Shown here one piece after another: positions 1 through 32,000 of a DNA stretch of 32,000 bases. Positions within the stretch are counted from its first letter, which is position 1. Each line of letters opens with the position of its first letter. The DNA is from Parasynechococcus marenigrum WH 8102 (GTDB taxonomy: Bacteria; Cyanobacteriota; Cyanobacteriia; PCC-6307; Cyanobiaceae). The stretch lies in assembly GCF_000195975.1 (NCBI RefSeq), contig NC_005070.1:360001-392000 (forward strand), given 5' to 3'. The notes below the pieces were generated by a model. It was not told the origin of the DNA and did no database searches. It was given only the letters and a program-made list of their open reading frames with translations. The position numbers and the translations under genes were made by a program.

Positions 1-171
1 ATCCTTTATGTGAATCATCCGATCCCTCGATCCGATGGAGTCGTCGATGACGATTTCCTTGGCCTTCGACTTGATTCGTTTGATGTCAGCGGCCGGGCCG
101 AAGCCGACAGCGGCAGGACCGGTGCCGTTCTTCAGCTCTGCGCTGAGGTTTGGATGCTGTTGTTCTGCCAT
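1..171 (-). CDS. hypothetical protein, N-terminal fragment (gene runs off the left edge)
   Basis: Hand-read. The ATG at 171-169 shares one base with the TGA of the upstream ORF (TGATG). The frame stays open to base 1 (MAEQQHPNLSAELKNGTGPAAVGF...). It is the last visible member of a head-to-tail minus-strand gene string. Confidence 0.4.
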   Translation of the reverse strand, partial: MAEQQHPNLSAELKNGTGPAAVGFGPAADIKRIKSKAKEIVIDDSIGSRDRMIHIKD

Positions 172-1004
172 CACTCCACCTCCCCGAGGTAGTGCCACCG
201 GAAGTGGTCGGCCATGCGTTTCTGTTTCTTGAGTGCGGCCGCAGCCGTCTCAAGCACGGTGATCTGGTGATCCCAGCCCTGCCGGGTGTCGGCCTTCACC
301 TTGGTGAGGCAGTCATCCACCAGTTCAGTGCTGACGTTGATCAGTGCCAGCAGGTGCTGCAGCTCTGGCGGTGGAGTGTTGTGCAGCTGGAAGTCGGTGA
401 TGGCGAGCGCTGTGTCGGCGTCCGCGATGAGCACCTCGATCCATGCCATGTAGCCGGAGTCCTTCGGGGCAGGTTTGGCGACCTGCCGGGCCCGGGTTCT
501 GTTGAGCGCGGTGTGAGCGCGGAAGACATAGCTGTTGCCTGAATGCCCGCCATCGGTGGCAACCAGTGCGGCATGCTCACCATTGATATCGATGACATCA
601 CCGATGCGGATGTTGCTGGGTGGGTGGTTGGTGTCACCCACGAAGCAATTCCAGACGCCATCACCCCATCGGCAGTGACCGTTGCGGACTCGACCACACA
701 CCGGGCAAGGGGAGCGCCTGCTGGATGACTGCGCTATCCGGCCATGCCGCTGCTCTGCCTGTATCGCAGGTACGCGGCCGGATCGGCGTCTCACGCCACC
801 ACGACGACTGCGTTGTCGCCGGGCTTCCTGAGACTGTCGCGGATCAGTCTCGTTGTGGACTGAGTTGTTATTGAGAATTGGACACGAGTCTGTGTCCAAG
901 ACAGGCTGTGACTGAGGAGACTGTTGCTCCCAGGCGGCCGGGCCTAAATTTGAATAGTTGAAATCCAGATCCAGGCCCGCCGCGGCAACGGCGGGCTTTT
1001 TCAT
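171..1004 (-). CDS. zinc-ribbon protein of primase-helicase type (replication-module candidate)
   Basis: 277-aa ORF. The motif CPVCGRVRNGHCRWGDGVWNCF resembles the Zn-ribbon at the N-terminus of P4/T7-type primase-helicases. The N-terminal third is Arg/Ser/Gln-rich and low in complexity. I recognised no catalytic primase motif by eye. Confidence 0.65.
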   Translation of the reverse strand: MKKPAVAAAGLDLDFNYSNLGPAAWEQQSPQSQPVLDTDSCPILNNNSVHNETDPRQSQEARRQRSRRGGVRRRSGRVPAIQAEQRHGRIAQSSSRRSPCPVCGRVRNGHCRWGDGVWNCFVGDTNHPPSNIRIGDVIDINGEHAALVATDGGHSGNSYVFRAHTALNRTRARQVAKPAPKDSGYMAWIEVLIADADTALAITDFQLHNTPPPELQHLLALINVSTELVDDCLTKVKADTRQGWDHQITVLETAAAALKKQKRMADHFRWHYLGEVE

Positions 1005-1007
1005 GGA

Positions 1008-1316
1008 TCAGTCGGCCTCCACCTTGGAGAGCTGTTGGTGCAGCTCTCGCGACATTGCTCTCTGCAGAGGTGTTTCCCTTCCAAGAGCAATTGTTAGCTG
1101 TTCGTGGAACGCCTCTCCTCGCATCGTTTCGTCGACACTTTGATCCCAAAGCAGGTCCGCAAGCATCTCGAAAGTTTTCTGCCACCAGCTGAGATCAGGC
1201 TTGTTGGCGTAATGCTTCTTCAGAGCATCGAGGACTCCATGCTTTTCAAGAGTGTGGCCATCTAATTCGATGGAAGACTCTCCACAATGGATCACGAGTT
1301 TGATGTTTTTATCCAT
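1008..1316 (-). CDS. hypothetical protein
   Basis: 102-aa reading from the internal ATG at 1316 (MDKNIKLVIHCGE...). This ATG overlaps the stop of the upstream ORF (TGATG). The 133-aa track start at 1409 would overlap that gene by about 94 nt. The stop lies 4 nt before the next ATG. Confidence 0.55.
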   Translation of the reverse strand: MDKNIKLVIHCGESSIELDGHTLEKHGVLDALKKHYANKPDLSWWQKTFEMLADLLWDQSVDETMRGEAFHEQLTIALGRETPLQRAMSRELHQQLSKVEAD

Positions 1317-1528
1317 CACTTCGCCTCCACTGCTTCGAAGGTTTCCACGGTGCTGGGAGCTGGACGCTTCCAGTTGGTAAAAGCCCGCTCGACGGCCTCC
1401 TCGTTCCACTGCAGGGGGCTACGGGCTGACGCGCCTTTGCGTCGCCAGTCCTGCCCCTCGCGGAACATTGTGGTGTTGTTCTTGAGGGCGAGAGGTGTTT
1501 TGTCGCTGATGCCGAGGATCTTTTTCAT
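1316..1528 (-). CDS. hypothetical small protein (possible HTH/excisionase-like DNA binder)
   Basis: 70-aa ORF (MKKILGISDKTPL...FREGQDWRR...). Its size, its place next to an integrase and the EGxDW segment recall small phage HTH/Xis proteins. The functional call is weak. Confidence 0.5.
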   Translation of the reverse strand: MKKILGISDKTPLALKNNTTMFREGQDWRRKGASARSPLQWNEEAVERAFTNWKRPAPSTVETFEAVEAK

Positions 1529-1566
1529 CCTCGCGGTGTCGATCCAATTAATTGGATGGGTAAATG

Positions 1567-1779
1567 TTATCCCCGCATCATTTCCACAGCTTCTCTAACC
1601 CAAGGCTGACACCTATAAAGCCAGTTCTCTTCTGGATTCTCGGCGTGAGCTTTGGCAATGATTGAAGCAACAAACTCGACGCCGTCAATCTCTAACTGAG
1701 GAGTGCCAGCGGGGAACTTTAGGGTCCGACCGTTGATTCTCTTGGATTTGAGTTGGGCGTATTTGTCGTGCTTAGCCAT
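1567..1779 (-). CDS. hypothetical small protein
   Basis: 70-aa ORF with balanced composition. It is the first gene of the minus-strand string downstream of the integrase. Confidence 0.5.
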   Translation of the reverse strand: MAKHDKYAQLKSKRINGRTLKFPAGTPQLEIDGVEFVASIIAKAHAENPEENWLYRCQPWVREAVEMMRG

Positions 1780-1868
1780 GGCTTAATCGGGGGTGATCTT
1801 GAGGCTTGTCCTAGATCAACTCCCCTCAGCCCACCGAATAATCGATAGTCAGGTTCTCAGAAAGGGAA

Positions 1869-1892
1869 CCCGCCGGATATACGATCGGCGGG
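1869..1892 (-). terminator. candidate intrinsic terminator after the integrase gene
   Basis: 7-bp GC stem CCCGCCG/CGGCGGG with a 10-nt loop, 66 nt downstream of the integrase stop. On the minus strand it is followed by TTCCCTTTCT. Confidence 0.35.
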
Positions 1893-1957
1893 GCAACTTT
1901 CGAGTGATATTTCATCTCTAGCAGTATGTTGCCTGTTCGTCTACCCCCAAATTCCTT

Positions 1958-3223
1958 TCAATTCCGTCCCGCGGCCCGCTCGAACGCATCCAACATCGTT
2001 TCGGTGCTGGTGTTGATGTAACTCTCGCGGTGAACCTTCACGCTGTGGCCGCTGGCCAGGGCCGCGTCTGCATCAGCGATCCCGAAGCGTGCGCAGCGGT
2101 GGGTGAATGAATCTCTGAAGGCATAAGGCTTGAGCTGAAGTCCTTGCTTCGCCTTCTCGGCGACCAAGGATTTCCATTCCGGTTGTCGGCGCAGAAACTT
2201 CCCGAGTGCTGCACCATCGACCCGCTCGACCGGGGGCCAGGGCAGATCGTTCAGGCCCCGCCAGCCGTCCCACCAGACCCTCTCGCCACCGTGATCAATG
2301 AATGGCAGGGGGACGAGCCAACGCTGCGGGGTAAGACGTTTTCCGGCCTTCTTCTGATAACTGCAGTGCAGTTGCTCCTGGCCGCGGCTGTTGACCCGGA
2401 CCTCAAGGTGCCGGTTTCGATCGGCTTCGCAGGGCCTCAACCCGAACGTCGCGCAGAGGCGGAGGACTGACGCCCACCCTGGGCTGCGCTGTTCGATGGT
2501 CTGGATCAGTTCCAGGATCTCGATGTCAGTGAGGTCGCTTTTTCCTTTCAATGCCGCGGCAGCACTGTCTGAGCCGCGCAGGTCCTCGTAGAGAGCTTCA
2601 GGGATCAGCCACAACCCCGGCCGGTAGTCCATCGACACCGCGTAGGTGAGCATGTTTTTGATCGCCAGGCAGCACTCCAACCGGCTGGCGTCTTGCTCGC
2701 CCCAGGTCTTCAACGGCGTCCCAAACATCTTTCCAGGTTTCTTGTTGACCCTGGGGGCCGACAGCACTGCATCCAACAGTTGAGCGCCGGTGCGGGGGGG
2801 TGTGTTGCTGCGGAGCAGTTTCAGCATCACCTCGAAGTACCGGCCGTAAGACGCTTCGAAGGTGGTGTCCTTGATTTTGTTTTTCCGGGTCTGAAGGTGG
2901 TTCCGATATTTCTCGCAGATCTGATCCCAGGTCCAGTCCTTCTTCTCCACGTGGGTGGTGGCCTTCCCCAGAACCGCATCACGAGCGGTCTTCAGGCTGT
3001 GGTCTCCGGTGTGGATCAGTTTGTAGATCCGACCGATCCACTGCATCGCCTCGGCCACGTTGCGGGCCTCCCATGCGAGAGGGAGCACGGCCTGCTCACC
3101 GACGCATCGTTCACCACTTCGAACACGGAGCCTGATCTTGCTGGTGGCTGTGTGCCGCACAACGCTCCAGCCGGGGTACGCCGACTTCACCGCGCTCTGG
3201 AATCCAGGTCCGAAGTCAGCCAA
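1958..3223 (-). CDS. int: tyrosine recombinase / phage-type integrase
   Basis: 421-aa ORF. The catalytic signature is readable: FGLRPCEA (Arg), YAFRDSFTHR (H-x-x-R) and GHSVKVHRESY (His and Tyr nucleophile). The track start is TTG at 3223. The frame is open upstream to about 3307 without an ATG, so the start is uncertain. Confidence 0.9.
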   Translation of the reverse strand: MADFGPGFQSAVKSAYPGWSVVRHTATSKIRLRVRSGERCVGEQAVLPLAWEARNVAEAMQWIGRIYKLIHTGDHSLKTARDAVLGKATTHVEKKDWTWDQICEKYRNHLQTRKNKIKDTTFEASYGRYFEVMLKLLRSNTPPRTGAQLLDAVLSAPRVNKKPGKMFGTPLKTWGEQDASRLECCLAIKNMLTYAVSMDYRPGLWLIPEALYEDLRGSDSAAAALKGKSDLTDIEILELIQTIEQRSPGWASVLRLCATFGLRPCEADRNRHLEVRVNSRGQEQLHCSYQKKAGKRLTPQRWLVPLPFIDHGGERVWWDGWRGLNDLPWPPVERVDGAALGKFLRRQPEWKSLVAEKAKQGLQLKPYAFRDSFTHRCARFGIADADAALASGHSVKVHRESYINTSTETMLDAFERAAGRN

Positions 3224-3224
3224 A

Positions 3225-3263
3225 TGACCCGTTTTGTGACCCCAATTGTGACCCAGGATGACC
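3225..3263. repeat. phased TGACC(C) direct repeats (candidate recombinase or regulator binding array)
   Basis: TGACC(C) occurs at 3225, 3237, 3249 and 3259 (spacing 12/12/10 bp). Two units extend to TTGTGACCC (3234-3242, 3246-3254). The array sits at the 5' edge of int, in the 150-bp divergent region. Confidence 0.6.
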
Positions 3264-3371
3264 TTGGCTTCAACCCGCCTTCCGTGGGATTCCCCCGAAT
3301 AGCTTTGCTATATCTGGGTTAATTCTGAGACTGCAGTCTGCGACTGGAAAGCGGACAGTCGTATCACCCAA

Positions 3372-4458
3372 ATGACTGCTGGGGGGTGGAAGTCCCCCTT
3401 AAACCATTCCAGCAAAAGCGATCTGGCTCTTACGCTAGATCCTCAAAAAACGCTTTCCGACAAATCGTCCGACAAATTGCCGCCTGTGTTGGTTGGCATG
3501 GACAAGGCAGAGGCGTTGGCGTATGTCAGCCGTCTCTTCGACGCTGCCCAAGCTGGAGCTGTCCTTTGGAGCGACAGCCTCCTGCTAAAAAGGTTTCTCG
3601 CCCAATGCAGCCGTACTGGCAGTCAGGAAACCCAAGACGGTTATCGCCGTGAAATTCGTCATTACGTCAGGTGGCGAGACCGTGTTCACCCCCACCTGCA
3701 TTTGCGTGAAATTGATTCGACGCTTGTCGAAGATTGGATCGCCGAACTGCGTCAGCAAGTCGAGCTTGGTGATCTGAAGCCGCGCTCTTTCAACAGGCGT
3801 ATCTCAGCTATCAGCAGCCTGTATCGATGGGCGTCGGAAGCTACCCGATCAGCTGTGTCAGGAGTGCCGCGGAACCCAGTCCCCCGAAGAACAGGGCTGT
3901 CGGCAGCAAAGTTGGCCAAACCACTGTCTGAGGCTGATCTGACATCTGTCTTTGGTGCAATAAGTGCAGTGAAGGTAAAGGGGTCAACCATTGCTGCGCG
4001 TGACTTGGTGTTGGTGCGCGGTTCGTATCTGATCGGTTGCCGTGTGTCAGAGCTGATCGCCTTGAAGTGGCAAGACATTGAGCGTCTTGAAACCGGCGGC
4101 CAGATTCATCTATTGGGCAAGGGCAGCAAGCCACGCACTGTGCGAGTCAGCGAGGAAACCATTCAGCTCTTTGAGTCGATTGGCAGGGGGGAGCCAGATC
4201 AATGGTTGTTTCCTTCTTCGAGAAGAAAAGGACCTTTGACGAGACAGGCCGTCGCTGATCGGATGAAGCGATGGGGGTGTTGAGGTCGACGTCCATTTGC
4301 ATCCACATTGCACGCGTCACAGTCATGCCACGCATGCACTTCGCCGTGGTTGCAACCTCTACACGCTTTCTCAGACGCTTGGTCATGCCAGCAGTGACAC
4401 CACAGGTCACTATCTGCAGGCTAATCCTGATGATTCGTCTTCATTGACGCTAGGTTGA
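3372..4458 (+). pseudogene. XerC/D-like tyrosine recombinase, frameshifted
   Basis: The 303-aa ORF covers the SAM-like N-domain and the first Arg box (IGCRVSELIALKW) and stops at 4283. The +1 frame from 4282 continues with EVDVHLHPHCTRHSHATHAL...LGHASSDTTGHY, which is the HxxRH and LGH...Y boxes, up to the stop at 4456-4458. Confidence 0.8.
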
Positions 4459-4491
4459 CTTAACCCTAATTACGTCAACTTTGGACAACAC

Positions 4492-4529
4492 AAGAAAGGG
4501 GGCGGTCGAAACAACCAGCCCCCTTTCTT
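4492..4529. terminator. perfect palindromic hairpin (bidirectional terminator-like)
   Basis: GAAAGGGGGC (4494-4503) pairs with GCCCCCTTTC (4518-4527). The stem is extendable to 12 bp, the loop is 14 nt, and TTT follows on the plus strand. It lies 35 nt after the recombinase pseudogene end, at the start of an AT-rich spacer. Confidence 0.55.
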
Positions 4530-4704
4530 TGTGGAAGTGCCGAGGCACCCGTCGCTCCAATACTATAGCCGCAAGAGCTTTCAGTGTCGAATTTAAGAAC
4601 TATAATAAATGCAACTCTAAACACGTCTTTTAGGTGCCTAAACGTCAGCTTCCTATTCAGGCTGATCTGATCATCAATCGTCTTCGCATGGAAGCCATTC
4701 ATTA

Positions 4705-5135
4705 TTGTACGTCAGCGTAAAGTCTTTAATGAGTATTCTAGTCCGTTGGAGAGACATCGAGGCTCTCGATGACGGAGGCAGATTCACCTCTTCGGCGAGG
4801 GATCAAAGCGACGGACTGTTCGCTTATTGCCAGCAACGCTTGGCCTCTTTCAAGGACTTGGCCGCGGCTCTGATGAAGAGTTCGTCTTCCCAAGTCCCAG
4901 GCGGGCTGGGCATCTCACGCGCCAAGCAATCGGAGATGTTTGCCACAAGTGGGGAAGAAGAGCTGGCTTCCATGTCCATCCACACCAGCTGAGGCACAGC
5001 CATGCCACACATGCGGTTCAGCGGGGAATCGATGTATTCACGCTCCAAGCAACGCTTGGACATTCAACGAGCGCGACAACTGGTCACTATGTCGCTAGCA
5101 ACCCTCGGGACAGTTCTTCACTTCGGCTTGGATAG
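4705..5135 (+). pseudogene. 3' remnant of a second, diverged XerC/D-like recombinase
   Basis: Track ORFs 4705..4992 and 4827..5135 are one decayed gene. ILVRWRDIEALDDGG is followed, after a 1-nt frame slip near 4779-4781, by IHLFGEGSKRRTVRL...HVHPHQLRHSHATHAV...LGHSTSATTGHY. The N-terminal half is missing. I estimate roughly 60-65 percent nucleotide identity to 3372..4458 by eye. Confidence 0.75.
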
Positions 5136-5283
5136 TGCTGCGTCTGGATAATTGCAAAGAGCAAAATCTGGTGATGCCCCATAGACCCAATGATTTGAGT
5201 ATTTATACGTTAAAAAACTGTAGCCGTCAGGACATCTACGGGAGCTTCTTAGGGTTTGAATCGAGAAGAGATTCGTCGAAATC

Positions 5284-5553
5284 ATGCGCCCACTTGCCTA
5301 TCAGCGTGCATTAGATCTTTTTATGGAATCTATGATTAAACCGGATTATGAGCTGCGTGCAAATGCAGGATACCAGGATTGCTATGGGGAATTAATGGAG
5401 ATACGGCAAAGCTGCATTACTTACCTGAGAACATTGAAAGAAATAAATGATATAGAATCTGGGGATGAAAGCGATGCAATCGAGGTCGGCAAGACCCTGT
5501 CTGCAAAGCTTTCATCGCAAAGAATAGCTTTTACTCATGGAGAGTTAATCTGA
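5284..5553 (+). CDS. hypothetical protein
   Basis: 89-aa ORF in an AT-rich block. No family recognised. Confidence 0.4.
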   Translation: MRPLAYQRALDLFMESMIKPDYELRANAGYQDCYGELMEIRQSCITYLRTLKEINDIESGDESDAIEVGKTLSAKLSSQRIAFTHGELI

Positions 5554-6084
5554 TAGTTTCCCTGCTGAACTAGCAAGTTCATGTCTGCTGAGGACACATT
5601 ATCTGGCCTCAGGTCATGCTACTTTTGAGAGTTTTACCGAAAAGAAATTCCTTCTAATAATCTCTAAATAGTTGTTGGATTCTAGCAGCTGTGCAAACTT
5701 TGCTGATGAAGGTCTGAGGATCAGGCCAGCTTGTAAATGAAATAGTCAGAGTCTTGTAATTCAACCCAGGGGCAGTTGTACATAATCTCTTACTTGTTGG
5801 CGAGACAGAGGACGCTGTTCCAGGTCATTGTTGGTGCACGTGATAGCTTTAAGGCACCTCTCCAAACCAGGATTTTGGCGAGTCATCAGTCCTTTGAAAA
5901 AAGCAGACTATTCAAAATGAGCGAGGAAGAGCCAATTGAGTGATACCGCTGCAGAAAAATAGGCTTTCTCTTCATTTGAGAGTCCAAAATTATCTTCTGT
6001 ACTTAGTTTCTTTGAGAAGGCCTGGGTGAACAAGTTGCCGTAAGCCACCGCTCAATACTTCTACTGGGATTTTTCACTAGATTT

Positions 6085-6789
6085 TTATAGATTGGGTGGA
6101 TCAGCACTAAATTTCAGGATCCAGGCCTGTTTTCCACTCTGCTTGATCAATTGCCGCATGAGTGCGTGTATAAAAAGGATTAGACCCATGATCTCAAGCG
6201 ATTCTTCTATGCCCGTGATAGCGCCATACCAGAAACTGTGAAGACGGATGACGCCCGAGCGAACGGCAAAGCTGCCCACCATTTCCATTCCGATTGCCCC
6301 CGTGATGTAAACGCCTCCTGCACAAAGGAAACTGTTGGATGTCTTGGCCGAAAGAGTGGTCAGAAAATGGCGGAAGCGCCAAAGCAGTCCTAGAGCTACG
6401 AGGCCATAGGGGATTACCCAGGTGGAGGCAAGAGCAGGATGAATATGGTGTCGCAGGTCCGGAAGGATAAGGATCTCGTGGATCTGTAGGGCTTCATCAA
6501 CCGCGAGAAACATAAAGATTCGACTGAGAAGAGTCCAGTCATCTGCTGACTCCTGCAGTGAGGCCTTGCTCAACTGCATCAGGAGCCTCGCAGCTGTTAG
6601 CAGCAGCATCGTGCTGAAAAGTGTGGGCAGATTCAGCTCGCGATCCATGTTCAACACATCGAGCCAGTGTTTGTCGGCACCGAAGGCATATATGCCAACT
6701 TGGGTGGTGATGTGAGCGAAGAGCATGACTGCTGTCATCAGGCTCAGCCACTGGCGGACAGTGTTCGGCGTCAAAAGCAAAGGCGTCAA
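6085..6789 (-). CDS. multi-pass membrane protein (about 6 TM), unknown family
   Basis: 234-aa ORF with six hydrophobic segments. Acidic motifs lie in TM3 (FLAVDEALQIHE) and TM6 (GIEESLEIMG). The track start is TTG at 6789, with an alternative ATG at 6738. Confidence 0.7.
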   Translation of the reverse strand: MTPLLLTPNTVRQWLSLMTAVMLFAHITTQVGIYAFGADKHWLDVLNMDRELNLPTLFSTMLLLTAARLLMQLSKASLQESADDWTLLSRIFMFLAVDEALQIHEILILPDLRHHIHPALASTWVIPYGLVALGLLWRFRHFLTTLSAKTSNSFLCAGGVYITGAIGMEMVGSFAVRSGVIRLHSFWYGAITGIEESLEIMGLILFIHALMRQLIKQSGKQAWILKFSADPPNL

Positions 6790-6821
6790 CCGGAGAGGCC
6801 TTACCCTCCCTTCATGGTCTG

Positions 6822-7118
6822 TTAACTAAGCCTTAACCTTAGCAGCCCTTTGGCCGATGACTTCAATAGATCTGACTCGGAAACATTTGTTTCAATGCTG
6901 CTGGGCTGGGCTTCGTACTCGTCTGGGTGATCATCAAGGTGGTCATTTTTCATCCACACCCGCTTAGGCAGAGCTGTATGGCTTGTCTGAAAACATTGAA
7001 GGTAATGAATGAAGTATAAGCTTGGGATATTAGTGAAGCCGTGGAGGCGGGCAAGATTACGGACGGTAAGGTCAAGTCTTGCGAAATAGTATTTACATGT
7101 AGCGATTATATGTAGCAT
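6822..7118 (-). CDS. hypothetical protein
   Basis: 98-aa ORF 33 nt upstream of the membrane protein, on the same strand, in AT-rich sequence. No family recognised. Confidence 0.3.
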   Translation of the reverse strand: MLHIIATCKYYFARLDLTVRNLARLHGFTNIPSLYFIHYLQCFQTSHTALPKRVWMKNDHLDDHPDEYEAQPSSIETNVSESDLLKSSAKGLLRLRLS

Positions 7119-7268
7119 CTGCCACTTATTTGTCTGTAAATTTGAGTATAATTTATTTAGGCTTAGTAATGTTCACTTTTTTGTGGACGGAGTTATTGGG
7201 CTTAGGCGAGGCGGTTGCTTGAGGAGCTAACGCCTCGTCGCCAAATTTATACTTTTCAATTTATTTTT

Positions 7269-7305
7269 GGCATTAAAATGCCTAGCGGCATTTAATGCCG
7301 CTAGG
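7269..7305 (-). terminator. twin hairpins downstream of urtA
   Basis: An 11-bp stem CCTAGCGGCAT/ATGCCGCTAGG (7281-7305, 3-nt loop) overlaps a 5-bp stem GGCAT/ATGCC (7269-7282). On the minus strand the large stem is followed by CATTTTAAT. It lies 31 nt after the urtA stop. Confidence 0.55.
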
Positions 7306-7335
7306 CCTGAACGCAAATATTCCGAATATCAGGGT

Positions 7336-8616
7336 CTACATTTCATATTTCTCGCCCTTGGCGGCGTCGGTCCAGTCGCAAGCGAAGCCCTTGGAGCTGG
7401 GCTCGAACTGGTTCCAGGCCTGAGGAGCCACAGGACCATCGGTGGATTCGAGGATCTCGAACTGACCGTCAGCAGTGATCTGACCAATGCGCACGGTCTG
7501 TGAGAGGTGGTGGTTGGGCATCACCTTCACAGGTCCCTGAGGCGCGTCGAACTCGATGCCGACCAGGACTTCACGCACCTTGTCGTCGTCGAAGCTGTTG
7601 GCCTTCTCGACAGCCTTCTTCCACAGGTAGACCATGTTGTAGGCCGACTCCTGGGGGTCAGCGACCTGGCGGTCGGCGCCGTACTTGGCCTTGAAGTCTG
7701 CGGCGAACTTCTTGGATGCCGGGGTGTCGATCGACATCATGTAGTTCCAAGCGCCGTAGTGGCCCTCAAGGAACTCAGAACCGATGGTGCTGATCTCCTC
7801 TTCCGCGATGGAATAGCTCATCACGTAGAAGCCCTTCTTAGGGGTGATACCGGCGTCCTGGATCTGCTTGAAGAAGGCGACGTTCTGGTCACCGTTCAGG
7901 GTGTTGATGATCACGCCTCCCTTAGGGAGAGCTCTCTTGATTTTGGAAATGATCGGAGCAACCTCGGTGTTGCCCAGGGGCAGGTAGTCCTCACCGGCCA
8001 CTTCGCCACCCAGGGACTTGAGCTGTTCCTTGGTGATGGTGTTGGAGGTGCGGGGGAAAACGTAGTCCGAACCCACCAGGAAGAAGGGCTTGCCAGCGGC
8101 AGGCGACTTCTCATACATGAACTTGGTGGCAGGCTCCGACTGCTGGTTCGGCGTGGCACCGGTGTAAAAGATGTTGTTGGAACACTCCTGACCCTCGTAC
8201 TGAATCGGGTAATAGAGGAAAGCGTTCTTTGACTCGTAGACAGGCAGCATCGCCTTGCGGCTGGCGGAGGTCCAGCCACCGAAGACAACGGGCACCTGGT
8301 CCTGGTCGATCAGCTTCTTGGACTTCTCAGCGAAGGTGGGCCAATCGGAAGCACCGTCCTCGACGATGTATTCGATCTTGTATTTCTTGCCGTCCACTTC
8401 GACACCACCAGCGGCGTTGATCTCATCGATCGCCATTTTCTCGGTGTCCACCAGGGTGGACTCGGAGATGGCCATGGTGCCGGACAGCGAGTGCAGGATG
8501 CCGACGGTGACTGTTGCATCAAATGCATAGGCGCCTCCTGATGAGGAGACTGCGATCAAGGCAAGGGTTCCAGAGCATATTGCACCCTTTGAAAAGCGTG
8601 AAAAAACGTGCATCAA
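7336..8616 (-). CDS. urtA: urea ABC transporter substrate-binding protein UrtA
   Basis: 426-aa ORF with a signal-like N-terminus. Blocks typical of cyanobacterial UrtA are present: GILHSLSGTMAISE, VFGGWTSASRKAMLPV, YYPIQYEGQE, FLVGSDYVFPRT, YSIAEEE. GC-rich codon usage creates long shadow ORFs on both strands. Confidence 0.93.
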   Translation of the reverse strand: MMHVFSRFSKGAICSGTLALIAVSSSGGAYAFDATVTVGILHSLSGTMAISESTLVDTEKMAIDEINAAGGVEVDGKKYKIEYIVEDGASDWPTFAEKSKKLIDQDQVPVVFGGWTSASRKAMLPVYESKNAFLYYPIQYEGQECSNNIFYTGATPNQQSEPATKFMYEKSPAAGKPFFLVGSDYVFPRTSNTITKEQLKSLGGEVAGEDYLPLGNTEVAPIISKIKRALPKGGVIINTLNGDQNVAFFKQIQDAGITPKKGFYVMSYSIAEEEISTIGSEFLEGHYGAWNYMMSIDTPASKKFAADFKAKYGADRQVADPQESAYNMVYLWKKAVEKANSFDDDKVREVLVGIEFDAPQGPVKVMPNHHLSQTVRIGQITADGQFEILESTDGPVAPQAWNQFEPSSKGFACDWTDAAKGEKYEM

Positions 8617-8674
8617 GTTAATTGCCTTAAAGAGTTGGCACTTAATTGCTAATTCTTTCGCTCACACCTTCCAA

Positions 8675-8688
8675 GTAACGACTGTGAC
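8675..8688 (-). promoter_or_regulatory. candidate NtcA-type site upstream of urtA
   Basis: GTAACGACTGTGAC equals GTA-N8-GAC, one mismatch from GTA-N8-TAC. Its near edge lies 59 nt upstream of the urtA start. I could not pick a convincing -10 element. Confidence 0.25.
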
Positions 8689-8839
8689 AGTTTCTGACTG
8701 AACAGCCTGTTTATTGTAATAGATGATGCGTTTACTGATTTTTTTAAGAGTTCTTGATGGTTGAGCTTGCGCTGACGGATGAAATGAGCTTGTCTTGCAT
8801 TGCAATGTCACGAGCTTTGATTAGCTTGCCACGTTTTCT

Positions 8840-9439
8840 GTGTATGACGTTAGCCCTCTCCACGTTTTTCTCTGGATTTCGCCAGTATGTGCCAATAATT
8901 GTGAACTTTTAATATCTAACAATCGCGATGAGCTGGTGAGACTTCTTCGGGAAACTCCTAATAGTCTGGTCATTCCAAAACTTGTATCTGAAGTAGAGGA
9001 TAATTATCCTGCAGATCTGAGTTGTGGTTCAGATCTTTTGTATGGTGGTATTCGGTGGAGTAGCTCTACCCAGCCATTGCTCAGACAGGCACCCTGGCTG
9101 GAAAATCTGCAGATATTGGACCCTGTGACAAAAAGAGGTGGCAATATACTCCGTCTAAGAGGCCCTCTTGTAGCTGTGGGATCGGTTTTTGTGCAGGCTG
9201 ACTTAGATGTAATTAACTCAACAAGAGTCGAGGTTTGCTTCCGTAGAGGCGGTTGGATAGGTCCCCGTCACTCTGGTATCGGGCAAATTAAACTCTTAAA
9301 AGATGTTCGGCAGAGTTTTCCTGCTTGGCTTGATATGACCGTTTTGGATTCACAGCTGCGAATTTGTCGCGGTAATGCAGGAACAACTTTTGCTTTGTTG
9401 AGGCAGAGCGATAAGAGTGTTGCAGAATTCTTGGGCTGA
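8840..9439 (+). CDS. PAP/fibrillin family protein
   Basis: 199-aa ORF with a GTG start. The C-terminal block WLDMTVLDSQLRICRGNAGTTFALLRQ matches the fibrillin signature (LD.TYLD..lRi.RG..G..FvL). Confidence 0.72.
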   Translation: MYDVSPLHVFLWISPVCANNCELLISNNRDELVRLLRETPNSLVIPKLVSEVEDNYPADLSCGSDLLYGGIRWSSSTQPLLRQAPWLENLQILDPVTKRGGNILRLRGPLVAVGSVFVQADLDVINSTRVEVCFRRGGWIGPRHSGIGQIKLLKDVRQSFPAWLDMTVLDSQLRICRGNAGTTFALLRQSDKSVAEFLG

Positions 9440-9545
9440 TGTGTATGGGACCTGCCGCATTTTATTGTCAGTGCCTTCGGAACTGTAAATGGTTGCAATT
9501 GATGTCTTATGGAGTCAAAATAAGGATAGATTGTCTAACCAGCCA

Positions 9546-9884
9546 ATGCCGTTCATTAGTGTCAAGACCAATATTACCGATGTACAGACTCCAAATGGCC
9601 TTTTAAAGAAGCTTTCTGCTGCTCTTGCCACTGCCACGGGTAAGCCTGAGTCGTATGTAATGACGCTTTTGGACTCTGGTGTTCCAATGACATTCGCAGG
9701 TAGTGAAGAGCCTTGCGCTTATGTAGAGGTCAAATCAATCGGAGCTTTGACGCCTCCTGCAATGTCTGATCAATTTTGCGAATTGATCAAGTCGTCTTTA
9801 GGCATTCCGAAGGATCGTATTTATATTGGGTTTGACGATGTCAATGCTTCTAACTGGGGGTGGAATGGGCGTACTTTTGGCTGA
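9546..9884 (+). CDS. macrophage migration inhibitory factor (MIF)/tautomerase-family protein
   Basis: From the internal ATG the protein starts MPFISVKTN (catalytic Pro-1). It aligns by eye along MIF: GKPESYVMTLL..PMTFAGSEEPCAYVEVKSIG and IPKDRIYIGFDDVNASNWGWNGRTF. The track ORF starts at 9489. Confidence 0.9.
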   Translation: MPFISVKTNITDVQTPNGLLKKLSAALATATGKPESYVMTLLDSGVPMTFAGSEEPCAYVEVKSIGALTPPAMSDQFCELIKSSLGIPKDRIYIGFDDVNASNWGWNGRTFG

Positions 9885-9914
9885 GCTTTTTCTTAGTGAA
9901 CTTGCGGCGAACTG

Positions 9915-10112
9915 ATGGCAAATATCCTCGACGGCATCTGTCCTGAAGGCTTCATCCTTGATGGCCATGATGACTGGCCCTGGTCAGCAACACGAAAGGA
10001 GTGGTTCCGTATCACTCGTGAGTTGGTCGCCAGAACCATCGCCGACATGGACTTGGACGATGAATCCTTGTCTGAGGTTGAGCAGGCGTTCATAGGAGCG
10101 TGCCTGCTGTGA
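9915..10112 (+). CDS. small conserved hypothetical protein (module gene 1, copy A)
   Basis: 65 aa, paralogous to 16591..16782. Shared segments: M.N.LD, W..SAT.KEWF.ITR, ADM.LD, G.GLL*. Confidence 0.6.
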   Translation: MANILDGICPEGFILDGHDDWPWSATRKEWFRITRELVARTIADMDLDDESLSEVEQAFIGACLL

Positions 10113-10489
10113 CACGCAAGCGCGTTACCGCCATTGAGAAGAAGCAACGCCATGAATGGGCGATGCGGCAAATAGACGCCGGAATGGGTCTCAGCGAATT
10201 AACTGCCCTTACTGCCGAAACATGGGGGTGCAGCCGCAGGAACGCCCGTGATGTCGTCTGTGCAGCTCACAAGGACTGGCTAGATGCTGCCTATGGATCT
10301 GAGGAGATCGATCAGAAGGACTTACTTTTCCAACAGGTGGGACGGTTAGAGCGAATCGCTCGCAAGGCGGAAAATACGGGACAATTTTCTGCCGCTGTGG
10401 GCGCGATAACGGCACTAAATCGAATGATGGCGTTGGGCGCAGACCAGAAAGGGTTTCGAGGTTGCAGGACGCATCCCCGCCGGTATTGA
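10100..10489 (+). CDS. HTH-type DNA-binding protein, possibly terminase-small-subunit-like (module gene 2, copy A)
   Basis: 129 aa, paralogous to 17607..17987. Shared segments: A.KAE..GQ..SAVGA..A.. and an N-terminal HTH-like segment. The start is GTG at 10100, or GTG at 10109 overlapping the upstream TGA (GTGA). Confidence 0.6.
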   Translation: MPAVTRKRVTAIEKKQRHEWAMRQIDAGMGLSELTALTAETWGCSRRNARDVVCAAHKDWLDAAYGSEEIDQKDLLFQQVGRLERIARKAENTGQFSAAVGAITALNRMMALGADQKGFRGCRTHPRRY

Positions 10490-10529
10490 TTTGGATTTCC
10501 TAGTCGATGTTGCACATCGGCCTCAGTCG

Positions 10530-10922
10530 TCAGGGCAACGGTGGCAACGACACCTCGCTGATTTCTTCATGGCTTTCAGTAATCACTGATTGTCCATCCG
10601 GAGCGATCACCACAATCGATTCGACTGTTGGAGGAAGTCCAAGCACTTCCCAGCCTGGAGGGCCTCCCAGGAATCGAAACGTGAGGCCGTTCGCATCTCG
10701 TTTTATTAGACATGGGTTTTTTGTTGGACTCACATACATGCATCGAGCTGGGTGATAAAGGCGTAATCCTCCATTTGCTGCTGCCGCAGTCCCGCGAGCG
10801 AGGTTGATGGCCCGTTTCGACGCCGTTGGGACAAATTCTCTAGCTTCCTCTTGCGCCATTGCTGGCTGAGCGTGAGCGCCTACTACCAAGGCACCCAGCA
10901 GGAGAAATCGTTTCACGCGCAT
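10530..10922 (-). CDS. secreted hypothetical protein
   Basis: 130-aa ORF with a clear signal peptide (MRVKRFLLLGALVVGAHAQPAMA). No family recognised. Confidence 0.65.
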   Translation of the reverse strand: MRVKRFLLLGALVVGAHAQPAMAQEEAREFVPTASKRAINLARGTAAAANGGLRLYHPARCMYVSPTKNPCLIKRDANGLTFRFLGGPPGWEVLGLPPTVESIVVIAPDGQSVITESHEEISEVSLPPLP

Positions 10923-11092
10923 ACGGTTCTAGCGATCCCCCATTTTTGAACGGCTTTGCAGTTGTGGCAACAGTGCGACGAGGCGGTAGGGAGGCTTTCG
11001 GTAATGCGTGTTGCGACCGTTTCAGGCAGAATGGTGATTAGGAAACTACTCGTGGCCATATCAAAGGCCGCCATCACGAACACACTAAATCT

Positions 11093-11587
11093 ATGAAGCT
11101 CGTTCTATTTTTATTGCTGGGAAGCATTCTTGCAGCTCCTTCAGCCCACAGTCATGGAGGTCATGACCATGGACCTGGTGATGAAATAATGATTCCAGGC
11201 AGCAACAAAAATGGTATAGAAATCTATCTTTATAGAGATAAGTCATGCGGATGCTGCAAGAAGTGGGGTGCGCGGATGGTTGAAGGTGGATACAAAGTTG
11301 TTGACAATATATCTAACGATATAAATGATTTGAAGATCTCTGAGGGAATTTCTTCTTCATTAGCTTCTTGTCATACTGCTTTTGTGGAGGGCTACTTTAT
11401 TGAAGGTCATGTACCGGGCAAATCAATAGACAAGCTTTTGAGAGATATGCCTGATATTGCTGGCCTTTCGGTCCCAGGGATGCCGCTTGGTTCTCCAGGA
11501 ATGGAGACTTCACAGATGGCTACTCAGAACTATGAAGTTTTGGCTGTAGACTTCGATGGGAAAGCATCAGTATTTGATAGCTATTAG
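11093..11587 (+). CDS. DUF411 (CopG-like) periplasmic metal-binding protein
   Basis: 164 aa with a signal peptide and then a His-rich stretch HSHGGHDHGPGD. DUF411 hallmarks are present: SCGCCKKW, SCHTAFVEGYFIEGHVP, GLSVPGMPLGSPGME. The gene is AT-rich. Confidence 0.88.
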   Translation: MKLVLFLLLGSILAAPSAHSHGGHDHGPGDEIMIPGSNKNGIEIYLYRDKSCGCCKKWGARMVEGGYKVVDNISNDINDLKISEGISSSLASCHTAFVEGYFIEGHVPGKSIDKLLRDMPDIAGLSVPGMPLGSPGMETSQMATQNYEVLAVDFDGKASVFDSY

Positions 11588-11619
11588 TTAGTGAACTGAA
11601 GATTTAGTTGGTCTTGCAA

Positions 11620-11775
11620 ATGCTCCTAAATCCTGAGTGGTTCACCGTAATTGATATTGCGCCGTTAACCGATGAGATCGACTCACAGTACTGCAAGGAG
11701 TTGCAGCCGCTCAGAGCACCATCCCTAGCGCTTCAGGGTACAAAAAAACCCGGTGTGAGTCGCACAACGGGCTGA
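11620..11775 (+). CDS. possible small ORF (51 aa)
   Basis: Hand-read: MLLNPEWFTVIDIAPLTDEIDSQYCKELQPLRAPSLALQGTKKPGVSRTTG. It is below the track cutoff, and its 3' end contains the minus-strand terminator hairpin. Confidence 0.25.
   Translation: MLLNPEWFTVIDIAPLTDEIDSQYCKELQPLRAPSLALQGTKKPGVSRTTG
11742..11771 (-). terminator. intrinsic terminator (minus strand)
   Basis: 9-bp stem CCCGGTGTG/CACAACGGG (one mismatch) with a 5-nt loop. It is preceded on the plus strand by seven A (11742-11748), so the minus-strand RNA ends in hairpin plus UUUUUUU. Confidence 0.55.
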
Positions 11776-11930
11776 GTGATGGGGGAAACCTAAATATGGC
11801 TTAGCCGCCTAGTACTGACCAGCCCCACATATGGTGCCACCTATTAGTGGTCAGAACTTCAATACACAATCGAGGCGTTCCACATGGCACAAATGATGTG
11901 GGTGGCACAAATGAGTCCAATGCGGCTAGC
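11742..11930 (-). ncRNA. candidate structured small RNA ending at the 11742 terminator
   Basis: I found no ORF over 10 aa on the minus strand here. Local hairpins are CCACAT/ATGTGG (11880-11901) and CTGACCA/TGGTCAG (11815-11854). A possible long-range pairing is GTGCCAC (11834-11840) with GTGGCAC (11902-11908). The 5' end and promoter are not identified. Confidence 0.3.
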
Positions 11931-12339
11931 TTTATCGGGTCTGGCCGGGTGATGGGGATCAGCCGAAAGGATTGAAGACCTCGGGGATCTCTCCGGGGTT
12001 TCTTTTTGACCGCCTCAGTTGCCGATGTCGATCCAGGCAGCCCCTTCTACAGGTAGGGCTTACAAGCCAGCTACCTGATCGGGGAAAGGACTACAGAACC
12101 GCGAGAAGAGCTTGCTCTTCCCGAGCGATGCGGTGTCTGCACACACAAGCTCCTCCTGATACGGAGCCATGCGTCGTATGCACTGACTCTTTTCAGCATT
12201 CCGTTGCACAGAAGGTTGTCTCCCGCGATCGTTCACGCAGGAGACAGGGGTTCTGCCAGCTCTCGGATCGCTCTTCCGAGGCCGTCGCGTGTGGATGAAC
12301 TCCACATGTCCGCGCAAAGCAAATATGGAACCAAGGAGC

Positions 12340-12495
12340 TTATTCGGCAACACGTCTTTTGGTCATTTTTTGATTCCAGAGAATCTCCCGTGAAGGCCTG
12401 TGAATCAGGTATGAGGCGACACCGACAGCAGGACGCTCATCTTCCACTTCAACCTTCACGACTGTCTTCTCATAAGGTCGGATGATGTGGGTCAT
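12340..12495 (-). CDS. possible small ORF (51 aa)
   Basis: Hand-read: MTHIIRPYEKTVVKVEVEDERPAVGVASYLIHRPSREILWNQKMTKRRVAE. Its composition is more protein-like than the Arg/Ser/Cys-rich plus-strand track ORFs it overlaps. Confidence 0.25.
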   Translation of the reverse strand: MTHIIRPYEKTVVKVEVEDERPAVGVASYLIHRPSREILWNQKMTKRRVAE

Positions 12496-12526
12496 CAGTT
12501 ATTACCAACCGTCAAACGTCGATCGT

Positions 12527-12685
12527 TCAGCCAGCCTCCCTGCCCTCGTCATCTTCCGCCTCGGTACGAAGGAAACGCTTGCGCTGGGCTGACTCATAAC
12601 CAGTCAGCTCGGTTTCCCTTTTCTCGATTTTGCGCTCAGGCTTGTCAAGCCCCATCAGGAGGGGGTGGATTCCTCGTCGGCTCAT
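12527..12685 (-). CDS. possible small ORF (52 aa)
   Basis: Hand-read: MSRRGIHPLLMGLDKPERKIEKRETELTGYESAQRKRFLRTEAEDDEGREAG. It lies directly upstream of the 51-aa ORF on the same strand. Confidence 0.25.
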   Translation of the reverse strand: MSRRGIHPLLMGLDKPERKIEKRETELTGYESAQRKRFLRTEAEDDEGREAG

Positions 12686-12913
12686 TGGTCTGGTCCCTTA
12701 TTTAGATCTCGCGTCGTGGTCTCTCGGCCCAGCCGCGTGAAAACACCTTCGCGTATAAACGTCCGTACCGCGATCGGCGACACAAAACGATCAAACGTCG
12801 ATCACGTTGGGGGGAGCGCCAGCAGTAGCAGCTGCCATCCTTGATGTCAGTGACGCTGCTGCTGATCTACGCGATCGCTTTTAGCGTGAGCTTGACGCAA
12901 GGGAGATGGCGTC

Positions 12914-13057
12914 ATGATCAACATCCTTGATCACGTCTCACTGGCACCACAGAGACAAGGTCTTAACGGTGAACTTCTCATTTCGCTTGTTCGGTCCCAT
13001 GGCGGTTTCCACCGTCACGGTCAGACTTGTTGGCTGGCGATGTTGTATTCGTCCTAA
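12914..13057 (+). CDS. divergent or decayed copy of module gene 1 (copy B)
   Basis: Hand-read 47-aa ORF starting MINILDHV. The first 25 nt or so are near-identical to the start of 16591..16782 (MPNVLDHV). The remainder shows no similarity. Confidence 0.3.
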   Translation: MINILDHVSLAPQRQGLNGELLISLVRSHGGFHRHGQTCWLAMLYSS

Positions 13058-13068
13058 ATCATCCACAG

Positions 13069-13239
13069 ATGTCTACCGAAGTTCGCAACTGGGACCTCGT
13101 CGCGAAAGAGATGGAAGCAGCTGGTGCCACATCAAGCCAGATGTATGTCCGTGCCAAAGCATTGGCACAAGGCAAGCTCGATCCAATGCCCACAAGCTTC
13201 CCTGAAGCTCCTTACAGCATTTCCGCTGTAGCAGGTTGA
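13069..13239 (+). CDS. small conserved hypothetical protein (paralogue of 18282..18479)
   Basis: From the internal ATG: MSTEVRNWDLVAKEMEAAGATSSQMYVRAKALAQGKLDPMP... This aligns with MDQAEINNWQTIAESMEAKGDTESWFYLRARAIADGKPDPMP... Confidence 0.55.
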   Translation: MSTEVRNWDLVAKEMEAAGATSSQMYVRAKALAQGKLDPMPTSFPEAPYSISAVAG

Positions 13240-13429
13240 TTCTGGTTTCTGATCTGGTTTGTTGGGGGTCAAGACGAGACTTAACCCTTGTCAATCAAGG
13301 ACCAGTTACTGCCCCTTCTCCGAAAACACCTTGTTTGGGAGACGGGGTTTTTTCTGTCCGCGATCAGATGACGCACCGCTCTGTAGGGGGTTTACCCAGA
13401 CATAAAGGAATGTCCGCGTGTCCGCCTGA

Positions 13430-13534
13430 CTAGTGATCTTGTTGCAGCAGCTGAAGCTCTCCATAGAAGAGAGCCATAGCGCCAACGATGGCCACGCTAA
13501 GGGTGGTGGTGAGAAGCAGTTCGTTGAGCATCAT
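13430..13534 (-). CDS. possible 34-aa hydrophobic peptide
   Basis: Hand-read: MMLNELLLTTTLSVAIVGAMALFYGELQLLQQDH, preceded by GGAGGAA immediately upstream of the ATG. Confidence 0.35.
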   Translation of the reverse strand: MMLNELLLTTTLSVAIVGAMALFYGELQLLQQDH

Positions 13535-13878
13535 TTCCTCCTTGTCTCTATCCCTTGTCTAAGACAAAAAATCAGCGTCTGTAACTGTTATTACAAGTCT
13601 GAATGGGGTGAAAACCGGCCACTACAACCGACAGGCTCAGTTCCACTGCACTGCATTCGTTCTCAGCGAAAAGCAGCTTGTAACCTGAAGACAAGGGGCG
13701 CCGGGGTAAATACTTAGCAGCGCAAGCAATCACAGCGATTTACACCCCAAAAGCGCCGGCCATAACCTGCCACCTCATCAAACGAACGCCTCAAGCCAAA
13801 CCAACGTCAGCAGTGACCCTCCTCCAATCGCTATCGACAACCACTGGTCACGAATGACGCATGTCATCTCAGTAATGC

Positions 13879-13895
13879 AGCTGACCCAATAAATC
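13879..13895 (+). repeat. conserved upstream element AGCTGACCCAATAAATC (copy B)
   Basis: The 17-mer is identical to 17577-17593. Flanking similarity extends over about 55 bp (TGTCATC ... CCATGGCAA). Confidence 0.7.
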
Positions 13896-13908
13896 GCCGC
13901 TGATCTCC

Positions 13909-13998
13909 ATGGCAAGGTCCGCCCAAGCAAGAAGCTGGACAGGCTTGAGGCAGTATCACCGACTGATGTGTGACCGTCTTCACGGTTTGTGTTGTTGA
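13909..13998 (+). pseudogene. decayed remnant of module gene 2 (copy B)
   Basis: The ATGGCAA start lies at the same distance from the 17-mer as in copy C, but the ORF closes after 29 aa. Residual nucleotide similarity remains (ccgactgatg vs ccaactgatg). Confidence 0.35.
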
Positions 13999-14076
13999 GT
14001 TCAGGACATTGTCCGGCTGGTACAGAAGAATTTACGGCTTTCGTGCAATGTCTATCTTTCCTCCGCCTTATTTGCT

Positions 14077-14268
14077 GTGACTGAATACTCGCTTTATGAA
14101 CACAAACAGGCAACTATTGCTTTGCGTCAGCTTGAAGAATGTGGCGTGCCTTGTGATTGCCAAAGTTGTAAGTCGGCTTATCACCGCCTGATGAGTATTC
14201 AGCTTCAGATGAAGGAACGGGAACGGCGTTTTGCCAGGCCTTCACCACACTACATTCAATATGACTAG
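14077..14268 (+). CDS. hypothetical small Cys-containing protein
   Basis: 63-aa ORF with a GTG start, containing CGVPCDCQSCKSAYH. No family recognised. Confidence 0.4.
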   Translation: MTEYSLYEHKQATIALRQLEECGVPCDCQSCKSAYHRLMSIQLQMKERERRFARPSPHYIQYD

Positions 14269-14895
14269 AACATGTCAAATTTAGCCCCTCACGAAGCAGA
14301 AGTGTTTCTCGCAGAACTAATGCTGCACAAGCCTATGTTTTGCTCAAATCCAATGCGGTGTAGTCATTGTCGCCCGATACTTGATTGAATTGAGATTTGC
14401 AAATGGCATAAGGAATTACGTACCAGATACATCGTTGCGGCTTGATTTCCGGTGGAGTGGAACCACTCTAACAAAGCCGTATAGCCTTGTTCTGTTGCAG
14501 ATTTGGTCTTCAGAACGGTCGCAACGCATCTATTGAAGGCAAGCTAATAGGAGCAGATCGCTGCCATACGTGAATAGCTGGAGCGGCTTTAAACGGAGGA
14601 CAGTTTCTTGACTTTTGAGGAGTACGATGAGCGCCTACGAGCTGTTTGCTTCGTTGGAAAAGACGTATTTCCCACTTTTTGCTATACTAATTTATAAAAT
14701 CCAGGTGTCAAGAGCATGTATTTTCTTATTTTAGCGTTAGTTTTACTGTAATTATCTGTGAAAGTTGTATGCCTAGGTCTACATTGCGACTAAGTCATCA
14801 CATATGCCATCCATTCAGATTGTTGTGAGCAAACAAGCCTACGGCCTCATTCGTGAGGAGATAGATAACTTTTGTGTTATTAGATTGCCCGCAGT

Positions 14896-15657
14896 TTGGT
14901 TAGCTTTAATGTAAAGAGGATTGAATGTGCACGCATTTTGCCAGCCGCCCAGCCGCCTGATAATGAAATACAGCGACTAAACGCTCTCAATGAGTATAGA
15001 ATTCTTGGCACAAAGCCAGAGCAGTCATATGACGACATTACCAATATTGCTTCAAGTGTATGTTCAACCCCAATTGCGCTTCTCAGTTTAATTGATACTG
15101 ATAGACAGTGGTTTAAGTCAAAAGTAGGGGTAGAAATACAAGAGACACCCAGGGATTGGTCTTTTTGCGCCCACGCAATTCATTCATCCGACCCACTCAT
15201 AATCCCAGACGCACTGATGGATGATCGATTCCGTGACAATCCACTTGTATGTGGCGACCCGAATATAAGACTTTATGCAGGTTTTCCTCTTGAAAATAGT
15301 AAGGCATTGAGAGTGGGAACACTATGCGTCATTGATCGAGTACCTCGTCAATTAAACGATAAAGAATGCGGTGTTATGAAAGCTCTCGCAAGGCAGGTGG
15401 TTTCGTTTCTGGAGCTGAGAAAAAAATCGATTAACTTGATTGAATCTTTTTGCGCGCATACTGAAAACAATAGGATGATTTCTACATGCTCTTACTGCCG
15501 GAAAGCCCAAGATAAAAACGGGCACTGGATGCATCTTGACAAATATCTTTCTCTGAGATCAAATTTGAATTTCACTCATGGAATCTGCGATGCATGCATT
15601 GAGCAGCATTTTCCTGAGGTCCTTGATGCCTGGCAAACAGAAGAAGGACGTAATTAA
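14896..15657 (+). CDS. GAF-domain sensor protein with C-terminal CxxC...HGxCxxC module
   Basis: 253 aa. GAF blocks: NEIQRLNALNEYRIL, PIALLSLIDTDRQWFKSKVG, SFCAHAI, DDRFRDNPLV, IRLYAGFPL, VGTLCVID. The C-terminus reads CSYCRKAQDKNGHWMHLDKY...FTHGICDACIEQ. The start is uncertain because there is no in-frame ATG near the 5' end (the track uses TTG). Confidence 0.85.
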   Translation: MVSFNVKRIECARILPAAQPPDNEIQRLNALNEYRILGTKPEQSYDDITNIASSVCSTPIALLSLIDTDRQWFKSKVGVEIQETPRDWSFCAHAIHSSDPLIIPDALMDDRFRDNPLVCGDPNIRLYAGFPLENSKALRVGTLCVIDRVPRQLNDKECGVMKALARQVVSFLELRKKSINLIESFCAHTENNRMISTCSYCRKAQDKNGHWMHLDKYLSLRSNLNFTHGICDACIEQHFPEVLDAWQTEEGRN

Positions 15658-15815
15658 AAGCCCCCTACCCTGAGAGCTAGTTCCAGTGCTCCAAGTCCAA
15701 GTAGGAAAGTGCCACCAAGCAGAGCAAGCTCCTTAGGGTTTTGGGCCATTGGAAGAAGGGCAGAGCCCACAAGCAACGCACCAAAAAATCTAAAGGGAAT
15801 CTGTAGCTCCAACAT
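15654..15815 (-). CDS. possible 53-aa membrane peptide
   Basis: Hand-read: MLELQIPFRFFGALLVGSALLPMAQNPKELALLGGTFLLGLGALELALRVGGF (two hydrophobic helices). It is convergent with the GAF gene and overlaps its stop. Confidence 0.3.
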   Translation of the reverse strand: MLELQIPFRFFGALLVGSALLPMAQNPKELALLGGTFLLGLGALELALRVGGF

Positions 15816-15934
15816 TTAGGAGGATTACGATCTGGTCATCGTCGCACGCGGCTTTTACCCAACTTCATGAATTAAGCTTAATAACCTACTTCTATTGGCA
15901 AACTCCGCAAGAAATCTAAATACTCTGGGGAACT

Positions 15935-15958
15935 TAAAAGCCCCACCGAAGCAGGGCT
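15935..15958 (-). terminator. intrinsic terminator after the YRG-peptide genes
   Basis: Minus-strand RNA AGCCCUGC-UUCG-GUGGGGCU forms an 8-bp stem with two G-U pairs and a UUCG loop, followed by UUUAAGUU. It lies 6 nt after the stop at 15964. Confidence 0.55.
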
Positions 15959-15963
15959 GGTGA

Positions 15964-16116
15964 TCATCGTGCGTAGGTAGCGCCTCTGTAGACGAATAGT
16001 GGTCTCGTCACGGGAGGTGCTGCCAGTGATGCTTCCAGTCGTTGAACCACAGCTTCGGTTTTCGCGGTTTCACGGCAACGCACAAAAGCGGTCCCGTTGT
16101 AATAAAGGGAAGTCAT
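15964..16116 (-). CDS. small YRG-motif protein (DUF4278-like), paralogue of 19254..19430
   Basis: Hand-read 50 aa: MTSLYYNGTAFVRCRETAKTEAVVQRLEASLAAPPVTRPLFVYRGATYAR. It aligns with MTSLYWNGLAFAPVNKTAAKKEAVILRLETALMAPDATPSLKYRGISY. Confidence 0.55.
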   Translation of the reverse strand: MTSLYYNGTAFVRCRETAKTEAVVQRLEASLAAPPVTRPLFVYRGATYAR

Positions 16117-16125
16117 CGAAGCGAC

Positions 16126-16296
16126 TCACTTGGCGTAAGAAGCGCCACGAAAGGTCAGTGTTGCGTGCACCTGTGCGGGAGCGGCAGAAGTGCGAGCCTG
16201 ATAAGACTTTCCTCGATACTGAAGTTCAACGATCGGTTGAACCAAAGGCAGCTTGGATCCGATTTCGTAGCTGCTGCCGCGATAGGTCAGGGTCAT
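16126..16296 (-). CDS. DUF4278-type small protein (three YRG..Y-like repeats)
   Basis: Hand-read 56 aa: MTLTYRGSSYEIGSKLPLVQPIVELQYRGKSYQARTSAAPAQVHATLTFRGASYAK. The opposite-strand 164-aa track ORF is Arg/Ser/Cys-rich and is rejected. Confidence 0.65.
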   Translation of the reverse strand: MTLTYRGSSYEIGSKLPLVQPIVELQYRGKSYQARTSAAPAQVHATLTFRGASYAK

Positions 16297-16322
16297 TTGA
16301 AGTTCCTCAGAAATCCAGGTCC

Positions 16323-16371
16323 CCGTTCCATGGCCTGGCTTGTCTGCGCCTCCCGCGAGGAGAGGTGAACG
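16323..16371 (-). promoter_or_regulatory. conserved structured 5' leader, candidate glutamine-riboswitch-like element (copy 1)
   Basis: The minus-strand RNA reads CGUUCA-CCUC-loop-GAGG-CGCAG...GCCAUGGAACG. CGUUC (16371-16367) can pair with GAACG (16327-16323), and CCUC (16365-16362) with GAGG (16352-16349). The same stems with a different loop occur at 19179-19225. It ends about 27 nt before the ATG at 16296. Confidence 0.45.
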
Positions 16372-16590
16372 TTGTTCGTAGCTGTTGCTACAAAGAAAAT
16401 ATAGGAGCTAACAGAAGCCCTGGGTCGTTCGTAGGGATACAAAGCACTGCAATGAGCGGTAGCTTCAGGCAAATTACCAGTCAAGAAGGCTAAGAAGCCA
16501 GCCTGTGCCAGCAGGCGGGCTGTGGCATTACCGACTTAACCAGCACGCCTTCTTCCTTCTAGCCATCGACCACAGGCGCAATCACTACCA

Positions 16591-16782
16591 ATGCCGAACG
16601 TCCTTGATCACGTCGCACAAACACCAGTCCTTGAAATAGACGTCTGGCCACGCTCAGCAACATACAAAGAATGGTTCGCCATCACCAGGCGCATCATTCA
16701 AGGCACCAGCGCTGACATGAACCTCGATCCCGCTGCGGAAGCAGAAGTGATCGAAGCCTCCATGGGTGCAGGGCTGCTGTGA
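16591..16782 (+). CDS. small conserved hypothetical protein (module gene 1, copy C)
   Basis: 63 aa, paralogue of 9915..10112 (see that entry). Confidence 0.6.
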   Translation: MPNVLDHVAQTPVLEIDVWPRSATYKEWFAITRRIIQGTSADMNLDPAAEAEVIEASMGAGLL

Positions 16783-17356
16783 GGGGCGCCACCATGAATG
16801 GCCGGGGTCAATCAATTGCACTGCAGACGATCTCAGGGATTTGTCCCGTTAAAAGTGCCGGACAACGACTACCCGACTAAGCCTTTGCCATGGCGAACGA
16901 TCGAGGTCACTTCGTTAGTGGTGTCATTCACCACCATGTACGTACACATCTTTGCCTTTGACTTGGTGCGGGCACAGATGTACGCCTTGAACTCTGTTTT
17001 GAAAGACATCTCCTTAACCCAACGATCGGGAGCTTCTTGCTGGAGGACGCAATACAAAAATCACTTTGCTTGGACCCTATAGGTAGCAACGGTTACTGGT
17101 CTGTAACCCTCGGTTTTGGATTGCACACAGTTCACGCCCGGACATGTCCGGGTGTCATCCGGATACAACTGCCTTTTCGCTTGGAAGCGTCGGGTATTGC
17201 ATTACCGGCCACCTCACCAGACAAAGTTTCAAGTCGCACCAAAGTCATCTGCGATCCTCTTCCGATCGCTACGTGATTTAAGTAAACCGTCACGCCAAAC
17301 AGCAAGGGCCCGCAGAGGCTTGAGAAGTCTCGTCAGCACGACTGTGGATACAGGAA

Positions 17357-17473
17357 TCATTGATCGTCGCTCCACAACCTGGACGCGGCAAAACGCCAAG
17401 CAACGATTGAACTTGCAGAAGCACCGAAAGCAAGAAATGCGATCAGCATCTGGGAAGTATTCATGGACAACAT
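17357..17473 (-). CDS. possible 38-aa hydrophobic peptide
   Basis: Hand-read: MLSMNTSQMLIAFLAFGASASSIVAWRFAASRLWSDDQ. It lies in the 825-bp stretch separating module genes 1 and 2 in copy C. Confidence 0.2.
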   Translation of the reverse strand: MLSMNTSQMLIAFLAFGASASSIVAWRFAASRLWSDDQ

Positions 17474-17576
17474 ACAACAGAAGTTTTTTTAGCTACTCAC
17501 TAACGACTGGCGCTGTTGTTACAAACTAGGAGCAGCAACCACTGGTTACGAAACTCCCGTGTCATCACCACTAAAT

Positions 17577-17593
17577 AGCTGACCCAATAAATC
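17577..17593 (+). repeat. conserved upstream element AGCTGACCCAATAAATC (copy C)
   Basis: Identical to 13879-13895. It lies 13 nt upstream of the ATG at 17607. Confidence 0.7.
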
Positions 17594-17606
17594 TCTTCTT
17601 AACACC

Positions 17607-17987
17607 ATGGCAATCACTACACGCCAATCACGCCAGCAACGTCGTAACGAGGCTCTACAGCTGATCAGCAGTGGTGTTCCGCCAACTGATGCTGCGTCTC
17701 AGCTGACTCTGAAGTTGGGGCGCAGCAGGCGAACGAGTCTGCCTGACATAGAAATTGTGCAGAGAGAAGTAGCGAAAGCCTTGGACACGGTTGAGCTGCA
17801 GCAGATGGTGGGGTGGCTGGCGAAGCAATATCAACGGCTAGCCGCGAAAGCTGAACGCGATGGTCAGTACGCCTCCGCTGTTGGTGCGCTGAACGCATTC
17901 CGAGCAATGGTTCTGCAGCCACAACTGGATGCGCAGTTTGCTGCTCACTTCCGTGGCCGGTTTACGCACCATTCCTACCGGCGGTGA
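17607..17987 (+). CDS. HTH-type DNA-binding protein, possibly terminase-small-subunit-like (module gene 2, copy C)
   Basis: 126 aa. It aligns with 10100..10489 over the full length (AAKAERDGQYASAVGALNAFRAMVL vs ARKAENTGQFSAAVGAITALNRMMAL). Confidence 0.6.
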   Translation: MAITTRQSRQQRRNEALQLISSGVPPTDAASQLTLKLGRSRRTSLPDIEIVQREVAKALDTVELQQMVGWLAKQYQRLAAKAERDGQYASAVGALNAFRAMVLQPQLDAQFAAHFRGRFTHHSYRR

Positions 17988-18019
17988 CATGGCAATCTTC
18001 GGGGCTTGCTCAATGCCCC

Positions 18020-18109
18020 ATGGATTACAAGGATTTTTGCCTCACCTGTCTGGTTACGTTGGCGGCCATCAACACGGTGCTGAATGTGCGCGCTCTTCGA
18101 AGACGCTGA
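18020..18109 (+). CDS. possible 29-aa hydrophobic peptide with basic tail
   Basis: Hand-read: MDYKDFCLTCLVTLAAINTVLNVRALRRR. It has no recognisable RBS and is speculative. Confidence 0.15.
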   Translation: MDYKDFCLTCLVTLAAINTVLNVRALRRR

Positions 18110-18281
18110 GCAGCGGCAAAGGAGCAAAGGCCAGTGTGTCAGTCCCACTCCGATCTCACAGGCAGGCTGAGTCGCAAGATTGCTGGACTCGATTCGGAGG
18201 CGACGATGCTTGTCTCGTCGCATCCCATTCCTATCTCAGTCGCCGGGACCCCAGGCCCAGCAGGGCCCGAGTCTCATCGGA

Positions 18282-18479
18282 TCAGCTGGATTGTCCTGCG
18301 TCACTGTCCTTATGTCGTTGCGCAGCACTACCTCCCATGAGTTCTGACAAGTTAGGCATCGGGTCTGGCTTGCCATCAGCGATGGCGCGAGCGCGGAGGT
18401 AAAACCAGCTCTCTGTGTCGCCCTTGGCCTCCATGCTTTCTGCGATGGTTTGCCAGTTGTTGATTTCCGCTTGGTCCAT
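18282..18479 (-). CDS. small conserved hypothetical protein (paralogue of 13069..13239)
   Basis: The start at the internal ATG (MDQAEINNW...) is chosen by alignment with the paralogue. The track ORF starts at 18536. Confidence 0.55.
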   Translation of the reverse strand: MDQAEINNWQTIAESMEAKGDTESWFYLRARAIADGKPDPMPNLSELMGGSAAQRHKDSDAGQSS

Positions 18480-18572
18480 AGAGGAGGAGTCTTTGAAAAG
18501 ATCCCCCTGGCTCTCACCCCCGGGGATCGCTGTCATCCGTCTTCTCGCAGCTCTGCAAGAGACGGCAGAAAG

Positions 18573-18710
18573 CTAGAAGTTCTTTTCTGGACCTGTCGGT
18601 TCGGAGGACCGACGCCAAGCCTTGTCCTTGCATTTCCTGCTGCAGAAGATCTTTGGCCGCCCAAGCTTTTTGGCCTCGAATGGCACGCCGCACTCATCGC
18701 ACGGCTTCAT
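18573..18710 (-). CDS. small zinc-ribbon protein (45 aa)
   Basis: Hand-read: MKPCDECGVPFEAKKLGRPKIFCSRKCKDKAWRRSSEPTGPEKNF. It has CxxC...CxxxC with a basic tail and sits between two same-strand ORFs. Confidence 0.45.
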   Translation of the reverse strand: MKPCDECGVPFEAKKLGRPKIFCSRKCKDKAWRRSSEPTGPEKNF

Positions 18711-18816
18711 GCCATTCACCAATTGCCGAGGCTATCGACACAAATGGCACCACTATCGACGTTGAAGCAACCTATGACCCTTGCATGGAACGCCCAAAGT
18801 TGTCGACGCCTAGTCT

Positions 18817-19059
18817 TCAGGAGTGACCTGCTTCTAGGACCAACACTTGAGCCATTCTCTTTTCCTCGGCAGTGAGAAAATCGGCCCACATGCCAATGAG
18901 GAAGCTGAGAGTCGCTAAGGCCTGTATCTGCTCTTTTGAGCCAGGGCGGGTGTATTTGAAGTCCATAAACATGCGGTCAGCGGCTGATCGCTGTTCTTGG
19001 CATCGGGCATCAATAGACATGGTCAGGCCTTGACTCAATTTTGGTTTGACTCTTGCCAT
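18817..19059 (-). CDS. hypothetical protein
   Basis: 80-aa ORF, first gene of a three-gene minus-strand string (18282-19059). Confidence 0.45.
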   Translation of the reverse strand: MARVKPKLSQGLTMSIDARCQEQRSAADRMFMDFKYTRPGSKEQIQALATLSFLIGMWADFLTAEEKRMAQVLVLEAGHS

Positions 19060-19178
19060 TACTTTACAAGTATTCGTTACATTAAGTAATGAACTTGGGG
19101 CAGGTGAGGAATTCCTGGCAAAAGTTGCAGCCCAAGCGGTTGCGGAGGCAGCATGATTATGTAGCTAGCGCTACCAAG

Positions 19179-19225
19179 CGTTCACCTCACTTTTCGAGGC
19201 GCAGCTCGATCCAAGCCATGGAACG
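19179..19225 (+). promoter_or_regulatory. conserved structured 5' leader, candidate glutamine-riboswitch-like element (copy 2)
   Basis: CGUUC (19179-19183) pairs with GAACG (19221-19225), and CCUC (19185-19188) with GAGG (19196-19199), around a 7-nt loop. Shared single-stranded CGCAG and GCCAUGG segments match copy 1. It lies 28 nt upstream of the ATG at 19254. Confidence 0.45.
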
Positions 19226-19253
19226 GGGGCTTGGGCTCTGCAGGAGCTGTGTG

Positions 19254-19430
19254 ATGACTTCTTTGTATTGGAACGGTTTAGCATTTGCACCAGTGAACAA
19301 GACCGCTGCAAAAAAAGAGGCAGTTATTCTGCGTCTTGAGACTGCCTTAATGGCGCCTGACGCCACCCCTTCTCTGAAATACCGCGGCATTAGCTATTTG
19401 CGGCAAAATGGGTTCGTTGCAACGCTCTGA
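19254..19430 (+). CDS. small YRG-motif protein (DUF4278-like)
   Basis: 58 aa from the internal ATG (MTSLYWNG...KYRGISYLRQNGFVATL). The 113-aa track ORF reads through the leader. The start is chosen by alignment with 15964..16116. Confidence 0.5.
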   Translation: MTSLYWNGLAFAPVNKTAAKKEAVILRLETALMAPDATPSLKYRGISYLRQNGFVATL

Positions 19431-19590
19431 TCGTTTCAACGGTCCATGTAGAAACGGCCTCGCGTTGGACTCCTAAAAATCTCTTGCGAATCAAGTGCTT
19501 CTTCCCCCGAGTTCAAGGCCTCAGGAGTCAAGCCAGTACTGACTCGATCCTTGCTAGGACCTCTTAACAAGACCTACGAACTTAAGAGAG

Positions 19591-19893
19591 GTGAGCACCA
19601 ACAAAAAACGTTTGCTTGGGTGGCTTATTGCTCCTTTGCTGATATCGGTCTCCTTGCCTATGGCCAGCTCTACAGCAGAGGCAGCAAGAGGCGGCCGCAT
19701 TGGAGGAAGCAGTTTTAGAAAATTCTCTAGGCCAAATTATGGAGGAGGGCTACGACGTGGAGGTGGTTATACAAGAAGTTACAGGAGAGGAAGATTTGGC
19801 TTTCCATTTATAATTCAAATTTTTGGATTCGGAGGTGGAGATAGTTTATTTAGCTTGCTTATCTTGATTGCATTTCTAGGTGGTTTTTTTTAA
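19591..19893 (+). CDS. Gly/Arg-rich signal-peptide protein resembling the N-terminal part of DUF1517 proteins
   Basis: 100 aa with a GTG start. It has a signal peptide, then ARGGRIGGSSFR...GFPFIIQIFGFGGGD plus a terminal TM. It ends where full-length family members would continue, so it may be truncated. Confidence 0.45.
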   Translation: MSTNKKRLLGWLIAPLLISVSLPMASSTAEAARGGRIGGSSFRKFSRPNYGGGLRRGGGYTRSYRRGRFGFPFIIQIFGFGGGDSLFSLLILIAFLGGFF

Positions 19894-20103
19894 ATGCAAG
19901 AAGATATTAAGTACTACATTAGTATGCTCACGCAGTATCCACAGCTGGTGAAGCTCGGTGTATTAACAGCTTTTGCGCTGCTGGGTCGTTGGTTGTTTTT
20001 CACTGGAAGCCAGCAAGCAATTGTGCTTGGCTGCTTGATCTACGTTGGAGTAGCTGTCTACTTGGCATTGTGTGTGGTGAGATATTTTGCAAAGCGCCGA
20101 TAG
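19894..20103 (+). CDS. small membrane protein (2 TM)
   Basis: 69-aa ORF whose ATG immediately follows the upstream TAA. Confidence 0.45.
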   Translation: MQEDIKYYISMLTQYPQLVKLGVLTAFALLGRWLFFTGSQQAIVLGCLIYVGVAVYLALCVVRYFAKRR

Positions 20104-20119
20104 TGGACTTGTACGGAAC

Positions 20120-20323
20120 TCAGATGAGGCAGTAAGCCCTCAACACCTGAACACGGATACCCCCAACCTTTTGCCATGATTCCAGTGCTTCCTTTTTTGA
20201 CTGAAAAGGCAGCCAGTCGTCTTCTTCTATGCGGCGTTTGATGTGAGCTGCGACTCTTTGCGCTACTACCGCGTCGCTTTTAAAGCGTACGCTTATAGTG
20301 CGGCCGTTAATTGTCAACTCCAT
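20120..20323 (-). CDS. hypothetical small protein
   Basis: 67-aa ORF. No family recognised. Confidence 0.35.
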   Translation of the reverse strand: MELTINGRTISVRFKSDAVVAQRVAAHIKRRIEEDDWLPFQSKKEALESWQKVGGIRVQVLRAYCLI

Positions 20324-20426
20324 AAGTGAATTAAGAGTGTCGTCTTTTAGGCGATGACAGCTGTTGTTGCTGCATCTGTCCTACCAGAAGATGGATAAAC
20401 TCAAGAGTTGGGTTGGGGTTGAGTGG

Positions 20427-20648
20427 CTATAACCCTCGAGCCTGACGAAAGGCCGTTGAGTAAGGGAAGAGAAATCCCGTCTCAAGGGCGCCTAACTCTT
20501 GCTCTGCCGAATAAAGGCTCCTTGTGAAGCGGCAATGGTTTTCACAGTCGCAAACCAAGAAATGGCCGTCTTCTGTCCTTTGGATGGTGGCACCATGAGG
20601 AGTCTCAACTATGAGGTCAGATTTAGCCATGCTGATGTAACGCGACAA
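20427..20648 (-). CDS. hypothetical small protein
   Basis: 73-aa ORF (alternative start MAKSDLIV at 20630). It contains CDCENHC. Confidence 0.35.
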   Translation of the reverse strand: MSRYISMAKSDLIVETPHGATIQRTEDGHFLVCDCENHCRFTRSLYSAEQELGALETGFLFPYSTAFRQARGL

Positions 20649-20878
20649 CCATGTAATGGCCCTGGTAGTACTTAGGTTGGCGTATCTGACAACACCGATC
20701 TAGAAATCAGCTCGCTCCCATACCCGCCTTAGGTGCATACGGTGCTGCTATTGCTGGCATGAACCTGATTTACTAAGCGGTGCTGTCACGCGAGCTGGAC
20801 AGTATTCACAGCAATCGGCATCGGGGATACGGCAACCGCCACGGCAACACACTGCGCTAAGGCGGTAGGGCGAGAGCC

Positions 20879-21073
20879 TTAGAAGCAGCCATCTGTATTT
20901 AAATCAGCGGTCACCTTCAACAGATCCTGTGAAGGGACAGGATCAGAGACGGCATCTCTGAGGCGCTCCTGTACACGAGCCTTCGCGCGGAACATGGCAT
21001 CGCATCTCAGGTAATCAACCGGAGTGGTGCAGGCGCTGAGCAGCAGCGGCAGGATCAGGACAAGTCGATTCAT
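20879..21073 (-). CDS. small lipoprotein
   Basis: 64 aa with signal peptide and lipobox MNRLVLILPLLLSAC. Confidence 0.55.
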   Translation of the reverse strand: MNRLVLILPLLLSACTTPVDYLRCDAMFRAKARVQERLRDAVSDPVPSQDLLKVTADLNTDGCF

Positions 21074-21339
21074 GCCATCAGTGTCGCGTCAACGGCGTTA
21101 AGCGCACCAGTGGCAGCTCTTACTCCATTGCCAGCTCTTATGGCATTGGTCAGCTCACCGCCTAGTACGGCGTCTGAGCTGATGGCGGTGGTTCAGGACG
21201 CAGGCTGGATGCTGACGCGAAGAAAGCTGAGCGCAACGGTTGGGGTTATCGCCGCGGCAATACACGGCGCTGACCGTCGTAATCACTGTTACGGCTATCT
21301 CCACCGTGGGGCTGAGGGGCGTCTCCTTAGGTTGTTGTC

Positions 21340-21612
21340 ATGTCTAATGAAGCCCCTTTCAAGGAAGACGACCCTGCCAAGGCTGGTGGTGAGGGGTGGC
21401 TGGTGAATGAACAGCAACAGAAAGTGGTGCAGTTCAAACCCGATGAGCCAACGGCCCATGGGCAGTGGGTGATTCTGCGGACGTTTCACTGGCGGCCGCC
21501 GGATTACCCAATCCCGCAAACGAGAAGGCGGATGCTTCGTCACAACGCCATCGAGGCATGGAACACCATGAAAAAGACGGGCTGGCGGCCATGCCACCCA
21601 CCCGTCCGCTGA
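21340..21612 (+). CDS. hypothetical protein
   Basis: 90-aa ORF with balanced composition. It is preferred over the overlapping Ser/Pro/Arg-rich 153-aa minus ORF. Confidence 0.45.
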   Translation: MSNEAPFKEDDPAKAGGEGWLVNEQQQKVVQFKPDEPTAHGQWVILRTFHWRPPDYPIPQTRRRMLRHNAIEAWNTMKKTGWRPCHPPVR

Positions 21613-21628
21613 CCTTACGCAAGGATCC

Positions 21629-22033
21629 TCAGAGCGAGTCGGTGAGTTCGATGCCGTCGTAGTCCATTTCGAATAATTCAACTTGTAACTTCTCCTCCCC
21701 TTTGCTGTTTTCGGCGATGTGGGGGAGCTGGAGCAATTCGGGCATGCACTTTTCAATGGTAATCAGAATGGCTTCTGTGACCTGTTCTTCCGCCCACGTT
21801 TGGATGCACTTTGGGTGGTCTTCTTTCCAACTGCATTCGCCGGGTTCGAAATAGTCCCCGACCAGCTTTTTCCATCTGGCGTCGGTTAGGTCAGCGGTGA
21901 CGACGAAGGTCGCCGTGAACCTGATTTCGGCTTTGCGTTTCATGGTTTCCGTAATGGAGATTGCGATGTGCCAGCTGCCAAGGACCTCCACTGTTTGGTG
22001 GCGGGTCACATCCCTGGTGGTGCAGTTGATCAC
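21629..22033 (-). CDS. hypothetical protein
   Basis: 134-aa ORF with balanced composition. No family recognised. Confidence 0.5.
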   Translation of the reverse strand: MINCTTRDVTRHQTVEVLGSWHIAISITETMKRKAEIRFTATFVVTADLTDARWKKLVGDYFEPGECSWKEDHPKCIQTWAEEQVTEAILITIEKCMPELLQLPHIAENSKGEEKLQVELFEMDYDGIELTDSL

Positions 22034-22169
22034 GTCGATTCCGCCACGCCGCCACGCTCCAGCTGGGGTGTGATCCCCAGAAGGTGTGGCGTTGTGGCAT
22101 TTACGTCGAAAGCCCTCTTGACGGCAGCGTTCTGATCCGCCACGAAGCCGTGGCAGAACGTGGCCGCCG

Positions 22170-22346
22170 TTACCGGCGCCAGGTCCAGGTCAGCGGGTTG
22201 GTCTTCACCAGCTCGCCCTCAGCGTTCGCGAGGAGGTTGGACACCGCCTCGCCAAAGCGCCGGGCCCTGGCGTTGGCCTTGATCCAACGGTTCAGGCCCT
22301 TGCCTCTAAAGCCGTTCCCAGTTGGAAAGAACAACAAGAAAACCAA
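22170..22346 (-). CDS. possible 3' gene fragment (58 codons, TTG start only)
   Basis: Hand-read: ...TGNGFRGKGLNRWIKANARARRFGEAVSNLLANAEGELVKTNPLTWTWRR. The frame opens exactly at the GC-to-AT composition break near 22350. Confidence 0.25.
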   Translation of the reverse strand: MVFLLFFPTGNGFRGKGLNRWIKANARARRFGEAVSNLLANAEGELVKTNPLTWTWRR

Positions 22347-22561
22347 TCAACCGCAGAAAAGGCTTGGCGATGTTTTTGCAGATCAATCACATGCTGTGAA
22401 CGGACTACAACAAATGGCAGAGTATGTAAGATATGACTTTCAAGGTGATTTTCATTCTTCCTCGGATATTGTCTGAATTTGCTAGGGGCTTTTGGCGGAT
22501 TCTCAAGTGTGCGTATTAGGTGGGGCATCGTTTCATGAGTCAGTTCTATGTTGATCAGAAT

Positions 22562-23689
22562 TTACGGGATTGAATTTTGCCAGCTCGCGGAGGTGGTTTT
22601 GTAATCAAGGGTGTAAGGTGGAGTCACATATGCAAATGTATGATCGTTGACAAAGGTAATGTCTTCCAAGTCTGCCGTCCTGCTGGTCGATTGATCAGAG
22701 AACTTACTTTGATGTTGTTCTAATATTTTTTCGAGCTCAGCATTGTATCGCCAAGGCCCAAATGTTGAGATCACAGTGTGCTTGTTCTTTGGGAGTGATC
22801 TGAAGTCAATTTCTTTTGTGGTTTCCAGTAAGTTTGCAAAAAAGATAGACGATGATGGGGAAATGAAAAATCCGTTGCATATTCGCGGTGAATTCCATCT
22901 GAACATCAGTGTAGTTGTGCTGTTGCTTCGCAGTAGCGCCTTGAGAAGATGTTTTGTGTATCTTTGTGGGTATAAGTCTGAGTCGAGCCATATGCAGTCA
23001 TTTTTTTGAGCATATGCAACCCGAAATACGTCTGCCTCTATTGCGTAGTGAAAAGCTGTGGTAAAAGAAATAACAAGCTCTGGGCAATGGTTTTTGATGT
23101 AAGTCAAGGCGCTATCTTTGTTGAATAGTTTGATTGGAGCGACCCCGATTGATGTGAATATATTGTTCCAGATTGATGTTATCGCTTGTATTTGCTCTGG
23201 AGGCTTGCCTTGGCTCCAGTATTGAAATGGTTGCCAGGCGCAAGTTTTTTGATTGCCGTCGTAATGATCTTGTTGTGGATCTACCACGTTGTGTGATCGG
23301 AGCCAATGCTCTCTTTTGAGGCTGGTTTTAATTGTGAAAAGTGTTTTCCATAAGCGGTAGTGTTCTGGATCGCTAGGTGGTTGGCACGATTCGGTGGCTG
23401 GCGTTTCCAAATATGAATGAAGCTGTCCAAGTGACAGTTTGTCCTGCGCTTGACGTAGATATCCAGACCAGTCATGTGGATGATGAGCCACTAAACGTTG
23501 TGCATAGTCCAATGCCCTGACATAGTCGCCAGACGCGCGGCAAATATCTGATGCGAGGCTTAGTAAATCGATCTGGTTTGGTTGTTTATCGAGCTCGTTT
23601 TGCAGATTTCTTAATGCTTCGTTGTATTTTTGATTTCTTAGCAAGGCTTTGGTGCTTTCGTTGATTTCTTTGATGCCAACCATGATCAA
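22562..23689 (-). CDS. TPR-repeat plus DXD-motif glycosyltransferase (Gly_transf_sug / OCH1-like)
   Basis: 375 aa. The N-terminal ~90 aa is TPR-like. The C-terminal part carries FQYWSQGKPPEQI, ADVFRVAYA and WLDSDLY (DxD). AT content is markedly higher than in the flanks. Confidence 0.78.
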   Translation of the reverse strand: MIMVGIKEINESTKALLRNQKYNEALRNLQNELDKQPNQIDLLSLASDICRASGDYVRALDYAQRLVAHHPHDWSGYLRQAQDKLSLGQLHSYLETPATESCQPPSDPEHYRLWKTLFTIKTSLKREHWLRSHNVVDPQQDHYDGNQKTCAWQPFQYWSQGKPPEQIQAITSIWNNIFTSIGVAPIKLFNKDSALTYIKNHCPELVISFTTAFHYAIEADVFRVAYAQKNDCIWLDSDLYPQRYTKHLLKALLRSNSTTTLMFRWNSPRICNGFFISPSSSIFFANLLETTKEIDFRSLPKNKHTVISTFGPWRYNAELEKILEQHQSKFSDQSTSRTADLEDITFVNDHTFAYVTPPYTLDYKTTSASWQNSIP

Positions 23690-24300
23690 GGACTTGAGGA
23701 TGACCTTGGACGGAGGGATTTTGATCAGCCCGTCATCTAAATTTTATTGTATCAAGAGTGACGTTTCATACGGTGTCTGCTGCATGGCCGCAGTTAAGTT
23801 TGCCGTGTTTTGCATTGCATCGTTGTGGATGGGCAGCTTGTTGTTCGTAGGACGCGGCACAAACCCTTGCCATTGGCTTTGATTGTTAAGAGGGTTGCTC
23901 GTCTTCATAGCGGACAAGATGCAAGGTTGGGGTCGGTGCCATGTCAACCAGTGTTGATTAATGGCAGTGCTTTCTCATCGCTCCTCAACTTTCTTCCACA
24001 CACTTCTTTCAGCATCCACTGGTACGAGCTTGCACGTCATAGTCAACACGTCCCCCGGTGGTTTCTCTCCATCGTTACTGATTGGGATGGTGCCCACACC
24101 AAGCGGTTGTTTGATCTGTCCGCCAGCGACTGGATCCGCGCTTACACCTCTCACGCGCCAATGCCGGGCAGCTGAAGGGGCTTGCAGTGTTGCCCTCTGG
24201 TGGTCGATCTCACTTGGTGGTCAGGCTCAACCAGCAGGATGGGTCGGCTGTTCTCAGCCATTGGGTTGAAAGACGGTCACTCCGCTCAGTAGGGTGAACG

Positions 24301-24627
24301 TTGGTGAATTGCCTGGGCGAAAGAATGGCCGCTGATCACGCGCTTCTGAAGGAAGTCGCACTGGAGCTGTGGAACACGACCAAAAAGCTACGGCCTGGGT
24401 TGCCGAAGGCACCGCGCGCTCAGTTGGTGCTCAAAGCTTTGATGATCATTGGCGATGTCAGTGACCAACTGGAAGCAGCCATGGTGCTTGGCTTGATCGC
24501 CGAGCAGGAGCCGGATGATGCGTCCGATCAGCCTGAGGATGGAGAGGACAAAACTGTCGATCAACAGGAGACTGACAGCAGTCGCACGACGCCGCGGGTC
24601 GTCCGCAAGCGCTCCGGTTCGAGCTAA
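24301..24627 (+). CDS. hypothetical acidic protein
   Basis: 108-aa ORF with a TTG start (ATG at 24325, MAADHALL). It is convergent with the glycan operon. Confidence 0.4.
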   Translation: MVNCLGERMAADHALLKEVALELWNTTKKLRPGLPKAPRAQLVLKALMIIGDVSDQLEAAMVLGLIAEQEPDDASDQPEDGEDKTVDQQETDSSRTTPRVVRKRSGSS

Positions 24628-24669
24628 ATCAAGTGTCCCTATCACCCGGCCCAGTTCTGGGTGGTTGGT

Positions 24670-25374
24670 TTAGCTCAGCTGACCACGACTGAGATCCTGA
24701 AGGTCAACGTCGCCATAAAAAAGATCCAGATCATCGCCATAGCGCTCAACGACGAGTTGGACGAGGCCTGGGTCAGCAAAATACTGGCTCACATCACTGT
24801 GGTCGTCGCTCCGGCGACGATTTTTTTCGGGGAGGTTTCCAAGTGATGGAAGCCGCTCTCGTTTCATGCATGTTTCGAGCTGCTGCCAATCGGTCGCCAT
24901 GCTTTCCAGTCGGCCGATGAAGTTGGGTATGAGTTGCCCGTCGAGGCAAAGAATGCTGCTTTGGGGAAGCAAATGCACATCCACTGCAGCATCTACTGTC
25001 CCTGCAATGCACTCCAGAAAAGCAGGAAAGCCCATCTTGTGGCTGAGTCCCATGGCTTGCATTGGTCCTGGAACTTCATCCAATTCTAGAATCTTATTGT
25101 TGTAAGCCGAGACCAGTCGATCGAAAGGGTTGCGCACGAAGCTGAAGCTGAAGTGCGTGCCGCGACGCATACGTGCGGAGTATTTATCCGTCATGGATGT
25201 TTCTCCATGGGTGCCTTTGCTCCAGAAAGCATCTGAGGTTGTACGTGACCCTTGCTCTGGTGAAGTCGTCAGTAACCGACAGAGGCAGGCTTTGATCGAG
25301 CTGTTGGCAACTTTTGGGACTCGGCCATACAGCAAAGGCAGGTCACGAAACTGAATGTAATGACGCTCGTTCAC
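24670..25374 (-). CDS. sulfotransferase, family 2 (carbohydrate sulfotransferase-like)
   Basis: 234 aa. It has the 5'-PSB-like RVPKVANSSIK and the 3'-PB-like FSFVRNPFDRLVSAYNNK. It is a paralogue of 26210..26986. The GTG start overlaps the upstream stop (GTGA). Confidence 0.85.
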   Translation of the reverse strand: MNERHYIQFRDLPLLYGRVPKVANSSIKACLCRLLTTSPEQGSRTTSDAFWSKGTHGETSMTDKYSARMRRGTHFSFSFVRNPFDRLVSAYNNKILELDEVPGPMQAMGLSHKMGFPAFLECIAGTVDAAVDVHLLPQSSILCLDGQLIPNFIGRLESMATDWQQLETCMKRERLPSLGNLPEKNRRRSDDHSDVSQYFADPGLVQLVVERYGDDLDLFYGDVDLQDLSRGQLS

Positions 25375-26213
25375 AGCTCCCAGTAGTCGCTGGGTTTACC
25401 CATGTAAGCCAGCATCTGCTGAGCATCTGGCTCGACGTGACGCAACACTCGGCGTCTTAATCCGTTGTTCCATTCTGGTTTCTCAACGTAGCCACGTCCT
25501 TTTTCGCCAGCCTGGTTCTCCTTGGGTAAAGCGCCATTGGAATCCAGCAGTTTCTTGACCATCGGTCTGACACCCAGGAAGCGAATCATGCTTCGCAGCG
25601 AACGCTTTGGTGAGGTCAGCAGATCTTCAAAGGTCATGCAGTGGATCTGATCATCGGGGTAAAACCGACGGAATGCCGAAAGGCGCTGGTAATACATCGA
25701 ACAGCCCACGATCAGTTTGCGTAGGTGGCGGTCACGCATCAGTTCGCTGAAATCTGCGCAGTCCGGGTTGCGACCCCGGTAGTGGCGCCATTGGGAAACG
25801 ATTCGGTCTAGTGGGTGCCGGACGATATAAATCAACTTCAGATCCGGTAGATAGCGATGCATCAACTCTGGAGTTTTGCTGAATGAATGCAGTCCGCTGG
25901 CGTACATCGTGCTACCTTCTCCCCTCAACGCAAAATCTTTTCCCTTTTTGAATCTCGAGGCATACCAGTCCCAGCCTTTTTTGTAATAACGACCGAAGAA
26001 TTTGGGCTCCTTGGGTTTGCTGATGAAGATATCTGGATGTTGCGGCAGGATTGTGGTCAGTGTTGTTGTGGCGGATTTTGCGGCGCCAATAATGACGAAA
26101 TTAGGGAGAGAGTCACGATGTAGATCCACGATATCGGCATGCTTGCCTCGGAGACCTTTGCGGATCAGTTTCATGGGGCTTGGGGTGGATGGCATGACGT
26201 CAGTGTTGATCAA
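25371..26213 (-). CDS. sulfotransferase, family 1/3 type
   Basis: 280 aa with FVIIGAAKSATTTL (PAPS 5'-phosphosulfate loop), KEPKFF and IYIVRHPLDRIVSQW. The track start is TTG (TTGA overlap). Alternative ATG starts lie at 26195 and 26174. Confidence 0.87.
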   Translation of the reverse strand: MINTDVMPSTPSPMKLIRKGLRGKHADIVDLHRDSLPNFVIIGAAKSATTTLTTILPQHPDIFISKPKEPKFFGRYYKKGWDWYASRFKKGKDFALRGEGSTMYASGLHSFSKTPELMHRYLPDLKLIYIVRHPLDRIVSQWRHYRGRNPDCADFSELMRDRHLRKLIVGCSMYYQRLSAFRRFYPDDQIHCMTFEDLLTSPKRSLRSMIRFLGVRPMVKKLLDSNGALPKENQAGEKGRGYVEKPEWNNGLRRRVLRHVEPDAQQMLAYMGKPSDYWEL

Positions 26214-26986
26214 GCGCTGATTTGTACCCGTTGCCGTTTCTTGGCTTTGACCACACCTCGCTGGAGAGGGGGTAGCTTATTGAGTGGATGGCCATCGAGC
26301 AACAGGTCAAGGCTGTAGTCGCTGTAGAAACGTTTGAAGTCCTGCTCATATCGCTCGATGACCATGTCAATCAATGTTGTGCAATGGAACAAAACGCGAA
26401 TATCACTGCGCCCTTCACGACGGACGTTTTTCTGTGGAATAGCCCCGAGTGTCGGAAGACCCTCCAGTTTCATCCGGCGGCGTAAGCGTCTCCAATGGTC
26501 CGTCATATGTTCCATTCGACCGATGAATTTCGGCACCAATTTGTTGTCTGATAACAACATCTCAGCCTGTGGGCGAACATGATTGTCCATCAGGTCGGGG
26601 TCTGCCTTGCAGACGATCTCAATGAACTGGTCGAAAGCCATGCCATGCCGCAGACCCATTGTTTTCATGGGCAACGGCACATCATCAATTTCCAGAATTT
26701 TGTTGTTGTAAGACGCCACCAGTCGGTCGAATGGGTTGCGCACGAAGCTGAAACTGAAATGGCTGGAACGCAAGCGTCTGGCTTGCTGCGGTGTCACCAG
26801 CTGAGTTTCCCCGTGGGTGTGTTCTCGCCAGAATCGATCCGCCGTGGTCTTGATCCCACCGTCTGGACGCTGGACCAGAAATTTGCAGAGAGCGGATTTG
26901 ATGGAAGAGTTGGCTACTTTCGGTACACGCCCATACAGCAGGGGGATGTCGCGAAACAGGATGAAGTGCCGAGGTGACTTGCTCAT
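26210..26986 (-). CDS. sulfotransferase, family 2 (carbohydrate sulfotransferase-like)
   Basis: 258 aa with RVPKVANSSIK and FSFVRNPFDRLVASYNNK. The ATG overlaps the stop of the neuB-fusion gene (ATGA). Confidence 0.85.
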   Translation of the reverse strand: MSKSPRHFILFRDIPLLYGRVPKVANSSIKSALCKFLVQRPDGGIKTTADRFWREHTHGETQLVTPQQARRLRSSHFSFSFVRNPFDRLVASYNNKILEIDDVPLPMKTMGLRHGMAFDQFIEIVCKADPDLMDNHVRPQAEMLLSDNKLVPKFIGRMEHMTDHWRRLRRRMKLEGLPTLGAIPQKNVRREGRSDIRVLFHCTTLIDMVIERYEQDFKRFYSDYSLDLLLDGHPLNKLPPLQRGVVKAKKRQRVQISA

Positions 26987-29247
26987 GCCCCCGCCGCTGC
27001 TTCCAGGCGTTCAAGGGCCAGCCAGGCACCCTCACCCCCGTTCTTATGACCTTGCCAGATCTCCGGAATGAACGAGGCCTTTGGGCAGTGGTGATGAATC
27101 TGCTCGAACAACTGCACCCAGTCGATGTCACCGTCGTTGATCTGCAATCCTTCACCGTCAACATCTTTGGCATCGGCTAGATGCAGATGTGCTGTAAACG
27201 GCAGGATCTGATCGAGGAACTGACGGAATGGAATGTGCAGATGATTGCAGGCGAGTTTTGAGTGGGAGACATCCAGGCAGACCCTCATCCCCTGCTCCTT
27301 ACAGAACTGATGGATAAAGTCGGAATCCACAAACAGGTTGTGGAAGCGTTGCCCACCGAAGTGCCAGGGGAAGGGGGGCATCGTCTGTGGAATGATCTCC
27401 ACTTCACCAGCGGTGTTGAGTTGCTGCAGGCTCGCAATCAGCCGCTCGCGCAGGGGCTCACGCTCGCTGCGGGAGAGGTGATGGTGTTCAGAGAAGCCGC
27501 CCACATTGGTCACCAGCAACACTGGATCCGGGCACTGGAATCGGGTTCTGAGATCACTGGAGATGTCGATCACCCGCTGCAGTTCCGCGATCGAGTGGTC
27601 CCGATAGCTCGAATCTTCTGTGCAGAGGTCCAAGGTGTGGTCGCCGGCGAACAGTTCCGGTGCGTGAACCACCAGGCCGATGCCCTGCCGATTGGGTAAG
27701 ACCTGGTCAAGATCCACCTCAAGGTCCTTGTAGCTGAGGTGGATCTCCACCAGATCGAGGTTGCTGACCTGTGAGAACACCTTGATGTCGTGGTAACGAA
27801 CGGGCAGACCAAACGGTTGTTTGAACCGGTAGTGGCGTGGAGTCGCCGCCGGTGTTTCCAGATCGGATGGGAAGAACACCTCTCCCTGAGCCTTGGCCAC
27901 AGGTAAGCGTCGACCGATCAGATCGTTCAGCCGGTTGGGTTGCAGACCCTGGCCCGGGCTCTGGATGCGAACCATCGCTTCGGTGATCTCCGTCCCGGCC
28001 GGTACATCACAGGCCGCCACAAGGCTTTTAGCCAGCACCTCACGGTTCATCATCTCGCCCTGGCTGATGCTGCGTTCGCCGCCCTGGCCCATGGATTCCT
28101 CCACCCGCCGGATGCCCTGCATCATCTGAGCGAATTCATCCGGCAACAGGCTCACTTTGTGGTCGTTTCCCTCCATGCCCCGATCGATGGTGATGTGTTT
28201 TTCGATCACCGCTGCCCCCATCGCCACCGCCGCAATCGGCACCTCAATTCCCCGTTCATGACCGGAGTAGCCGACCGGTGCATCCGCCAATTCCTTCAGG
28301 CGCTCTAGATAGCGCAGGTTGACGTCCTTGAACGGCGTTGGATAGGTGGAATTGCAGTGCAGCAGCACGTAGTTCGCCCCCTCCTGCTGCAGGTGACGGA
28401 TGCCGGAGCGGATCTCCAGTTCGCTGGCCATGCCGGTGGAGCAGATCAGCGGTTTGCCGGTGGCGGCCAACTGGCTGATCAGGGCGTGATTGGTGAAGTC
28501 GGCGGAGGCCACCTTGAACCCCTCCATACCCCAGCCATTCAGCTTCTCCAGGCTGGTCTCATCCCAGGGGGTACAGAGCGGCACGAGCCCTTTTGAGGCG
28601 GCGTAGTCGAAACAGCGGAACAACTCATCGTCACTGAGCTGGAACCGTTCCAGCAGATCCAAGGTGTATTGGGTCCCCAGATCCGAGGCCATGTCGTTGC
28701 TGTCGCCGGCGTTGCTGTACAGCTTCGACATGTCCCTCATCTGGAACTTGGCGCAGTCCGCACCAGCCGAGTGGGCGGCATCGATCAGCTGTAGGGCAAT
28801 GCTGATATCGCCGTTGTGGTTGTTGCCGATCTCGGCGATCACGAAGCTCGGTTCGCCATCGCCGATGCGGCGGGAGCCCAACTGCAAACCGTCCGTGGCC
28901 GGTAATGCAACCGCCACGATCCGTCCGTGGCTGTCCAGCAGTGGTAGGGCAATGATCCGCGACGTCAGCAGGCTGGAAAGTTCTCCGGGGGGAGTGCCCT
29001 CTGCGGCGCTGCGGCAGTTGGGGTTCATCGCCGCCGTTACCGGACGGTTCAAATCGATGTCACCGCAACCGGCAATCCAGCGACGGAAATCGCCATCGGT
29101 AAGAACACCCTGCAAGATGCCGGACTCCGACACCACGAAAATCAGCCGCGACCGGTTGGCGGTGATCTTGCTGAGGGCGGAGAGGATTGTGTCTTCAGCG
29201 AATACGACGAACTGAGTGAAGTTCCTCTCGATCTGGATACCCTTCAC
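26983..29247 (-). CDS. neuB: CBS-pair / nonulosonic (sialic) acid synthase NeuB with SAF domain / xylose-isomerase-like TIM-barrel fusion protein
   Basis: 754 aa. The N-terminus is a CBS pair (LQGVLTDGDFRRWI ... IALPLLDSHGRIVAV). The NeuB core reads FVIAEIGNNHNGDISIALQLIDAAHSAGADCAKFQ ... LHCNSTYPTP ... GYSGHERG ... IEKHITID. The SAF-like segment reads KSLVAACDVPAGTEITEAMVRIQSPGQG. The C-terminal ~280 aa carry sugar-phosphate isomerase/AP-endonuclease-2 type motifs (VHAPE..., LDVSHSKL, HLHLADA). Confidence 0.92.
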   Translation of the reverse strand: MKGIQIERNFTQFVVFAEDTILSALSKITANRSRLIFVVSESGILQGVLTDGDFRRWIAGCGDIDLNRPVTAAMNPNCRSAAEGTPPGELSSLLTSRIIALPLLDSHGRIVAVALPATDGLQLGSRRIGDGEPSFVIAEIGNNHNGDISIALQLIDAAHSAGADCAKFQMRDMSKLYSNAGDSNDMASDLGTQYTLDLLERFQLSDDELFRCFDYAASKGLVPLCTPWDETSLEKLNGWGMEGFKVASADFTNHALISQLAATGKPLICSTGMASELEIRSGIRHLQQEGANYVLLHCNSTYPTPFKDVNLRYLERLKELADAPVGYSGHERGIEVPIAAVAMGAAVIEKHITIDRGMEGNDHKVSLLPDEFAQMMQGIRRVEESMGQGGERSISQGEMMNREVLAKSLVAACDVPAGTEITEAMVRIQSPGQGLQPNRLNDLIGRRLPVAKAQGEVFFPSDLETPAATPRHYRFKQPFGLPVRYHDIKVFSQVSNLDLVEIHLSYKDLEVDLDQVLPNRQGIGLVVHAPELFAGDHTLDLCTEDSSYRDHSIAELQRVIDISSDLRTRFQCPDPVLLVTNVGGFSEHHHLSRSEREPLRERLIASLQQLNTAGEVEIIPQTMPPFPWHFGGQRFHNLFVDSDFIHQFCKEQGMRVCLDVSHSKLACNHLHIPFRQFLDQILPFTAHLHLADAKDVDGEGLQINDGDIDWVQLFEQIHHHCPKASFIPEIWQGHKNGGEGAWLALERLEAAAGA

Positions 29248-29285
29248 AATTCGCCCCGCAGGTGCCTAAGCAGAACCTGTGGACA

Positions 29286-30599
29286 CTACCCCACGTCCCT
29301 GTAGGTCAGGCTCAGCAGCAGGCGCCTGATGATGCGGTTCCGTTGCTGTACTGCACGCAGCCGACGGGCCACATTGCGATGGGTCGGTCGCATCAGGCTT
29401 CCGAGTTGCAACAGGCTCTGGGCTTCCTCCCAATTCTTTTGACCGATGGCTTGCTCAGCGTCGCGTCGCAGCTGGGTGAAGCTGAGATTGGCGTTAGAGA
29501 GATATCCGGATGTTGTGCTGAGGCGTTCAGGTGGATCGGCACGCAGCTGGCCTAAAGCCTCGATCAGATCCACAGGGTCGAGATTCGTGCCGTATCCCAT
29601 CCAGGCCAGCCAGTCGGCGTCCGGCGAAGGCAGTGAACGATCAAGAGCATCAAGGTCCTCGACCTGATCAAGGCAGCGCCAAACACCCGAACCTGCAAAG
29701 ACATGGCTGCCATTGGCAGGATTGATGCCGAAATCGGCCATCACCAAAGGCCTGCAACCCATATCCAATGCGTCGAAGAAGGCGGTTGAGGAGATGGTGG
29801 CCGTCAACCTGGCCTGACGCAGCAAGTCGGGCAAAGGCCGATAGTCGAATCGCAGGTTGTCGGGGGGGTGGCCAAGGGCCTGCTGCAATGTGGTGCTGAT
29901 GTGGTCTGTGATGCTGTGGAAGGTTGCCTCCCCGGGGGCAATACGCGGTTTGATCAACACCTCCCAGTCCGGGGAACGCCGGGCAAGGTCCGCCAAAATC
30001 CGCACCATCTCAGCGCGGTCTGCAGGACTGGACGGCATCACCACCTGTTCTGCAAACACCAGTTGCTTGCGCCTCTGTTCTTGGTCGAGGAGCTGATCAT
30101 CTGAGATCTCCTGGCGGTGCAATCCGGTGAGAACCGTGCGCTGACCGGCAAACGGACTTCCCTCCAGCATTCGGTCCAGCGCCTCACGATCCCGAGGGCC
30201 ACTGAGGCAGACGAGGTCGTAACCCAGCCGCCAGCTCATGCCTTCCATGAACTTCTCCAGCACAACGCCGTTGAATCCGCAGAACAACAACGGTCGCTCA
30301 CGACTGGGCAGCAATCCCAACGCCAGTCGGAAATCACTGATTTTGCTGCCGGTGAGGTAGACGCCAATGGCATCGAAGTGGAGCAGCTCGGAGTGAGTCA
30401 GCAACTGCCCCATGTCCAGCCGCCAGAGATCACCAAGGGCAGCAGCCCGCTGCAGTATCGAATCGGGTGTTCCCTCACGCGGGATGGCGTTGATGGTGAC
30501 CTGAACGTTGAGGTCCGACGGGAAGCGACATAGCGCTTCACAGGCCAACAATTGGCTGTCGCTGTCTCCGATCAGCAGCAGTTTGAACGGATCGTTCAT
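29286..30599 (-). CDS. uncharacterised protein, paralogue family member 3 (possible two-Rossmann glycosyltransferase-like)
   Basis: 437 aa, clearly paralogous to 30596..31651. Aligned segments: LLLIGDSDSQLLACEAL vs ILLVSDDDSSALACQLL; SPDWEVLIKPR vs SPEWSVVIQRD; ISSTAFFDALDMGCRPLVMADFGI vs VSSPWSLTAMAWGRPTLLIGDYGI; FAGSG vs FFGSG. It has an extra C-terminal ~90 aa with a basic tail. Confidence 0.8.
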   Translation of the reverse strand: MNDPFKLLLIGDSDSQLLACEALCRFPSDLNVQVTINAIPREGTPDSILQRAAALGDLWRLDMGQLLTHSELLHFDAIGVYLTGSKISDFRLALGLLPSRERPLLFCGFNGVVLEKFMEGMSWRLGYDLVCLSGPRDREALDRMLEGSPFAGQRTVLTGLHRQEISDDQLLDQEQRRKQLVFAEQVVMPSSPADRAEMVRILADLARRSPDWEVLIKPRIAPGEATFHSITDHISTTLQQALGHPPDNLRFDYRPLPDLLRQARLTATISSTAFFDALDMGCRPLVMADFGINPANGSHVFAGSGVWRCLDQVEDLDALDRSLPSPDADWLAWMGYGTNLDPVDLIEALGQLRADPPERLSTTSGYLSNANLSFTQLRRDAEQAIGQKNWEEAQSLLQLGSLMRPTHRNVARRLRAVQQRNRIIRRLLLSLTYRDVG

Positions 30600-31651
30600 G
30601 GCAGCAACTCCTCCAGGCGGCGGATCAGGCGCGCGGCGCCGTCATGCACCCCCCAGCCCATGGACTGCAGCCAGGACGTGTTGACGGGTGGCACATCCAG
30701 CAGTTGATCCAAGTGGTCGATCGACTGCAGGCGATGCATCAGTCCGCTGCCGAAGAACGTCGTTGTGCCTTGATCGGAGTGGATGCCGTAATCGCCGATG
30801 AGCAGGGTTGGCCGGCCCCAGGCCATGGCGGTCAGGCTCCAGGGGGAGCTGACGCAGAGACAGGCACTGCAGCTAGCCAGCTGGGTCAAGAGCTGACCAG
30901 GTGCACCAAACACCAGATTGTCGGGGAAGGTCCAATCGCTGGATTGGAACTTAGAGATCCAAGGCTGACCTTTCTCCCAGGCGTGGTCGCGTTGGATCAC
31001 AACCGACCACTCGGGGGACGTTTCGGCCCAGCGGATCAATTGCCGCAGCAACTGTGCTTTGGCACCGATCTGGGTGGGGATGGCCTCCTGAACCAAGGCG
31101 AGCAGGGTATGAGGTGGTTGTGGTGTTCCCCCATTGAGAGCTCCGAGGGGAGGACGTTCCGGAGAAAACCAATGCCCGATCGCCTCGATTGATGGACTGG
31201 CCACGCTCTCGGGCCAGAACTGTGTGATCGCTTCAAGCTCCCGTCGCTGACGATCTCCTGGCACCACCAACAGATCACAGCATTGGCTGTCGCATAGCTG
31301 ACGCACCAGGCTGTCGCCGAGGGAGGCCTGGAGAGGACCGCTGAACACCAGAGCTGGCCGCACACCACGCTGCCGTGCGAGGTCCCGGTGAGCATGGGTA
31401 AAGCGCTCAAGTTGGTCGCTGCGACGGATGAACAACCCAACGGCGCTGGCGGACTCCAACAGCTCATGGCCCAGCAGATCCATCAGGGTCAGTGGGATTT
31501 GCGGGGTGACGGAAGGCAGAGGGCTGTCTCGGCGTGAGGACAGTGCCGGTCCAATGGTCAGACAGGTCTGGCCGCAGCGTTCCAGCTGCTGTTGCAGCAG
31601 CTGGCAGGCCAGAGCGCTGCTGTCGTCATCACTGACCAGAAGGATCGTCAT
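30596..31651 (-). CDS. uncharacterised protein, paralogue family member 2
   Basis: 351 aa from the ATG at 31651, which overlaps the upstream stop (ATGA). The track GTG start at 31666 is less likely. The downstream ATGA overlap is at 30596-30599. Confidence 0.8.
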   Translation of the reverse strand: MTILLVSDDDSSALACQLLQQQLERCGQTCLTIGPALSSRRDSPLPSVTPQIPLTLMDLLGHELLESASAVGLFIRRSDQLERFTHAHRDLARQRGVRPALVFSGPLQASLGDSLVRQLCDSQCCDLLVVPGDRQRRELEAITQFWPESVASPSIEAIGHWFSPERPPLGALNGGTPQPPHTLLALVQEAIPTQIGAKAQLLRQLIRWAETSPEWSVVIQRDHAWEKGQPWISKFQSSDWTFPDNLVFGAPGQLLTQLASCSACLCVSSPWSLTAMAWGRPTLLIGDYGIHSDQGTTTFFGSGLMHRLQSIDHLDQLLDVPPVNTSWLQSMGWGVHDGAARLIRRLEELLP

Positions 31652-32000
31652 CGCTCCCTTAGCCACCGAGACAACCAGCCGAAGCCCACCAGCCCATCGC
31701 GGAGTCGGCGCAGAAGGGTGCGGGTTTTATGCCGTTTTTGCTGGCTGGAGCGCGCGCCACCACTGCTGAGCATGCGGCGGCCGCCGTGACGGATGGCATA
31801 GGTCTGCCAGCTGCGGCTGCCCCAGCTGCCTGGTCCAAGGCCATCGGTTGGCAACGGGGGCCGGTCGCCATGCAGTTGTTTCAACAGGGCTGACAGAAAG
31901 ATCTCCTGCCCCTCGGGTTGGTGGCCGTGGCGTTGCAACCAGTCGACCTTGTGAACGGGTGTGAACGGGTCACGACAGATTGCGGCGAAGTCCGCAACGG
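31648..32000 (-). CDS. uncharacterised protein, paralogue family member 1 (C-terminal part; gene runs off the right edge)
   Basis: The frame is open from base 32000. The C-terminal block PVHKVDWLQRHGHQPEGQEIFLSALLKQLHGDRPP aligns with PDADWLAWMGYGTNLDPVDLIEALGQLRADPP (member 3) and NTSWLQSMGWG (member 2). It has a basic tail like member 3. Confidence 0.7.
   Translation of the reverse strand, partial: VADFAAICRDPFTPVHKVDWLQRHGHQPEGQEIFLSALLKQLHGDRPPLPTDGLGPGSWGSRSWQTYAIRHGGRRMLSSGGARSSQQKRHKTRTLLRRLRDGLVGFGWLSRWLRER

Follow-up and report, generated by a model that had tools for sequence, protein, structure and literature searches.

A nonulosonate synthase and sulfotransferase operon of marine Synechococcus as a candidate polymer-specific region of a capsule-type locus

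Introduction

An operon that places three sulfotransferase genes directly behind a nonulosonic-acid synthase raises the question of which surface glycan such an arrangement would serve. The operon lies at the end of a 32,000-nt stretch of the Parasynechococcus marenigrum WH 8102 genome (hereafter the window), whose DNA matches that of the Synechococcus sp. WH8103 type (GCA_001182765.1) at 99.5% identity, bearing out the marine picocyanobacterium that a preliminary description of the sequence had assumed as host. We found no paper on this locus in the literature searched; it is conserved in picocyanobacteria and uncharacterised, and appears to have been studied by nobody. If the reading proposed below is true, the locus would mould the surface of a phototroph that ranks among the most abundant in the ocean.

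Results

The window carries the 3' seven-eighths of an operon of 8 genes (Table 1), encoding a CMP-nonulosonate synthetase, three DUF6716 paralogues, a CBS-NeuB-SAF-TIM barrel fusion and 3 sulfotransferases. Gene calls and sequence reading confirmed the gene block, the 4-nt overlaps and the 38-nt gap (29248-29285, the sole sizeable intergenic gap in the window) of the preliminary description. The minus-strand GTGA at 25374-25371 (ST1/ST2b junction) and ATGA at 26986-26983 (NeuB fusion/ST2a junction) were read directly in the sequence, while the overlaps at 30596-30599 and 31648-31651 were deduced from gene coordinates; a search for an internal terminator within the operon gave no convincing one. 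The operon does extend beyond position 32000, as that description supposed: about 955 nt of the D1 gene, whose in-frame translation stops at 31648, lie past the window end, and a predicted neuA-type CMP-nonulosonate synthetase is the first gene of the operon. The full D1 gene is found at 6293-7600 in L001 and L002 (L001 being a WH8102/WH8103-like locus; window position = 39248 minus L001 coordinate). No hydrophobic segments were found in any operon protein, which fits cytoplasmic assembly and sulfation. Downstream of position 24670 the DNA is strain-specific: its GC content dips in places, and small ORFs and an integrase fragment are present, as are TPR and TIGR03894 genes that occur in no loci other than the WH8102/WH8103-like L001-L005.

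Table 1. Genes and predicted domains of the operon, in window coordinates
Feature	Position	Strand	Remarks
ST2b sulfotransferase gene	24670-25374	minus	234 aa, GTG start; last gene of operon
ST1 sulfotransferase gene	25371-26213	minus	280 aa from TTG 26213, or 274 aa from ATG 26195
ST2a sulfotransferase gene	26210-26986	minus	258 aa
CBS-NeuB-SAF-TIM-barrel fusion gene	26983-29247	minus	754 aa
Xylose-isomerase-like TIM-barrel domain, aa 471-754	26983-27837	minus	Pfam AP_endonuc_2 7e-17
NeuB + SAF core, aa 119-470	27838-28893	minus	Pfam NeuB 3.5e-80, SAF 2.6e-9
CBS domain region, aa 1-118	28894-29247	minus	Pfam CBS 4.8e-7
DUF6716 paralogue D3 gene	29286-30599	minus	437 aa
DUF6716 paralogue D2 gene	ORF 30596-31666	minus	351 aa from ATG 31651 (30596-31651)
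DUF6716 paralogue D1 gene, 3' end	31648-32000	minus	last 116 codons in window; full protein 435 aa

The synthase first described as NeuB-type is so classified by Pfam, NCBIfam and PDB comparisons alike, and its NeuB + SAF core is predicted from sequence to be a PEP-dependent nonulosonic-acid synthase of the NeuB family. Against NCBIfam, the core reached 312 bits with NeuB_NnaB (cut-off 399.65) and 229 bits with PseI (cut-off 340.25), both under the cut-off, and its PDB matches were N. meningitidis NeuB (164 bits), B. subtilis SpsE (156) and PseI (154). As a small correction to the earlier account, the protein is a four-domain fusion (CBS, NeuB, SAF, TIM barrel), whose CBS region weakly resembles the corresponding part of KpsF/GutQ arabinose-5-phosphate isomerases. 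The TIM-barrel domain (AlphaFold pLDDT 91.7) best matched, in Foldseek, UlaE L-xylulose-5-P 3-epimerase, D-tagatose 3-epimerase-like proteins and YcjR (TM 0.62-0.70). Across 30 homologues many of its Glu, His and Asp residues do not vary, and of the 869 homologues of this domain those listed are mostly fused to NeuB/SAF. It is predicted to be a metal-dependent epimerase/isomerase of a sugar or sugar phosphate.

The first gene of the operon encodes a CTP_transf_3 protein with PseF as its best NCBIfam match (125 bits). Both this cytidylyltransferase and the NeuB core fall under every NCBIfam equivalog cut-off, and no neuC, pse, leg or phosphatase genes were found in the locus; we therefore assign no specific nonulosonate. 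The product could be Kdn-like or something else and, neuC, pse and leg being absent from the locus, is better called sialic-acid-like than sialic acid in the strict sense. Upstream and divergent lie KpsC (Capsule_synth 4e-78) and a fusion of KpsS (NCBIfam KpsS 5.5e-82) with an acyltransferase of the PlsC type, together with a divergent ACP/KAS pair (the KAS under the fabF cut-off) and an OlsF-like N-acyltransferase; an OPX outer-membrane polysaccharide exporter (Poly_export + SLBB) is encoded about 7 kb away. Of the genes worth looking for past position 32000, the CMP-nonulosonate synthetase is present, along with KpsC, KpsS and OPX, but neuC/pse/leg and nearby KpsM/KpsT are not. With KpsC, KpsS and OPX next door, the block resembles a serotype-specific region as found in capsule loci of the group-2 or K-antigen type, contrary to the earlier view that it stands outside the textbook capsule framework. 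Two points count against a capsule: in none of the marine-type loci does a KpsM, KpsT or KpsE homologue lie closer than 10 kb to KpsC, and the literature searches yielded no report of a capsule in marine Synechococcus.

The three paralogues are indeed a triplication, but their designation as proteins of unknown function did not stand, since Pfam names DUF6716 (PF20471) a 'putative glycosyltransferase' and a GT-B fold is modelled. Pfam matches were 4.8e-58 for full-length D1, 4.7e-17 for D2 and 5.6e-53 for D3, the last with an additional weak Capsule_synth match (0.0024); D3 is 30% identical to D1 (E 2e-28) and 25% to D2 (E 5e-11). The D3 model (pLDDT 78.4) matched GT-B glycosyltransferases and UDP-GlcNAc 2-epimerases in Foldseek (TM 0.5-0.6), the best being UDP-GlcNAc 2-epimerases. 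The GT-B fold match of DUF6716 is generic. DUF6716 and Capsule_synth, the CMP-Kdo-using KpsC/KpsS family, give weak reciprocal Pfam cross-matches; profile comparison of DUF6716 with KpsC or KpsS gave no significant match. Outside cyanobacteria, DUF6716 adjoins a CMP-nonulosonate synthetase in 6 of the 7 genomes checked and NeuB in 5, the contexts with nonulosonate genes being those of Methylopila, Stappia (which additionally has KpsM/T-like genes), Croceicoccus, Chelatococcus and two metagenome contigs. From this neighbourhood and the modelled GT-B fold, DUF6716 is likely a nonulosonate transferase. Against this count one Streptomyces DUF6716 gene, from whose surroundings a nonulosonate context is absent, and D2, a divergent copy that in the family alignment is devoid of the K-P-R...H motif.

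The operon ends in three PAPS-type sulfotransferases of two classes, a claim of the preliminary description upheld by the Pfam matches and by 5'-PSB and 3'-PB motifs that are intact in all three. ST2b matches Sulfotransfer_2 (PF03567, 5.4e-40) over profile positions 1-251 of 252, and its translation carries GRVPKVANSSIK (5'-PSB) and FVRNPFDRLVSAY (3'-PB). ST2a (PF03567, 2.8e-35), 52% identical to ST2b, showed no sequence relative in a PDB search. ST1 matches Sulfotransfer_3 (PF13469, 6.2e-19) and Sulfotransfer_1 (PF00685, 1.1e-17); among solved structures it comes nearest to heparan-sulfate 3-O-sulfotransferases 1/3/5 and to the sulfotransferase domain of NDST (1e-15 to 5e-8), and its IIGAAKSATT, KEPKFF and IVRHPLDRIVS segments align with the PAPS-binding and catalytic-Glu segments of 3-OST-1.

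About 25 picocyanobacterial genomes, counted at species level, share the order NeuA-D1-D2-D3-NeuB fusion, their proteins being 50-90% identical, so that the arrangement is not due to chance. The linkage of NeuB to sulfotransferases is likewise retained: all 23 related loci with a NeuB block and available downstream sequence (marine Synechococcus, Cyanobium and one genome labelled Aphanothece) have at least one sulfotransferase gene directly downstream on the same strand. The complement varies by lineage, from one to three genes of differing classes, with extra unknown genes or GT61 at the operon tail. In every picocyanobacterial locus the NeuB block stands immediately beside KpsC and KpsS. Freshwater Cyanobium retains KpsC, KpsS, a GNAT acyltransferase and OPX, and has the NeuB block replaced by KpsM, KpsT, GT2, a PhyH dioxygenase and a radical-SAM gene.

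Discussion

Based on gene content, domain families, folds, synteny and the NeuB-sulfotransferase linkage, from which we infer the chemistry, the operon is on balance probably the part of a group-2-like (K-antigen-like) capsule locus that specifies the polymer, and would make a sulfated, lipid-anchored nonulosonate polymer. The pathway would run as follows: (i) the TIM-barrel epimerase/isomerase would supply or adjust a sugar, which the NeuB core would condense with PEP to a nonulosonic acid, possibly non-aminated and Kdn-like; (ii) judging by its family, the first gene product would convert this to a CMP-activated nonulosonate; (iii) the divergently encoded KpsS and KpsC, again by family, would start the chain by building a beta-Kdo linker on a lipid acceptor, and the adjacent ACP/KAS/acyltransferase genes may provide that acceptor; (iv) the three soluble GT-B DUF6716 proteins, as fold and neighbourhood suggest, would transfer or polymerise CMP-nonulosonate onto the primer; (v) the three soluble PAPS-dependent sulfotransferases, working at the cytoplasmic face, would add O-sulfate to as many as three positions of the chain; and (vi) export would rely on the nearby OPX protein together with an inner-membrane transporter encoded away from the locus.

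It is unlikely, though it deserves weight, that a nonulosonate glycan is made but the sulfate is placed on another chain residue (the Kdo linker, or a hexose whose enzymes are encoded at another site) or on some other molecule, so that no sulfated nonulosonic acid arises. The kinship of ST1 with glucosamine 3-O- and N-sulfotransferases would suit such an acceptor, as would the lineage-variable sulfotransferase sets with their GT61 or unknown tail genes and the total of 12 sulfotransferase genes reported in WH8102 (PMC8205485 supplement); however, the CMP-nonulosonate synthetase is the operon's only sugar-activation gene, and the 23/23 adjacency together with translational coupling to neuB argues for a product shared by the sulfotransferases and neuB. 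That the neighbours have no common pathway, the sulfotransferases belonging to a variable genomic island that begins just downstream, strikes us as very improbable: the strain-specific DNA there, its TPR and TIGR03894 genes limited to L001-L005 and the clade-to-clade differences in sulfotransferase sets speak for an island, but start/stop overlaps couple neuB to ST2a and ST1 to ST2b, and at least one same-strand sulfotransferase follows neuB in every one of the 23 loci, across 50-90% protein identity.

The destination of the CMP-nonulosonate might also be the O-antigen or core of LPS, or a protein of the cell surface such as an S-layer protein or pilin, rather than a KpsC/KpsS-primed capsule, with DUF6716 acting like FlmG- or Maf-type transferases; we hold this to be rather improbable, slightly more so than sulfation of another residue. 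It gains from the marine-type loci being devoid of nearby KpsM, KpsT and KpsE, from several alphaproteobacterial DUF6716 contexts having neither KpsC nor KpsS, and from the TPR repeats of some alphaproteobacterial DUF6716 proteins, the flagellin pseudaminyl-transferase FlmG being reported to have a TPR + GT-B architecture (PMC7591256). Yet cyanobacterial DUF6716 proteins show no TPR domain in Pfam, the NeuB block directly adjoins KpsC and KpsS in all picocyanobacterial loci, and it is swapped, cassette-like, for another glycan block with KpsMT.

Comparison with known systems

The capsule-type reading finds a close parallel in the group 2 (ABC-transporter-dependent) kps/neu loci for polysialic acid of E. 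coli K1 and N. meningitidis B. Here as there, KpsC and KpsS homologues stand beside a polymer-specific block that holds a NeuB-type synthase, a CMP-nonulosonate synthetase and dedicated glycosyltransferases, with OPX nearby, soluble cytoplasmic enzymes, and a block swappable between lineages as a serotype region. In contrast, the Synechococcus locus has DUF6716 in place of NeuC, NeuD, NeuE and the GT38 NeuS, is devoid of KpsM, KpsT, KpsE, KpsF and KpsU, carries a KpsS-acyltransferase fusion and a NeuB fused to CBS and a sugar-epimerase-like TIM barrel, and includes three sulfotransferases, of which we know no counterpart in the K1 and meningococcal loci.

The Sinorhizobium K antigen (KPS; rkp-1/rkp-3) is a capsule-type polymer of ulosonic acids (Kdo, Pse) from a non-pathogen, and its KpsS/KpsC-like genes lie beside fatty-acid-synthase-like genes with a presumed role in the synthesis of a dedicated lipid carrier. 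The rkp regions differ in their glycosyltransferases and, to our knowledge, have no sulfotransferases. In S. fredii NGR234 the K antigen contains pseudaminic acid (PMC7591256). The likeness is by description rather than sequence: in Synechococcus, the surroundings of KpsS include an ACP, a sub-cut-off KAS, an OlsF-like N-acyltransferase and a PlsC-like domain.

Sulfation has precedents of its own. Cyanobacterial sulfotransferases are mostly found within Wzx/Wzy- or ABC-type polysaccharide clusters, and the xss cluster of Synechocystis PCC 6803, which makes the sulfated exopolysaccharide synechan, has sulfotransferases of two Pfam classes (PMC8205485). In having built-in sulfotransferases of two Pfam classes it resembles the Synechococcus locus, but xss is Wzx/Wzy-dependent, uses common sugars and is devoid of NeuB, CMP-sugar synthetase, KpsC/KpsS and DUF6716. 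Wscd1 and Wscd2 are vertebrate sialate O-sulfotransferases (PMC9304399), and the literature searched yielded no bacterial sialate sulfotransferase; the resemblance would be in reaction alone, analogous if a nonulosonate is the sulfate acceptor, as the Synechococcus enzymes are Sulfotransfer_1/2/3 family members in a bacterial operon.

The alphaproteobacterial DUF6716-NeuB-CTP_transf_3-DUF6716 cassettes (Methylopila, Chelatococcus, Croceicoccus, Stappia) have no sulfotransferases that we could see, and their NeuB, unlike the Synechococcus fusion, is about 300 aa long without SAF, CBS or TIM barrel (31-34% identity to the core). Their cytidylyltransferase measures about 390 aa, with a HAD phosphatase signature in some, and the Methylopila cassette has a mannose-6-P-isomerase-type cupin. 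These cassettes nevertheless combine, often with two copies of DUF6716, the same GT-B family with nonulosonate synthesis and activation.

Organisation and boundaries of the operon

The minus strand from position 24670 to 32000 carries six whole genes and the 3' end of a seventh (see table): three sulfotransferase genes (ST2b, ST1 and ST2a), a gene for a NeuB-type synthase fused to further domains, and three DUF6716 paralogues (D3, D2 and D1), of which D1 runs past the window end. The tight packing reported in the preliminary description was borne out: the stop/start overlaps GTGA (25371-25374) and ATGA (26983-26986) could be read directly in the sequence, and two further ATGA overlaps, as well as the single 38-nt gap (29248-29285), follow from the gene coordinates. 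A promoter and terminator scan returned no sigma-70-like promoter, and terminator-like sites occurred at chance level.

A TIGR03894-family gene converges on ST2b, with 42 nt separating the two stop codons and a short hairpin at 24649-24662 in the spacer. We asked whether this gene and the gene of a TPR protein belong to the system and decided against it, as both are linked to the locus in the WH8102/WH8103-like loci (L001-L005) alone; because of this restricted linkage, we place the end of the conserved system at 24670. The only Pfam match of the TPR protein is to its N-terminal TPR repeats, and a segment within its C-terminal region, EADVFRVAYAQKNDCIWLDSDLYP, is reminiscent of the DXD stretch in GT32-type glycosyltransferases. 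Positions 1-24000 have the look of a strain-specific island, with many small ORFs and a GC content falling to 0.44; no tRNA gene was found in this stretch. The integrase fragment, the periplasmic binding protein and many small ORFs with GC dips lie in the 22 kb of the window that remain besides these two genes.

Genes of the operon and other annotated features of the window
Feature	Position	Strand	Size and Pfam match
Tyrosine-recombinase (integrase) fragment	3372-4283		303 aa
Peripla_BP_5 substrate-binding (periplasmic binding) protein	7336-8616		
PAP_fibrillin protein	8840-9439		
DUF411 protein	11093-11587		
GAF protein	14896-15657		
TPR protein	22562-23689		375 aa; TPR repeats
TIGR03894-family gene	24301-24627	+	
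ST2b, Sulfotransfer_2	24670-25374	-	234 aa; 5.4e-40
ST1, Sulfotransfer_3 / Sulfotransfer_1	25371-26213	-	274-280 aa by start codon; 6e-19 / 1e-17
ST2a, Sulfotransfer_2	26210-26986	-	258 aa; 2.8e-35
NeuB fusion	26983-29247	-	754 aa; NeuB 3.5e-80, plus SAF, CBS and xylose-isomerase-like TIM barrel
D3, DUF6716 'putative glycosyltransferase'	29286-30599	-	437 aa; 5.6e-53
D2, DUF6716 'putative glycosyltransferase'	30596-31651	-	351 aa; 4.7e-17
D1, DUF6716 'putative glycosyltransferase'	ends 31648	-	full copy, 4.8e-58

Three sulfotransferases and a NeuB fusion protein

HMM searches confirmed that the three ORFs taken for PAPS-type sulfotransferases are such enzymes by family, with 138.5, 123.1 and 69.6/64.7 bits against cut-offs of 22-27 (PF03567 and PF00685/PF13469). 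The 5'-phosphosulfate-binding loop of these enzymes has the form PKxxxS/T and the 3'-phosphate-binding motif the form RxPxxRxxS; ST2a and ST2b, which are 52% identical in pairwise comparison, display VPKVANSSIK and RNPFDRLVS/RNPFDRLVA, and ST1 displays AAKSATTT and RHPLDRIVS, which align to the corresponding motifs of 3-OST-1. The nearest solved structures to ST1 are heparan-sulfate 3-O-sulfotransferases and the NDST sulfotransferase domain (1e-15 to 5e-8), and its KEPKFF segment is aligned with the EVHFF of 3-OST-1, which we take to hold the catalytic Glu. None of the operon proteins contains a hydrophobic segment, which suggests that polymer synthesis and sulfation would both proceed on the cytoplasmic side of the membrane, as in ABC-transporter-dependent pathways. 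Sialate sulfotransferases have been described for vertebrates (PMC9304399); no bacterial one was found in the literature searched.

The NeuB-type synthase was likewise correctly recognised (NeuB 269.4 bits, cut-off 22.1; SAF 37.9 bits, cut-off 21), the reaction that defines this family being the condensation of PEP with a defined aldose to a 9-carbon 2-keto-3-deoxy acid. In a PDB sequence search, the NeuB core matched N. meningitidis NeuB at 164 bits, and solved Neu5Ac, SpsE-type and Pse synthases matched it almost equally (154-164 bits); it scored 312 bits with the NCBIfam model NeuB_NnaB (cut-off 399.65) and 229 with PseI (cut-off 340.25), and is 31-34% identical to alphaproteobacterial NeuBs in pairwise comparison. 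With NCBIfam scores below cut-off and PDB matches nearly equal across classes, these matches, scores and pairwise comparisons do not discriminate between Neu5Ac, Leg, Pse and Kdn as product class.

For the C-terminal 284 aa of the fusion, no sequence relative was found in the PDB, and the fold search alone was informative. The AlphaFold model (pLDDT 91.7) is a TIM barrel, nearest in Foldseek to UlaE (L-xylulose-5-phosphate 3-epimerase), D-tagatose 3-epimerase-like proteins and the keto-sugar epimerase YcjR (TM 0.62-0.70), and at many of its Glu, His and Asp positions the homologues show no variation. These homologues number 869 and, among the matches listed, most bear NeuB and/or SAF and are labelled 'N-acetylneuraminate synthase'; no characterisation of a NeuB-TIM-barrel fusion was found in the literature searched. 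Neither neuC nor pse/leg amino-sugar genes occur in the locus, and a phosphatase gene is likewise absent. One may reasonably guess, though it is no more than a guess, that the product is non-aminated and Kdn-like and that the fused epimerase/isomerase provides the sugar from which it is made. On one metagenomic contig (L006), gene calling splits the NeuB part from the TIM barrel, giving each a gene of its own (11351-13652); downstream of them (15336-20979) lie an 898-915-aa repeat protein and a BNR_2/BNR_3 (sialidase-like) protein, possibly a nonulosonate-cleaving enzyme near the locus.

The operon starts with a neuA-type gene and adjoins capsule genes

Many public contigs carry the identical NeuB fusion sequence, among them the complete genome GCA_001182765.1 / LN847356.1, which we take to be that of Synechococcus sp. 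WH8103. Compared with GCA_001182765.1, the window shows 99.5% identity, and compared with several other assemblies 99.99-100%. Reading the loci that extend past base 32000 showed that the operon does continue, as anticipated, and that the neuA gene thought to be missing is in fact its first gene: a CTP_transf_3 cytidylyltransferase of 226 aa, located 26 nt upstream of D1 and predicted to be a CMP-nonulosonate synthetase. Among the NCBIfam models it scores highest with PseF (125 bits, below cut-off), and KdsB models come next.

Divergent from the operon, and only about 30-50 bp away, lies a gene for a KpsC-like protein of 655-661 aa, the 655-aa copy of which has four stretches matching Capsule_synth (4.3e-78). 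There is also a 670-675-aa KpsS-acyltransferase fusion, whose N-terminal 390 aa match KpsS (NCBIfam KpsS 5.5e-82; 276 bits, short of the equivalog cut-off of 600 bits) and which ends in a C-terminal PlsC-type acyltransferase. This is followed by genes for an acyl carrier protein (ACP) and a beta-ketoacyl-ACP synthase (KAS), then an OlsF-C-terminal-like GNAT N-acyltransferase, an outer-membrane polysaccharide export protein (OPX; Poly_export 1.2e-17, SLBB 3.2e-16) and purB, the position of OPX next to the GNAT gene being kept in more than 20 loci. The operon thus adjoins hallmark genes of group 2-type capsule assembly, and by family match both beta-Kdo transferases of such a capsule, KpsC and KpsS, are represented; its definition also includes a polymer carried on a lyso-phosphatidylglycerol-(Kdo)n terminus.

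The ACP and KAS could have been the housekeeping acpP and fabF products, a possibility that we rejected: ACP reaches 40-50 bits against cut-offs of 66-106 across the acpP-type equivalog models, KAS 374 bits against the fabF equivalog cut-off of 494, both are less conserved than purB, and both are missing from this place in freshwater Cyanobium. On account of these sub-cut-off scores we read them as dedicated paralogues and, together with the flanking acyltransferases, they look like a dedicated lipid-anchor module for a capsule-type polymer. An ACP and a KAS-II-like protein were observed between the KpsS-PlsC fusion and GNAT/OPX in L002 (33-3532), one of the loci that extend beyond base 32000, and in L012 (13978-17779). 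The weak point of the capsule reading is that marine-type loci are devoid of KpsM, KpsT and KpsE within 10 kb of KpsC; tblastn returned no match to KpsM, KpsT or a 410-aa Cyanobium protein in the window or in the marine-type loci (10 kb to either side of KpsC); these genes are present in freshwater Cyanobium and proteobacterial loci.

Conservation across picocyanobacteria

A KpsC scan with one genome per species returned 80 loci, which were annotated by tblastn. About 25 picocyanobacterial species, comprising marine Synechococcus, several Cyanobium and 'Prochlorococcaceae' MAGs and a genome labelled Aphanothece stagnina, share the order purB / OPX / GNAT / ACP-KAS / KpsS-acyltransferase / KpsC and, divergent from KpsC, NeuA / D1 / D2 / D3 / NeuB fusion. 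The survey upheld the proposed association of NeuB with sulfotransferases, since at least one sulfotransferase gene follows the NeuB fusion on the same strand in all 23 loci having sequence downstream of it. The sets vary (ST2 + ST1 + ST2; ST2 + ST1; ST2 alone; ST1 alone; or ST1 + GT61 + a further sulfotransferase). In many Synechococcus and Cyanobium, a 316-aa ORF devoid of Pfam matches is inserted, either directly behind the NeuB fusion and ahead of the first sulfotransferase gene, or following the sulfotransferase genes (e.g. L012, 2341-3291); homologues occur in L006, L011, L013, L014, L016, L019, L023, L025, L029, L058 and L063, and the window's strain has none.

Roughly 27 freshwater Cyanobium loci (L034-L060; e.g. 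L052, 1033-9350) retain KpsC, KpsS-acyltransferase, GNAT and OPX, but have the block from NeuA to the sulfotransferases swapped for KpsM, KpsT, the conserved 410-aa protein, which is possibly KpsE-like, a 690-aa GT2, a PhyH dioxygenase and a radical-SAM protein. The replacement block is a second, different capsule 'serotype' region. A conserved assembly/export module combined with an exchangeable polymer-specific region is the behaviour of a capsule locus. In L061 and L064, of which one is labelled Aphanothece stagnina and the other comes from an uncultured cyanobacterium, KpsC points the same way as the NeuA operon and KpsS is inverted; the operon tail of L061 further includes a GT61-like gene and another Sulfotransfer_1-type gene that differs from the first. 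Binning errors may account for the organism names given to some MAGs (e.g. 'Pseudanabaena', L060).

DUF6716, a candidate nonulosonate transferase family

The three proteins described as paralogues of unknown function are indeed paralogous (25-30% identical to one another), but the second part of that description has to be revised, as they belong to Pfam DUF6716 (PF20471), annotated as 'putative glycosyltransferase', and are modelled with a GT-B fold. D3, D2 and D1 score 180.5, 62.4 and 197.2 bits, respectively, against a gathering score of 27. No sequence-similar protein was found in the PDB for a DUF6716 copy. The AlphaFold model of D3 (437 aa; pLDDT 78.4) shows the two-Rossmann GT-B fold, and Foldseek matched it to UDP-GlcNAc 2-epimerases and many GT-B glycosyltransferases (TM 0.5-0.6; probability 1.0 to many GT-B enzymes); such a model yields the fold, not the specificity. 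Bacterial GT-B sialyltransferases (GT38/GT52/GT80) are marked by the sequence motifs D/E-D/E-G and H-P. Weak Pfam cross-matches link DUF6716 and Capsule_synth, the KpsC/KpsS family of CMP-Kdo users, in both directions; the DUF6716 alignment profile gave nothing significant against single KpsS and KpsC sequences (probability below 1%). D2 lacks the K-P-R...G-E-x-T-x-H segment that is kept in D1, in D3 and family-wide, and from its sequence may be non-catalytic or differently specialised.

An exhaustive profile search collected 906 cluster representatives (E<=1e-3); the named members, from Streptomyces, several Alphaproteobacteria and Cyanobium, are all called 'DUF6716 putative glycosyltransferase' or 'hypothetical', and DUF6716 is without mention in the literature searched. 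A DUF6716 / NeuB / CTP_transf_3 / DUF6716 cassette was found in Methylopila, Chelatococcus, Croceicoccus and one metagenomic contig, with a HAD-phosphatase signature in some copies of its cytidylyltransferase and an extra mannose-6-phosphate-isomerase-type cupin in Methylopila. Stappia has two DUF6716 genes with two NeuB, a cytidylyltransferase, PseB/PseC-like genes and a KpsM/KpsT-like transporter, and on one further contig DUF6716 adjoins a cytidylyltransferase and PseB/C-like genes. The only contextless case is one Streptomyces gene with no nonulosonate genes, NeuB included, nearby; no link to DUF6716 could be made for the Streptomyces Kdn-teichulosonic-acid lead (SCO4879-4881), which was dropped. 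Since six of the seven contexts include nonulosonate activation, five of them NeuB as well, we infer that DUF6716 is the nonulosonate transferase family of these systems.

Discussion

The proposal of a sulfated sialic-acid-like surface glycan pathway is largely right, and is to be reframed: the genes form the polymer-specific operon of a capsule-type (K-antigen-like) locus. The balance tips slightly towards a locus that would make a sulfated, nonulosonate-containing, probably lipid-anchored surface polymer, with an uncharacterised GT-B family as its builder. A more specific combination is also conceivable, although we consider it rather unlikely as a whole: in marine Synechococcus and its brackish and freshwater relatives, the polymer would be a lipid-anchored nonulosonate homopolymer or oligomer, possibly Kdn-like and supplied by a synthase with a built-in sugar epimerase, the DUF6716 proteins would be unrecognised CMP-nonulosonate transferases/polymerases, and the sulfotransferases would be the first bacterial 'sialate' sulfotransferases, placing O-sulfate on the nonulosonate. 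Were this so, a poly-anionic sulfated capsule would bear on how phages adsorb, on grazing and metal binding, and on the aggregation of particles in the ocean. If the sulfate does go onto the nonulosonate then, going by the literature searched, no bacterial enzymes were previously known to carry out this step.

Marine Synechococcus rank with the most abundant of the Earth's phototrophs, and their outermost glycans are poorly known; no paper on nonulosonic acids, capsule or this locus in them was found in the literature searched. The locus is conserved in marine Synechococcus and many Cyanobium, and the predicted surface polymer, strongly anionic through carboxylate and sulfate, is an obvious candidate for several roles: it may act as a phage receptor or shield, help to determine resistance to grazing, bind metals, and contribute sulfated acidic polysaccharide to the dissolved and particulate organic matter of the sea. 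DUF6716, with its about 900 cluster representatives, gains a testable predicted function as a nonulosonate transferase, and so does the widespread NeuB-TIM-barrel fusion, known to databases just as 'N-acetylneuraminate synthase'.

Among known systems, a Wzx/Wzy-type sulfated EPS cluster has been shown in Synechocystis by Maeda et al. (2021; PMC8205485), who place cyanobacterial sulfotransferases mostly in polysaccharide clusters and count 12 in WH8102. The loci studied here are among the exceptions to a statement made by Pereira et al. The synechan xss cluster is of the Wzx/Wzy type, whereas no Wzx flippase, Wzy polymerase or PCP occurs among the Pfam assignments of the 20-kb locus described here. 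From the group 2-type capsule the marine-type loci differ in having no KpsM, KpsT or KpsE within 10 kb of KpsC; they have KpsC, KpsS and OPX in common with it, and the system is of a kind already known, a capsule-type locus, and not a new one.

Follow-up and report, generated by a model that had tools for sequence, protein, structure and literature searches.

Three ancient DUF6716 paralogues in a nonulosonate-associated capsule locus of Parasynechococcus marenigrum WH 8102

Results

Three overlapping genes form part of a kps-type capsule locus

The window analyzed in this study is a 32,000-nucleotide stretch of the Parasynechococcus marenigrum WH 8102 genome (NC_005070.1, positions 360,001 to 392,000). 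Its far end carries three consecutive genes on the reverse strand, which are here called m1, m2, and m3 (Table 1). Neighboring genes share an ATGA sequence in which the stop codon of one overlaps the start codon of the next. The 4-nt overlap between m2 and m1 is also seen in 40 related loci, and that between m3 and m2 recurs as 4 nt in 26 related loci, with gaps of 0 to 14 nt in most others. The coordinates of m2 are given from its ATG codon, and the longest open reading frame listed for this gene begins at a GTG codon at position 31666. No tRNA genes are present in the window.

Table 1. Features of the DUF6716 region, by position in the window.
Feature	Position	Strand	Remarks
m1, DUF6716 paralogue, 437 aa	29286..30599	-	Predicted GT-B core (residues 1-355) plus basic helical tail
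m1 C-terminal extension	29292..29480	-	Four helices (374-436), TPR-like, net charge +8 (AlphaFold2 secondary structure)
m1 motif ISST (269-272)	29784..29795	-	Loop after fourth C-terminal-domain strand; S271 invariant
m1 motif IKPRIAPGEATFH (216-228)	29916..29954	-	Putative nucleotide-phosphate site
m1 motif QVVMP (185-189)	30033..30047	-	Q and P invariant
m2, divergent DUF6716 paralogue	30596..31651	-	351 aa from ATG; tailless
m2/m1 ATGA stop/start overlap, GCCATGAAC	30596-30599	-
m2 residues QRD (220-222)	30986..30994	-	Stand for family K-P-R; charge of putative donor site reversed
m3, DUF6716 paralogue, 435 aa	31648..32000	-	Only last 116 codons inside window
m3/m2 ATGA stop/start overlap, GCGATGACG	31648-31651	-
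CBS, NeuB, SAF, and xylose isomerase-like TIM barrel fusion, 754 aa	26983..29247	-	Pfam and NCBIfam matches
Three sulfotransferase genes	26210-26986, 25371-26213, 24670-25374	-	Each overlaps upstream neighbor by 4 nt

The m1 and m2 proteins are 25% identical (BLASTP, E = 5e-11). Because the 116-amino-acid fragment of m3 has only marginal similarity to m1 (E = 0.03) and no Pfam match of its own, the third member is weakly supported by the window alone. The full-length m3 gene is carried by L001 (scaffold positions 8697-10004), a metagenome scaffold of 725 kb that matches positions 20596 to 32000 of the window with 100% identity, and the m3 product is 30% identical to m1 (E = 2e-28). The ATGA junctions, the BLASTP match between m1 and m2, and the full-length m3 sequence all agree that these are three paralogues joined by ATGA overlaps, as a sequence-only reading of the window had proposed. 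That reading had also described N-terminal, (I/V)SS, and G(R/C)P blocks shared by the family, which are visible within the window in two members only and not in m3.

The triplet had been placed at the head of its operon. This position is in fact held by a neuA/pseF-like cytidylyltransferase gene, located 26 bp upstream of m3 and beyond the window. The operon runs from the neuA-like cytidylyltransferase gene through m3, m2, m1, and the NeuB fusion gene to three sulfotransferase genes, with the NeuB fusion gene starting 38 nt after m1. From its domain matches, the NeuB fusion is a predicted nonulosonate synthase. The cytidylyltransferase matches the PseF/NeuA type over its full length with 125 bits; assignment as a CMP-Kdo enzyme of the KpsU/KdsB type was ruled out, as KdsB models score no higher than 66 bits and match the N-terminal half only.

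The scaffold L001 reveals the full order of the locus: a kpsD-like gene (minus strand), genes for GNAT, ACP, and KS (plus), a kpsS-acyltransferase fusion and kpsC (minus), and then neuA through the sulfotransferases (plus). The operon is a biosynthetic, "region 2"-like part of a kps-type capsule locus, divergent from kpsC, the kpsS-acyltransferase fusion, and the kpsD-like exporter gene. The gene order is also kept in approximately 45 Synechococcus, Cyanobium, and Vulcanococcus genomes, among related loci that were collected by a genome scan with a 15-sequence DUF6716 alignment. Apart from KpsC, KpsS, and the DUF6716 proteins, neither the locus nor the window open reading frames scanned yielded a candidate glycosyltransferase for the polymer. 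The locus encodes no second nucleotide-sugar pathway and no neuC-type gene, and kpsM, kpsT, and kpsE did not appear within the 21 kb covered by the analysis.

Clusters of kps-like capsule genes have been described in Synechococcus, where they are distributed according to whether ocean regions are iron-replete or iron-poor (PMC10119275). A literature search on Synechococcus nonulosonic acid, or on teichulosonic acid or Kdn transferases, returned nothing specific.

All three proteins belong to DUF6716, and m1 and m2 are predicted to adopt GT-B folds

The sequence-only reading could not assign the three proteins to any family by motif. Pfam does so far above threshold, because PF20471 (DUF6716, annotated as "putative glycosyltransferase") matches m1 (E = 5.6e-53, 180.5 bits), m2 (E = 4.7e-17, 62.4 bits), and full-length m3 (E = 4.6e-58, 197.3 bits) across the whole model, with a gathering threshold of 27 bits. 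No NCBIfam model matches any of the three. The family is of moderately large size, with 694 clusters at 50% identity, and is without a characterized member, and a literature search on DUF6716 or PF20471 yielded no paper.

AlphaFold2 models of m1 (pLDDT 91.6, pTM 0.83) and m2 (pLDDT 92.6, pTM 0.90) were compared with the PDB using Foldseek, which returned 229 and 246 matches, respectively, at E ≤ 1e-3. For each protein, all 50 of the matches listed are GT-B enzymes, and these are of a generic kind (GT1 enzymes, UDP-GlcNAc 2-epimerases, and OGT), with no sialyltransferase among them. The models therefore bear out the earlier guess of a GT-B-like enzyme, and m1 and m2 are predicted to have canonical GT-B folds. 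When the PDB was searched by sequence, with either m1 alone or the family profile, the outcome was limited to a marginal match of the C-terminal domain to the GT1 enzyme CalG4 (E = 0.07).

Also upheld is the earlier description of a basic C-terminal extension that is present in m1 and m3 and absent from m2, with net charges of +8 in m1 and +13 in m3. TPR models of Pfam match 9 of 60 DUF6716 members.

A recent local duplication as the origin of the triplet was ruled out, since each of the three clades is orthologous across picocyanobacteria and the split between m1 and m3 is common to Proteobacteria. The triplet consists of ancient paralogues within the GT-B family DUF6716.

Conserved residues mark a putative donor site in m1 and m3

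The m1 segment IKPRIAPGEATFH sits in the loop that follows strand 2 of the C-terminal Rossmann domain, where KpsC and the sialyltransferases have their (K)HP motif, as judged by an hhalign comparison with the K-x-HP segment of KpsC. Its residues K217, R219, E224, T226, and H228 are 83 to 98% conserved across the DUF6716 alignment. The ISST segment aligns with the VTSQ/LTSL segments of KpsC and with LTHGTT of CalG4. The QVVMP segment aligns with the QXXXD motif of KpsC, with Pro189, which is present in every one of the 60 members compared, standing where the nucleophilic Asp of KpsC is found. Because of the topology of the GT-B fold, these conserved residues are placed along a putative donor cleft.

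All of the family-conserved residues are retained in m1 and m3. The two clades differ at specific N-terminal domain positions (D12 versus C, W123 versus D, and H233 versus E). In an x-E119-G120 motif, the Glu is approximately 100% conserved in both clades, and the Gly is 100% conserved in the m3 clade and is either Gly or Ala in the m1 clade; the motif is lost in m2.

The middle paralogue has a remodeled putative donor site and is under purifying selection

Among 37 orthologues of m2, family residues are replaced by D137Q (100%), K217Q (94%), R219D (100%), and A273W (97%), and both T226 and H228 are deleted. Residues D128, Q185, P189, N248, S271, D289, and W330 are retained. This pattern indicates that the putative donor-site loops of m2 have been remodeled, with the substitutions fixed in the clade. 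The m2 gene evolves under purifying selection, with a dN/dS of 0.12 that is close to those of m3 (0.10) and m1 (0.10). A decaying pseudogene was ruled out by its intact open reading frame in at least 37 genomes, this dN/dS value, its own set of conserved residues, and its confidently predicted fold.

These same features could be explained if all three paralogues were active, each with its own linkage or donor, and if the m2 pocket were retuned to another substrate. The low dN/dS, the confident GT-B model, and the seven retained residues would all fit, and the substitutions are themselves conserved (Q137, Q217, D219, and W273), as a new specificity would look. We nevertheless consider this explanation quite improbable. 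What m2 has lost are the best-conserved basic and polar residues in the loops by which GT-B enzymes bind the nucleotide phosphate: K217Q removes a positive charge and R219D reverses one, the T226/H228 segment is deleted, and E119-G120 is gone. The lack of a second nucleotide-sugar pathway in the locus also speaks against a third active enzyme, as does the fact that two copies suffice in proteobacterial loci. Because m2 has lost conserved donor-site residues clade-wide, the three linkage specificities that the sequence-only reading suggested for the triplication are unlikely. A hetero-oligomer, which that reading offered as the other possible meaning of the triplication, would fit the conserved 4-nt overlaps. 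The m2 protein makes a clear-cut candidate pseudo-glycosyltransferase subunit.

DUF6716 genes accompany neuA and neuB in several phyla

In Alphaproteobacteria and Myxococcota, one m1-clade copy and one m3-clade copy flank neuB and neuA. An unrelated contig brings together KpsMT-like ABC genes, Poly_export, a NeuA-phosphatase fusion, NeuB, two DUF6716 genes, and two sulfotransferases, and in a Wzy-type locus a single DUF6716 gene lies beside NeuA and NeuB. The phosphatase domain fused to NeuA in the proteobacterial cassettes resembles KdsC and KDN-9-phosphate phosphatase. The link between DUF6716 and nonulosonic acid genes is strong and conserved across phyla, and in nearly all cases members of the family have genes for sialic acid-type sugars as neighbors. 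The missing nonulosonate transferase or polymerase role that had been suggested for the triplet gains from this association and from the absence of another candidate in the locus, although the motifs of KpsC/KpsS and of sialyltransferases fail to appear in the family.

Against the CMP-nonulosonate reading, neither neuA nor neuB lies in the vicinity of some DUF6716 genes. Members of the family might be capsule glycosyltransferases or phosphotransferases whose donor is not a nonulosonate, such that another residue is added onto the nonulosonate or a CDP-linked donor is used in the manner of TagF. Several observations point this way: one member adjoins a TagD-like cytidylyltransferase, another forms a fusion with a polysaccharide pyruvyl transferase, the family has no HP motif, and other candidate nonulosonate transferases co-occur with DUF6716 in three loci, each from a different lineage (GT29-like in L071 and L073, and Maf/MptE-like in Croceicoccus). 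Weighing on the other side, the nonulosonate pathway is the sole activated-sugar pathway of the picocyanobacterial locus, where DUF6716 proteins are the sole transferase candidates besides KpsC and KpsS, and the window proteins have no Glyphos_transf or TagF match at E ≤ 1. We give this alternative about the same low odds as that of three active enzymes.

It is very improbable that DUF6716 proteins are NeuC- or PseG-like hydrolyzing epimerases or hydrolases that feed NeuB: although UDP-GlcNAc 2-epimerases have the highest Foldseek TM-scores among the matches listed (0.55-0.64), a neuC-type gene is missing from the locus, and Epimerase_2 weakly matches 2 of 60 members (E ≥ 0.014; none of m1, m2, and m3), this fold similarity is generic for GT-B, Capsule_synth is a far commoner secondary Pfam match (11 of 60 members, all below threshold), the fusion of NeuA to a phosphatase domain in Proteobacteria implies a sugar-phosphate route that has no need of NeuC, and two or three TPR-tailed paralogues are hard to square with a precursor step.

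Discussion

A proposed model for the assembly of a sulfated nonulosonate capsule

The explanation that we favor, with a probability of about one in two, is that m1 and m3 are CMP-nonulosonate-dependent transferases that act on different acceptors and that, together with a non-catalytic m2, they build a sulfated acidic capsule. The donor, the acceptors, any polymerase activity, the formation of a complex, and the catalytic loss of m2 are inferred from context. The NeuB and NeuA enzymes would make a CMP-activated nonulosonic acid. The m3 and m1 proteins, if catalytically competent, would then add this nonulosonic acid to a chain growing on the Kdo-lipid primer built by KpsS and KpsC, using a common donor pocket composed of Q185/P189, K217-P-R219, E224/T226/H228, and S270-S271-T272. 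The differences between the N-terminal domains of m1 and m3 suggest two different acceptor steps, which could be the initiation and the elongation of the chain or else the formation of two linkages in alternation. The basic, TPR-like tails of m1 and m3 probably tether the proteins to the membrane or to an export complex, m2 is most likely a non-catalytic partner held at a fixed ratio by translational coupling, and the three downstream sulfotransferases would O-sulfate the product.

Nonulosonic acid transferases are poorly known outside of a few pathogen families. Although the canonical motifs of sialyltransferases are missing from DUF6716, the family is linked to neuA and neuB across several phyla. 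A wider claim would be that DUF6716 is an uncatalogued family of CMP-nonulosonate-dependent GT-B polymerases, with a three-paralogue machine in picocyanobacteria (two catalytic proteins and a pseudo-glycosyltransferase) that builds a sulfated, polysialic acid-like capsule and a two-paralogue version in Alphaproteobacteria and Myxococcota. In this full form the claim is doubtful. What is new relative to PF20471 is the conserved arrangement of three paralogues, including a donor-site-degenerate clade. If the wider claim were true, DUF6716 would constitute a new CAZy-type family and would supply the missing polymerase of the kps-like capsule of marine Synechococcus. A sulfated nonulosonate polymer would then be predicted on one of Earth's most abundant phototrophs, a surface with implications for grazing, phage adsorption, and marine organic carbon.

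Comparison with known enzyme systems

Non-catalytic GT-B partners of active glycosyltransferases exist, as exemplified by streptococcal GtfB with GtfA. Such partners are paralogous to the active enzyme and encoded beside it, have kept the fold while losing catalytic or donor residues, and are obligate for function. The likeness of m2 to GtfB would be one of analogy, as the two families are unrelated.

The sequence-only reading had also named KpsC/KpsS and polysialyltransferases as enzymes for structural comparison. The DUF6716 proteins fall outside the KpsC/KpsS family and the known sialyltransferase families, because the defining motifs of the KpsC/KpsS type and of GT38, GT52, and GT80 are absent. 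The retaining beta-Kdo transferases KpsC/KpsS and WbbB/KrkA (GT107, GT99, and GT140) are likewise associated with ABC transporter-type capsule loci and use a CMP-activated ulosonic acid as donor. Alignments of DUF6716 with the C-terminal domains of KpsC by hhalign are weak but recurrent (probability 59-87%, E from 4e-6 to 1e-4). They match Q-x3-P with Q-x3-D, K-P-R with K-x-H-P, (T/V)SS(T) with (V/L)TS, and G-x-H-x-F-x-GSGL with G-x-PFYAGWGLT of KpsC. Capsule_synth matches m1 with 17.8 bits (E = 0.0024), below its 20-bit threshold. The QXXXD motif with its nucleophilic Asp is defined for retaining beta-Kdo transferases (PMC10148158), and this nucleophile is absent from DUF6716, wherein Q185-x3-P189 lies opposite GQVESD of KpsC. 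The histidine of the KpsC HP motif is also missing, with K217-P218-R219 at the equivalent position.

The sialyltransferases of GT38 (NeuS/SiaD), GT52, and GT80 have the GT-B fold in common with DUF6716, and in group 2 capsule loci their genes likewise adjoin neuA and neuB. The acidic-Gly pair x-E119-G120 in the N-terminal domain of m1 and m3 resembles the D/E-D/E-G motif of sialyltransferases, which contains the catalytic base in the N-terminal domain of those enzymes. The HP motif defined for bacterial GT-B sialyltransferases (PMC2169525) is not conserved in the DUF6716 alignment, wherein K-P-R fills the analogous loop, and no sialyltransferase Pfam family is among the matches reported at E ≤ 1.

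Finally, the TagF-like TPR polymerases Cps1B, Cps7D, and CslB likewise combine a GT-B-type module with TPR-type helices in an ABC transporter capsule system. Glyphos_transf and TagF matches are lacking among DUF6716 members at E ≤ 1, as for the window proteins, and the DUF6716 tail spans approximately 60 amino acids versus approximately 400 in the TagF-like polymerases. Oligomerization of group 2 capsule polymerases is mediated by TPR domains, as in Cps1B (PMC5974469), which offers a precedent for the model proposed here. Activities that are united in one multidomain protein in TagF-like polymerases would be carried by separate paralogous polypeptides in the locus described here.

Three paralogues of a GT-B family

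The minus strand between positions 29286 and 32000 contains two full ORFs, m1 and m2, and the end of a third, m3, with ATGA stop/start overlaps at both junctions (m3/m2 and m2/m1). Judged by sequence, m1 and m2 are clear paralogues, being 25% identical across 314 residues (BLASTP, E = 5e-11). The m3 fragment present in the window is barely recognisable against m1 (E = 0.03), and thus the sequence blocks from which the sequence-only reading had proposed a tandem triplication are visible in two members only; this fragment also gave no match when searched against Pfam. However, a 725-kb metagenome scaffold (L001), found through the exact m2 protein, is 100% identical to window positions 20596 to 32000 and supplies the complete m3. 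The full-length protein matches both m1 (30% identity, E = 2e-28) and m2 (E = 3e-7), and therefore the triplication is real.

The family, which that reading had considered unassignable, is Pfam PF20471 (DUF6716, "putative glycosyltransferase"), which takes in m1 (E = 5.6e-53), m2 (E = 4.7e-17), and m3 (E = 4.6e-58). When 1.84 billion representative proteins were scanned in full with HMMER, 694 DUF6716 clusters emerged at E ≤ 1e-3. No mention of DUF6716 was found in the literature searched. AlphaFold2 models built on a 60-sequence alignment were confident for m1 (pLDDT 91.6, pTM 0.83) and m2 (pLDDT 92.6, pTM 0.90). Foldseek searches against the PDB (E ≤ 1e-3) returned 229 and 246 matches, respectively, and all 50 matches listed per search are GT-B proteins (GT1 antibiotic glycosyltransferases, UDP-GlcNAc 2-epimerases, OGT, and MurG), as the earlier guess of a GT-B-like enzyme had anticipated. 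The m1 model has four additional C-terminal helices (residues 374-436), and TPR models match the C-terminal region of 9 of the 60 family members. The tails are strongly basic (net charge +8 in m1 and +13 in m3), and m2 is without one.

Coordinates of features in the window and on other scaffolds (L-numbers).
Feature	Position	Strand	Description
m1	29286-30599	minus	437 aa
m2	30596-31651	minus	351 aa counted from ATG; longest ORF starts at GTG 31666
m3, in window	stop at 31648, frame open to window end	minus	116-residue fragment
m3, full length	L001:8697-10004		complete gene, 435 aa
Nonulosonate synthase	26983-29247	minus	754-aa fusion: CBS, NeuB, SAF, xylose-isomerase-like TIM barrel (AP_endonuc_2)
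Three consecutive sulfotransferase genes	24670-26986	minus	Sulfotransfer_2, Sulfotransfer_1/3, Sulfotransfer_2; operon end
TPR protein	22562-23689	minus	375 aa
KpsS fusion	L001:1480-5951		PlsC-type acyltransferase domain, with adjoining ACP, ketosynthase, and GNAT genes; upstream of window
Tyrosine-recombinase-like ORF	3372-4283	plus
Low G+C patches	5001-6000; 14001-16000
Peripla_BP_5 solute-binding protein	7336-8616		unrelated housekeeping/accessory gene (set spans 7336-11587)
PAP_fibrillin protein	8840-9439		same set
MIF/tautomerase	9489-9884		same set
DUF411 protein	11093-11587		same set
DUF6716 gene after TagD-like gene	L069:407-1990		cytidylyltransferase of 137 aa
DUF6716-pyruvyl transferase fusion	L068:1256-4006		916 aa
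Glyco_transf_29 genes	L071:15015-16940; L073:13733-15361		bacterial

Organization of the capsule locus

The L001 layout comprises purB, a kpsD-like exporter gene (minus), genes for a GNAT acyltransferase, ACP, and ketosynthase (plus), a kpsS-acyltransferase fusion and kpsC (both minus), and then a plus-strand operon: a neuA-like cytidylyltransferase gene, m3, m2, m1, the NeuB fusion, and three sulfotransferase genes, each overlapping its upstream neighbor by 4 nt. Thus, the triplet holds the second to fourth places rather than the head of the operon, where it had been put. Its presumed link to nonulosonates stands. The cytidylyltransferase matches the PseF/NeuA type along its whole length (125 bits); a KdsB-like identity was rejected, as such models reach at most 66 bits and cover the N-terminal half alone. 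The NeuB fusion is kept across picocyanobacteria at 70-91% identity and scores 312 bits with the NeuB_NnaB model, which is under the cut-off of that model; its TIM barrel may be the source of the aldose substrate. The kps-like capsule gene clusters of Synechococcus are known from metagenome ecology, where the DUF6716 genes are untreated (PMC10119275).

The KpsS fusion adjoins the ACP, ketosynthase, and GNAT (Acetyltransf_5) genes, an arrangement that is kept in all picocyanobacterial loci and suggests that the capsule has its own dedicated lipid anchor. Just downstream of the operon lies a TPR protein gene. Because DUF6716 genes of other lineages (L069, L074) are directly followed by a TPR protein or carry TPR tails, it is a possible functional partner. 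Farther away, the recombinase-like ORF matches its catalytic-domain model in part (positions 18-118 of 172), and the low G+C patches (0.44 versus about 0.55-0.60 elsewhere) suggest that island-like, horizontally acquired DNA adjoins the locus. No tRNA genes were found in the window.

Conservation and context of DUF6716 genes

We scanned one genome for each GTDB species and obtained 61 loci. The whole gene order, including m3-m2-m1, is kept in ~45 picocyanobacterial genomes of genera including Synechococcus, Cyanobium, Vulcanococcus, and Aphanothece, the closest locus being that of Synechococcus sp. AG-670-A05 (m1 82% identical). The 4-nt overlap recurs at m2/m1 in 40 loci and at m3/m2 in 26. 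The locus is also present in two MAGs, one labelled Bradyrhizobium ivorense and the other Mesorhizobium carmichaelinearum. The first has the complete picocyanobacterial order at 55-72% identity and looks like mis-binning or contamination; the second has a rearranged version with neuB not nearby.

We looked up the gene context of seven diverse family members. One, in a Wzy-type locus, neighbors NeuB and a NeuA-phosphatase fusion. Another (L071) belongs to a capsule locus of the KpsMT-like ABC kind that also encodes NeuB, a NeuA-phosphatase fusion, two sulfotransferases, a GT29-like protein, and a second DUF6716 protein. A further one is accompanied by a GT29-like gene, GT8, pyruvyl transferases, NeuA, and NeuB. 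For two of the seven, neither neuA nor neuB lies within 8 kb, and the association with cytidylyltransferases is frequent but not universal. Two DUF6716 genes with NeuA, NeuB, Sulfotransfer_2, and a KpsMT-like exporter recur in an unrelated metagenome contig, L071. Some DUF6716 loci also contain other candidate sialyltransferases, and bacterial genes matching Glyco_transf_29, a eukaryotic-type sialyltransferase family, occur in two nonulosonate loci with DUF6716.

Of the remaining two members looked up, the DUF6716 gene on L069 directly follows a TagD-like cytidylyltransferase and adjoins a TPR protein, and on L068 the domain shares a polypeptide with a polysaccharide pyruvyl transferase. That DUF6716 proteins transfer another residue or use a CDP-linked donor seems unlikely.

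Three clades and a putative pseudo-enzyme

A neighbor-joining tree of 153 DUF6716 sequences resolved three clades. Alphaproteobacterial and myxobacterial loci have two copies only, one of the m1 clade and one of the m3 clade, which indicates that the m1/m3 split is old and that the pair is the recurrent unit. This pair flanks a plain NeuB and a NeuA, and in proteobacteria the latter carries a fused phosphatase domain similar to KdsC and KDN-9-phosphate phosphatase. Such a fusion implies a sugar-phosphate route with no need for NeuC, which weakens the quite improbable reading that the DUF6716 proteins are NeuC/PseG-like sugar-nucleotide processing enzymes.

Both m1 and m3 retain essentially all family-conserved residues (m1 numbering: R124, D128, D137, Q185, P189, R195, K217, R219, E224, T226, H228, N248, S270-S271-T272, D289, and W330), and clade-fixed differences in the N-domain distinguish them (D12 versus C, W123 versus D, H233 versus E). 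Among 37 m2 orthologues, the replacements are D137Q (100%), K217Q (94%), R219D (100%), A273W (97%), and T272P (70%); the T226/H228 segment is deleted and the E119-G120 pair is lost, whereas D128, Q185, P189, N248, S271, D289, and W330 are kept. Secondary structure would place the lost residues in two C-domain loops, following strands 2 and 4, that in standard GT-B topology bind the donor nucleotide and phosphate. A decaying m2 gene is ruled out by its dN/dS of 0.12 against the AG-670-A05 orthologue, close to the 0.10 of m1 and of m3. Given the clade-fixed losses in m2 (D137, K217, R219, T226/H228), the proposal of three specificities needs correction, and we doubt that all three paralogues are active enzymes.

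We regard the module as a GT-B family, still uncharacterised, that sits in a kps-type capsule locus and includes a probable pseudo-enzyme paralogue. Our preferred reading, to which we assign a probability of about one half, is that m3 and m1 are CMP-nonulosonate-dependent transferases, m2 is a non-catalytic paralogue, and the sulfotransferases modify the polymer. The two transferases would share a donor site, differ in acceptor sites, and jointly build a serotype-specific polymer on a KpsS/KpsC primer, with their basic TPR-like tails anchoring them to the membrane or export complex. The conserved m2 would be produced in a fixed ratio with m1 and m3, and the three sulfotransferases would act afterwards.

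Comparison with known transferases

Capsule_synth (KpsC/KpsS) is the sole recurrent secondary Pfam match (11 of 60 members, best E 0.002); Epimerase_2 is matched by 2 of the 60. When aligned by hhalign with the cyanobacterial KpsC halves and KpsS, the family profile gave probabilities of 68%, 87%, and 59% (E 4e-6 to 1e-4). These alignments place FAEQ185xxxP189 opposite the KpsC GQVESD segment, IKPR opposite K-x-HP, TVSST opposite VTSQ or LTSL, and GxHxFxGSGL opposite GxPFYAGWGLT. However, where the invariant QXXXD motif has its nucleophilic Asp, DUF6716 has Pro, and the HP histidine (PMC10148158) is absent. Likewise, the HP motif of GT38/52/80 sialyltransferases is missing, and likeness to their D/E-D/E-G motif (PMC2169525) is limited to an x-E-G pair. 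Because these defining residues are missing, DUF6716 is a separate GT-B family, to which the CMP-ulosonate transferases are distant kin at best.
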